Shown: piece after piece, positions 1 through 64,000 of the stretch
How positions within the stretch are numbered: the first letter of the stretch is position 1
Layout: every line of letters begins with the position of its first letter
DNA from: Eledone cirrhosa
Lineage: Eukaryota
Assembly: GCA_964016885.1 (NCBI GenBank)
Contig: OZ024745.1
Location: 35,898,001-35,962,000, forward strand
Direction: 5' to 3'
Length of the DNA stretch: 64,000 bases
Made by a program: the position numbers and the translations under genes
Notes under the pieces: model-generated
What the model was told of the DNA's origin: nothing
The model's database searches: none
The model's input: only the letters and a program-made list of their open reading frames with translations

Positions 1-76
1 TTGTTCAGCGCATCGGTAGGGGTTCTCCTACATGAATATAACGTAGTGGCCATACTCGAAAACAAGTTAGCAGCCA

Positions 77-140
<64 letters not shown>

Positions 141-386
141 AAAGATTGTGAGAGAGAACAAGAACCAAATAATGTATAGAGGAACGCAAAAATAGATAAA
201 TGAATGACAAAAGAAAAACCAAGTAATATAAAAATATCTATTTACAAAAACAAAAAGAGAAACACAATCAGAATGACAGACACGGAACTGAAACGAAATG
301 AACGAATGAAATGAATAAACAGAAGGAAGAGCTTACGTGTAGACGAGTTGGTAGTGGGTTGAAGAAAATCTAAAGAAAAACTATAC

Positions 387-433
<47 letters not shown>

Positions 434-917
434 CGGGAGGCAGACTAATACTTATGAGCTAGACATTCTGAGATCAAAAGATTTCTAGTGTAGTCATGTA
501 GATTTGAACTTTTGTTTTTATTGTCAGCGTTTATGCAATGTCTTTTTCCGTTGTATGTGATATCGTCACGAACATTGATATCATAAATACTATTGCTAAG
601 TCAGTATAACACCAATGTCTATTGTATATTGTGCTTACTGTATTCGCAATATGTTTATTTTGTGGATTTATATTATTCAAATCACATTCGTGTATTTATA
701 TTTACATACAGTATCACGTAGCAAGAGGTAAAGACACGTACATACAAAAACCTAAGAAGAAACGCATGCACATACACATGTTTACTTGTAAATTAATGTA
801 TTTCCATTTCAGTCATCGTATGTACACACAGACAGAGACACAGATAAAGACGCAGACATACACACATATGTGTGTATGTTTGTGTGTGTCTGTGTCTCTG
901 TTTGTGTGTGTGTGTGT

Positions 918-1007
<90 letters not shown>

Positions 1008-1595
1008 AAATATACATGCTTATTATAATAGATATTTTGAATGTATATCTATCTATTTAGATAACCGAAAGATTACAAACTCTTCTCTCACTTTATATCA
1101 ACACACCCGAAGTAACTCCTACTTCGTCTCCCCTCTCCCCAATCATATTGGAGGAGTGAATAAAATAGAAAGGGTGAGAAAATATTTGCGTATGTGTGTC
1201 TGTGTTGTATTTTGGTAGTCGCCTGGGCTGTCTGGTGTTCGGTGCCAAACAATACTTCCTCGCATGTAAGGTGACGTCAATGTACATCAGATAGGCTAGT
1301 TGTTCAACTATGACGCGCAAACATCACACACATTTCATCATAGGCTCGTTTCATGGAGGCTAATCTGTAGCTAAAGATCTAAGACGTAAACTCCTAGAAA
1401 TATCAGCCAAGTTCTCCGAGATCATAATGTAATGTGATTAACTAGGGAAGAACAAATTGGTAAATGTCATCTTATATCTACACAATATATATATATATTA
1501 TAAATATAAGCTATCGTCGTATTTTGACTAAAAAAAATTATTTAGCCTGATAGTGGGGTTAAGAACCCTCGGAGAAATGGAAAAAAGATGAGTAT

Positions 1596-1666
1596 TGACG
1601 TAGATGGGAGTCGAACCCAGATCTTTGGTTATCCAGACCACTGTACTACCATTACACCAAAACATC
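1596..1666 (-). ncRNA. tRNA-like module (71 nt, Gln-like body, GGA at the anticodon position), repeat-borne
   Basis: GATGTTT TG GTGT AATGGTA GTAC A GTGGT CTGGATA ACCAA AGATC TGGG TTCGACT CCCA TC TACGTC A. A and B boxes present; acceptor stem imperfect. Confidence 0.7.
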
Positions 1667-1870
1667 ACCCGTCTTCTTCCATTCAAATTAGAAGCTATAA
1701 TCTTAGCAACTGTAATGTCAAGTAAGAATATTTTCGAAACAGCGAGCGAGTTTGAAATTATAAATATAAGCTATCGCCTTATTTTGACTAAAGAAATTAA
1801 AGAAATTATTCTTACTTGACATTACAGTTGCTAAGATTATAGCTTCTAATTTGAATGGAAGAAAACAAGT

Positions 1871-1941
1871 GATAGGTTGGTGCAATGGTAGCACAGTAGT
1901 CTGGATAACCAAAGATGTGAGTTCGACTCCCATGTACGTCA
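1871..1941 (+). ncRNA. Second copy of the tRNA-like module
   Basis: Inverted copy of 1596-1666 with TGGTGCAATGGTAGCAC and GAGTTCGACTCC boxes. Confidence 0.65.
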
Positions 1942-3236
1942 ATACTCATCCGTTTCCATTTCTCCGAGGGGCCTTAACCCCACTATCAGGCTAAATAATT
2001 TCTTTAATTTCTTTAGTCAAAATACGGCGAGAGCTTATATTTATAATTTCAAACTCGCTCGCTGTTTCGAAAATACTCTTACTTGATATATATATATTGT
2101 ATATATATATATATATATATCAGAGGTATATATTGAGTTAGAAACTCAAAATAGTCTCTTACAATTAAATAGCTCAAAGAAAGAAGTTTTTTCTGAGCCG
2201 TGTACTATAATTGTATATACCAGAGAGATAAACACAAATATAAACATACATGTGTTCGAATTGTAAGGGACCAAGTTCACTAGGGTGAACAAAATTATAT
2301 ATATATACATGAGATGAGTTTTTTGCTCGAATATCAACTCAGATGAGTAGATGGGGCCGGAGTTGTGTCTAGCATTTGCATGGATCCTGAGCCTCTCATC
2401 TGTGAAATGGTCGTAACTCTGTATAATCAAGAAATATCATAATGTGAGACCTCGTTTTACCTTAATATATGTATGTGTGTGTGTGCGTGTGGGGGGTGGG
2501 GGGTTAGTACATATGAAGGCACGTCACTATATTTCCATACTTCAATTTATTAAATAACGAATACTATGCACACTTTAGATGTGCTAACACGTCAACGTAT
2601 GATAAGTCTGAAAGTAACCAGTCCACCCAATCCAATCGTTAACTCTCTAGTACGTCGCAGCTCTGGATATACTTCCGTATAACAACGTTTGCTGTATCTG
2701 ACAGCTTATATTCGTTCCCGAAAACAATATATGCCTCGCTCTGACCAATTCTGCCAAGCCATGACGCAGCCCTTCCTTCAAAGCCGAAAAATATAACAAT
2801 AATAAAACTAAAATATGTATAGCGATGAAGAAATGAAATGTTTAATGGATGAATGAGATCAACTATTTCATAATATTTCATATATCTCATTTATTAAGAG
2901 AGCATGAAATCTTTGGTCCGTTTGCGTAACCCGGAGATTTCTTTGTTTCATCATTATTCTAGAGACACTGTTCGAAGATTACATTTTTACCTAGTTATAC
3001 AACCATTTAGATTGCTCCAAAACTAACTACCCAACAATAAACATATATTGAAGAAACATAATTACAATATCTGATTCATTTCAGTGAGTCAATGGAATTG
3101 TGTCAGTGACTCGATGGTGAGGCTCATATACGCAGATGGACTATTCATAGTATATATTTCAGGAAGAAATAGAAACAGAAAGAAAATATTTTAATGGTTT
3201 AGCCGGAAAAACATCGACCATAAAAATATGTATAAT

Positions 3237-3341
<105 letters not shown>

Positions 3342-3377
3342 ACACACATACACCACACACCACACACCCACAGATAC

Positions 3378-3414
<37 letters not shown>

Positions 3415-3457
3415 TATATAAATATATATACACATATATATACACATATATATATAT

Positions 3458-3650
3458 AATATAGAAATGGCTTCTACAGGACTAGAACTGTTTCATTCGG
3501 GAGAAATCATCAAGGCTTCCTGATATTTTTCCCGAATGAAACATTTCTAGTCCTGTAGAAGCAATTTCTATATTAAATATTTATACTCTGCTATGTATTG
3601 AGTACCTTACTTACTGCGGTTACCCCCGATTGAGCCCGCGATAAACTTAT
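3458..3650 (+). mobile_element. Short PLE-type terminal-repeat insertion: fold-back of two decayed HHR copies
   Basis: 3458-3512 is inverted against 3519-3574. Right arm reads GCTTC-CTGATAT..GAAA-CAT TTCTAGTC CTG-TA-GAAGC, homologous to the HHR at 16171-16223. TA-flanked. Confidence 0.75.
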
Positions 3651-3655
3651 ATATG

Positions 3656-3712
<57 letters not shown>

Positions 3713-6700
3713 TTAGAGAGAGAGCGAGGGGGGGGGGCAGGAGAAATATAACAGAATTAGTCTTCCGTTAGTGTAATCAATTATGATATGTAACTATAAA
3801 CTGAACATTACACTGTTCCAAATTTATCAATTTACAGAGTATATATAAAAATTTGCCAACACTATCTAAAACACGACATTGAAGAAGAGTAAGATCATCA
3901 TTTATTGCATAACTCTGAGACGTGTTTCTTTCTATGTGTTATATAACCACTCTAGGATCCTTAACATTTGACTCTTTCAATCACATTAAATGGAATCCGA
4001 CTAGTCAAAAAATTATATTTAGTCACAACAAATATTCAAAATGGAATACGTACGTTTTCACATATAGAAGATAATACTCAAACCGTAACATTTATCAAAC
4101 TTTTTTAGACCAGTTATATTAGTGAATATATAAGGAAAACAACCCAAACTAAAAGCGTTTCATTGTTACTGAAATCCAAAACCTGCTATTAAATTTTTTT
4201 CTTATAATGATCACTTTATCATTAACGTTTCCTCTTGTCATTATCGTCTCAAATTTACTTGGATAAACCTGACAAAACGCACGCATTACCAAGGCTGGAC
4301 GCATATTAATTCGGAATGCAAGTAAATCGTCATTCCATTTATTCAATTGCTTTCAAGCTGCTCTCTAAAATCCGTACTTCGAAGTGGCACTAGAGTATTG
4401 ATGACAATGATTATAATGGTCCTGATCATTTCAGTGAGAGCTGTAAATAACAGCAGCTATGCGCGAGTTCTACTCAGATATGAATAAATTCAGTTTAATA
4501 TGGTTGCTGACTCAGATTTCAACGTCGAAGTATTCTATGTCTCGATTCATGTTATAGAGAAATTAAGCATTAACGTTGCCGGCCTAATTTAGATTTTACT
4601 CTTATCCAGTTGTAGTGATTGAATACCATTATTTCTGATTCTCTAAAGTCTGATGCGCATGTATAAATAGATTTACCTGGTATTAACACGCAAACTTGTA
4701 TATACAGGATGTATCAAAAGGAATCATATGAAAGTAATCAGACAGAAAATAATGTAGGTATTGTAAATAAATTTATAGAACGTTGTAAAATTTATAGACT
4801 AGAATAACATCTCATATTCAGACAAATAAGTTACTGTATGATATTATGATCATTTGTTTAAAAATATATAGCCATTTGAAATCGGATGTTTCTTTTTCAT
4901 ACAAATTGTTTACACAGACACACGCAAACACACATACACACACGCACACACACACACACAAACACACACACACAAACACACACATACACATACACACACA
5001 TACCCACGCCCCCACTCACCTCCATATATATATATATATATATTCATAGATATGTATGTTTGTAACTGGATTTACGTACATGCAGTGAGACAATCCTAAG
5101 TAATATCATAACCTCTGACACCAAATCTAGAATAGATAAATGACCTCTAACCCATTCAAAAATGAGCCACCAAAATGGATGAGACAAAATAACATGGTGC
5201 AAACCCAATAAAGTTGTGCAATACCAACTAAATAAATATCAATATGAATAAAAAACAAAAACAAGAAATTGAATTAAATTGATAAACATGAAATGCGATC
5301 AAAACCTGGGAAGAAGAAAATATAGACATGACAAAAAGGAAAAAATAGAAAGGGTGTTAATCGTTAAAATGAACCTGGAAAACAGTTTTTCCCCTGCATT
5401 CCCGTTCCTTATACTCTCTATTATCTGCTGATCACACCTGGTAGAAGGAGGCGGAGCTCTAACTCTATTGAAGCAATTACATACAAATGAACAATTTCAT
5501 GAATACAATCTCTTGACTTTTACTATATTTTATGGAACTCAAATGGATGAAAAAGAAAGTTGATCCTTACATAATTTATATTCAGAGTACAGTACAAAGG
5601 TGGGAAATCATACCGGGGCATTTAATCCAGGGTCGCAAATAGGAAATGAGAAATATTCTAACAAAAATATAAATAAGATATAAACAAAAAAATAAAACAA
5701 CAAAAGCATTATATAGATGAGCTTACTTGGATAGTAAATTAGTTAAAAGATTTGCGTAATAGCATCTATGATTTTTGGATCTCAAGCAGTTAGCAGGAAT
5801 ACATTTCAGGAACTTTGGAATCCTGACCATTGAACACGGAGATGTTAATCTGAGCAGTAAAACAAAAACGAAGATAGATGACAATTGAAAACTGCGAACT
5901 GAACATTATGAAGGAATACAAGGAAATAACTGGTTTGATACATATTGACATTATATACAAGGAAGCCAGAGATTCTTCTTCTTGAGTAGTAGCTCCGAAT
6001 ACTATATAAGTGTCAGAAAAATATCATTCCTGTCATATTCTATTGTCTTATGAAATAGGATACTCGTAATATTAAAAATAAGTGCAAACGTGAGATACAT
6101 ATGTAGAAGGCAGTAGATATTAGCTCTATTAAATAAGGATAACCTGAAATAATCTCCTCACATTCAGTCAGAAAATACCTTTCCAGATTAACTAGTATTT
6201 GACAGGCTAGAATATCTAGAATAGCTCCAAGTCCCTCAAATCATGTCAAAATAAATTAAGTATTAAAGGTCACATTGGACAATGCCGTCTCTGGCATACG
6301 AACCTAAATGGGAAATGGTCGTTTCTGGAATAATAATTCCACTAGGCCTATATGAGCAGTAATAACCAAAACCATAATAAAATACAATGCATTTTGATCG
6401 ACGAGTAACATATATTTAGCACCCAGGGAATGAAACCATGCACCAGTATATCAGAAGATCGCATTTGAACGCTTTTCCTTTAATTATAATTGTCACCTTA
6501 ACATTTGTATTAACTTTGTTTAACAAAGTTTAACATTCCCTGATAAGAGTATAACGACGTTGAATAATGGAAGTCATATTATCGTGTTCCTCACAGTAAT
6601 TGTGTTAACGCTTACTTATATAGATGAATTCAGTAATATAAGGCTATTCAGATAGCAAATTTATTTGTTATAAAATAAATATAAAAATTAATGACTGTAC

Positions 6701-7235
6701 GTTTTCTTATAAATTTTAGTCAATGTACTTCATCAGCATGAGAAATAATAACTAATTACGTTGTTCACACTTTAAATCCATTATTTGTGACTAGCAGAAA
6801 AATCACCTTTAGGGTGGTTTTTCTGCTAGCATGTGTAGTGTGTATATTGATATTAAAAGCAGGTATATATACATGTAGATATGATGCATCAAATAAAATC
6901 TGACAATATACACAGAAATTGAATGAAGACTGCGTTACACTATCTTATGTAATCAGTAACTTAATCCATGATACATTACAAAAGACGATATTATATATAA
7001 ACTGCATTAGGAGAAAATTAGTGACAGGAAATTAGTATGTTTATTTAAGCGATCGCCACCGGAAGTGTTGACATCACACACTCTCTTTTTCTATATATAT
7101 GTTAGTTGAAGTGGTGGTTTTGGCGACGATATACCGGAAGTGCAACTTTGAAAAGAAGTCAATTTTAAATTATTTATTTTTACGAAATTATTTTTGTTTA
7201 CGAAATTGAGTATATATAACATTCATTCATATTTT

Positions 7236-7421
7236 GGTGGTTTGACAGTATCGGTAGAGGGTCGGACAACATGCTTTGCAGCATAGAGTTACGCCCCTTT
7301 CTGATCTGAGTTCAAATCCTGCCGAGATTAACTTTGCTTTTCATCCTTACGGGGTCGAATAAAGTACCAGTATTGCATTGGGATAATTGCTGGCCTTGTG
7401 CCAAAAGTAGAAGCAATTATT
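7236..7421 (+). mobile_element. tRNA-derived SINE family A (diverged copy)
   Basis: B box GAGTTCAAATCC followed by TTTCATCCTTACGGGGTCG..AAGTACCAG (resembles the Meta/MESC central domain); homologous copies elsewhere in the window. Confidence 0.8.
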
Positions 7422-8639
7422 TAGTCAAAGTAATCCAACTTATTTTACAAACGGGATAAAAAGAAAAAACCGTACGCAATCCCGCAGACCTTCCTTTATT
7501 ATAGTTTAGATTGTGACGAGCGAGCGAGTCCTAACATTACTAAAGTGAATGAATGCTATTTTTTAAAATAATTTCTTCATAAGCCGAAGAACATCTTCCA
7601 TGGCTCTACTGAAGGTCACCCTGAATGGAGCAGGTTATTCTCACAGAGGCGCCTTACCTGGATTGTTTGGAACAGAGTCTAATTCCGTAAAGACACTCAA
7701 AACCCAAAGGCACATTTTACAATGAGATGTGGATTTAGTTTTAATGCCAGTCGGGTTATAATTACCCTAGATTCTTAATCCCGAGTTGTTAGATTTCCAA
7801 CTATAATCATCCTGATTTGTATAAATAAAAACATTGTCATATGCAAACTTTTCGTAACACAATAGTTTGCACTGCTATGTCTAACAGAGTGAGTCTACGT
7901 TGAGGCGCTTTAGATAGCGGAATTACATTTTGATTTTAATTCTACTCAGCTTTTGTCATGTTATAGTAGCCGAAATTCAAACTAGTTCACGATCTCACAG
8001 TTTAGAGAGAAAGAGAGATGTTATGCAATCAAATAGAATACAAATATATCAATAAATCTTCCGGATATATGATTGAAATAGTGACATTTAAAGTTGATCT
8101 TCTATAAAATCTAACCAGATGCCCGATCAAGAAAAATATAAGCAAGGTAAGCCATCTAATATATGAATAATATGGTGACAACACCATATTATTTATATAT
8201 CAGAAACCATATGATTGATTATACATTTTTATTATTTAAAACGCTGGAGGCACAATTGGCTATTAATGCTACGATACCGAATGATCGCACAGAGATTTCT
8301 GGGTTGACTTTCATGATCTGCATTCAACGTGTATTTAAAAAGCATTTAAACACACAGTGGGAGAGGAAAACATGCGATCGCCATCGGTTACATGTGTACG
8401 TGTGTGTACATCAATATTTATTTATGTTATTGAATAAATTATTTTAATTATAATCTATCTAGATATTTCTATTGCAAAAGCAGTTAGCTGTTGGGTTACC
8501 CTGAGCATTATAGACAGTATAAATATTATTTAAAGGGCTTTTTCACTGAAAAGTGTACTCCCAGTTTTCCGTGCAGTTCTGGTAGAGTTAACTAACTTGT
8601 CTGACATTATATCATAATTATCCAGGTTTGCGCTGTTGC

Positions 8640-9480
8640 TAGATGGAAAGTAATCCGCTAAATTAAGAGTGTTTGAGAGGAAACTTTCATAGTGTTTTTA
8701 TTTCGCATTTTATGGTATTTATGTGATTGGGGAAAGTTTTATCAAGTATCCGATAGGACTATTTATGTATATTTGTAACTATATGCTTGTTACTACCTAA
8801 ATTTCAGATGTCTATCCCATTGCTGTAAGTTTAATGATGAGAATTATAATCTGCAAATTTAGGGATATTACCTGAGTTTATAACGTGAACTTTTGTCGAA
8901 TTAGAAAGTTTATGTGAGTGGTGCGTAAGTGGTATTCTATCATTATATAAATTCCTGTACTTATAGTTGCTTTGTTACTACTAGTTAGTTCTTAGATCTT
9001 TTGTTGCTGCAATATGTGCGCGCCTTCATACTCATACAATGCCTATTTGTGGTAGATGTGATAGTTAGAGTGTTAATAGAAGAGACAGTTACATGGTCAT
9101 TAACCTTATCATTAGTGTCATTTGTGTTAGATTCAATATTTTGATCGTACTTAGATCTACGTAATGTGCTATTTTAAGTGATTATATTTGGATTTCTACT
9201 TCTATGGTTATTGGAATCCAAGTTGTATCGGATTTTCTCATTATATCCTGATCTAATTAAAGCCTTCTCACTATTAGAGTATACTATAGAGATGCTGTCA
9301 GATTCCTGTTTTACTATAGACTTAAGTATAGAACTAGGGTGGTTTGAGAAGTCATTTACATAGAAGAAATGCCCACCTGGTTTGTGTTAAGGTTTATATA
9401 GTCTAGCATTTAATTCCAAGGTGGCATAACTACTTTATTATATAGCTATCGTTATATTTAAGCCATTTCCTTTAAAACCC
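8640..9480 (-). pseudogene. Decayed Naiad-type PLE fragment (RT thumb to linker)
   Basis: Manual minus-strand translation gives LYKP*HKP..YVNDFSNHPSSILKSIV..ALIRSGYNEKI and ILDKTFPN/HKYHKMRNKNTMKVS, collinear with the intact PLE protein in this window. Contains stops and frameshifts. Confidence 0.75.
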
Positions 9481-10544
9481 ATCTGTAATGCTTTCTTTTA
9501 TTCTTTCCAATTTTCTCCTCTTGATAAATGCATCGTTTCTTTCCAGGGATGTTGTTAAAAAATAAACATCATTTGGTCATTCAATAAGAGAATCCTGGTC
9601 GCTCTATGAACCTTTCAACCAATGAACGTATCAGCCGACCCTCGTATGTTTTGGTAAATGCTGGTTGTGTTCACCTCTACTTGAAACTTAACTGATGCAT
9701 TTAGCTATTTTTGATAATTGAATACAAATATATTCACCAAGTTTAGGCAGTAAATGTTTCAAACAAGGTGACCTATGAAACTCCTTCATGTGTGCAAACT
9801 TTGAAATAAGAGTGACAACTAATTGATATCCTGCAGGATTAGATATCCAAGCCGAGGTCACATATAAGCAACAAGAGAGACGAGGAAGAAATAAATTGAG
9901 GAGACAAAATCTAATCAAATTGAAAGATCTTTAACTTATGCTTCATTATACTAAGAAATGTATTTCATCAAATGAATCCCCATTCAACGTTTGGTACTTT
10001 AAACAGTTCATTGTTAAGTAATCGAAAGGAGATCCATCAAATAAATTTATTCTCGAGGAAATATTTATCAAAAGAAGTTATCAAAATAAGGAGAAACTGA
10101 TGAAAAGGAATTCTGGACTCCGGCATTTATTTCGAAATACCCATAACATCCTATACAAATCACTAAGCAAATATTATTTCAGTTATATAACTATTACTTT
10201 ATACAAACAAAAAGCCTCAATTACTTCTTTACAATTATAGAGAAATAATTGGACCAAAATCTTTGGTTAGATTATTGACTATATCGGGCCAAGTAAATCA
10301 TTCCATACTTAGAAATTCATCGGAATTACTATGCAAGGATAAGAGTTAGGTAAATAAATGATTAATAAACATATAACTGTATACAAAATTAATAAAACTT
10401 TGAAAATTAATGCAATGCATGTTTGCTTAAGCTATGGAGAACGTCCCTAAATCCGCCTCCAAATTGCACGACACACATCCAGTTTCTATGATACATTGTC
10501 CCTATAAAGCATTAAGCACAGACCGGAGACATTTATTCATTCAT

Positions 10545-10858
10545 TGGATTGGCAGTATCAGTAGAGAGTCGGACGCCATGCTTTCCAGCATAGTTACGCC
10601 CCTTTACGGTCTGAGTTCAAATCCCGCCGAGGTTAACTTTGCCTTTCATCCTTACAGGGTCGATAAAATAAAGCACCAGTAATGTACTGGGTAATTGCTG
10701 GCCTTGTGCCAAAAGTAGAAACAATTATTATAATACCCAAATCCCGCCGAGCTTAACTTTGCCTTTCATCCTTACGGGGTCGATAAAATAAAGTACCAGT
10801 AATACACTGGGATAATTGCTAGTCTTGTGCCAAAAGTAGGAACAATTATTATAATACC
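10545..10858 (+). mobile_element. SINE family A with tandem duplication of its 3' ~120 bp
   Basis: Near full-length copy at 10545-10733. CAAATCCCGCCGAG..ATTATTATAATACC occurs at 10618-10737 and again at 10738-10858. Confidence 0.85.
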
Positions 10859-13011
10859 GTTGTCTTAATTTGGTACGATTGACATTTTATGAAACTAGAC
10901 GTGGTTTTCTTTAAATTGCTTCGATTTTCGAAATGAGATAGAATCAGAGTGTCCTTTTTACCTCCCGATACAAAGTGTCTCAACACATTCATATTACAGT
11001 AGACGTCTGGAAGTTATTGTTGATTATCTGTAGATCGAACAATTTCAATTAAAATGATAATTGAGATTATGCCTCAAGATATTCTGAACATTCTGTTTAA
11101 AAAGGACAGTGATATTTTAATGTTATAGGACTCCGTATCGTTAGACAGTAGTGGCTAGTAATTTTCATTCTGTATTAACAGGACAAACAATGAACATTGA
11201 AAAGCTGCGGGGATAAAAAATTTCCAAAACAAACATCATCTGGTTTACCCTATTAGAATTCGAGTAAACGTATATAGACTCCACTCATTTCAACGAAAAT
11301 ATATTGTATTTTAAGCTGCATGACGCGGCAAATAAAACAAAAATAAATTATCAGTCTTAACGGAAAATATTAAACAAACTTGAAATTAGGCTAAAATATC
11401 TTTTGAATTTAAAATTTCAAACTATAAACACGGTGAGATCCAAAAGCTGGTCCCGATTTGTTAAACAACAAGCAGACATCTATCAAGATGTTCAGAGGAG
11501 TAGTGCATTTTTTATGGTTAAGATTCATAATCAATACCCCATTTCAGGATATTCCATCTTAACGAGAACACCAATAGATCAATCAAAATGTGACTGAATT
11601 TTCGAGTAAAATTTAGCCAGAAGGTATATTTACACTATGCTTTAGAATGATTATCCTATCGATGAGAACGATTTCGATTGCAGTTTCCGGAGATTTGTGC
11701 AATAACTTGATATTCGAGCGCATAAAGCCGATATCCGCTGTATCAGTTTTAGTATTAGGCGTCGAAGAATTTGTGTGTAGGCGTGAAGTTGATATCGTCG
11801 TACAAAGATGTATATTGTTCTGCGCCAATTTGTAGTTCTTAATGCTGGGGACGGTAGCTTCTATTGCGAGAAAAGGGAATGTTATGTTCGAATAAAATAT
11901 AAAATCTACGCACTCAGTAGTTAAATCTTTCTCTGACTGGAGAGCCCAAGTCATATTATATGGTACAAGGGAGAAACGTAAAGGCTTAGATGTGAAGTTT
12001 ACTGACTATCATTTCAGCTGTTACGGGGTAGATAAGCAGACAATATATACAATGCCAGCTTAGATCCTACAGCATTTAAGATATCATGATATGCAATCGA
12101 ATCCTGGTATTTTACTGAAGTATTCCCCCAAACATCAAAAAGAAACATATTAAACATTGCAATTCAGTAGGGATTGATAATGTCCAAAGTACTGCATTAC
12201 GATTTACATGGGAGTAAAGATGTTTATAAGTTATTAGCTTGAATTGCATACATAGTTTTGCCAATTAGTGTTATATATTCTATAGCACAGGCTGCGTTTA
12301 ATTAACATCTATATGTTTGGAAAATGTATGGCAATGGATTTTACAAAGCCAGAATATTAGCTTTTATATATGTTGTAAAATGTTGATGTTACACGAAGCT
12401 GATTTAAAAATTAAATATGTTTCTTTATGTCTATGTAAAATATTTTCTTATATGGTCAATGGGTGCTGATATATGAAAGAAATACTTTCTCCTTTTCAAA
12501 TGTATAATTTGAACTGCAGTATATTTTGAAATAGTTCGCATTTAACCCGTTCGCACTCAATATACATGGCATTTTGATCTTATTATTATTTCTGCTTTTC
12601 GTTTTCTTTTTAAAATGTTGTTTCAAGTTTAATGGTACTGAAATCTTTTTTGCTGGAAGAACGTTTTCCTCTGATCAGTTTCTGGAATCTAAACACAACA
12701 TACAAACACATTGAAATTGAGATAATCTTCAAATACTTCAGACAGATTGAGGCGTCCATATTCTTTAAACTGTTTTATTGTTAGTTTTGCATTTCCAATG
12801 GAATGGTCAAATTGAACTTATCCAACAAACCAACTTCATTAAAGGCATTGAATAAATGTTTTAATATATCCGTTTCTCAGTTGATTTTATAGAAATATTG
12901 TTCATTTCATGAAAGAAAATTTCAATGAAACAGTTCAGTCTATACAAAGGATTTCACAGTAGTTACTCTGTTGAACACACTTTCGTAGTTGTTCATTAGT
13001 GTTTTTAAATA

Positions 13012-13975
<964 letters not shown>

Positions 13976-13977
13976 TT

Positions 13978-14041
<64 letters not shown>

Positions 14042-14273
14042 GTGGAGGAAGCAAAACATCAAACGTCTAATTGATAATAGTTTGTACCATTAATTCGGTT
14101 ATCAAAGGTGTCAGACAAAGACAAATATCGTATCTGTATATTTTTATATTTTTATTAAATGGTAATCTCGAAATGTTTCTAATTCTCGTGTATGGATAAA
14201 ATCACCTGTTTTATGTATAGCATACTTATATTTTCATACGTCTAATTTCGTGTGTTGACCTCTGTTATGGTAG

Positions 14274-14315
<42 letters not shown>

Positions 14316-14320
<5 letters not shown>

Positions 14321-15074
14321 TATGTACACGTACATACATATATGTATACAGACGTACAGTAGTATGTATATGTATATACATACATGCACACATATATATA
14401 TGTACGTATGGATTCACCGAACATTTATTATAATGCTCGGTGTGTTTGTAAAGAAACATCCCGTATTAAGCCGTAGTGTCCAGCAACCATCGTTGCTCGT
14501 TTGAGCGTACATATATATATATGTGTGCATGTATGTATATACATATACATACTACTGTACGTCTGTATACATATATGTATGTACGTGTACATACTTATAT
14601 TTAAGTAACAGCCGTACTAAGAGTGGGAAATGAAATTTCGTTTCATTTTTCCTGTTTATCGTATTCGGTGCACCCGGCCGATTAACCCACTCGATATGCA
14701 AATTGGGCTACTCAGCCGTTAATATGCATAAGGTAAGTATATACGTTCAACAATCTGGCAGGAAGGTATACGTTGCTGATGATAGCTAATAAGCTTGAAA
14801 CTAGTATTGCGCAGTCCTTTGTCGGTGTTGAACAAACGAGCAACGATGGTTGCTGGACACTACGGCTCAATACGGGATGTTTGTTTACAAACCCACCGAG
14901 CAGTATTATAAATGTTCGGTGAATCCATACGTACATATATATATGTGTGCATGTATGTATATACATCTACATACTACTGTACGTCTGTATACATATATGT
15001 ATGTACGTGTACATACTTATATTTAAGTAACAGCCGTACTAAGAGTGGGAAATGAAACTTCGTTTCATTTTTCC

Positions 15075-15078
<4 letters not shown>
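14316..15078 (+). mobile_element. Retrozyme-like element: inverted arm (14316-14503) plus 1.35 copies of a ~424-bp unit, in (TA)n
   Basis: 14506-14660 repeats at 14930-15078; 14316-14503 is the reverse complement of 14833-15020; carries an HHR. Confidence 0.8.
14770..14812 (+). ncRNA. Minimal type I hammerhead ribozyme
   Basis: CGTTG-CTGATGA-tAGCT aata AGCTt-GAAA-CTAG-TA-TTGCG. Palindromic CTAG loop replaces stem III; stem I is weak. Confidence 0.7.
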
Positions 15079-15150
<72 letters not shown>

Positions 15151-15183
15151 CACGGGTGTGTATGATTGTGTATAGATGATTAT

Positions 15184-15479
15184 ATTAATAAAAGCAATTC
15201 CAACTTTGTCTGATTTACTCCATTTATTTACAATCCTTTAAAATTTATAATGGTATTAGAATGAAATAGTATGGTAGAATATTAAATGTTAAGTGTTAAT
15301 TGAACAAGTACTTTCATATTATTATTGTTGTTATTGTTGTTAGTGGTGGCATGAAAGTACTTGTTCAATTAACACTTAACATTTAATATTCTACCATACT
15401 ATTTCATTCTAATACCATTATAAATTTTAAAGGACTGTAAATAAATGGAGTAAATCAGACAAAGTTGGAATTCCTTTTA

Positions 15480-15484
<5 letters not shown>
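15184..15484. repeat. Fold-back repeat with ~134-bp arms, in TA context
   Basis: 15184-15317 versus 15351-15484 are near-perfect reverse complements. Confidence 0.9.
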
Positions 15485-15554
<70 letters not shown>

Positions 15555-16028
15555 ATACTTTGGGAGGGTCATGTTGCCAATAAGAAACACACGCACCAGT
15601 TGCTTTCACTTCAATTTATTATATATTTATAAATTTATAAATTTACAAATCTACAAACTTATAAATTTCTGGTTGGTTGGTTGGTTCCACAACCAGATAG
15701 TTGTTTATATATAGTCATAGTCCTTTCGTCACACACTCTGTGACCTCTTTGGGATTCCTTTCTTTGTTTCTGTGCCTTTCGGTTCTTCTGTCCTACGCCA
15801 TTTTGTTTCTGTGTGTGTGTTGTGTGCTCAGTTTGCTCATGCGCCACATCCGGGTGTCTGTGTGTGTTTGTGTTCATTTATCAATTTGTTTATTTATTTA
15901 TTTATTTATTGTCGGTTGGTTGTTTGTTCTATGTGTGTGTGTGTTTTCATTTTGTCCTTAAGTATAACAATATCGGTTTCAACACACGATTTCAGATAAG
16001 AATCTTGCTAAACAAATTCAGAAACGAA

Positions 16029-16223
<195 letters not shown>

Positions 16224-16645
16224 GCTTTCCAAGAACAAATGTTGTATTTATAGCTCTTTTCAGGTGGTAGGAGATGGTGGGGAGTGGAATAGGTAGAGGT
16301 CATTGGTTATAGAAAGGGAATTCATTAAAAGCTAATTCTTTAATGCTATAATTTATATTTAGAGTGACAAAGGCAGAAAGAGATCTATAAACTAGTTCAG
16401 AATGGGGTTCCACTCCTTATTTTTAAGTTTCTCTTAAGCTAACAATGCCTATATTTCAGGGGTCTATAAGATCGTTGGGGGTCGGTCATGGTTGATGGAT
16501 TTAAAGAAAAGGTAAATTCTTTAAAAGCTAATTCTTTAAAGTTCTACTTAGAGTGACAAAGGCCAAGAGAATTCTATAAACCAGTTCAAAATATTGGGTG
16601 CCTATCATATCATTATCTTCAAATTTCCCTCCAGCTATATTCCAG

Positions 16646-16744
<99 letters not shown>

Positions 16745-16821
16745 CAAAGGGATATTCAATTTGTTGGTATTTCAACAAATATATATATTTATAACTGATT
16801 CGAAGCATTTATTAATATCAT

Positions 16822-16873
<52 letters not shown>

Positions 16874-16881
16874 CTATATAT

Positions 16882-17032
16882 ATAATTGTTTCTACTTTAG
16901 GCACAAGGCCAGCAATTACCCAGTGCATTACTGGTACTTTATTTTATCGACCCCGTAAGGATGAAAGGCAAAGTCAACCTCGGCGGGATTTGAACTCAGA
17001 TCGTAAAGGGACGTAACTATGCTGGAAAGCAT
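16882..17032 (-). mobile_element. 5'-truncated SINE family A with 16-bp TSD
   Basis: TTTCTATATATATAAT at 16871-16886 and 17035-17050; near-identical to the copy at 32170. Confidence 0.85.
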
Positions 17033-17042
17033 AGTTTCTATA

Positions 17043-17325
17043 TATATAATGAAGGAGGTGTGGTGAGGAACCAGATGGACCATAACACACCAGAGTACTC
17101 AATACTTAGGGTAGTAGAGTGGGTAATAGGGACATGTTTGACCCAGACGACAGAGCTCAAGCCGTTTCGACGGCTATTTCTGGACTCAAATAGCCGTCAA
17201 AAAGGCTTTAGCTCTGCCGTCGGGGTCAAACATGTTCCTATTACCCACTCTACTACCCTAAGTATTGAGTACTCTGGTGTGTTATGGTCCATCTGGTTCC
17301 TCACCACACCTCCTTCGTTATATAT
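17043..17325. mobile_element. Fold-back copy of the 36755-37448 family (3' half of the HHR plus terminus)
   Basis: ~135-bp arms at 17043-17178 and 17187-17325; homologous to 36755-36892. Confidence 0.85.
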
Positions 17326-17915
17326 ATATATACAATATATATATAGGTGTATGCTTGCAAGAAAGATTGCCTCCGTAGGCGGTATGCCGGGTGAGCACTC
17401 AATGCTCGCGCTGAGCAAAGTATAATACTATAAGAATAAAGAAACACATATTCAGTGTTGCATCATAACATTAAATAACATATTACATATGTTTCACTAT
17501 GGATCAGCTCGGGGAATGACCTAATATTGACCGAATCTGACTCTATTATCGAAAGATCATCATATATCATTCCTATGTCATCCCATCTCCGATTCTATGC
17601 GTGAAATTACTCGGTTAGTAGATATATACAGCGCATTCTAACAAGGCGGTATTTTGCGTCCGCTCAATTTTCTCCTCACTTGTTGTTCCTCTTTAGTAGT
17701 TGTTCCTCTTTAATTCGCCAAAATGTACAAGTAACCCTGTGTCTGTCTGCTTTTATTCGCGTCCAATATGCCATGGAATAAATAATTTTACACATGATGG
17801 AATGAAACTAAAGATATTCCCGAAGGTTTTCCCGGGAAAAGTGATTGTCCGTTTTTCTGGTGTTTTATTCTAGTTTATTTCGTCCTGTGCCCTCTTCCTC
17901 TCTTAGCCATGCGTG

Positions 17916-17976
<61 letters not shown>

Positions 17977-18017
17977 ATATATATGTATATGTGTATATAT
18001 ATATATTTATATATATG

Positions 18018-18556
18018 TCGGGTCACTCTTGAGTGCTACTGGCAACATGTAACCCAGTACAACCTGTCGCATGGTCGGGTCGTCGGCGACTAAACCGGCA
18101 ACTCCACCAAGTTTACTTGGTGAAGAGCGTGATTTTGAACACCCTGCAGGACGAAAAACAAAACCTGACAAAGGGCGGAAGAACTCATAAGAGTCAACTG
18201 CCATCTGAAAGTGTGAAAATATGTATATACACATGTACCGCGCGGTTAAACCACTGGGAGTGAAGGAACCCTAGACTTTGTCAGGGCATTCTTCTAGGAG
18301 AAGGCAACTCAGGAAACTCGGATAACTACGATATAAAACCTGCGATCAGTAGTTACCGATGATGTTGATCTTTTCTTCTTTCGGGTTAGGTTATTACTAC
18401 TGTCGGCCAGAGAGTGGGATTGGCTCAGTGCACAGTTATTCCTCACTTTAAAAAATAACTTCACGCAGAGGCATTATACGATAGAATTAATAAATAATTA
18501 TTAATAATGGTATGTCGTGCAATGGCCATACTCGATAACGAGGGGGCAGCCATCAT
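18018..18556 (+). mobile_element. Probable RTE-derived non-autonomous retroposon
   Basis: GC-richer island containing CTAGGAGAAGGCAACTC..TAAAACC, resembling RTE-clade 5' UTR motifs as I recall them. No credible ORF; TA-flanked. Confidence 0.45.
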
Positions 18557-18600
18557 ATTTATATATATATATATATTTATACATATATATATATATATAT

Positions 18601-19262
18601 ACATTATGAAGAGAGAAGAAACATTTAGATATAATTAGTAATAAAATGTATCATACCTAAACTGCTCCTAGATTCCTCGACTACGTAGTTTCTGTGTGTT
18701 TCTAAATATATTGTTAATAACTCCCTCTGGTCGAGCAATCTTTGAAGTGTAGGGACTGCTGGAAAGCTTCCATTACTCATACTTCTCGCCTCCTTCACCA
18801 CCTCTTCTACGGCTCCGCCTCCGTGGTATTTTCTTCGGGGTTATAAGAGGCTTAGCTCTGTTTCTCGACCGTTATATCGCGTGAGTATCTCCCCCTCCGC
18901 CTTTTGGGATTCTTTCTCACGTCGTGTAGACGCGTTCTTGAGACTAGTAAAATGAGGTATGCTCTTGATAAGTCGGCAGACCTCGCAAGGACTCTATATC
19001 TTTATGATGTATTGTTTTTGTTTATGCCACGAAACTACGTAGTCGAGGAATCTAGGAGCAGTTTAGGTATGATACATTTTATTACTAATTATATCTAAAT
19101 GTTTCTTCTCTCTTCATAATGTATTTTTAACTCTGATACTGATTCAGTCTAGTTCAACCGGATTGGTCTGTCCCAGTCATTCATTGAGCAACATCGGTGA
19201 AGTTGGCACCCTTAACTCACGGTTGGGTGCGGATGCATTGTCCGCATGTATCTGTGTGTTTC

Positions 19263-19272
<10 letters not shown>
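18601..19272 (+). mobile_element. Retrozyme-like element: inverted arm (18601-18692) plus one 560-bp unit with short terminal redundancy
   Basis: TCTGTGTGTTTCTAAATATAT at 18691 and 19251; 18601-18692 is the reverse complement of 19031-19122. Confidence 0.8.
18962..19047 (+). ncRNA. Type I HHR with U3:A8 core variant
   Basis: CTC-TTGATAA-GTcGGCA..TGCCAC-GAAA-CTACGTAG-TC-GAG. Confidence 0.65.
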
Positions 19273-19327
<55 letters not shown>

Positions 19328-19405
19328 TAAAATAACAGATAAATATATATATATATATATATATAATTCTAAAATATGGAGAAGGAGCACACGAGTTCGA
19401 ATATA

Positions 19406-19558
<153 letters not shown>

Positions 19559-20272
19559 AAAATAGGGAAAAAAAGACGATTATTAGGACGAAAAATAATT
19601 TTTTTTCCTTTTATTTTTTTCTCTTTTTTCTGGGTTAGAAAATGTTTAAAACAAAATATTTTACTTTGTGTGAAGTGTTAAGGTATTAGTTAATTTATTT
19701 ATTAATTAACAATGACATTTATTTATTTATTTATATATTTAATAATTGTGTATTACCGGTTTCAGCATTTTATGCATTATGTACCAACCAAGCGCTCCTG
19801 CCATAATAACAAATTTTGAACTGCTTATCCTCAAGAACTATGCCTGTAAATAATATTATTCTTTCGTTCCCATTACCTTATCATGTTCCACATCACACCC
19901 TTTTTTTTCTTTTTTCTTTTTACTTCAAAAACCTTGTTTGCAAATAATATTATTCTTCCTGTCCCATTTCCTTAACATGTTCATCATCAAATTATTTTCC
20001 CTCCAACATTTTATACCAATACAATTTCCCCCTTTGATAATGCATAACATGCATGTAGTGGGTAAGCGGTTGTATGATTGAACCGGTCGTGTCTTGTCGC
20101 AGCCCTGTAGACTCCCACACCCGTGTCTAATATCGAGCTGGTCCCCAGAGAAACGATTGTGATATGTCTTATAAATATTATTCGTCGCACCACTGATTCT
20201 CCGTTTCTTATGTAAGATCATCGAGTGCTCAAACGGCACACTGACTACCGACGCTTTAAGCATCCCACTCCA

Positions 20273-20311
<39 letters not shown>

Positions 20312-20371
20312 GAAAGGTATAGAAAATATTGTATCAAAAAGCCAACAGTATACCATAATATATATATATAT

Positions 20372-21028
20372 ATATATAGATAATTTAATATATCAACCAA
20401 CATAAGCGCACAGATGTACGCTAATGCCAGCAAATACACAGGTTATGTCATAGTACCTAGGTGGTTCAATGCAGGAGGATGCAGAACAATAATATAAAAG
20501 ACGTAAAATAAGAAAATCTTTTAAAAATTAAAAAAAAAAAAATGTTAACTTACTTACTTAAATTTTCACTCCAACTAATTAGTTTCTGCAATGGGATAAA
20601 GACAGTTACGTAATCTAACTGTCGAGAATTCATTGCGTCATCAGGGAGTCAATTCTCAGCTAAGTCTCCAGGCAATGCGCGGACACTGGCGGCTCATATA
20701 AAAATAATAATAATTCGGTAGATGGAGCAGCTAGCGGGGACTGAATTCCATGCACTGAAATCCTCACTGCCTCTAGTCAAATGGCCGATTCTAAAGAATC
20801 AATCACGTGACACAGAGGCTAGTCAGTAGCAATGGGATGGTAAGATGACAGACGCCTACTAACACCCCCAAAAAAATTTTAGAAGTGGTTTTGGCAGGTT
20901 TGCTCGACAAATCATGGATTTGGAGATACATATAGATAATTTAATATATCAACCACCATAAGCGCACATATGTACGCTAATGCCAGAAAATACACAGGTT
21001 ATATCATAGTACTTATTTTACGTCTTTT
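20372..21028 (-). mobile_element. Retrozyme-like element (~555-bp unit, diverged relative of 47971-48787)
   Basis: 20375-20457 repeats at 20931-21011; 21012-21028 is an inverted copy of 20495-20511; collinear homology to the 48-kb element. Confidence 0.8.
20568..20649 (-). ncRNA. Type I HHR with long stem II
   Basis: ACTCC-CTGATGA-cGCAATG..CATTGCa-GAAA-CTAATTAG-TT-GGAGT. Confidence 0.8.
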
Positions 21029-22632
21029 AGTTTAGCGATGTGGGTTTTAATGTTTAGTGAGAAAGGGGGGGCAAACCAAATTATGTTCCTAGTTCTATTT
21101 CTTTTTTGGCCTTTGGAATTATTGTAATGCTTTCTATTATAGTTGTTAAGGTTGTTGCCGTAATTAAAAAAGTTGTTACTTTGTTTAGTTTGTCTATCAT
21201 TATCTATGTACACAATCTTATCAGCATATCCTGCTCTAGCTAATGCTTCATTATAGTATTGGGCCTTTTCGTCGAAAATCTTTCTATTCGACGAGATCCT
21301 AGAGATACGTTTTTGAACAGAGTTTACAATAGTGTTTTTGACAGATCTGGGGTGGTTAGAGTTAAAGTTGACATAGTTTAAGTTTTCATTCAACTTGTGA
21401 AAAGGATAGTGGAGACATGTGTTGAGATTTAATGTTATATCTAGGAAATTGACTATTCTATGGTTGTTCTCAATTTCTATTTTAAGATTAAAGTAATTAA
21501 AAAATTTTGTAATTTGTTTACATTTTCTATTTAGTTCAGGGTTATTATTATTAATAAGTAAAAGCATGTCATCTCTATATAGACCTCCGGTAGTACCAGG
21601 TATTTTCCTATGTAGCGAATTGATTAAAAATAAGCCCACAAGGTCAGTTACCTGAGCTGAGTCGGATGATCCCATAGTTATATCAAAATTGCTATCTCTA
21701 TCTGCTCTGGTCCATAATTTGTCATTAAATTCTATCAAAGTTTTCCTAGCCGATAATATAATATGCATTTCTTTGCTAGTTAGGTCAGTATGTTTGAATG
21801 CGTAATTTAGTGCCTTATTTAGTAGACTAGGGGTAATAGAAGAATAATAGTTAGCTATATCAAGTTGAATAAACCTATTATTATTGTTATATTTAATTTG
21901 CTTAAACCACTCAACAACCTCTCCAGTTCCCTTCCACAAGCTCAGGTTAGATACACAATCCAAGTTCTTAATTTGCTTTATCACCCTGTCAAGAATGTTT
22001 TTGCTTAATTTGCCCAGGTCCGATTTTGATGGTGCGATCAATCTAACTGGCAGGTCATTTTCAAAATTCCTCTTGTGATCCTTCATATTGATCTTCGGTT
22101 TCCTGGGCACGAAAGGTTGTGTTCTGTTCTCAATTTCCAACTCGTGCATTATACAAGATGCTTCGACATTCATTTTCTCAAGTTCGGCCTTATCTGCTAC
22201 CTTGTACTTTTTCCTCAGCTCTTTCAGTATGAGGCCATTATACATGTCTTTCTGCACTCCATAGAGGTTGTTGGTCTTGTCAGATTTCACCAAGATCTTC
22301 TCAGTTTTCTCTAAGCTCTCAATGTTATCCTTAATGCCTTTCAGATATTCCTGGCCTTTGAAGTTTCTCTTGAATTTGACCCCTTGTATGATAGAAATTA
22401 TATCGTTTTCAAAGTCAGATAAAAGTTTGTTAGGGGGTGGATTTCTTTTAGATTTGAAAACTTTGTTTAAGTCCGAGACATTTTCGTTTGCATTAGATTT
22501 ATCAAAGTGGAATGCACGCCACCTGATTCTCCCTATAAAAGAGTCAGATTTATCTATTAATTGTTTTATAAAGTCTATGTTTCTAGGTAGAGGTATGTCT
22601 TTTAGAGAGGAAGTAATCTTAAAGAATTCCAT
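21013..22632 (-). CDS. PLE reverse transcriptase, N-terminal ~535 aa of the element ORF
   Basis: Motifs SLKDIPLP, RIRWRAF, KSDKTNN, IQLDIANYYSSI, TMGSSDSAQVTDLVG, LYRDD, NFLDITL, SNHP. The last four residues derive from the adjoining repeat. Confidence 0.93.
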   Translation of the reverse strand: MEFFKITSSLKDIPLPRNIDFIKQLIDKSDSFIGRIRWRAFHFDKSNANENVSDLNKVFKSKRNPPPNKLLSDFENDIISIIQGVKFKRNFKGQEYLKGIKDNIESLEKTEKILVKSDKTNNLYGVQKDMYNGLILKELRKKYKVADKAELEKMNVEASCIMHELEIENRTQPFVPRKPKINMKDHKRNFENDLPVRLIAPSKSDLGKLSKNILDRVIKQIKNLDCVSNLSLWKGTGEVVEWFKQIKYNNNNRFIQLDIANYYSSITPSLLNKALNYAFKHTDLTSKEMHIILSARKTLIEFNDKLWTRADRDSNFDITMGSSDSAQVTDLVGLFLINSLHRKIPGTTGGLYRDDMLLLINNNNPELNRKCKQITKFFNYFNLKIEIENNHRIVNFLDITLNLNTCLHYPFHKLNENLNYVNFNSNHPRSVKNTIVNSVQKRISRISSNRKIFDEKAQYYNEALARAGYADKIVYIDNDRQTKQSNNFFNYGNNLNNYNRKHYNNSKGQKRNRTRNIIWFAPPFSLNIKTHIAKLKDVK

Positions 22633-22768
22633 TTTTCCAGTTATAATATAAAGCGCTCAACAGTATTGGAGCAAGATACATGGAAAGTTATATTTAAAAT
22701 TGTTGGGTTACAACTAGTAAATATTTATAACTGATATAAAAGCACTCCACAAATATTTGGAGTATATT

Positions 22769-23689
22769 TACAATATTAAATAAATGGAAACTATATTTAT
22801 AAAACCATATTTATTTCATTATATATATTTCGGGGATATCATATTAACAATATGCTATGCCTTCCTCAGACAAAATACAATATAAACAGTTTTATAGATA
22901 AATAGATTCGACATACCGTCACAACACCGACTTGCATTTGGAGAGGTTGAGCTGGCAGTGAAAAAATTTTACACAGAGAGAAAGAAAGAGAGAAAGAAGA
23001 AAGAAAGACAGAAAACGAAGAAAAGGAAGAAAAAGAAGAAATGCATGGAGCAAAGTAGAGAGATGGAGAGATAGATAAGGAGAAGAGCTTCATGTAAAGA
23101 AACAGAAAGGGATATATATATATAGAGAGAGAGGAAATAGAGATAGATACATATATATATAGAAAATTAGGTAGTGGGAGGTCAGTTGAGTAAATGTATC
23201 AATGGTACATTTATTTATTTATTTATTTATTTATTTAGCTCTAGTATTAATGTAAGGGAAATATATAGAGAGAGAAAGAATATAGAAAAAAATAGCGAGA
23301 GAAAAATTTAAAAAATAGCCAGATATATTCGAGGCGTAAAAAACCCTATGTTTTAATGTATTAGTATTTATAAAACTTCCACTATATTGTAAATATCAGT
23401 AATTCCTGAATGAGACAAGTATCCATAGTGTGTGAAAATTAATTATCTTATGTTTAGTTTTTTTAAAAAATTCATATGTTTATGTGATAGCTACAAACAT
23501 GTGAATCCACATGATCAACTCTGCAAACTCTAAGTTCACGGAAAACATTCTCAATGTGGTATAAAACTTTGAGTATACAAATATGTGTATTATTATTCCT
23601 GTCTTTACTCTACAAGATTATCTATCAAGCAGAAATAGAGAGCAGATTTCAATATACTAATAAAAATATATATCAGAAACAAAACTAAA
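22769..23689 (-). repeat. pLTR copy 1 (~920 bp)
   Basis: Near-identical reverse complement of 24814-25738. Confidence 0.92.
22812..22877 (-). ncRNA. Minimal type I HHR in pLTR, ~180 nt upstream of the ATG
   Basis: Identical to 25630-25695. Confidence 0.75.
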
Positions 23690-24323
23690 CATTAAAACCC
23701 ACATCGCTAAACTATTTTTCAAAGCTCTTGATAATCACTTCCCTAGAACACATAGGTATCACTCAATTTTCAATAGGCATACAATTAAATTAACCTACTC
23801 ATCCACCAAAAATTTAGCACAAAATATTAATAGAATAAATAATAGGAACTTAAAACCTAGTGATAATAGCATAAATAATATACAAGTTAACAAATGTAAC
23901 TGTAGAGATAGATCTAAATGTCCGTTAAATAACAACTGCTTAGTTAAAAATATAGTATACAATTGTAATGTTAATACTGACTCTAATTCTTTTAACTACG
24001 TCGGTTCCACATCGACGGAATTTAAACTTCGCTATAATAACCACAAGAATTCTTTCACAGATCCAAGCAAAAAATCTTCAACGGCACTATCAGGCGTACT
24101 CTGGCAACTTAAGCTAGATAACGTTAGATATTCGACGGCTTGGAATATAGTCTCAAGAGGGATTCCTTTTAATTCATCCTCTGAGACATGTGACCTCTGC
24201 GCAGAGGAGATATTCTTTATACTAAAATCTAAAAATTCCCTTAATCTACGGACAAATTTATTCAGTTGTTGCAAACATAGATTAAACTCAACGTTTAAAT
24301 ATAAATTTAAATTTAAAATGTAG
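23685..24323 (+). CDS. PLE linker + GIY-YIG endonuclease, stop-free 212-aa frame without its own start codon
   Basis: Manual translation LNIKTHIAKLFFKALDNHFP..CNCRDRSKCPLNNNC..IVY..YVGST..FKLRYNNH..CDLCAEE..CCKH..KM*. The Cys motifs match Naiad-type endonucleases. Confidence 0.9.
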   Translation, partial: LNIKTHIAKLFFKALDNHFPRTHRYHSIFNRHTIKLTYSSTKNLAQNINRINNRNLKPSDNSINNIQVNKCNCRDRSKCPLNNNCLVKNIVYNCNVNTDSNSFNYVGSTSTEFKLRYNNHKNSFTDPSKKSSTALSGVLWQLKLDNVRYSTAWNIVSRGIPFNSSSETCDLCAEEIFFILKSKNSLNLRTNLFSCCKHRLNSTFKYKFKFKM

Positions 24324-24813
24324 TATATTTAGTTTGTTTTATATTTATATGGGAAACTAGCCGATAAATCTTTGATTCCTTCTTTTTATTCTTTTTATTG
24401 TTTATTTTTATTTTATTTTTATTTAAACATTCCTCATGAAAAATTAAGCTACCCTAAAAGCTGATGCTCCAAATATTTTGAATAAACCTTACACTAGATA
24501 AACCTCTATATTATATATAAGTACACATGTAGACCATTTTGGGCATCATAAACTTTTTGAAATGATCTTTGCTAGATGTGATTTGATGGATAATTTTTGG
24601 CTTTGTCTGTTTTTCGACTCTGATGCTTATAATGAACTTGGCAATATATTGTCAACTAATTTTGAAGGGTTTATCTTTGTGGTTTATTTTTATTTTTTAT
24701 TATTGTAGTATTTTCTAATATTTTTTATTTTTATTTTTAATATCTTTAATATGTAAATTTTTTAATATGTAATATTTTTAATATGTAATATTCTTTCGTA
24801 ATATTTTTATTTT

Positions 24814-25265
24814 TTTAGTTTTGTTTCTGATATATATTTTTATTAGTATATTGAAATCTGCTCTCTATTTCTGCTTGATAGATAATCTTGTAGAGTAAAG
24901 ACAGGAATAATAATACACATATTTGTATACTCAAAGTTTTATACCACATTGAGAATGTTTTCCGTGAACTTAGAGTTTGCAGAGTTGATCATGTGGATTC
25001 ACATGTTTGTAGCTATCACATAAACATATGAATTTTTTTAAAAAACTAAACATAAGATAATTAATTTTCACACACTATGGATACTTGTCTCATTCAGGAA
25101 TTACTGATATTTACAATATAGTGGAAGTTTTATAAATACTAATACATTAAAACATAGGGTTTTTTACGCCTCGAATATATCTGGCTATTTTTTAAATTTT
25201 TCTCTCGCTATTTTTTTCTATATTCTTTCTCTCTCTATATATTTCCCTTACATTAATACTAGAGC

Positions 25266-25296
<31 letters not shown>

Positions 25297-25732
25297 ATGT
25301 ACCATTGATACATTTACTCAACTGACCTCCCACTACCTAATTTTCTATATATATATGTATCTATCTCTATTTCCTCTCTCTATTTATATATATATCCCTT
25401 TCTGTTTCTTTACATGAAGCTCTTCTCCTTATCTATCTCTCCATCTCTCTACTTTGCTCCATGCATTTCTTCTTTTTCTTCCTTTTCTTCGTTTTCTGTC
25501 TTTCTTTCTTCTTTCTCTCTTTCTTTCTCTCTGTGTAAAATGTTTTCACTGCCAGCTCAACCTCTCCAAATTCAAGTCGGTGTTGTTACGGTATGTCGAA
25601 TCTATTTATCTATAAAACTGTTTATATTGTATTTTGTCTGAGGAAGGCATAGCATATTGTTAATATGATATCCCCGAAATATATATAATGAAATAAATAT
25701 GGTTTTATAAATATAGTTTCCATTTATTTAAT

Positions 25733-25738
<6 letters not shown>
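24814..25738 (+). repeat. pLTR copy 2 (~920 bp)
   Basis: Near-identical reverse complement of 22769-23689. Confidence 0.92.
25630..25695 (+). ncRNA. Minimal type I HHR in pLTR
   Basis: TATTTTGT-CTGAGGA-aGG..CATATT gtt AATATG..CCc-GAAA-TATATA-TA-ATGAAATA. Confidence 0.75.
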
Positions 25739-25817
<79 letters not shown>

Positions 25818-25894
25818 GTATATATATCTATATCTATGTATATATATATATATCTATGTATATATATATATGTATGTATATATATATATATATG

Positions 25895-25999
<105 letters not shown>

Positions 26000-27099
26000 C
26001 GGAATATAGTGTTAATAGTATGTTAGGGATGTAGAGGCTTTGCCTCCTGATGGTAGGCTTGTAGTCGTCTGTACAAATAATAGTAGCACACTAGTGATAC
26101 GTAGACTTAGTAATGTCGTAGTTTTGATAATAGCACATGTACTATATTCTCAAGGAACTAAAGGAACATAAATGAAACTTGTCAAGATAGAGAATCTACG
26201 AAAATATTGAAACAGAAAGACTCATTCGCGTTATCCTTGTTTTTCAAATGTCCCTTCCATTTGCCGTCTATTGCCTCATTTCATCCCCCCCCTCTTCTTT
26301 TTTATTTCGTAATTATAAGGGGCATTAGATTCATTCTCTAGACTGTCATGCTCTACCAGCTTTTAACAAACGTTAATTTTTTTTTAGATAAATAAATAAA
26401 AAGATAGACAGATAGCGAAATATAGTGTAGTGTTTCAGATATGCAGTATTAATGATGCTGTTGTTGTGTAGATATGGTGGTGTTGATGTGCTATATTCGG
26501 TATGTAAAGTGGGGTAGTTTTGTTGTTTTTTAGTGATATGTATTATAATGTTAATGGTATATGTATATATATCTCCACAGACTGACTAATCTATAAAATA
26601 ATACCAGACTGAAGCAATTACTGAGGTCGATATGATATCGACGAAAAATATAAAGATTGATTTTTCTTTTCGATCTGAATATATTAAAATAACTTGTATT
26701 AGGATCAATATATATTGAACTTTATTTCTATAGTTAATATTAAGAAAATACAATTATGTTAGTATTTGTTATATTTTTAAACCATATTTATTCAAAATTA
26801 TATATAGATTTATAATAGTTTCTAAACACCAATCAAGAAAAAAAAGAAATATTTAATATAAAGACCATCTGGACTACATTTAATATTGCTTCGAATTCAC
26901 AAACGAAAACGTTGGTGATTTAGAGCCAAGGTATCACATAAAAATATTGCCAACATTTCTGCAGAGGCAATACAACATCTAAATAATTAAAAACATAACA
27001 CCTGTCATGGGGAAAATTCATTACAGGTTTAGAAACAAATTCTATAAAATATTTAAAATGTAAAATACACTTTCGTTAAAACAATATAGAAATATTTTT

Positions 27100-27370
27100 T
27101 TTATTCTTTAAGACTTTCAGTCATTAGACTGCAGACATGTTGAGGTACCGATAGGATTTAGTCGTGTCTTCCTCCTTCCCTTTTTTCAAGAATGGTACTT
27201 ATTTCATCGATCACCTCTCGTAGAATCACTAGTTTACCCGACTTAGACACAAACAAATATTTAAACGAATGAACACACAACCGATGGGCTTCACAGAAGA
27301 CACATGAACAGTTGCACCGAAGCATGACTGAACCTAAATTGACATGTTTGCTAACTCTTTAACCACTCAT
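27100..27370 (-). mobile_element. Old decayed SINE
   Basis: Contains TTTCAGTCATTAGACTGC, GGTACTTATTTCATCGA (reverse of the family A central domain) and TTAACCACTC (reverse A box). Confidence 0.45.
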
Positions 27371-29388
27371 ATATACTTATGTATAGCGTGTGAATTTAGT
27401 TTGGGAACGTTAGGGATTCAGATTTAATTAAAAGGACAAAAATGTGTGTATCACCATACGTTTAATCTAGTGCGCGACAACAACTCGTAATAAGCGTTGG
27501 AGGCCAAACCTTTTAGTTCAATTTTACATGTATTTCGAAAATTCTAGAGTTAAACTGGAGGATATTCACAAAAGTAACCCGGAGCTTAACGTAATATAAG
27601 TATAACATCTGAGTTCTCTTTCCCCACTGGAAGAAGATCCTACCACTGCTGGCGCTTCGTTTCTTTACCATAAATAATGCCAAATATATCAGGGTAAAGT
27701 TAAATAATGGGCTAAAATGATTTCTTTAAAATGTAAAACTTGTAATATATATTACAATCTGTTTAATAGATAATATAATTAGTTGGAAGTAAATTAGTAC
27801 AGCTCTGTTATTATTAAACATTTTGAGAAGTTTTGTTGGGAGTAGCTAAAATTCTATGCTTTTCTACAAAGTGCTTTCCTAGTGGGAACAAGTCACCACA
27901 AAGACACAAAACAAACACACATGGATATATTTTTTACGTAATCAAATATATTATTATATGCATCATATAACGAGAATTGGATAAATGAAAGACCGAATGC
28001 ACGTACAGACCGTAATATCTAAAATCAAATTATAAGTATTCGTATAATTATTATATTATGTTTTTGTAAAACTTTTATTTGATTTTATCTATCATAGTTT
28101 TTCATGTATTAATCATGGGTAATATACGAATGCTGACAAATTGATATTTGTCAAATTTAATGTGATTTTCAAAAGTTGCATTGGTTGTATTTGTGACTTT
28201 GATATGTTTAAATGTATCTATTTGTTTGTCTATGTGTCTATTAAATCACTTGTGTGTATATCCATGTGACATTGTTTAAAATGACGTTGTTTGATATATA
28301 TATCTGAGTGTTCAGGTATATATTCGAAGTGACTTTTGTTCAGATTAATTAAGGAACAAAGGAACTATGGCGTATTTCTACAGCAACTGTTATAACTGTT
28401 AGTGGATACCGAGGACGTTTTCCCCCATCCATAAACCTGGTCTTAATATTAACAATATTAGCTCATATGACGCAGGTTTAACGTGGTGGTAATAAACGGG
28501 ATGTCTAATTAATTTTATCACCCTGAAACTCAAAATGTGAAGTTCAAAAACAAACACAATTCATCTTGTGCAACTCTGTCAATCCCCGCTTAGAAAAAAT
28601 ACTTTATTTAATCGAAGAGAAAATGTTGACATTGATGACATCTTAACTCAAATGGAAGAGAACCGTAACAAATACAAGTCATTTACTCTGTATTTGAAAG
28701 ATTCTGACGATTCACAATCTTAATAATGATAGGTATGTATATATTTGCACGTTTGAATTTGCTTCTGTGTACCTCATGAAATTGATGCTTGTATGCTATT
28801 ATATGCATTTGGTGTACAGTTGCTTGTTATATAATTTATTTAAGGTGGCATTTATCGCTAATTAGTCACAAAATGCTACTTGAGAAGGTAGAAAACTGAA
28901 AATAAAAGGTAAAAGTGTGTTCTGTTTGAATTTCATGTTAGCCCTACTTGGAGGTCATTAATGGTTTGCTGTAGGTCCCTCTACGTTTGAGGATGAGAGG
29001 ACATGGAGAGATATATCCAATGGGCATATTGATGATTTTAATTTGATGTTTCAAAATATACCGCTTTTACAGGGTTCAAAGGCTACAGAAGCTCTTTAAT
29101 ATCTGATGGAATTTTATGTAAAAGTTGCCATTTAATAATATGTGATGTTTAGCAAATCCTATGCATAGCTTCTTTGGTGTCTTTCGCCATTGCAATATTC
29201 TATGCATCTAATTATATTTTTAGAGTATATCATAAAATGTTTTGGCAAACAACCACACACGTATACATTTTTATATCTTTATATATGTATGTATATATAT
29301 ATGGTTTGTGTGTACGTGAGAGTGTGTAGGATTATGTGCATCTATCTCCCCCCCCCCACACACACACATATATATATGTATATATATA

Positions 29389-31506
<2,118 letters not shown>

Positions 31507-32169
31507 TTTGAACCCGAGACTACTACACAACTTTCTTGCTTACCAATTTCACTCAATACTTACTTCCTAACTATAACACCCCCCCCCCCAGTACTAACCA
31601 GTACGTTGCTTATCGTAATAAATGGATACTTAAGTACGATAAGAAAACTACAGCTATCAACTCGGTCTATATAGCCTTTCCTTCCCCTTCTCTTAACTTA
31701 TTTATGTCCCTTCTCTCTCGCTCTCTCTTTCTCTTTCTTTCTCTCTCTCTCTCTCTCTCTCTCGCTCTCTGTCTATCTCCTTCCTTCCCTACATCTATTA
31801 ACCTGCTCTCTGTGGCAGTAAATAATTCCAAACTTGATAACATCAACACAATGCCCATGCTGTCACTTTGAGAGTAAGCAGTATAATAAAACCACTTGTT
31901 GAACCCCTATCACAACATTTAGATTAAGCTATCTGTATTCTTCAAACCACTCTCTCCCATTTCTCCTCCCCTACATCTCTCTCTCTCCCTCTCTCTGCCT
32001 CTCTCTCTCCCTCTCGCTCGCTCTCTCTCCCTTTCTTTCTATCTTCCTTTTCTACTTTATCTTCCCCAATGACTCCCTTTAAGAAATATTAAGAAATTAT
32101 GATCCAGCCATATTAGTTCTGAAGAATTGGTGGTAAGAACAGCATTTGAAAATTGAGTATCTGGAAATT

Positions 32170-32357
32170 AATTGTTTCTACTTTAGGCACAAGGCCAGCA
32201 ATTACGCAGTGCATTACTGGTACTTTATTTTATCGACCCCGTAAGGATGAAAGGCAAAGTCAACCTCGGCGGGATTTGAACTCAGATCGTAAAGGGACGT
32301 AACTATGCTGGAAAGCATGGCGTCCGACCCTCTACCGATACTGCCAATCCACCGCCC
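32170..32357 (-). mobile_element. Full-length SINE family A with 18-bp TSD
   Basis: GAGTATCTG(G/A)AAATTAAT at 32155-32172 and 32364-32381. Confidence 0.85.
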
Positions 32358-32537
32358 GTGGTGGAGTATCTGAAAATTAATAACTACCAATTTGCATATA
32401 GCAAGACTAGGCTGTGTAACTACTAAGGAAACATTTGTAAACACTTGGAATAAATTACCTTTTTATGATGTTTAACTGTTTTATTAATCGTTCTTTATAT
32501 ATATATATATATATATTCTATATATATATATATATAT

Positions 32538-32833
32538 AAGAGACGTAAAATAAGAAAATTATAAAATTAACTTACTTACTAAAATATCACTTCCAACTAA
32601 TTAATATCGTCTTCGGAAAATATATTTACTCCATTCCAGAAACTAATTAGTTGGAAGTGATATTTTAGTAAGTAAGTTAATTTTATAATTTTCTTATTTT
32701 ACGTCTCTTATATTATTGTTCTGCAACCCCATGCATTGAACCACAATGTTATTAAGACAAAACCTATATATTTGCTAGCATTGATATGCATGCATCTGTA
32801 TGTATATATATGTTACTAGATATGAATTCTTTA

Positions 32834-32836
<3 letters not shown>
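32538..32836 (+). mobile_element. Truncated fold-back copy of the 532-bp retrozyme-like family
   Basis: 32538-32602 is inverted versus 32643-32709. 32635-32836 is homologous to 48061-48255 (GAAACTAATTAGTTGGAAGT). Confidence 0.8.
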
Positions 32837-32896
<60 letters not shown>

Positions 32897-32898
32897 TT

Positions 32899-33099
32899 AT
32901 TTATTAAAATAACAGATTTAAAGTTTAAGCAAAGAATCGGTGCTTTCGCCCTTAACGTTAAGGGTGAAAGCAGCGATTCTTTTGCTTAAACTTTAATCTG
33001 TTATTTTAATAAATATTTGCTCTACGGTTCTTATATATTTGATATATATTTATCCTTATCGAGCCCTCTTTGGATTTTAGTCTTCAAATTTATTATTTT

Positions 33100-33100
<1 letters not shown>
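32899..33100. repeat. Hairpin element (~58-bp arms centred on TTAACGTTAA) with a tail shared by 38018-38125 and 36186-36215
   Basis: Direct comparison: AAATAACAGATT and TTGGATTTTAGTCTTCA recur. Confidence 0.75.
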
Positions 33101-33154
<54 letters not shown>

Positions 33155-33220
33155 TATATAATCAAGGTTTAGCAAATAAGAAGAAGTTTTAATCAAAAAT
33201 TCACTGTACTTAATATGGTT

Positions 33221-33307
33221 ACCTTTACCGAAACGGTTTCGAGTCTCAAAAATAAATGGATAGTCCTTGCGTGTCTCCATTGAAAAGATAAACTCTCGTC
33301 AGAAGGT
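33221..33307 (-). ncRNA. Canonical type I HHR
   Basis: ACCTT-CTGACGA-GAGTTT..AGACTC-GAAA-CCG ttt CGG-TA-AAGGT. Confidence 0.88.
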
Positions 33308-33705
33308 TCTTTTCAATCGGAGAATATAAATTTCCCGAGTTCAAATTACGAACTGGCGCTATTCAAAATTGTTCCCTAGATGAGAATGAATGATGTGGCA
33401 GCGATTCTGTCCAGTGCCGTGTGTAAAGATAGAAGCAGAGGCAGGGAGGTCAGTCTACTACCAATATAAATAGCAGCAGTCAAAACGACCAAATTTTATC
33501 TCGACCAGGGGGAGATTAATAATAATAAAGTATATGTCCCTATACGCAAAAAACATATAGGGACACATGTATTGTCCAACCATATGCCAATGTGGTTCTA
33601 TTGCAGGTTAATAAATTAATGAGCCAGAACATATATAATCAAGGTTTAGCAAATAAGAAAAATTTAAAAAAAAATTAAAAAAAATTCACTGTACTAACTA
33701 TGGTT

Positions 33706-33792
33706 ACGTTTACCGAAACGGTTTCGTGTCTCAAAAATAAATGGATAGTCCGTGCAGGCCTCCATTGAAAAGATGAACTCTCGTCAGAAGGT
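33706..33792 (-). ncRNA. Type I HHR, second copy
   Basis: Same core; a few mismatches in stems I and II. Confidence 0.75.
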
Positions 33793-33806
33793 TCTTTTCA
33801 CTCGGG

Positions 33807-33997
<191 letters not shown>

Positions 33998-34048
33998 AAT
34001 GTATATATATATATATATATAAATGTATATATATATATATAAGTATAT

Positions 34049-34079
<31 letters not shown>

Positions 34080-34148
34080 AATGTATATATATATATATCT
34101 ATATATATATGTATATGTATATATATATATGTATATATATATGTGTAT

Positions 34149-34202
<54 letters not shown>

Positions 34203-34223
34203 ATGTATATATATGTATATATA

Positions 34224-36120
34224 TATTAATTGAAAATATTAACAAAATAGATATTCTTGTGATCAATTATATTTTATTATACATATTTCAGAGGCACTGA
34301 GTTAAGTTCAACAGTACGTCCTCATCAGATAAAATAAAATGATACATGTCATACCCTGACATAGTAGATGGTTAAGATTAAATCAAGGTAGTGATTAACT
34401 TATGACAAAACTCAATATTTATACCTTGATATTGAGAACATGAGATAACATAATACAAACAATAGAGAGGGTGCATCAATATAACAGTTATAAATTTTGT
34501 TATTTTTAAAAACTACTGGAGAAAGAGGAGGGAAAGGAAAGGATAGAGAGAGGAACAGCTGATGTGATAATATTTTTAGTAGGTGGCTTGAGAAGACTTA
34601 TGAAAGATGATTAAAGAGAGATAGAGAGACAAAGGGGAGTAATTTATGTTCAAGTTTATATACACACAGATTTATGTATAATCAACATGCGTCCAGAACA
34701 ACATAGTTGGCGGTTAATTTTCAATATATTTAATTTAAGTTATTTCAGGGTAAAGAACAATATTTTAGGTTTTAAAAGTTAATAGGTATTTGTATTAATA
34801 TTATAATATAATTATGTTTAATTTCTAAAATTCTAATTTTATGAAAACAAATTTAATGGATTTACGAAACACGAGAAAGAAAAAATATATATATAATGTT
34901 TTATATCCTCACGAAGGTAATCTTTACCAAAATTACTTATAATATTGACAACTGTTTCTATAATATAATTTATAAGATAATTATAGTTATAATTATTAAA
35001 AAATGTATTGTTAAATAGTTTGAGTGCCTAAAGTTTATATAGGGACGATATTTTATTTACGGTTGTTAAACAACAATATAGAACTAAATATGGTAAAGAA
35101 AAATATAATTGAATTCTTTAAAAATTACGACCTTAAAAAGAGGTAGAAAGTGGTAACAAAATAGTTAATTTCCTTGTTGTTACCCTTAACTTAAACTCTG
35201 GTTTGTATTACCCTTTCCATGAACATCCCCAGAAGATCCATGATTTGTGCTGAATCAGATGATCCCATGGTAAATTCGAAGTTTCTATTTCTATCTGAGC
35301 GGGTCCAATACTCATTGTTGAAGTTAATTAGAGTTCTTCTAGCAGTTAATATGATATCAATTTCATCCGTAGTTAGATCAGTATGTTTCTAAGGGTATGA
35401 TAAAGCCTTATTTAGTAGGTTAGGCGTAATGGAAGAGTAATAGCTTGTTATGTCCATTTGGATGAATTTACGGTTTTTCTTATCATCTATATTATTATAC
35501 CATTCAATGACTTCATTTGTATCCTTCCACAAGCTCAATTTAGACCTCAATTTCAAAGTAGGTAGAATTCTATCAATAATATTTTTACTGATTACTCCAA
35601 TATCCGATTTGGATGGAGCAATCAGTCTAACTGGCAGGTCTTCCTCGAAATTTCTTTTGTGATCCACGGCTGTCTAGGTATAAGAGGCTCTGTTCTTCCT
35701 TCAATTCCTAATTTAGCAATTAATTTATATGCATCATTATTAATATCTCTAAGCTCTTCAGCCGGGGCTTTTTTATAATTTTTCCTTAGTTCTATTAAAA
35801 TCAAGTTATTATATTCTTCTTTATTTATCCCATATAAATTATTTGTTTTGTCCGATTATACCAATATTTTATTAACTTTTTTTATTTCCGAGATTTTTTC
35901 TTTTAAAGTTCTAAGGTATTGGTGACCTATATATGGGTTTTATTTTATTGGTAACTTACATATGGGTTTTATTTTATCTAAAGAGGACGTACTGTTGAAC
36001 TTAACTCAGTGCCTCTGAAATATGTATAAGAAAATATAATTGATCACAAGAATATCTATTTTGTTAATATTTTGAATTAATATTAATAACTCTGGAAAAC
36101 TGTTTTTGTTGAGTGCTTCC
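34224..36120. mobile_element. Rearranged decayed Naiad PLE
   Basis: pLTR minus from 34224; RT piece plus ~35005-35220 (LYRDD, FLVVTLNLN); RT piece minus 35221-35930 (SDKTN, IQMDITSYYSSI, TMGSSDSAQ); pLTR piece plus 35966-36120. Confidence 0.85.
34267..34340 (-). ncRNA. Minimal type I HHR
   Basis: TATTTTAT-CTGATGA-gg..GTACTG..CAGTGC..-GAAA-TATGTA-TA-ATAAAATA. The plus-strand copy at ~35970-36040 has a mutated core (CTAAAGA). Confidence 0.8.
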
Positions 36121-36219
36121 AATCTATTGTAAAACTCATTTTTTCATGTATTCACTGAACCTTGTTTAACTCTTAAATATATAATTTTGGATTTTAGTCT
36201 TCAATTTTATTATTATTAC

Positions 36220-36275
<56 letters not shown>

Positions 36276-36597
36276 GATCAGCTAAGGTGAAACAATTGTT
36301 CTCGGTATGGTGAACTAACTGTTGTGTAACCACTTCTATATATATATATCAATATATATATATATACATATATATGCAGAGGTTATATTTAATTTGTTGG
36401 GATTCAACAAGCTTTAAAATGTTTATAACTGATATAAAGCACTCAACAGTAGTGGAGTAAATATAGAATATATTAATAAATGGAAACTATATTTATAAAT
36501 CATAATTATTTTATTATATATATTTCAAGGGCGAATTTCAACCGTTGAGGTTGTCTTTTTTCCGCGTATGTCAATATTTATTTATAAAACAAATCTG

Positions 36598-36662
36598 TAT
36601 TTTATCTGATGAAAGCGCACCATAATTATATTGGTCGCCCTTGAAATATATATAATAAAATA
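36598..36662 (+). ncRNA. Minimal type I HHR in a mini pLTR insertion (~36380-36705)
   Basis: TATTTTAT-CTGATGA-AAG..ACC..GGT..CTT-GAAA-TATATA-TA-ATAAAATA. Inverted partial copy at ~36470-36535. Confidence 0.8.
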
Positions 36663-36700
36663 ATTATGGTTTTATAAATATAGTTTCCATTTATTGATAT

Positions 36701-36755
<55 letters not shown>

Positions 36756-36847
36756 CAAAGGAATTGTGGTAAGGAACCAAATGGACCATAACGGACCAGA
36801 GTACTCAATACTTAGGGTAGTAGCGTGAGAAATAGGAAAAAGTATGA

Positions 36848-36941
36848 CTCCGACGGCAGAGCTCAAGCCGTTTCGACAGCTATTTCTGGACTAAATTAGA
36901 ATTTTAACCTGGTGAATAAATAGCCGAACTTTTCAAGGGGG
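36848..36941 (-). ncRNA. Type I HHR, U3:A8 variant
   Basis: Inverted copy of 37342-37435. Confidence 0.6.
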
Positions 36942-37341
36942 TACTTCCTTATATGGGAAGATTGTAGTTGTCTGCTATAAGTAAAACGTATTCGGCCAAT
37001 TCTATCTTAAAATAACAGGGCTGGGGGAACTGATGCTACAAGGCCCGATGGGCTGCAACGGGGTAAGCGGAAGGGGAAAACAGACGAGGAAGAAAATAGG
37101 GGGTGGAAGGAAACGATAGGATGAGACAGGGGGAAGAATGAGACAAAGAGGAAAAGAAAAGAGATACATTTACCTGTGTAAGCTGGGGTACGCTTGACCG
37201 CTCCACTCACTCCCCTATTGTTCTACAGGCAAGTTCAGCCACCCCTACCCCCCACCAAATGCCACAATAGACTTATTTGTGTTTACAACAAATTTTAACC
37301 AATCCTCTTGACAACCACAATCTTCCCATATAAGGAAGTAC

Positions 37342-37435
37342 CCCCTTGAAAAGTTCGGCTATTTATTCACCAGGCTAAAAATTCTAATTTAGTCCAGAAA
37401 CAGCCGTCGAAACGGCTTGAGTTCTGCCGTCGGGG
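37342..37435 (+). ncRNA. Type I HHR, U3:A8 variant
   Basis: CCCC-TTGAAAA-GttCGGCTATTT..AAACAGCCGTC-GAAA-CGGC ttgagttct GCCG-TC-GGGG. Confidence 0.7.
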
Positions 37436-37447
37436 TCATACTTTTCC

Positions 37448-37487
<40 letters not shown>

Positions 37488-37969
37488 TTGTTGATGTTTG
37501 TAGTGTGGTCTGTGTGCATGTGTATGAATAATTTTTTTTTTATTTTGTGGTGTGTGGGTAGGTGTGCGCGTGTGCATGAGAGATAGACTACACACACACA
37601 CATATATATATGATTAATGTAAAAGAAAAACCAAGGATGTTATTCGCATTCGAGCTTTCATTTCTACAATTGTTTCATTGGAGCTTTGTGTAGTGCAAAC
37701 ATACAGAATCAATGAAGTAATCTGTCCAATTAGTAGTTAATTGGTTGATTCTCTACACTGGTGCTACATTTATCTCAATTGAAATAATTGTAGAAATTAA
37801 AGATGGAAGTTGAATGAAAACCTGCAAGTTCACTGTATTCATCTACCCGTGTTTTAACACATCGGTTCAAATCCTGCATGTTCAACTAACATTGCATTGA
37901 GCTGACACACCTTACCAAAATAATAGTGGATTATTCCATTCTCTCGCTTTCTCTCTGTCTCTCGTTCTC

Positions 37970-38024
<55 letters not shown>

Positions 38025-38147
38025 CAGATTAAAGTTGAAGCAGAGAATCGCTGCTTTCACCCTTAATTATATTTATCCTTATCGCCCCTCTTTGGATTTT
38101 AGTCTTCACATTTATTATTACTATTATATATTATATATATATATATA

Positions 38148-38335
38148 TAACAAAGAAGGTGTGTAAGATACCAGACTACTCGATACTTAGGGGAGTAGAG
38201 TGGGTAATATGAAAAGAGTCAGGACCCTTACGGCTGAGCTCCGGCCGTTTTGACAGCTTCATTCGAACTAAGCCAGCAGTGTTAGTGTTAGAACGGTATG
38301 AAATTTAGCTGAACGTATCAAGAGGTAAAGCCATA
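38148..38335 (-). mobile_element. Diverged relative of the 36755 family with a decayed HHR
   Basis: Shares GATACTTAGGG..TAGAGTGGGTAAT; minus strand reads CCTC-TTGATAC-GTTCAGCT..AGCTGTC-AAAA-CGGC..GCCG-TA-AGGG. Confidence 0.65.
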
Positions 38336-38383
38336 GATGGGCATGCATTTAAAACAAATTGAAGCCGAAATATTAAAGTTATA

Positions 38384-38448
<65 letters not shown>

Positions 38449-38486
38449 AGGAGGTTATAGTTCACTTGAAGCATTGTGTAATGAGG

Positions 38487-39165
38487 TATAAACGTTTGAA
38501 TATGTGTAATAAGGCCAAGACAATGCAGGTATGGACATAGAAAAAAGAATGCAATAGTGAAAGATATTGATGTGAATTCGTCTTTCACCTTGAATTTATT
38601 TAAATGTCCTTAAATTTCGAGATAATATCTCTTCTTCGGTGGAAGTAAAGGTCTCAAACCAGCGTCTTTAAATCTCTAGCCAAGCCATGCTGACCGGAAA
38701 TAGTATAGAGTATCTGTTCTAACTCTAATATCAAAGAATTAAAATTAGGTGGATAAAGAGTAGTCTCCCTTTAAGAGGGGTTTATTTAGGTTTTTTTTTT
38801 TTTTTCCATGCATTCTCCCACACACATATACAGGCACGTATATAAAATAAAAAAAAAAATAAAAAAACCTAAACAAACCCCTCTTAAAGGGAGACTACTC
38901 TTTATCCACCTAATTTTAATTCTTTGATATTAGAGTTAGAACAGATACTCTATACTATTTCCGGTCAGCATGGCTTGGCTAGAGATTTAAAGATGCTGGT
39001 TTGAGACCTTTACTTCCCTCCGAAGAAGAGATATTATCTCGAAAATTAAGGACATTTAAATAAATTCAAGGTGAAAGACGAATTCACATCAATATCTTTC
39101 ACTATTGCATTCTTTTTTCTATGTCCATACCTGCATTGTCTTGGCCTTATTACACATATTCAAAC

Positions 39166-39172
<7 letters not shown>
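38487..39172. repeat. Long fold-back repeat with ~315-bp arms, TA-flanked
   Basis: 38487-38802 versus 38850-39172 are near-identical reverse complements. Confidence 0.92.
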
Positions 39173-39208
<36 letters not shown>

Positions 39209-39446
39209 TAGATAGATAGATATATATAGTCAGGGAAGCAGAAAATTGCTTTTTCTTATCCAGTTCGTGGTTAAGAAAGCCAGTTTCATGGATGGTTTAA
39301 CGTACGGTTAGGGGTAACTCCACAAGCGTGTAAGAATTCCGTTCAATCTTGGAGTATAAAGTATAAAAGAGAAAACACAGGTAAGCATTAAGAGAAGGAT
39401 TTTATCCAGGTATTTACGACCGCTTACCTATGTTTTCTCTTTTATA

Positions 39447-39483
<37 letters not shown>

Positions 39484-39552
39484 AACCAAACAGTGAGTGT
39501 GTTCTGTTATTAATTCTGGCAATATTACACAAATATGACACTCCAGAAGTAT

Positions 39553-39706
<154 letters not shown>

Positions 39707-39776
39707 TTATTAGAAAGTGGGTTCTTTTTACAAAATGAAAAATAACCGAGGTGTCCTACACGAGTGAAAGTATAAA

Positions 39777-40410
39777 GGTTGCTTTTTCATATATGAGTGT
39801 AGTTTGGTTGGTTGATGCAGTCACGTGAATAAGCCCATCACCTTTCGCGACAGTTTGTTTGAACTTCTTTTTACTTAAAAAAAGGGGGCTCACGAAGGCT
39901 ATTTTTTTTTTTCAATAAATGTAATTTGATGGTTATAATTGAAATTATCGCTGTCACGAGAACAAGTTCATTAAATTTCGCGCCCGTATTTGGGAATTTA
40001 TTTTGTAGCCTTTTAGAGAATTTTATGACACACAAAAGATAATGGTCAAGAGAAATGGGATGGGCGGAATTGTTCTGGTTCAGTGAATATGGCAGGTTGT
40101 TTTTTTCATATATGAGTGAAGTTTGGTTGGTTGATGCAGTCACGTAAATAAGCAGATCAGCTTTCGCGTCAGTTTGTTTAAATTTCTTTTTAATTTAAAA
40201 AAAGTGGCTCACGAAGGCTTTTTTTAAATTAATGTAATTTGATTGGTTATAAATGAAATTATGACTGTCACGTGAAAAAGTTCATTAAAATTCGCGCCCG
40301 TATTTGGGAATTTATTTTGTAGCCTTTTAGAGAATTTTATGTCAAACAAAAGATAATGGTCAAGAGAAATGGGATGGGAGAATTGTTCTGGTTCAGTGAA
40401 TATGGCTGGT
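39777..40410. repeat. Tandem duplication of a ~315-bp unit
   Basis: 39777-40095 versus 40096-40410. Confidence 0.9.
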
Positions 40411-42273
40411 TCGCTGGGGTGTCAGAACTCAGACTTTCTATTGAATTAAAGAAAGTAGAGATATGTATCTTTATGTGTGTGCTTGTGAGTGTGTGTGTGT
40501 GTGTGTGAGTGTGTGTATAGGAAGATGATTCTATTAGTAGAAATGGGGGAGGGAGTTGTGTATGTGTGTATATGGGTGTTATGTGTGTGTGTGTGGGAGT
40601 ATGTTAAGGTGGAGAGAATATATATATATTGTGTGTGTGTATGTTTGTAGGAAAGTGATTCTATTAGTAGAAATGGGGGATGGAGTTATGTGTGTATGCG
40701 GGGGGGGGGGTATGTGTGTGTGTATGGAAGTTATGTGTGTGTGGGAGTATGGTTAGTATGTTAAGATGAAGAGAATATATATTTTGTGTGTGTGTGTAGG
40801 AGAATGATTCCGTTAGTAGAAATATTTTTGAATGAACATATTTTCCTTATTTATTCGTATTGTTCTGTTGTATTGTCAGCGCAAACGTATGTTAAGGTTT
40901 ATTTAGTTCGGGTTTTTATTTTCTAAAGTAGAAGGTGTTATGTGTGTGTGTATGTGTATGTTTGGATGGTTAGCATGTTATGGTGTTGAAATAATGTATA
41001 TTAAACCATATTTAATGCTGGTCTATATTTTTGAATAAACATATTTTCCTTATTTATTCGTATTTGTTCTGTTGTATTGTCAGCGCAAAGCTAAAATGGG
41101 CAGACTTGGAATTTGGGTGTCTTATTAGTTGCGCATATGTCTAGATGTGCGCTTAGTGGTATCTGTCTCGTGGTTGGATCTCGTAATTGTTGGCGATGAA
41201 CTGTCATTCTGTTTCTCTCTCTATATATATATATGTACTGCTTTGATATATATATATATATGTATTGCTTTGATATTTCTTCTTTTATAATTATATATAT
41301 ATATATATATATATTCACTTAAATATGAAAATGGCTGCGGGTATACCATATTTATCCAACCAGTTTCCGCTCCCCATCAAATTAATATATATTGAGTAGG
41401 CCATTTGCATACTCATCCTCTATTAAGTCAGATTTGTTAATTCTCTTGCTTTACTAATTTTCTTATAATCAATAGATTTGCGATTGTTGGTGTATTTCGT
41501 TAGATTTGCGCTGCATATTGTGTTTGAGTAAGCGATTTATACCAGGTTGGAAAATTGGGCGCTACAAGATGATAAAATTATATGTCTAATTGTGTACTTA
41601 CATTCATAAATTAAGGTGTGTGTTGGCAAGGAAACTGTTTAAAGATATTTGGTTCTAAAAACCACAAGTAATAGAACGTCTCTAAAATTATGATGATAGT
41701 CTTAATGGAATGAACGTTGTCTACTAAAAAATGTCGAACTTAGAGTCATGTTTTATACGCACCAAAAAACCCACCCACACGTAGGCATACACACATACAT
41801 ACTCACACGCATATATATGAAATTCAGATCGTGTGTTTAGAATACGACGGCGATTTACAATTTTGGTTGAACCGATATTTAAAATTCTTTCCCTGCTTGC
41901 TGTGACAAAATTGATATCTTCTAAAAGTAGCAATTATCATAAGATAATAGCAGTTGACTGAAAGTTTTCGACACACTGTATTTAACATTTAGGACACTAT
42001 TGTGCGTATGTATATCTGTTTCATGTATGTATATATGTATATATGTATGTATGTATATCTGTTTTATGTATGTATATATGTATATATGATTGTATGTTTG
42101 CAGGCATGTATATATGTATGTATGTACGTATGTATATATATAAATATATTGTGAGTATCTGTGTCTGTCTGATGCATGTATGTATGCATGTATGTATGCA
42201 TGTATGTTTGATGTATGTATGAATGTATGAATGTATGAATGTATGTATATATGTGTGTGCAAGTATCAATGTA

Positions 42274-42471
42274 CAGGGTGTTTCAAAAATGTTGATATCA
42301 TTTGATATATAAATATCTCAGATACTACAATGACTAGGAGAACGCCATTGAACAGGCTTAATGTTGCGCAAGAGAAGATCAATTCCTCAAATTTTGAATG
42401 AGAAATTCAAAAGCATGTCGTTACATAGACATTTACATCTAAAATGATATCTATTTCTTTGAAACACCCTC
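42274..42471. mobile_element. Tc1/mariner-type MITE
   Basis: TA-CAGGGTGTTTCAAA..GATATCATTT at the left end; AAATGATATC..TTTGAAACACCCT at the right end. Confidence 0.75.
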
Positions 42472-42508
42472 TCTCTCTATATGTATGTATGTCTCTCTAT
42501 TTGTATGT

Positions 42509-43118
42509 CTCTATCTATCTATCTAAGGCGGGTAAAATTCCCGAGATCCATAGACGAGTTCTCTCCAGCGGTCTCTGTCCCTCATTATCGCTGCCATGTC
42601 CTGCGTCTCCAACAGACCAGTGTCTGTCCTTAGGGCATCAACATACGTTAGCCTTGGTCTTCCTCTTCTAGTGTGTCCATGTAGGGGCTCCCACAGGAGC
42701 ACTGAGTGCAATGTCAACTCTGGATGTCGGTGAGCATGTCCAGATAACCTCAGTCTCCTCTGTGTCACTTTTGAGCTGACTTTTGGGATGCTCCCATACA
42801 GCTCTGAGTTTTTCATCCTCAGTGTATACTGATTAATGTTCAGAGCCATCCTCAGCATTCTCGTGTAGCACCCATCCACCATCTGAGTGAGTTTCTAATG
42901 TAGGCGGGAAGCCGCTAGAATTGGTTGAAGGCTTCCTGTATTTGGGAGCAAAGATTGGGAATACGGAGGGTGATGTGGTTGAGAGGAAGAGCAAAGCCTG
43001 GGCGGCGTGCCACAGCTTCAGATCGGTGTGGAAGTCCGACCTTCGTAAAGACCTGAAAATCCGCCTCTTCATTGCTGTAGTGGAGTCTGTGCTGCTGTAT
43101 GGGTCTGAGACTTGGATA
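42509..43118 (-). mobile_element. 5'-truncated, 5'-inverted RTE-type LINE with (TAGA)n tail and 32-bp TSD
   Basis: Minus 42523-42900 encodes DGCYTRMLR..RLRLSGH..RRGRP..DRDRW. Plus 42902-43115 encodes the preceding FLYLG..ESVLLYGSETW. TSD at 42477-42508 and 43119-43150. Confidence 0.9.
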
Positions 43119-43152
43119 CTATATGTATGTATGTCTCTCTATATGTATGTAT

Positions 43153-43668
43153 GTTCTCTCTTTCTCTTAATTTCGAGTACATTTTTGACCGGCCACCTTC
43201 CTGGTGGCAAGGTTGTAAAGGAAAGGAAATTATCATCCCATGAATCGCAAGAATGTTTTGCAAATTTTGAAGGTGCCAGCTATCGCAGCTATTTGTAGAC
43301 AATGAATTAGGGAGCTACGCTCTTTGTCCGCAAATCCAAGTTCAGTTATACATTAGTCCAAGCGCGTTGGTATATAACCTGTAGCTCCAATAATAATGGG
43401 TATGAAGCTAAAGGCGTATCTTGGATACAGGATTTGTAAACTCCTCATCAATGGTCCGTAGATGTCCTCCTTCTCCTATATTTTTCTGACAACGTTTACA
43501 TCAAGTGGGCTGCTGATCTCCACAACAGAACACGTTTTCAATGTGTGGTCCCAAACAACAATATCAGGCCGGTTGTGCTTTAATTTTGTGGCAGTTTTTA
43601 TTTTCAGGTTCCACTAGTATTCCTTAGTGCCATCTGTCTCAATATATTCTTCCTCGTTTTATTTTAAT
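43153..43668 (-). mobile_element. R4/Dong-like non-LTR 3' fragment (restriction-like endonuclease), copy 1
   Basis: Manual translation WNLKIKTATKLKHNRPDIVVWD..VVEISSPLD..PIIIGATG..KICKTFL, with stops. Confidence 0.8.
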
Positions 43669-43695
43669 TTTGTATGTATATATGTATGTATGTAC

Positions 43696-44472
43696 GTTCT
43701 TCTGGTTTCACAAATTTTTCCCAATAGCGAGAGAGCCGGTTTCTAACATAGACACAAGACTCTCTCATTGGAATTTACACAGCATCAACTAGGTAGATAT
43801 GTATGCATGTCTGCATGCATGTGTAGATATGGGTGTTATTGTATGTGTGGATGTGTATGTTTTGAGTTGTATGTCTGCATGTGTATATGCTTAGTATCTG
43901 TACATGTGTGCATGCAGTTATTAGATGCAAACGTTTCGGAATGTTTTACATATTTTTACTGTTCCATTAATGGATTGTACTTGTAATTTCCTAACTAGTT
44001 GTGTTCTTTCTGTTCCTTTGAAGCTCAGCTTCTCAAGATTTGTATTGAGGCAGTTACTAACATATCCTAGTGCCCCAATAATCACAGGCATACATCTGAA
44101 GGTATAATCAGGGCGGAGTGTCTGCAGACTTCTCCTCAGTTCTGCATAAATATTCTCCTTTTCGCTAATCTTTGATATAATATTGGCATCCACTTGACAG
44201 CTAACATCCACTACTTTGCATACTTTCTTCTCCCTGTCCCATATCATAATATCTGGTCTGTTATGCCTACATTTTATTCGGGCCTTTACTGGAACATTCC
44301 ACCAGTACTCTTTCATATTATGTATATATATGTCTTCCACATTGCTGTAGCTTTTAATGTGTTTATTATCGGGGATATCTTTTCTACGGATTGCAATGTA
44401 CAGTGTTTTGGCCACTACATCATGCCTCATAGGTAGATAGTAACGCGATGAGATCTTTGGACAGCTGCTTAT
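43696..44472 (-). mobile_element. R4/Dong-like non-LTR 3' fragment, copy 2
   Basis: ORF 43921-44577 contains ISSCPK..RHDVVA..HNRPDIMIWD..PVIIGALG. Its N-terminal part is microsatellite-derived. Confidence 0.85.
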
Positions 44473-47400
44473 GTATATATGGATATATGTATGTATGCTT
44501 GTAAGTATGAATATATACATATATGTATATATAAATATATAGTCTTCAGCTAGCATATATTTTCTGCGTAAGAGCATTATCAGAAAAGAAATTTCGCAAA
44601 TTTGAATAAATTTATGAATAGGTATATAAACCGTATTTTAAAATGCCATAGTTGTTCTAGACGTAATACTTAGAATCAAGCAAATGTACATTAATTAATA
44701 TAACAATGCAACATTTCGACTAAGATTACTGAATACGTAAAGATATATTCATTTACAAACCAGACGCTAATTACTAACAACAAAAATATTTTCCAAGCGA
44801 TAATCCATTAGAGAGGCTTTAAAATACACCAAAAGATAAAATCGAAACATCTTACGTCGATCTATTTTCTTTATCCTTTTGTTCTTATATTTCTTTGATT
44901 TATTGCAGTGCTGAGATGTTTTAGTTACTTGTATCGAACCCTGCTTTGTCTGTTATGCATTTTTGTCTGTTATGTATTTAATCAATTACCTGTTACATTA
45001 CGTTATTGACATAAAATGACTGAATCCATAAACGGAGACACGGAACACATGCACACACATATACAAACACACACGCACACACACACACATACAGACATAT
45101 TACCCCCCTACACCCACACCCCGACACACAGGCACATACATATTACACACACACACACCCACAAACAGGCACATACATATTACACACACACACACATATA
45201 TATATATTGCACTGGTTCTAGCACTTTTGATATGACGTTATAGTGGAGAAACACCTTGGTTTTCAAGAACGTATAAGAAAATAAGGAAATATGGGGAAAG
45301 CTGTGGAAAGCAGAAGGTCCAATAATGCTCGGAAAGGAGATTGAAAGTATGGTTGAAAGCAACAAAGAGTAACACTGTATTTAGAAGCACTCGGACTTGG
45401 GCTAGTTAAGGTGATTTGAAACAAGTATGCACCATAAATACAATCCAATAAAAGTTAAAAGTATCACGAATGTCATAAGACATGTCTATTATGTGGGGTA
45501 GAGAAAAGAGCGAATCCCACTTGGAAGCAGAGTGTATATGCCTGACTTCGATAATGAACAAGCAAAATGTTTATAACACATGGAACATATATCGCATAAT
45601 TTGTCCCAGAGAAAGATACAATAATTTCTAACATAATAAATGTAGCTTGCTCATTTGACATAAGCATGAAAGTAATGGAAAACTAGAAAATAAATAAATA
45701 CTAGAATCTAATGTTGTTGTGGAAATGCAGAGCGATAATAGTACTTAATGTTATACTAGTACCATTATATGATAGATCTGAAAATATCACAAACTAATTT
45801 TCTACGATCGGCTTAACAAAAGAACGTACAACACAACAGAAGGAATACCCTTGTTGGCTTTTGATACCTACGGAATATCTAAATAATCAATTAGTGGACT
45901 GAGGTATGAATGAAACCAACGAATTCTACAACTGTGCAAATTATACAACCAACAGAACAACAAAGGAGATAATAAAAATAATAGTAATAATATAATGCAT
46001 TCATCTAATAAGTAACGAAATGACGACACATAATAAATAATAAATGGTAAAAGACCAAAATGTTATAATTTATATAATTTAGCATTTAAGAAAAAAGGAC
46101 AACATAGAATAAATTTAAGAGTTGAAGTAAAGTATGAGATAGATTGATGAAAGAGCTCACCTACAGATATCTAATTTATTAATGACAAATGAGAACGGTG
46201 AAAAGCGGAAAATGAAATAAGTATACAAATTCTACACAACAGTGACAAAATATTAGATTTAACATTTTTGAATTATATATAATGTAAAACAGCAAGAACA
46301 TGAGTACACAGCTAGGTAGGAGAGCATTGGAACATATTAGATAAGTTGTTTGAGAGCAACGTTAGGAAATATATATTGAGAAATATATTTAGCAAAAATA
46401 CGCATTACTCAAAATCTAATGATAAATCAAATCAACATACCAACAATTACAATGAAGAAATAAATACTAGGTGCATAGAACATTTAAAATGTCAAACATT
46501 GGAAACAGAAATTCCTGTGAAACAGAAATTACATCAGATCAGCATTCTAAGGGATTATATACACAATATAATTTGTATTATACACTAGAAAAAACACAAG
46601 AAACAAATAACAATAAGTAAAACAAAAATACAAAGCTAATCTCAGCACCCAGGATTAAACATCAGTTATCAATTATACTCTGAGAATGAGGTGACAAAAC
46701 CTGCTTCCACTCAGAACAGCCAGCTATATCTACCCTAACCGTTCCTTATTCAGGTGCGATGATCTCAATCCGACATCGGTGAAGAGATTGGCATCCAGAA
46801 AACAGAAAACAGTTCAAGATTCAGCAGCGGCCGCCGCAAATTGGAATCTATACATTTATATAATATTCAAAGCTTCAGTGAAATTATTTCAAATAAAAGA
46901 GTTAAAAAGGATGCATGTATTAAGGAATTGATGAAATAATCCAGAAGACGAAAAATAGTGTAGATAAGACTTCTAATTCGAAATAAGGAAGAAAATGTTC
47001 AATATATTAAATGGGAAAATGCTGTCCAGACAAGGTGAAATGCAGCAAAAACATTTTGTATAACAATGAATTCATTCACCTCTAAAAACACTACAATTTC
47101 CCTAATAGGAGAAGAAGATTTGAACTGTCCAAAATATGTATGGGGTCGCTGAAAATTCTGAAATCAGTTCTCAAACCGCATTCATGGTACAGCTTATTAT
47201 CTTACCTTGAAATGGCATATTAGGTGATAGAAACTTTAAAAAAAACAGACCATAACTAATGAATTTTGATGGTACAGATTTGTATTATGAGTTGAAATAA
47301 CAATGACATATAAATAAACGAAGCCTATAAAATTTCAAATGTTCAAACATGTTATTTAATGGAACACAGAGAGGCCTGGAGATTATACACCTTATGCATA

Positions 47401-47904
47401 CTATGCAACAGCATTTCTTATAAAACAAGGAAAATATGTTATAGCTATTTAGATCGAACACCTATTCACTTAGAAGTATACAACATGTTGAGAAATAGAA
47501 TATATAGATGCATTGACGAATTACTTAGTTATATATGCGCCAAATATTCTGTAGTAAGTGAAGCAACTAATGATGGTATTATAAATTGTATAATTTTGTG
47601 CCATATGACTGAATAAAGAAAGCGTGCAACAAAACCAAAGAGAGTATATAAGTAGAAAATAGTGAAAAAAGAAATTGCAATTATATTTTAGAAGATGATT
47701 CCAGTCATCTTGTGTAAATGTACACATAAATGGATTTTAAAAAATGCCTATGAATTTTATTCTACTAGAAAGAATTGCAATTAGATATAAAGATAATATA
47801 GTATGGGATTTTTAACACGTCAGAACCACACTAAAAATTCAAAACGGACAACCGATTTGTAAGATATATAGGAGTTACTAAAGGTTACTTAGCACTAAGG
47901 AATT

Positions 47905-47971
<67 letters not shown>

Positions 47972-48000
47972 GCATTGCCTGGAAACTTAGCTGAGAATAG

Positions 48001-48082
48001 ACTTCCCTGATGACGAAATGCTTCTCCGTAAGTTTCTTCGGAAACTCTGTTTATTCCCTTTCAGAAACTAATTAGTTGGAGT
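48001..48082 (+). ncRNA. Type I HHR
   Basis: ACTTCC-CTGATGA-cGAAAtG..CcTTTCa-GAAA-CTAATTAG-TT-GGAGT. Confidence 0.75.
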
Positions 48083-48532
48083 GAAATTTTAGTAAGTAAG
48101 TTAATTTTTATAATTTTCTTATTTTACGTTTTCATATTATTGTTCTGCATCCCCATGCATTGAACCACAAAGTTACTAAGACAAAACCTATATATTTGCC
48201 GGCATAGGTATGCATCTGTGTATATATATGTTAGTAGATATACTAATTCTTTATAATTATCTCCAAATTATTTTGTCGAGCCAAAATTGGCCAAAACTGC
48301 TACTATAGTTCATAGTAACGGTTCGGCTGCTGTCTTCTTAACAAACCACTCCTCACTGATTAACCTCGATGTCACGTGATTGATTCTTTTGAATTTGCCA
48401 CCGACGCAGTAGGCAGTGATTTTTTTCAATGGCTTGGAACTTAGTCCACGCTTTGCTTTTTTCCATCCACTGAATTATTTTTGTATAAGTTCCCTGTGTC
48501 CACGCATTACCTGGAAACTTAGCTGAGAATAG

Positions 48533-48614
48533 ACTTCCCTGATGACGAAAGGCTTCTCCGTAGGTTTCTTCGGAAACTATGTTTATTGCCTTTCAGAAAC
48601 TAATTAGTTGGAGT
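48533..48614 (+). ncRNA. Type I HHR
   Basis: ACTTCC-CTGATGA-cGAAAGGC..GCCTTTCa-GAAA-CTAATTAG-TT-GGAGT. Confidence 0.8.
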
Positions 48615-48781
48615 GAAATTTTAGTAAGTAAGTTAATTTTTATGATTTTCTTATTTTACGTCTTTCATATTATTGTTCTGCATCCCCATGCATTGAACCA
48701 CAAAGTTACTAAGACAAAACCTATATATTTGCTGGCATAGGTATGCATCTGTGTATATATATGTTAGTAGATATACTAATT

Positions 48782-48870
<89 letters not shown>

Positions 48871-50799
48871 TAGTTAATGGAAGAAATAAAAATCTTCGAA
48901 AAACTATGGCAGACTAACAAAATAGTTTATAGAATATATGTTGATGCTGAGGGTATATACATGGTGAGCATAAAGTCTAATAGATGCCATTTTGTTATAA
49001 ACCTTCCTGTGGAAGAGTAAATGTACAACTACAGAAAAAGACTTGAAATGTATATATTAAAATAATGAAAAAGTAATATCGCAAATAGTATCCTTGATAT
49101 GGTATTTCATAATCAGGGAAATAATTTATATTCTCCTTGTATAAAGGAAATTGCATAAGCAGTATTGGTGTTTATGCTAATATTATATTACGATACTAAT
49201 CGGAGAACACTGTTCTTTCCAAACAAATTACATAATTCAGAATCATATAAGGCTATTAAGAAGGGAACATACTAACACAAATACTATTCGTTGACAAATC
49301 ATCTGAATTGGATTGCAGATATTAACAGAGAGAATGTGAGTAGTATCTCTATAAACAGTAAATACCTATGTACAACACAAGAATATGTAGTTCATATACA
49401 ATGATATAACATAATCTAGTATGGAGGAAAAGTATGAAGCCGGTTTTGCATCAACCGTACATGAACAGGAAAGAGGAATAATTAAACTAGCAGTAGAAAA
49501 TAAATATGATATAGCAAGGACATACTGAACAGAAAAATAAACCACAAGAAGGCAATTATCTAACATGGTTTTCTAAATATGAAGCAAGTTGTATATAACA
49601 AAGGACAAGGAACAAGAGTCTGTAAAGTGGCAACATGATTCTGATCTGTGATAAAACTGAAGATGTACCAGAGAATGAACATTCAAAATCATATAAGTAA
49701 GACATCAAAAGAACAAGTAAAAAATATAGCAAATTTAAGATGAATGGCAAATAAACTCTTTTATGGAAACCAGCCAACAAGGATTAATAAATCTCATTGT
49801 GACATTGCCAGCATCCAACTGCTGTTAGCTAAAACAGAAAGTGAAGTGTTGATAGTAGTATTTCAAATCAATACATCTACACCTGACATTATCAAAAAGC
49901 CATAATAACGATGTCTCATACAAGACAAGATGCAACATTCGACTAAAAAAAATCACACATCCAAATTAAATGGAAAATATAGAAAGCCTAATAACAAGTA
50001 TGATAGTATCAGTAAAATGAAACGATTAATACATTCAGCATTGTAAACCTGGACTCGATAGTGTATATACAGACATAAACGGATAGTTTTATAAAACGGA
50101 CAATATATAGACACATGAAAACTAAAAATATACGGCGTACGGATGAACCGAACATTCAATAATGATCAACTAATTACCAAAACTAACAGAAAATGAGCTA
50201 AAACGTAATATGCCTTCATCAATAGAAAGGTGAACAATTGCACTAGCATAGACATAGCAATCCTTTGTTTGTGTCATAGATATGATTCATGTCCCGTTTT
50301 CCCTGTTCTTAACACTGTCATTTCAACCTCAGCTTTGTAGTTTTGTTTTTATTCACATTAGTATTATGCATTCCCCGAGTCCTATAATTCCTGTAGTCCT
50401 ATAAATGATATTTCGAAATGGATTTTAAGTTTCACTACATTCAGGATAGATATAATAACTCAATGTCGTGTGTGTTATAAAACGTCAATATTTTGTTCTT
50501 GATTTTCTGCTTGATAATTCATTTAGAACCTGAATGTAAATACTGTAATTGTATTGAAACCGTTGGAATATTTATATCTCTTTATATTTTGTAGAGCTTA
50601 AATCTTTTTGATATTATAATTGAAAGGCTACATATTGCATCTTTATACTTCCGTTCATCTGTTAAATTTGCACAGTCTTGTTCATAAATTCCTCAGTCAG
50701 GCCCATCGTAGATATTCCTTCACAATACAATTTAGACGGAGAAAATCTACCTGATTTTGTTGCCAATCGATAATAACAATAATTGTTTCATTTATTGGC

Positions 50800-51560
50800 C
50801 ACAAGGCCTGACATATAGGGGACAATTCAAAGACTAGCACCGGGGTGGTTACGTGGCAATTTTCACTATGGGCTCGGTTAATAACCAGTTCCGTGCTACA
50901 CGGGTCAACAGTTGTTCGACATGAATACACAAGTCTGTAATGTACGGACATTGGACGAGGGCGTAGAGAACGGTCTGTTCACCCTGCGGGAATCTCGGGC
51001 AATTCCTTCTGACCACAATTTTGTGCATGTAGAATATATATTGAACTGGCAATGCCCCGATGTATCACTACCAAGTGGATAGCACTACCAATTGAGGGAA
51101 TTCTGGAAGTTATCCATAGTTTCCAGTTAGAAAGATCTGACTCACATGCTCACCACTAATCCTCCACAGAAGTCTAGCGTAGAATTTCCACTAATTGATG
51201 TTCCCTACTGGTAGAGGGAAATGGGAGCATTGCAACATTTCAGATTCCAAGTGTCCAGTCTCCGTTTCGTCTTGATCCATGACTACAGGTCAATCAAATA
51301 GACTTGCTGCGGATAGGCCCATTTCACAAACGGGGACGATATATGTTCAACGTTTAAGGTTATATGAATATACTCTAGCCACGGCATATGTTTGCACATC
51401 ATCAGCCACGGCTTGACCAGCCCTGGACGTAGAGATTTCTGGCAGCAGATGGACCGCCTCACCAATGGAACCTGTCCCTTTCACAAGAAATTGAGGATCA
51501 CGCATTCCGATTTGGCGAGATGCGATGTATGCTTTCGGCCCCTCCACCCGGCCTTTCAGA
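50800..51560 (-). pseudogene. Decayed Tx1/L1-clade LINE ORF2 C-terminal fragment
   Basis: Broken frames give VRRSICCQK..GL..PWL and TMDNFQNSL..GALPV..CPR..EQTVLYALVQCP..VEQLL, a decayed zf-RVT CCHC region. Confidence 0.7.
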
Positions 51561-54500
51561 GATAGCTCTCTCTTGGCATATTTTACGGGGAAATATTAGT
51601 TATAAATACTTCAGGGCAAAGACGGGTGTCTTATAGCAAAAAAAAAAGAAATTTAAACCTACGTCAAGAAGGCTATCGGAGCCCAGAATGTAACGTCTTC
51701 ATACTTTAGTCGCAAAGGATAATAATAATAACAATAATTATAATAATAACAATAAGGATAACCAGAGCTGTGCCTTGTGTCAAATATAACAATAAAATTG
51801 CCAATATTTGGAATGTTATATAGGTAGTTTTATGAAACACGATCCAGTATTAGCATTTAATTCTCATAAAACTTGCGAAATTAGTGTAAATATGGAATGA
51901 GAGACGATGAGAAGATGCCTCGGGATAGCCATTAATATAACTGATAATGTTGAGAAATAGCATAGCATATACTGAGACCTTGATTATAAATTTAAAGAAG
52001 AAAACCCCAAAAGTTGCTCTGGTATGTTATATGTAATATATCTTCTAGTTAACGTATCATATTTTGCGCTGCACCTTTTACCCATCACTGATATATAGAT
52101 ATATATAGATGCATATTTACTCCTATCGGTTTGAAAAGTAGCATGTAGGCATGTGATTATTTATTATGATTAATATCTTAATAATGTTCTTCGTTCACAA
52201 TCAATCCCTCTTGTAGTGTCACCGCGATCCAGAAATTTCAATTATTTAATATATGTCTGTATTATAAAATTGCTATTACGTAACCACTGTGCATTTAAAG
52301 ATATTTAAACTCCTAGCTCTGGCTTACATACAATTCTTGCAATAGCTTCTATCACAAACAGGACTATATCTCATCCATATTAAATATAAGTTGATACAAT
52401 ATTTCTCTAAGTAAACTACTGTAAATTTGTAGCTGAGAATCTTGTATGATACGAATGCATCTCAAAGCATCTCTTAATTGCATATATATTTCAGTTGATT
52501 TCGGCAGCTATCTAAAGCAAATATTAATAATTTGTCATATCAATATCATTAGTTGTACGCAATAGAAGTGAAAGACTTCAAAATTACTTAATATATTTTT
52601 CTGAAGGAAATAATAACAAAAGTACTAATACTCTTATCTTACTGATTTTCTTTGTAAACGATTGAATAAAATGAAATTAGTTTTTAAAAGAATATTTAAC
52701 CGAAATGATGCTATTAACTCCTGGTAGACCCAAATGATATTTTCGATAAAGCAAATTTGACATCAACAGTCCCAGAGATCAAAGATTGTCAATTGTAAAT
52801 ATTTCTTATTCGATCTTTCGTTCTCGTCAGCAATAATTCTGATATATTCGGAATTTTCTTGGCGACAGTTCCTCTTCTTACAAAAGTGAATTATTCCATA
52901 GTCGCTGTTGCTACAGCTACTGCGGTATCTCTCGTTGTTATTACTCTTACTATTACAGTTACAAAATCATTTGATAGAAATATATAATAGCTTTTCTACA
53001 TTTAACTATTTGCTCTTATTTTATTTTCAACCCTCTTCCCTACATTCTTTAAAATCTGTATGTCCATTATATTGTTTCTTTCTACTATTAATCCTTTCAA
53101 AGTTCTACAACAAAGGCGGCTCAGAGCAATAAATGTTAAGCTATTGGCATGCATTTTGCAGATATAATTTAAAAGAGAGAAGCGTAGAGCCCCAATGGAT
53201 TTCCAAGATTACTACTATTGTAAGAGCTATTTTTTCTTAAAATATTTTATATTCGAACATTGATAAAATATTGACTAATACTCCATAGTGGGAAAATATA
53301 TTTTTTTCCTTTTAAAATCAATTTCTTTCACAAATCTTTGAACTTTTGCTTCTCCTTCATATTGATTTAGAGTTTGTGCTGCCAATCAAATATATTTATT
53401 GCTTGACTGATTTACAGAATTTCAGAAAATAAACAATGGTCAATGTGACTTAAAACTTATGGGCTTTCTCTTTGAATCATACAAAATGCCAAACTTAATG
53501 CAACATTTTCTTTCTTTATCTCCTTCGCTTTCATACGTACATTCTAAATTATCCAATAGTCTGCCCTGCTTACTAATATTGTTCAAAGAGCAAATAAAGA
53601 AGGAGCATTTTGTCAGAATATAATCCTTCCCACGTGGGATTGGTATAATTATTTAGTCCTTTAAAAGCAATAATGTTCACCAGATATAAGAAATTCGGCA
53701 GCATTTATAACTAACGTTTGACATACTATTATCGTTTCTATAGTTACTGGCGCAGCAGATCTAGCAATGAAGTCACTAGCCCTATCCCATTTCAATTGAC
53801 CTTTTACAGACACTAATAAGCCCGCATAACTTAGAATTTTGAATTCTCTTCCTACACATATGTATCAAAGCTTTACCACCTAAATAGCAACGTTAACAAT
53901 ATTAATATTAATAATATTTGACTGAACTACTATTGCTGGAAGATGTTTACATTTAAATAATATACCTGATCAATATACTCAATAAAATATTCTTTAGAAT
54001 TATATTTACCTTTAAATATTGTCGTCTGATGTTCCATTTCTAGCTGTTAAGACGATGAGGATGTCATTGAAATAAATGTTATGTCTTAATATAACTAAAT
54101 TTATTTGTAAATGGTTTGATTATAACCAAGTCTTTGAAGTTACCTGCCACACTGCTTAGTGTAACAATGTCTTCTTACAAACTATCATATGGGTGTTACG
54201 CAACTCACACCAAATCACATATGTATAGCTAATTGAATGTAATATCTAATAAACTGATCATGCCTCAATCCTTGTAAATGATGACTTCATTATCTCAGTG
54301 TAGAACACCATTAACTGATCGTGAATAAGTTTGGCAGATTCCACTGCATTGTAAGTATTTGGAGGAAGGATTTCGTCTTGAGAAATAACATTCTTCCTTC
54401 TCCTCACCCCATCAAAAAGGTCATGTATTGCTATTAAAACCAGAGAAAATGAAACACTATTATATTGAGTAGATTTATATAGGCTATGGAAATTAATTAG

Positions 54501-56059
54501 AAATGAATGGTTATTGCTGATATGTATCAATAATATATACAACCTTGTTGTTGTTAACTAACTTCTGATCAGCCTTGATCATGCTGACCTATGATAAAAT
54601 GAAGTCCGCCATAAACATCGTCTTTATAATGGTAACCACGACTACATTATCTAAACTATATTCCTTTAAGAGTGTAGTGTAAGACCTGAAAACGTAAATA
54701 GAAAGACTGCATAGAATCTGTAAGCTACCGCTAGCAGGAGTCAGTGACCAGGTTTTTATTGTCCATTAAGTGTTATTGTTATGTACTTTGAATATCGATG
54801 TTAATACATAATTCCACTCCACCCACGAAATACAAAAATTTCGTATGTTTTTTAAAGGCAAATCCGATGATTTCAGGTTTTAAAGGATTACATGTATAAC
54901 TCTAAACTAAGGGCTTTGCAAACCTGCTAAATATTTTCCATTCCATCTATGACTTTAAACCTCTATTTAATACGCTGAACAATTCTTTCATATATTACAC
55001 AAATTATTCGCAAATTTTGCAAGACCAGGGATCTGCGCTTGCAAAGTTGATTGTGTCATATTTGCAGAGCACATCCTTAGACACACATACATGGATTTTT
55101 CGTGTGTGTGTGTGGCGGAGGTGTGTATTGAATGTAGAAATTTTAGTTTGAGTCCAATGGCCCTTTCGATGGGTTTGGCTGGATTATATAGCATCATTCT
55201 CATCGCAATAAACAGGCTAAAATAAAATATACCTAAAGCAAAAGAATAAGTAACTGTTCAATGTTTAAGAGCTTTGCAAGTTATGTGGAAGGACGGTATT
55301 TAATACACACTCTTCTTTCCTTAATCTGTCACATAGTATATCCTCCTTCTGAGAAATTTAATAAAGTAGGTGTTTGTTTATTTCATTAGTTGTGTGAGCT
55401 TCTTCACAAAATGTATATAATGATGGCTACTACGTCGTCACCTAAACAACTATATGAGAAAGCTTATCAGCAAATCATATTGAGAAATCTTCCGGTAATA
55501 TAAAGTATCAACTAACAGATGATTACAGAAACACACTACGAATTCAGATCGAAATATATTTGATAGTTTTCGAATACATTTTTACTGCTTTTTTATGACT
55601 TCGGAGAAGTATTATTCAACATAGGAGAATTTAAATAAACGGTGAAAGCCAACACGATTAATTATTTCCGAAAGTATCAGTATATCTTTTTTATATTAAA
55701 AAAGAAAGAAAAATTCCGAAGTCTACGTAGAAAAGTTCAGACCTTTGAATTTATTCCACGTTTGTGCCCAACACTAACCAATGATATAAACACAAGTACA
55801 AAAATATACACAACCGATGATAGAAATGTGGGAAGATAAGTAGATAAGTTTTACGTCACTTGTAATTTACATCAGTTCATATAAAAATTTCTCTCTAGCC
55901 AAATGAATTTTATAGCCTGGAGAAATTTACAAATATATTTTATACATTTTTTGAAACTCATGTTAATCAATGAAATATTTTATTTTGTATATACAAAACA
56001 ATCAAAAACATGCCTACATACATACACACGCATAAATATGTACTCACACAAACACACAT

Positions 56060-56121
<62 letters not shown>

Positions 56122-56146
56122 GTACATACATGTATATAAATATATA

Positions 56147-56179
<33 letters not shown>

Positions 56180-56336
56180 TATGTATTAATATATACACAC
56201 ATACACTTACACATATAACGAGCAGTTACATATTGTTTAATAATGTGAAAGTATTTGATGTGAAAATAAATCTTAGTATGAGTGGTTATGTAAATATTAC
56301 TTAAATAACGGCCTCTTATGTCGTCTTAGAATAATG

Positions 56337-56455
<119 letters not shown>

Positions 56456-56706
56456 AATATATACATACGTACATACATACATACTTACATACATACACAG
56501 TGTAAGATATTCAGTAATTTTATTGATTACCTAAGGTGGTACCAATGTGAGCACATGGGGCTATATCGGAATGTATATATTAGATTTGATTTGATGAAGT
56601 CACACGCATTTGATTTGATGAAGTCATACACCCACTCCCACATACACATAGAGAGATGCACAAACACACACACACACACGCACATACATATATATATATA
56701 TTTACA

Positions 56707-56756
<50 letters not shown>

Positions 56757-56867
56757 GATAGATAGAGAGAGAGAAAAAGATAGAAGCTAGAGCAATAGAA
56801 TCATTAAAGTATACCTTCTCCACTTACAGCTTTTATATTTGAAAATTAAATTCTGTATATATGTGTA

Positions 56868-56946
<79 letters not shown>

Positions 56947-57630
56947 ATATAGCTTGACTGATTTATATATATACACGTTTATACAACAGAACAGACTATT
57001 ACTCACACAGAAGCATTTATTATATATTCTATTATTTTTTTATACTACTTTTAATCTTTGGACACTGGCCTTGCTGTTTCTCAGTATTAATCTCAGTCTG
57101 GTACTTATGTTATCAATCACTAACAAACGGCTTATTTTTACTGTTTTGCTACAACAAGAGGTAAAACGGCTTATTCTATTCATTCTACTCGTAATTTATA
57201 GATAGACAAGTTTTAGAAGAATCAGCACTTGCCCAGCATGTTGCTCACAGGGATAGAATCGGTGCCATCTAATGTGAAGTTAATTTCTATTCCTACACTC
57301 TAAGTCGGAGCTTAATATATAGTTGTTGAAAACAATGTCTTTATTTTGAACTGTTGCAAATAAAAATATATACATTATTAACAGTGAGATGTTTCTAATT
57401 TACTTGAAAAGAATTTTTGGGGAAGATAATAAATGTCAGTTAGCAATGCAAGATTGGTGAATTTTGTATACGATATGTCAGTTGTTTCCTGACTTCAACA
57501 TTTTAAGTTATAAATGATTTTGAAATGGTCTACGAGCTATGAACAATGCTGTAACCGTTAAAATCTTTGTGCAGACACACCATGGAATGGATATGTTAGC
57601 ATCAACACACATATAATACATTACATAGAG

Positions 57631-58025
57631 CAGGGTGGGCAAACTACGGCCTGCGGGCCAAATGCGGCCCGCCAAAGAGTTTTCTGTGGCCCGTGGAAGC
57701 ATTCGGCGAATTAATAAAGGAAATAAAAATCAACAAATTTTCGTATATAATAATTAAGCCGTGACTAGCTCTAGTTAAGTTTTTGTTCTGGTGTGTATTG
57801 TGATTTACAGACATAAATTAAAAGAAAACTTTGTTTTAAGATGTTTGCATTTAATCATTTTATTAATCTATGTATTATAATGATACAGTTTATATTTTAT
57901 ATTTTCTAAATTCTAACTGAAGAAAAGTAATGTTACTGGCACTATCCAATAATAAATGGTGAGGCTCTCTGGCGTTCATGACCCAGTCAATGTGGACCCG
58001 GATCCAAAACGTTTGCCCACCCCTG
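57631..58025 (+). mobile_element. hAT (Charlie-like) MITE
   Basis: TIRs CAGGGTGGGCAAAC / GTTTGCCCACCCCTG; subterminal GGCCC motifs; decayed 8-bp TSD (ACATAGAG / CTATAGAC). Confidence 0.85.
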
Positions 58026-59184
58026 CTATAGACTATTGAGAGTTGAGATGCTAATATAGATTGTTAATATCAAGTAGCTGACATCTAAAGGCTTCAGTAG
58101 CAATCACTGTTTTATTTGCTTTTAACTCTGAAAACATTTCTATTTCATCTTATTTGAGGAGCAAATATTATGACGATAGTTACTCCTGTATGTCGATTTT
58201 ATCTTATTTGAGGAGCAACTATCATGACGATAGTTACTCTTCTATGTCAATTTTATTGTATGTTATGAACCTTTATGTATTTTCAATCCTCCCCTTTTTC
58301 AAGACTGTGTATTCTGTCAAAGTCAGAAAATCGCTTTTCTGGAAAGATTACATTTCAGAGAAGATTTAAAACATAAGAGCTATATATTTAGTATTTTTCT
58401 CCGTTGCAAATTTGCTTGACCTGGCACGAGATTCACCCAAGACGGAAAAAAATCTAGTAGAGAATGGTATCGAAAGTCAATTTTTTATTCTCATTCTTTA
58501 TTCGCTATCTCCACAAAAGATTCTTGTATATCTAAATATTTGGCAGCTCTGTCGTTTCAAATACTAAACATTGGGGTCCCTCATATATTATGGAGAATTA
58601 CTAATTAACCGATTATTACTAATTAACCGATTTAATTCTTAAGGATGCGTAAGACATAAATATTTTAGTTTAGGTAAGTAACTTAAATAGGATTAGCTTA
58701 TCGGGATTTTAGAATGATAGAATTATGGAAATTAGATTTGTTCATTACCTCAAAGGTGTGAAAGTGAAAGACATGTTTCTGTGGTATTAAACCTCCAAGC
58801 GATGTTTTTCATTAATTTCAAATAGATATAAATAAAGTGTATTCAGAAGGCTGAAGAATTATATATCGAGTGTGATCTGTATTCTAGATGAAAGTATGAC
58901 AGCGTTTCGCATATATATTCTAAAGAGATGAAACATTTGTCATCCGATATTACACAATGAATAATTAACAATCTCTCTCTGCTTGTCTTCACAACCTAGA
59001 GAGAACATAACACTATATGCTCCTATTAACCTTTGTTCATTGTATTAGCGTTATTGTAGATTGTATTGGTGTGTTTTGAACCTCCAGTGTGAATTTAACA
59101 TGTTTAAGTATTCCAGAGACAGATGCGCCTTTAACGGGAATCTTAAAGAAATAAATTCGGCGTGACAAGGTTTCACAAGGCTCG

Positions 59185-59345
59185 CGCTTTTAATTACAGG
59201 TACAATTCCTTTCCTCCAACCTAATGAACTGGAGCAGTGTCATATGGAGTATCTTGCTCAATGATGGAACTTGCTGTTGGGAATCGAGCTCACGACATTA
59301 TGATCCTGAGCCGATTACATTCATTGCTATGTCAAGCGCCTTCAT
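59185..59345 (-). mobile_element. Decayed SINE family B
   Basis: CTGGAGCA..AGTATCTTGCTCAA..GGAATCGAGCTCAC is the reverse of the 13758 copy's motifs. Confidence 0.5.
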
Positions 59346-61491
59346 AGATCCAATCTGCTAATTACCTGAATGATTACAGTCGCACGAACGATGTCCGATT
59401 ATTTTATTCTGTATCTGAGAATCTACTGTGTTTGATTGTAGAGTGACCCACTGAAATTTGAACTCCAGGAACATAATAAACATAAAAAACACAATGAAAT
59501 GGGCCAAATCTTAACAAACATTCATTAGCTAACAAATAGTAAAACCTAATAAATGATGATCATTGGGTCATGCTGTAAGACACCGAGAGGGATTATAGCA
59601 AGGCAAGCCTTATTGGAACACAGACGCGTAAAGAAGGTCGTTTGATCGACAATCATCTTCGGCAAGAGAAATATAAGATGGCAGGTTTGAGATGGAATCA
59701 ATTGAAAAGAAAAGAGAACTCCGAATGCATTGGATGACCGCGAGAAATGGAACAGTCCATGGTAGTGGTGATAATATAGATAATTATTGGGCGAATCGTT
59801 AACGTGTAAAAAATACTTGAGGTTTTCACGTATGACATTTTACATACTCAGTTGAAATCCCACTGAAGTGAGTTTTGCATTAAATCAATGTTAAACATCA
59901 GGATCATTAATATATATCTAACATTACATCATATGTCACTTGGCATTGTTAATTATGTTTTTTATTTTATATTTTACACTCCGTGAGAAATGTCGGCAGT
60001 GATTTCGATCTTTCATCAGAGAGATCACTGGTTCGCATATCTGATAGTGAGTCTATCAATGGCGTGTACACGTAAAGGAATTGAATTAACTGTTACTTAA
60101 TTCATGGGGTCAGTTGGATGTTAGTTAAAACTATTAACGGATATTTGTAGCGGAAGATACTTTATTACACCACTGAAGTATCTAAACTGTTTCAAACGCA
60201 AGCCTGTTTTTTTTTTAAATCAAACTAACATTACAATGGCTTATAATATATAGCTGAATAGATTTGTCATAATTTCTAATGTATTTACCTTTCAAACATA
60301 AATAATTAAGAAATGAACCAAAGAGATTCTAATAACAGAGTAATAAACAACAGAGATTCGCTAATTGTCTCAAAATAATTATATACTATGTGTGAATGCT
60401 TTCTTGGTTTCTATCTTCGGTGACACAATGTTTTGAAGTTTATTCAATACGTATCATGACCTAAAAATAGCAGTTTAAGATGCAAGGGTTTAAATCAATT
60501 GTTGCAATTGATAACGAGTCATTTTTTATGTTTTCTTTCCAAGCTTAAACACACATAATTTGCATAGTTGTATGCTATAAGAATTTTTCATTCGAGGAGG
60601 TCCCAAAACAAATTGCTATCATCTAACGCTTTCTATAAAATAATCAATATTTTTACAGCCATTTAATGCAATAATTCATTCTCTGATGATAAATTATTCA
60701 ATCAATTGCCATTTAATAACAGAAAAAGGAAACGTGTTTAATTTCGATTTCTTAAAGAGACAGACCTGAAGCGTGTAAATATCGGCTATATCATATTATC
60801 TGAGAGACTGAGGGCAATTTTCCTCTTTATATTATAGCTTACTCACATTCGATTTACAACACCTTTGTGTAATGACTGGAAGGAGGCGTGTCTGCTCTGA
60901 TTCATTGACGTAATAGAGTCAGTTTGGTTTAGATCGCAACCCACACCCCAACTACCTGCGCTAATAGTATCGATAGTTGCTTTTAGAAACTAATAAATGT
61001 GACTGAAAGTTTGACAAGTGCAGGCAGACATATATAAATTCTATTTGGCATTTTGAAATATTTTGAAATAAATTATTATATCTATTGATATTTCTGAGGG
61101 GAAGTGTTTCTGTTAGAGGAAGAATATACAACCTACGTTAATATATGTCTCTCTTGTTAGGAAACTCGCTTTACAACCATGTGAATCCATGTTTGCTCCC
61201 ATCACAATTAAGAGGAGTGATGTATGCCATAGCCTCGATTTAACCAATACATTGTGAGTGAGAATATGTAGATGAAAACTTTTCGGAAGCCGGTAATAGA
61301 AGATATATGAAGTAACAAAACTATCGTAAAGTATTCAATGTTAGACTCATGATTCATAGTGGGTGAAATCACAAATAGTTACGAGGAAAACAAAATGGAA
61401 AATCTTTAAAATGTTTTAAATGGAGTAGAAACAATTAAGCACATTGTTTCTCTAGTTGCGCAATTGAAGTAAACTTTGAATTGATCTAGAG

Positions 61492-63732
61492 CATGGGTCA
61501 CCAAGCTACGGCCCGCGGGTCGAATCAGGCCCGCGACGTTAGTTCATCAGGCCCGCCGACGGTACTTGCATTTGCGTGATAAAATGGATGGAACACTAGA
61601 TGTTTCTAATTCAATGTCTTTTTCATTTTCAGATCCCGTTTTCTTCACCCTTTATTATGGCTACTAATAAAAGAAAGGTGGACGCCGAGTGTCGCGTTTT
61701 CAATGAAGAATGGGGAGTAAAGTACTTCTTTGTGGAAACAAAGGACCAGAAAGCTAGTTGCGTGGTATGCAGCGAAAGTGTTGGCGTTTTGAAAGAGTAC
61801 AATCTTCGGCGTCACTATGAAACAAAACATCTATCAACATATTCAAAGTTTTCTGGAAAGTTACGCTCTGAGAAATATGAGTCCATGAAACCTGGTTTAG
61901 AAACTCAAAGAAATCTCTTCACGAGAAAGTTTGCTGAAAAAGAATCTGTCACTCGTACAAGTTACAAAATAGTGCATAAGTTGGCAGAGCGAGGAAAACC
62001 GTTTACTGATGGCAACTTCATCAAAGAGTGTATGATGGAAGCAGCAAATGACTTGTGTCCTGAGAAAGCTGATTTGTTTGGAAGTATGAGCCTTTGGGCA
62101 AGTTCAGTTGTACGGAGAACAGAAGAACTTGGAGAGAACATAGTGCTACAGATACGCGAGAAAGCTAGGAACTTGTGGTATTCTCTGGCGCTGGATGAGT
62201 CTACTGATCTCTCGAGTACGTCACAACTTCTCGTGTTCATTCGTGGTGTCAATTTGGACTTTCAGATAACGGAAGAGTTGGCATCCGTTTGCTGCATGCA
62301 TGGAACAACAACTGGAAAAGGAATGTTCATGGAAGTGCAGAAAACATTACCAGACTATAACCTTCAGTGGAATCAGCTTCGAGGTGTTACAGTTCATAGA
62401 GGAAAAAACATGGCTGGAGTGAGGAAGGATTTGGTCGGGCAGATCAGGACTCAGTTGGAAGATTTCCAAATTCCAGGCGGTGTGTTCCTACACTTCATCA
62501 TACATCAGCAAGCACTCTGTGGGAAAGACTTGGATATTTCTTGTGTACTGAAACCAGTCATTTCTGCTGTGAACTTCATTCGGGGACATGCACTCAATCA
62601 CCGTCAGTTCCAGGCTTTTCTTGAAGTAATTGATTCTCATTTCTGTGACTTGCCTTATTACACAACAGTGAGGTGGCTCAGCTGCGGTAAAGTCCTGTTT
62701 CGTTTTTACAAGCTCCGAAACGAAACAGATGTTTTTCTCACTGAAAAAGATAGAGCTAATCCACAGCTGTCAGATCCTACCTGACTGTCAAAGTTGTCAT
62801 TTTTGGTCGACATCACATCCCACATGAATGAAATGAACTTGAATCTTCAGAGAAAGGATAACCTCGTATGTGATCTCTACAGAATCATCAAAGGATTTCT
62901 GAGAAAGCTGTCATTGTTTGACGCACAACTGGAAGGAGAAAACTTCTGTCATTTTCACTGTTTCAAAGAGTTTTGCGCTACAATTGCTGAAGATGTCAAC
63001 CTCGATTTTCCTAAACAGATTATTCGTGACTTGAAGAAGCATTTTTTGGAGAGATTTTCAGATCTCGACAGAATTGAGAGTGACATTCTTCTGTCCAGAA
63101 TCCGTTTGATTGTAACCTTGATGATATGCCAGTTGAACTACAGTTGGAGCTCATTGATTTGCAAGCAAATAAGTTGTTGAAAGAGAAGCACAGAGAAGCG
63201 AAACTTGTTGAATTGTACCGCGTCTTACCTGATGTTGAGTTTCTGAAATTGAAGAAATTTGCCGCTGGTATGGCATCATTGTCTGTGAGCAAACATTTTC
63301 AAAAATGAAGTATGTGAAGTCAACACGTCGAACGAGATTGACTGATGAACATTTGAAAGCAATTCTCTTGATTGGATGCAACAATTCCAAACCAAACATT
63401 GATGATATCTTGAAAGCCAAGCGCCAGTTTCACAAATCTCACTAACCTTTTTTGCTACTTAGTTTGTAAGATTCGGATATGTGCACACTAGTTCTGATGT
63501 AACTATATTTTTGCTAACATGGCCTTCTTTGATAACTTTTTAGTAAATAAATATGTTGGTGGTCTTTGTTTTTTGTGCATTGCACGCCACTCACCCATGG
63601 AATGCTAAACGTAGTGTTTCGTCTTTTTTCCTAGAACTTTCGTTCTGGCTTGCAACTATTGAACAGAATGATTATGCGCTCGTCATTCTTTCAGTTATCC
63701 GGCCCACTGTGAAAAAGATTTGGTGACCCCTG
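61492..63732 (+). mobile_element. Full-length hAT (Charlie/SPIN-like) DNA transposon, 2241 bp
   Basis: Perfect 8-bp TSD ATCTAGAG (61484-61491 and 63733-63740); TIRs CATGGGTCACCAA / TTGGTGACCCCTG. Confidence 0.95.
61657..63445 (+). pseudogene. Inactivated hAT transposase (GTF2IRD2/EPM2AIP1-like family)
   Basis: BED-like CVVC..RRHYETKH, ALDESTD, VRWLS and CEQTFS motifs. Lesions: TGA at 62782, frameshift near 63095, deletion near 63280, and altered TTDG and HCIIH motifs. Confidence 0.92.
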
Positions 63733-64000
63733 ATCTAGAGACATAGGACAATTATAATTACATGCTGTTATTTATGTCAGCGTTATCAAATCCCAGCAGG
63801 AGAGGTAATATAGTTATACGCCTAAAATCGTCTAAAAGAATAACAAAACAATCATACGATGGGATATATCAGCCATTTTGCCAGTGAGATTGTTCTCAAA
63901 TTTGACAAGGAAACAAAATGCTTCCTTCTAAAATTATTGGGGGCAACTTATGATAATGTGATGGGCGAATTAGAGGATAGAAACAGAAACGATAATAATA

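Follow-up and report, generated by a model that had tools for sequence, protein, structure and literature searches.

A probable PLE-type non-autonomous element with an internal tRNA-like module and no detectable hammerhead in Eledone cirrhosa

Organization of the locus

The window analysed here is a 64,000-nucleotide stretch of Eledone cirrhosa DNA (GCA_964016885.1 OZ024745.1:35898001-35962000), AT-rich animal DNA that is rich in (TA)n and (CA)n; all positions are counted from its first letter. At 1497-2086 lies one circularly permuted, non-coding unit of about 265 bp, present as two copies that stand head-to-head within (TA)n (Table 1). The unit measures 260 nt in copy A and 267 nt in copy B. 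Copy A reads along the minus strand from 1810 to 1497, starting at the equivalent of B position 1994 and ending at the equivalent of 2047, and the 54-nt partial unit at its 5' side creates a direct repeat within it (1497-1536 and 1757-1796). Copy B reads along the plus strand from 1811 to 2086, closes with a 9-nt tandem overhang (2078-2086), and ends 39 nt beyond the point at which copy A ends. The outer ends abut the target (TA)n directly, at two different points of the unit and with no simple-repeat tail. Family sequence 5' of the tRNA-like module amounts to 60 nt in B and 144 nt in A, the latter comprising 90 nt of the full unit and the additional 54 nt. An earlier note, made from the sequence alone, had described a permuted unit of about 265 bp with a tandem overhang, an inverted permuted copy and TA flanks, and the copy lengths, partial unit, overhang, 1810|1811 junction and external (TA)n bear that description out.

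Table 1. Features of the unit and its flanks
Feature	Position	Strand	Evidence or remark
(TA)n target, left flank	1485..1496	.	sequence
Copy A, full 260-nt unit	1497..1756	-	3' end 1497 = B position 2047
Copy A, 54-nt partial unit upstream of the full one, truncated at its 5' end	1757..1810	-	= B 1994-2047
Head-to-head inversion junction	1810..1811	.	its two sides are different points in the unit
Copy B, one 267-nt period	1811..2077	+	starts 60 nt 5' of its tRNA
39-nt extension past the 3' end of copy A (PLE-type "tail")	2048..2086	+	contains overhang 2078-2086; cf. PMC8557442, Fig. 2 legend (source available in part)
(TA)n target, right flank	2087..2120	.	sequence
tRNA-like cloverleaf, copy A, 71 nt	1596..1666	-	Rfam RF00005, 35.2 bits; ARAGORN; 17/21 stem pairs
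tRNA-like cloverleaf, copy B, 71 nt	1871..1941	+	Rfam RF00005, 29.6 bits; 16/21 stem pairs
T6 run, Pol III terminator-like, 10 nt 3' of the copy A tRNA	1581..1586	-	sequence, T-run count
Family T5 site, ten bases after the tRNA	1951..1955	+	broken in copy B; majority letters restore it
Leader, copy A	1667..1684	-	predicted pairing with trailer 1593->1575, lengthening the acceptor stem
Leader, copy B	1853..1870	+	complementary to trailer 1944-1961 when majority letters are used; decayed in B

Across 1811-2047 the two copies differ by 18 substitutions, a 1-nt gap and an 8-nt gap, with their arms offset in register; across 1994-2086 they differ at 3 of 93 positions. Because these substitutions and gaps separate the copies, the pair is not one molecule folded back on itself. 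The 53 nt nearest the junction (1811-1863) are identical in A and B, and 16 of the 18 substitutions fall in the next 109 nt (1864-1972), an unevenness that possibly reflects either two template variants or gene conversion near the centre of the hairpin.

The family in read and contig sets

Four of twelve sequence runs were aligned on 1805-2090 at 80% likeness: the contigs of X1, the reads of X10, and the contigs of X5 and X4, which come from two other organisms. X1 contributed 2132 contigs on the unit (200 at 99% identity or more, 429 at 95-99, 929 at 90-95 and 574 below) and X10 contributed 2655 reads, the matches of both being mostly at 80-95% identity; X5 gave 3 contigs and X4 gave 9. The family is plainly abundant and diverged, and summed depth does not equal copy number. 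Some of the joints listed go back 264-267 nt, both in contigs of X1 and in 18 reads of X10 (four starts), so head-to-tail units exist beyond the locus in the window; with the matches themselves they agree with the high-copy permuted family that had been proposed. Opposite-strand joints were found at least four times in X1, in one contig each (1869/1957, 1877/2005, 1933/2005 and 2006/2051). Those of X10 at 1931/1935 and 1936/1940 coincide with 4-base palindromes and were disregarded. Two scans of metagenome contigs for exact patterns found zero matches, and in a scan of viral contigs five loci had an 18-base match, with no tRNA in any of them and no flanking similarity in the one examined, as expected of chance.

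Depth in X1 runs from 110,000 to 287,000 at 1895-1944 and from about 166,000 to 293,000 at 1905-2034 (167,000-293,000 at 1945-2034), falls to 76,000-96,000 at 2035-2074, and is at most 18,600 at 1805-1874 (about 18,600 at 1835-1854), so that sequence like 1811-1860 is about tenfold rarer than the downstream part. Dense mismatches of copy B at 1864-1883 account for part of this drop, though not for the low depth at 1835-1854. With depth there ten times lower than at 1905-2034, the majority of relatives either begin close to the tRNA or differ from the unit upstream of it. The possibility that the tRNA was a one-off insertion is refuted: X1 depth over its 3' half is about that of the downstream part, and the tRNA is also present in the runs of the two other organisms.

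Among the loose ends listed, those of X10 before 1869, 1877 and 1884 comprise 230, 188 and 223 reads, with agreement of 0.73, 0.96 and 0.78, respectively. These 641 reads, together with an X5 contig that breaks before 1877, carry a homologous leader of 20-30 nt, the length of which is limited in X10 by a cut site at AATT. In X1, the 22 contigs with a loose end before 1884 (again among those listed) are mixed, with an agreement of 0.57 and an AT-rich far end. Piles of X10 read ends at 1848/1851, 2000, 2006/2009 and 2045 all lie at AATT and were taken as RAD enzyme cuts and not as element ends; X10 depth was not used as a profile.

The tRNA-like module

Both cloverleaves exceed the Rfam RF00005 gathering cut-off of 29 bits, and ARAGORN calls copy A only, as Ser(GGA). 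In copy A the GGA anticodon occupies positions 34-36 and is followed by a pyrimidine at 37, the variable loop is 4 nt, and A-box and B-box motifs were found in both copies. The 71-nt mid-unit fold of the earlier note is matched by Rfam in both copies. Its placement was right in part, in that the fold at 1871-1941 is real, but this is the weaker copy and the stronger one on the opposite strand had been omitted.

A single broken pair, a G-A mismatch at the top of the anticodon stem, is common to A and B. With reads aligned on B, the majority letters at 1874, 1875, 1898 and 1920 mend all four pairs that are broken in B alone. The three pairs broken in A alone are intact in B; the letters of B at these places are not among the variants listed (40 of 76), and loose ends support 1876. 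Counted by hand, the family majority cloverleaf has 20 of 21 pairs. The base at U33 (1902) is C in 16.6% of the depth of X1 and in 208 of 955 X10 reads.

A functional cytosolic tRNA-Ser has a long variable arm, a purine at 37, an invariant U33 and a paired anticodon stem. A working tRNA-Ser gene is therefore ruled out by the 4-nt variable loop, the pyrimidine at 37, the mismatch in the anticodon stem and the replacement of U33, and the module does not serve as a decoder. Comparison with phage tRNAs by blastn for the isotype gave weak, mixed matches only; the module presumably resembles eukaryotic tRNA-Gln. A bulge-helix-bulge splice site of the sort seen in permuted tRNA genes was rejected, there being just one 3-nt bulge.

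A T-run and a predicted leader-trailer helix flank the module

Two features flanking the module are additional to those of the earlier note: a T-run after the tRNA and a predicted helix between leader and trailer. No T4 run occurs in the tRNA strand of copy B. Selection for read-through was considered on that account and dropped, as the state of B is a minority in the family. The letter at 1951 is T in 97.7% of X1 depth and in 1529 of 1632 (93.7%) X10 reads, that at 1952 is T in 99.9% of X1 depth and in 1537 of 1631 (94.2%) X10 reads, and both are T throughout X4 and X5. T5 is the family state in about 94-98% of aligned sequence. For human Pol III, T5 is a strong terminator, with no read-through in vitro and a detectable leak in cells (PMC3141230, available in part). 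Many of the X10 loose ends behind 1995 are T-rich, and this stretch is a possible second Pol III stop.

The leader-trailer duplex of copy A has a predicted energy of -15.7 kcal/mol, which 52 of 5000 shuffles equalled and which is the best among 5778 window pairs in the unit; that of copy B is weak (651 of 5000 shuffles as good). The predicted helix extends the acceptor stem beyond a 3-nt bulge. It has 17 of 18 pairs with majority letters and 16 of 16 with the leader of a second subfamily, both counted by hand on unphased letters. All six leader variants listed keep or restore pairing; four of them face U, which pairs with either purine, and they are therefore a weak test of the helix. Folding of the leader-tRNA-trailer segment of copy A gave z -2.15 on the tRNA strand (6 of 200 shuffles) versus z -0.32 on the other strand, the minimum-energy fold of copy A being a rod and not a cloverleaf. 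Because the outer pairs lie downstream of the T-run, the full helix would form only in read-through RNA.

Search for ribozymes

The absence of a hammerhead core had been remarked upon from the sequence, and systematic searches agree. Neither strand of the unit has a CUGANGA-type core or a compensatory variant of one, and a type I hammerhead descriptor gave zero matches in four of four strand/copy scans, even when one core mismatch was allowed; as a control, the descriptor found four of six regions in neighbouring elements. An antisense look-alike that would use the leader-trailer helix as stem III has two core mismatches, a 1-bp stem II and a 0-bp stem I, and was rejected: at such laxity 389 of 2000 shuffles match, and 45 of 2000 do so with the first four core letters intact. 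Rfam on 1490-1815 at E<=10 returned tRNA alone, but this blank for ribozymes carries little weight, since the same search misses the neighbouring hammerheads among the matches listed (150 of 157) and is thus of low sensitivity. Descriptors for HDV-like, twister, pistol and hatchet ribozymes, crude and run without a positive control, gave zero matches.

Probable mobilization by a PLE

The insertion signature of PLEs includes a partial tandem, an inverted 5' copy, a one-sided tail of 30-40 bp, a bias toward microsatellites and a target-site duplication that is often not discernible (PMC8557442, available in part). The locus has a partial tandem that forms a pseudo-LTR, an inverted 5'-truncated copy, a 39-nt tail and a (TA)n target. 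The length of the tail is a measurement at one locus, and the one-sided offsets of neighbouring families exceed it. Hydra-type PLE ORFs are found in the window at 21013-22656(-), 23664-24323(+) and 29330-31506(+), with DKT, CxCX5C and an RWR that matches RWK; these are Hydra-clade motifs, and Hydra elements insert into (TA)n (PMC8557442, same extract). The nearest named relatives of the reverse transcriptase in the window are Argonauta hians proteins at 36-41% identity; relatives are proteins of about 700 aa on contigs of 2.3-2.9 kb. The PLE ORFs get no match in a Pfam search, and between the unit and the PLE ends in the 64-kb window there is no similarity beyond chance (best E 0.17).

Hammerhead cores of neighbouring elements lie at 25638, 36606, 48007 and 48539 on the plus strand and at 22869 and 34328 on the minus strand, and in the elements checked the 3' end of the hammerhead strand faces the flanking (TA)n. 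By that rule, the template strand of the unit is taken to be the tRNA strand. The unit is read as a variant of the retrozymes and of Sm-alpha: a PLE-type, likely non-autonomous element that carries its tRNA module internally, has no detectable hammerhead and was very probably mobilized by a PLE.

How its template arises is a separate matter. At a tandem source locus, Pol III would start just 5' of the tRNA module by way of the A and B boxes and mostly halt at T5, and occasional read-through past T5 would yield RNA longer than the unit. In such RNA the leader and trailer may pair, so that a 16-18-bp helix would seal the cloverleaf and keep the module whole. The PLE enzyme would nick (TA)n, prime close to the unit's AT-rich 3' part, copying from there toward the 5' end with variable stops, and a second priming could then give the inverted copy and the 39-nt one-sided extension. 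One read-through would produce RNA from about -20 to the 3' part, the putative common class; two would produce wrap-around copies like A, expected to be rarer, which agrees with the tenfold step in depth. The tRNA part is likely a leaky promoter that is carried whole and not a cutting site.

Against transcription by Pol III stand the presence of T5 in most of the family sequence and the two read-throughs that copy A would need. The suggestion that Pol III transcribes multimers is accordingly possible by way of leaky read-through only, and is weakened by T5 ten bases after the tRNA in most sequence. The model as a whole, copying in trans by the reverse transcriptase and GIY-YIG endonuclease of a PLE, probably of the Hydra clade, from longer-than-unit RNA made by leaky Pol III read-through, is put forward as moderately probable, because 5' truncation of a Pol II RNA fits the depth step equally.

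Other explanations of the unit

The same PLE-mobilized element could instead have captured a tRNA gene whole (leader, coding part, trailer and T5), which would either be carried along passively or serve as a folded domain for recognition, with host Pol II read-through of tandem copies providing the template. T5 does lie where the terminator of a tRNA gene canonically stands, the helix spans sequence upstream of the normal Pol III start and downstream of T5, and an acceptor stem, which a DNA promoter does not need, has been retained. The A and B boxes, however, are intact in both copies in the window, and this explanation is considered unlikely.

An ordinary SINE with a tRNA head, most copies of which begin at or just before the tRNA, would make of this locus and a few others secondary tandem and inverted rearrangements. 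It would account for the roughly tenfold fall of X1 depth 5' of the tRNA and for the poor agreement and AT-rich far end of the X1 loose ends before 1884. SINEs also make up 11.6% of the Octopus vulgaris assembly, in which most recent families are unclassified (PMC13282606, available in part). Copy A, however, continues for 90 nt of the unit upstream of its tRNA and runs across the unit boundary; the three groups of X10 loose ends (agreement 0.73-0.96) and the X5 contig share a leader; the joints that go back 264-267 nt recur in both X1 and X10; and a simple-repeat tail is absent. In addition, a T5 ten bases past the head is atypical of a SINE with a 150-nt body, and the divergence of B at 1864-1883 itself depresses aligned depth there. 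A SINE origin is considered improbable.

The earlier note had suggested that processing of multimers by RNase P or RNase Z may substitute for a ribozyme; in such a scheme the enzyme would cut at the tRNA fold and thereby yield unit-length templates in place of the hammerhead. The near-intact majority cloverleaf, acceptor stem included, would suit such cleavage, two of the X1 opposite-strand joints (1869 and 1877) fall near 1871, and no other ribozyme emerged from the crude descriptors and the low-sensitivity Rfam search. These joints sit, however, where alignments to B break by mismatch, as do the loose ends at 1869, 1877 and 1884, and they do not, for that reason, mark ends. No demonstrable pile of junctions is seen at 1871 or 1941, and cuts at both sites would excise a tRNA that the units keep. 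The helix, moreover, pairs the bases beside both cut sites, and leader-trailer pairing of such a kind hinders nuclear RNase P. The products of RNase P and RNase Z bear 5'-phosphate and 3'-hydroxyl ends. These differ from the hammerhead ends that RtcB joins in retrozymes (PMC7229834, available in part). Since many PLE-type elements move well without a hammerhead (PMC8557442, in the portion available), a substitute for it is unnecessary, and ribozyme replacement by RNase P or RNase Z finds no support and appears slightly less likely than either a captured gene or a SINE. Long inverted repeats can be artefacts of assembly or of library fold-back, and the X10 opposite-strand joints do sit at 4-base palindromes, but with arms that differ by 18 substitutions and two gaps in an offset register, and with many TA-flanked inverted insertions of other families in the window, such an origin is highly improbable here.

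Comparison with known elements

The preferred reading, a PLE-mobilized unit with a tRNA module, places it nearest to the animal non-LTR retrozymes, which likewise have a non-coding unit in the range of about 170-400 nt (the period here is 260/267 nt), tandem junctions and a proposed mobilization by PLEs (Cervera & de la Pena 2020, PMC7229834; Li, Clavereau & Pollet 2026, 10.64898/2026.07.22.740005; both available in part). Each retrozyme unit is defined by a type I hammerhead, and abundant linear and circular RNA is a further mark of retrozymes; in the present unit no hammerhead was detected, and it carries a tRNA module. The term "tRNA" occurs zero times in the 2026 preprint (10.64898/2026.07.22.740005). 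Sm-alpha and Sj-alpha of Schistosoma share with it a tRNA-derived Pol III promoter in a short unit prone to tandem arrangement. In S. mansoni this promoter is Gln-TTG-like, the upstream copy transcribes the next, and it is joined to a hammerhead (PMC2770079, PMC6765202, in the parts available). The hammerhead of Sm-alpha is active, whereas the present unit has none and carries T5 and the leader-trailer helix.

Among other PLEs, non-autonomous Chlamys elements such as MRC1 and the hammerhead-free Naiad/Chlamys elements (Craig et al. 2021, PMC8557442) resemble the unit in their partial tandems, inverted 5' copy, one-sided tail, microsatellite target and want of a canonical hammerhead. No tRNA module is described for them in the available text of that paper. 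Non-autonomous Chlamys elements share 3' ends with their autonomous partners (PMC8557442, again in part); for the present unit no such likeness to a PLE end was found within the 64-kb window.

The TRIMp3 elements Cassandra and Helenus (Kojima 2024, PMC10886601, available in part) are alike in having a presumed Pol III promoter, derived from a small RNA, inside a terminal repeat, and terminally redundant RNA has been shown for Cassandra. They are of LTR type, with a PBS, a PPT, a 5-bp TSD and a Copia/Gypsy partner, in contrast to the PLE-type inversion, tail and (TA)n here. Membership in TRIMp3 (an LTR pair, PBS, PPT and a TSD of 4-6 bp) was rejected on arrangement, which is inverted and permuted with no internal region. 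With tRNA-derived SINEs (PMC3531059, available in part) the unit shares shortness, many copies and tRNA-derived A and B boxes, but SINEs have the tRNA as a 5'-terminal head, end in a simple-repeat tail and are non-tandem, whereas the two copies in the window have an internal tRNA and lack a tail, and the family shows tandem joints. SINE-derived satellites are known (PMC10702118, in the text available).

A tRNA-bearing, hammerhead-free PLE parasite was not found in a literature search mostly of freely available papers, and no description of such an element appears in the available text of two cephalopod repeat papers and a butterfly preprint; the family may already be listed elsewhere under unclassified SINEs. 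SINEs parasitize LINEs, and TRIMp3 elements parasitize LTR elements, by means of small-RNA promoters; a tRNA-bearing element without a hammerhead, moved by PLEs, would, if true, fill the matching slot for PLEs. The unit also offers a short natural substrate for asking what a PLE reverse transcriptase recognizes in trans and whether hammerheads are needed, and the conserved T5, spanned by the predicted helix, allows Pol III read-through to be tested sharply and at low cost. In annotation, units of this kind would wrongly be labelled tRNA genes or SINEs. A broader proposal, according to which these units would belong to a recurrent, unnamed class of Penelope parasites that arose in several animal lineages, with a helix-closed tRNA domain replacing the hammerhead and with Pol III, La and a single RNase P/Z cut setting the unit-length RNA for the PLE reverse transcriptase, is speculative and doubtful.

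Other elements in the window

The Hydra-type PLE at 21013-25738 consists of two inverted arms, the reverse transcriptase part being on the minus strand and the endonuclease part on the plus strand with a 31-bp overlap, and it has hammerhead cores in both pseudo-LTRs (22869 on the minus and 25638 on the plus strand). More broken Hydra-type PLE ORFs lie at 29330-31506 and 35228-35673. A hammerhead family at 47971-48784 has a tandem unit of 532 bp and a (TA)n end; its canonical cores (48007 and 48539) are absent from the Rfam matches listed. Its relative at 20379-21015 (72-77%) meets the PLE minus arm where that arm ends, at 21013, without any TA in between, possibly as the result of a template switch.

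Short palindromic insertions of other families occur at 3464-3568, 15186-15482, 17051-17318, 32539-32838, 32898-33015 and 38491-39168; most end in (TA)n, and several are without a hammerhead core in the piece examined. The fragments at 42523-43298 and 43921-44637, which had no Pfam match, are presumed to resemble the reverse transcriptase and endonuclease ends of a LINE. The transposase-like ORF at 61600-63429 is broken and contains a Spin-doc zinc finger (PF18658). The sequences at 7221-7421, 10535-10858, 16885-17032 and 32166-32353 belong to an ordinary SINE-like family whose B-box lies close to the 5' part, and one of these copies contains a partial tandem (10738-10858).

Follow-up and report, generated by a model that had tools for sequence, protein, structure and literature searches.

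In the 64,000-nucleotide window analysed here (contig OZ024745.1 of Eledone cirrhosa), a Penelope retroelement that is Hydra-like by its motifs is present as two head-to-head halves on opposite strands, which overlap by 31 bases as assembled. This layout probably arose during integration by L1-type twin priming on one partial-tandem sense RNA of the form pLTR-ORF-pLTR. The minus-strand frame starts with an ATG at 22632 and is open through residue 535 (21028) and four further residues in the flank, and the plus frame is stop-free from 23685 to 24323. The initial annotation had seen in these pieces one hidden ORF of ~737 aa, and joining 525 residues of the minus piece (22632-21028) to the 212 of the plus piece (23685-24323) indeed gives a combined ORF of 737 aa. 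Because the ORF is split between strands, the whole protein cannot be encoded by the copy in its present arrangement, and the plus-strand part (residues 526-737) has its first Met only at its last residue. The features of the locus are listed below in window coordinates.

20379..21012, minus: older host repeat carrying the element; a non-coding partial tandem (unit ~556 bp), retrozyme-like, with a putative hammerhead motif (core start 20644, minus)
21013..21029, plus: 17 bp of the host repeat in inverted orientation, facing that repeat head-to-head; the final TA is the outer junction
21028..21058, minus: copy A of the 31-bp duplicate, ORF residues 526-535, at the internal end of the inverted piece; 100% identical to 23684-23714
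21028..22632, minus: ORF residues 1-535, with the N-terminus, the RT core and most of the region behind RT; free of stops and frameshifts
22633..22768, minus: spacer from the usual family 3′ end to the next ATG, containing a second end site ~80 nt beyond the first
22763..23689, minus: pLTR copy 1, 927 bp; putative hammerhead core start 22869
23684..23689: inner head-to-head junction, a 6-bp microhomology with neither a palindrome nor extra letters
23684..23714, plus: copy B of the 31-bp duplicate; 100% identical to 21028-21058
23685..24323, plus: ORF residues 526-737 and stop, with the CxCx5C linker (596), the predicted GIY-YIG domain, CxxC (694) and CxH (721)
24324..24813, plus: single-copy part of the 3′ UTR, from repeat comparison
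24814..25738, plus: pLTR copy 2; putative hammerhead core start 25638, predicted cut after 25687; it stops where copies of the family usually have their 3′ end
25739..26008: degenerate (TA)n tract of 270 bp, the right flank and likely first target

In the repeat comparison, no element sequence was found beyond 21028 on the left side, and the inverted element piece was free of flank DNA.

The split ORF and its relatives

The RT half carries the motifs RWR, DKT and YRDD at residues 37, 118 and 352. A functional protein, as reconstructed in the initial annotation, is a possibility: catalytic residues are present, but 6 of 117 well-conserved columns hold residues absent from all nearest relatives. 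A C-terminal GIY-YIG domain is assigned from the predicted fold, which compared with I-TevI gives a Z of 9.0 and an rmsd of 2.2 over 88 aligned residues; the top five structure matches are GIY-YIG nucleases. Foldseek with the predicted fold returned nothing at E ≤ 0.001, though GIY-YIG chains ranked first. Pfam gave no family above its cut-off for either half, and likewise none for the 5 of 5 full-length homologues tried, and the RT alignment, searched against PDB sequences, had a sole, unrelated match (E 0.51).

The initial annotation had raised the possibility that the halves derive from different subfamilies. All 73 homologues of at least 680 aa were matched by both halves, with the EN C-terminal in every one, and in 69 of these 73 the registers of the two halves lie no more than 5 aa apart. 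A search for uninverted copies succeeded as well: the uninverted joint is present in one X2 contig and in X8 raw reads (35 reads with 5 starts, 72 with 3, 6 with 3 and 52 with 3), in a read comparison whose source is possibly another species or individual (best word share 0.54). Because the same full-length homologues fit both halves in register and the uninverted joint occurs in public reads, the two halves, judged by sequence, belong to one family. At the position equivalent to the end of pLTR copy 2, 5298 X8 reads have loose ends in TA runs.

Among 77 related metagenome loci, a sample biased toward intact RT and short-read contigs, none has a split ORF with overlap. The EN is C-terminal in 74 of the 77, opposite-strand protein matches occur in 5, and an inverted piece lies ahead of the ORF in 7 (L053, L055, L059, L060, L063, L072 and L075). 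Other head-to-head joints between pLTR and ORF in the family amount to four weak matches.

pLTRs and clade

The full unit is 3765 nt long, with a stop-to-ATG spacer of 1551 nt. The two pLTR copies (927 and 931 bp) are 98.8% identical and differ by six substitutions and one 4-bp indel; a recent age of the insertion, as first proposed, is supported, and copies of this kind show recent activity of the Hydra-like family. The inverted piece extends 1057 bp beyond the ATG and includes the 927-bp repeat of 24814-25744 with its candidate hammerhead. The earlier description of ~1 kb running through a whole hammerhead pLTR is borne out to this extent, the "whole pLTR" denoting the shared repeat only, of which the 5′ edge is the truncation point.

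Each pLTR carries a hammerhead motif with a CUGAnGA/GAAA core and stems I-III, at which cleavage is predicted. Rfam at E ≤ 5 reported no hammerhead, all of its 15 matches being microRNA models on TA tracts, and the focal hammerhead region, folded as a single strand, did not exceed shuffles in stability (z 0.42 and 0.09). Four letters that differ in the majority of reads are common to both pLTR copies, and thus both copies would come from one lineage. At site 22920/25587 the copies hold different alleles, each common in the family, as a tandem source would give; this argument has a single visible site to draw on, and short non-autonomous copies are abundant in that region.

The element had been labeled a Naiad. 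This label is wrong, because a C-terminal EN and a hammerhead motif run against the definition in PMC8557442. Resemblance to the Naiad clade of that paper lies in the Penelope-like RT, the GIY-YIG nuclease, the (TA)n target and tandem and inverted insertions. In Naiad, however, the nuclease is N-terminal, DKA replaces DKG, a CCHH motif is present and a canonical hammerhead is lacking, and the focal element has none of these traits. The EN is C-terminal in homologues, related loci and uninverted reads, the candidate hammerhead is found in both pLTRs (Rfam silent), and the conserved motif is DKT at 118, a DKA at 147 lying outside the conserved column. CCHH is absent, as in the Hydra clade; the stretch from Y617 to Y630 has a lone Cys (619), whose column is Ala in 64 of 71 homologues.

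By its motifs the element is a Hydra-like Penelope retroelement, the likeness to the Hydra clade (Craig et al. 2021, PMC8557442; includes octopus Hydra-1_Obim) being set by motif descriptions, not by an alignment or tree with named families. The shared traits are a single ORF with RT followed by a predicted C-terminal GIY-YIG domain, DKT at 118, RW[K/R] (RWR at 37, where the Hydra clade has RWK), the CxCx5C linker at 596, CxxC and CxH at 694 and 721 around conserved E and N, a hammerhead of canonical type in the 3′ part with predicted cleavage, and insertion at (TA)n. Among the homologues, DKT is found in 69 of 73 and RW[KR] in 61 of 73. As a rule Hydra elements stay below 3 kb, with listed families of 1.1-3.0 kb; this is a tendency that the paper describes rather than a strict limit, and the focal unit exceeds it at 3765 nt because of its 1.4-kb 3′ UTR.

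Junctions and a twin-priming origin

The inner junction has the microhomology ACTAAA (23684-23689), as first reported; the chance of at least 6 bp at a random head-to-head joint is 0.0035 (200,000 draws). At the outer junction, the target end and the internal priming site share 2 bp, which is not significant (chance 0.21). The breakpoints of the halves coincide within 31 nt in a unit of 3765 nt, with a chance of ~0.017, and this coincidence together with the inner microhomology upholds the twin-priming geometry originally put forward. The duplicate, given earlier as ~29 bp, is real and perfect but measures 31 bp (21028-21058 vs 23684-23714). Such duplications accompany L1 inversions by twin priming in 283 of 1703 cases (17%), with a median of 22 bp (PMC2912911; bioRxiv 10.1101/2024.08.27.596794), and by this analogy an overlap of 31 bp is ordinary. 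A reading of the 31 bp as the family "tail", and so as a mark of two RT sites held at a constant distance, was dropped; the second end lies ~80 nt beyond the first. The claim of a template longer than one unit is supported, with 4707 nt copied in total against 3765 nt; of the two forms suggested for it, a circle is disfavored relative to a tandem because the pLTRs differ at a family polymorphism.

From the geometry, the junction letters, the uninverted family form and the usual 3′ end, all of which are seen directly, we infer the following priming steps. The endonuclease would nick at TA in a (TA)n tract, and cDNA 1, primed at the family's usual 3′ end, would reach codon 526 after 2057 nt. The second target strand, with a TA end inside the older host repeat, would prime cDNA 2 within the ORF at codon 535; the 2662 nt of this cDNA would take in the ATG and, beyond it, 927 nt of the pLTR upstream. 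In this way cDNA 1 would overrun the second primer by 31 nt, and the cDNA ends would pair over 6 bases before fill-in. The stretch of target between the two nicks was probably deleted, because there is no target duplication (~117 bp, if the host inverted arm reached its next TA run). In work on a purified Penelope protein, the enzyme cleaved and extended each of the two target strands, initiated within the RNA and had no need of ribozyme cleavage.

A flip between the 31-bp or the 927-bp repeats keeps the junction letters, and thus the original order is not fixed by sequence alone. An assembly flip, or later recombination at these inverted repeats, is unlikely. If 21059-23683 is what flipped, the true or earlier arrangement would be an intact pLTR-ORF-pLTR bearing 31 inverted bp at its 5′ end; if 23690-24813, it would be a permuted unit with an extra 31 bp and an inverted pLTR. 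The members of each repeat pair match almost perfectly, and neither focal junction was seen among the read and contig matches listed (20460-24813, 4 of 10 runs). Craig et al. (PMC8557442) caution that such insertions trouble assemblies, and a collapsed assembly was weighed by Arkhipova et al. for two permuted copies (PMC3846280). A flip nevertheless requires a second event. The window is free of N and resolves both a degenerate TA tract of 270 bp and two pLTRs that are not identical, which suggests long reads. Layouts of this sort can be genuine, for in Adineta the small RNAs changed polarity from one half to the other (PMC3846280).

The excess of copied length over the unit, with a hammerhead motif intact in both pLTRs, would also suit a one-unit circle made by the hammerhead and primed from both target strands, and retrozyme circles have been reported. 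On such a template cDNA 1 would meet the start of cDNA 2 and displace 31 nt, and cDNA 2 would pass the start of cDNA 1 and displace 927 nt. We consider this quite improbable, since a circle read twice would give pLTRs that begin identical, and here they differ by six substitutions and the 4-bp indel, one difference being a common family polymorphism; moreover, the main substrate in vitro is uncut RNA, and no reads end at the cut site. Slightly less probable again is DNA repair after insertion, in which staggered breaks, one in the ORF and one at the 5′ edge, would have led to the inversion of what had been a normal full copy. Inverted duplicates also arise from staggered breaks, the flank too contains an inversion (17 bp) and has lost DNA, and an older relative at 34223-36210 shows an internal inversion with a deletion. 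Repair would demand that one break fall precisely on the 5′ edge of the element and leave no remnant. The outer end meets TA in an AT-rich site resembling the family's targets, and the 17-bp piece is consistent with the head-to-head arm that the host repeat itself has. It is very improbable that each half had its own RNA molecule, or that the halves are separate insertions abutting by chance: canonical Penelope inverted ends can be read so, and the pLTR alleles differ, but the 31-nt coincidence would be left to chance (0.017), and the duplicates are identical and the pLTRs have four rare letters in common.

Comparison with other insertions, and the flanks

The split overlapping layout has a precedent in Pen3 of the rotifer Adineta vaga (Arkhipova et al. 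2013, PMC3846280), of which two copies likewise give a whole ORF only from overlapping opposite-strand halves. Those copies sit on contigs that are detached and include little flanking sequence, and palindrome self-priming or collapsed assembly came up in their discussion, whereas the focal copy has both flanks and a junction with 6-bp microhomology and no palindrome. With the 5′ inversions of L1, familiar from the human element (PMC2912911; bioRxiv 10.1101/2024.08.27.596794), it shares use of the usual 3′ site plus internal priming, microhomology at the inversion junction and a short internal duplication. Unlike them, it has no poly(A), a template longer than one unit, and GIY-YIG instead of an AP endonuclease; it lacks the target duplication that L1 twin priming normally leaves, and its longer part is the inverted one, where in L1 the forward part is longer (mean 2.6-fold). 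Canonical Penelope insertions with an inverted 5′-truncated copy (PMC8557442; PMC11167929) resemble it in a head-to-head inner junction from the pLTR and extension of both target strands; in these the inverted arm normally stops at the usual 3′ end or tail, whereas the focal arm crosses that end and stops in the ORF. Literature searches returned nothing on topic, by title or start of abstract, for twin priming in Penelope, and nothing for permuted inverted Penelope insertions.

An earlier proposal explained Penelope head-to-head ends by self-priming on an antisense template at palindromes, and a later paper reported that both target strands are cut and extended. The focal copy, in which the second arm begins in the ORF where the first ends, with microhomology and no palindrome, is a case that separates these models. 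It favors twin priming with a single sense RNA as template, although one locus cannot settle the models. If the circle reading were true after all, improbable as it is, the copy would be genomic evidence of an autonomous Penelope element integrating from a circle, and Penelope head-to-head ends would generally reflect twin priming on one sense RNA. Split copies of this kind conceal complete ORFs from annotation.

No target-site duplication was found, the left flank being host repeat and the right flank the TA tract; Penelope insertions without one have been reported. The 17 bp at 21013-21029 are the reverse complement of 20495-20511, contigs of the host repeat usually continue differently past 21012, and a TA run at 20358-20378 adjoins the repeat. 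The host repeat mismatches its contigs at 16 of 216, 29 of 377 and 12 of 110 letters. A joint arrival of host repeat and element is disfavored; the contigs are 7-11% off the host copy, and the best element pieces (24 listed of 8668) are 0-1% off. Elsewhere within the window, a further head-to-head joint between pLTR and ORF lies at 36370-36707.

Anatomy and coding capacity of the split copy

As assembled, the Penelope-type retroelement is split into two open reading frame (ORF) pieces on opposite strands, as the initial annotation had proposed, in a window that contains no N. Its features and those of its flanks are as follows.

22632 (ATG) to 21028, minus: ORF, N-terminal residues 1-535 (RT half)
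23685-24323, plus: ORF, C-terminal residues 526-737 and stop (nuclease half)
21028-21058 (minus) and 23684-23714 (plus): 31-bp inverted duplicate, identical copies (sequence comparison)
22763-23689 and 24814-25744: inverted pLTR copies, 98.8% alike (sequence comparison)
20379-21012 (20275-21012 as a family member), minus: left flank, older non-coding host repeat with a hammerhead motif and 556-bp partial tandem
21013-21029: 17-bp inverted piece of the host repeat (sequence comparison)
Right flank: degenerate TA tract, 270 bp

The duplication had been correctly recognized, with its length put at about 29 rather than 31 bp. The suggested measurement of pLTR divergence yields six substitutions, three of them at simple-repeat edges, and one 4-bp microsatellite indel. 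The inner junction (23684-23689) has six bases in common, at least six being found at a frequency of 0.0035 in 200,000 random head-to-head joints, which bears out the microhomology noticed there; the outer junction has two (chance 0.21). The unit is 3765 nt long, and element DNA is absent left of 21028.

Both ORF halves are free of stops and frameshifts and retain the residues that the alignments show as invariant (YRDD; nuclease Y, G, R, H, E, and N). The ORF deviates at 12 of 117 columns on which 90% or more of 71 homologues agree; five of these deviations recur in one or more of the six nearest proteins, one in a neighbor in the window, and six in none. As read from the sequence, the copy in place cannot make a whole protein, because the RT half reads on for four residues beyond the element and then ends, and the nuclease half has its first Met as its last residue.

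Clade assignment and hammerhead motif

The element had been labeled a Naiad, a name that does not hold. In PMC8557442, Naiads are described with an N-terminal nuclease, DKA, and CCHH and without a canonical hammerhead, whereas here the nuclease is C-terminal, the motif is DKT, and a hammerhead core can be drawn. Hydra elements, of which one listed family is from octopus, are described there with a C-terminal nuclease, DKT, RWK, a CxCx5C linker, CxxC plus CxH, a hammerhead, and (TA)n targets, but no CCHH. The focal ORF carries DKT (118), CxCx5C (596), CxxC (694), and CxH (721), but it has RWR (37) in place of RWK, and its unit exceeds those of the families listed. We filed the element as Hydra-like, an assignment made by motifs; it is an additional member of a known clade.

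Of 8000 candidates scored in a protein search with the RT half, 258 matched, and the best 120 of these were kept; the top ones are 39-42% identical, those named being from Argonauta hians. All 73 homologues of at least 680 aa within this best 120 match both halves and place the nuclease half C-terminally, and the register of the halves agrees within five residues in 69. Pfam was blank on the ORF. For the plus half, the predicted structure (pLDDT 89) is closest to I-TevI (Z 9.0, rmsd 2.2, 88 residues), followed by T4 EndoII and UvrC; Foldseek also placed these chains on top, without significance.

A hammerhead core with stems I-III is drawable in each pLTR, and likewise in two diverged window relatives that have different stem II sequences. 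Cutting is only predicted, because Rfam missed the pLTR motif and the folding energy of the region is unremarkable. More core matches lie at 33302 and 33787 (minus; a two-unit tandem of ~480 bp), 14776 (plus), and 16216 (minus).

Origin of the inverted arrangement

Four of 10 public sequencing runs were compared over 20460-24813, the best holding 0.54 of the words. Raw reads of run X8 span the duplicate and pass from the minus into the plus piece (35 reads from five starts, 72 from three, six from three, and 52 from three), as does one contig of run X2; thus, the uninverted copies that the initial annotation proposed to seek exist. Together with the shared homologues, this places both halves in one family. 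The right-hand end is the family's usual end, because 5298 X8 reads, as well as contigs from runs X1 and X2, pass out of the element into a TA run at 22763, which corresponds to that end; a second family end lies near 22676-22698. Most reads differ at four letters common to both pLTR copies. Among the joints listed from these four runs, with that best word share, neither focal junction has read or contig support.

The main caveat concerns the order of the locus, which holds two inverted repeat pairs. Flipping 21059-23683 would produce a full copy in uninverted order whose 5′ end carries a 31-bp inverted piece; flipping 23690-24813 would place a permuted unit with 31 additional bp after an inverted pLTR. 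Junction letters are identical in all three orders, so the real or original order is not fixed by sequence alone. In the assembled order, the geometry is likely that of twin priming, as had been proposed: the inverted arm's internal end lies within 31 nt of the forward arm's start (chance ~0.017), and twin priming would explain in one step this coincidence, the inner microhomology, and the lack of element DNA left of 21028. Both arms would have been primed on one partial-tandem sense RNA.

The overlap and microhomology resemble those of L1, in which twin priming leaves microhomology at the inversion junction (PMC2912911) and 283 of 1703 inversions carry an internal duplication with a median length of 22 bp (bioRxiv 10.1101/2024.08.27.596794). 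Purified Poseidon protein (PMC11167929) cut and extended both strands and started inside its RNA, with ribozyme cleavage not needed. Adineta Pen3 likewise has two copies whose overlapping ORF halves are permuted and lie inverted to each other; PMC3846280 uses small-RNA polarity to argue that they are real and, to account for inverted ends, favors self-priming at palindromes. Copies that are inverted and 5′-truncated are standard for the Penelope class (PMC8557442); they occur in seven of 77 related metagenome loci, a biased sample in which no split ORF of the focal kind was found. Our literature search, with most subscription journals outside its coverage, returned no paper naming twin priming for Penelope elements. 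The insertion shape is known from L1 and recorded once in Penelope elements.

Two of these loci have their own arrangements. In contig L048:1-5083, two full units with three hammerhead cores repeat in tandem (2427-bp period, 99%); this may be a real tandem or an assembly loop. In L075:1-132, an inverted ORF-internal piece (RT residues 263-300, 98%) stands head-to-head before a full ORF, and the contig stops short of its outer end.

At least four weak candidate pLTR-to-ORF joints, among those listed, hint at further inversions in the family, with sides of 22-36 letters and a single start or contig each:

23266-24028
23277-24075
22777-24122
21369-23461

The template had been thought tandem or circular. 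At 22920/25587 the pLTR copies carry C and A, both common in reads (A at 35076 of 52766 depth in run X3 and nine of 583 in one X8 mate class), which argues for a tandem and against a circular source; the argument is moderate because it concerns a single site, in a stretch where short copies abound.

The left host repeat is related to 47.9-48.9 kb, and in contigs its sequence past 21012 is normally other than here. On the simplest reading, the repeat already carried a head-to-head arm of its own, comparable to the 36370-36707 pair; a nick at a TA inside that arm would have supplied the element's second primer, and the 117 bp that separate this TA from the upstream unit's next TA run would be lost target DNA. 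Alternatively, repair could have produced the 17-bp inverted piece as a templated insertion. The focal insertion has no target-site duplication.

Other relatives and inversions in the window

A retrozyme-like non-coding tandem family (retrozymes: preprint 10.64898/2026.07.22.740005) has units of ~530-560 bp ending at TA runs (47927-48868, 32496-32904, and 20275-21012), with hammerhead motifs that have a long stem II at 48007, 48539, and 20644. At 36370-36707, a short head-to-head pair of pLTR ends has TA runs at both sides, one arm ending at the usual 3′ end and the other ~80 nt beyond it. Reads cover the matching 22650-22941 at 20-100 times the depth of the ORF, which suggests an abundant non-autonomous derivative. 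A decayed relative without nuclease (34223-36210) carries RT residues 91-336 on the minus strand, residues ~343-413 inverted and adjoining, a hammerhead at 34328 (minus), and an inverted pLTR arm (35967-36088, 95% alike). An uninverted, frameshifted Hydra-like copy (RT ~44% identical) lies at 29507-31497 (plus), and faint remnants of another related ORF at 8679-9497 (minus). Local inversion seems common in this part of the window; short inverted duplications, 93-100% alike, occupy 1715-2089, 14311-15081, 17031-17336, 18594-19129, and 36834-37449.
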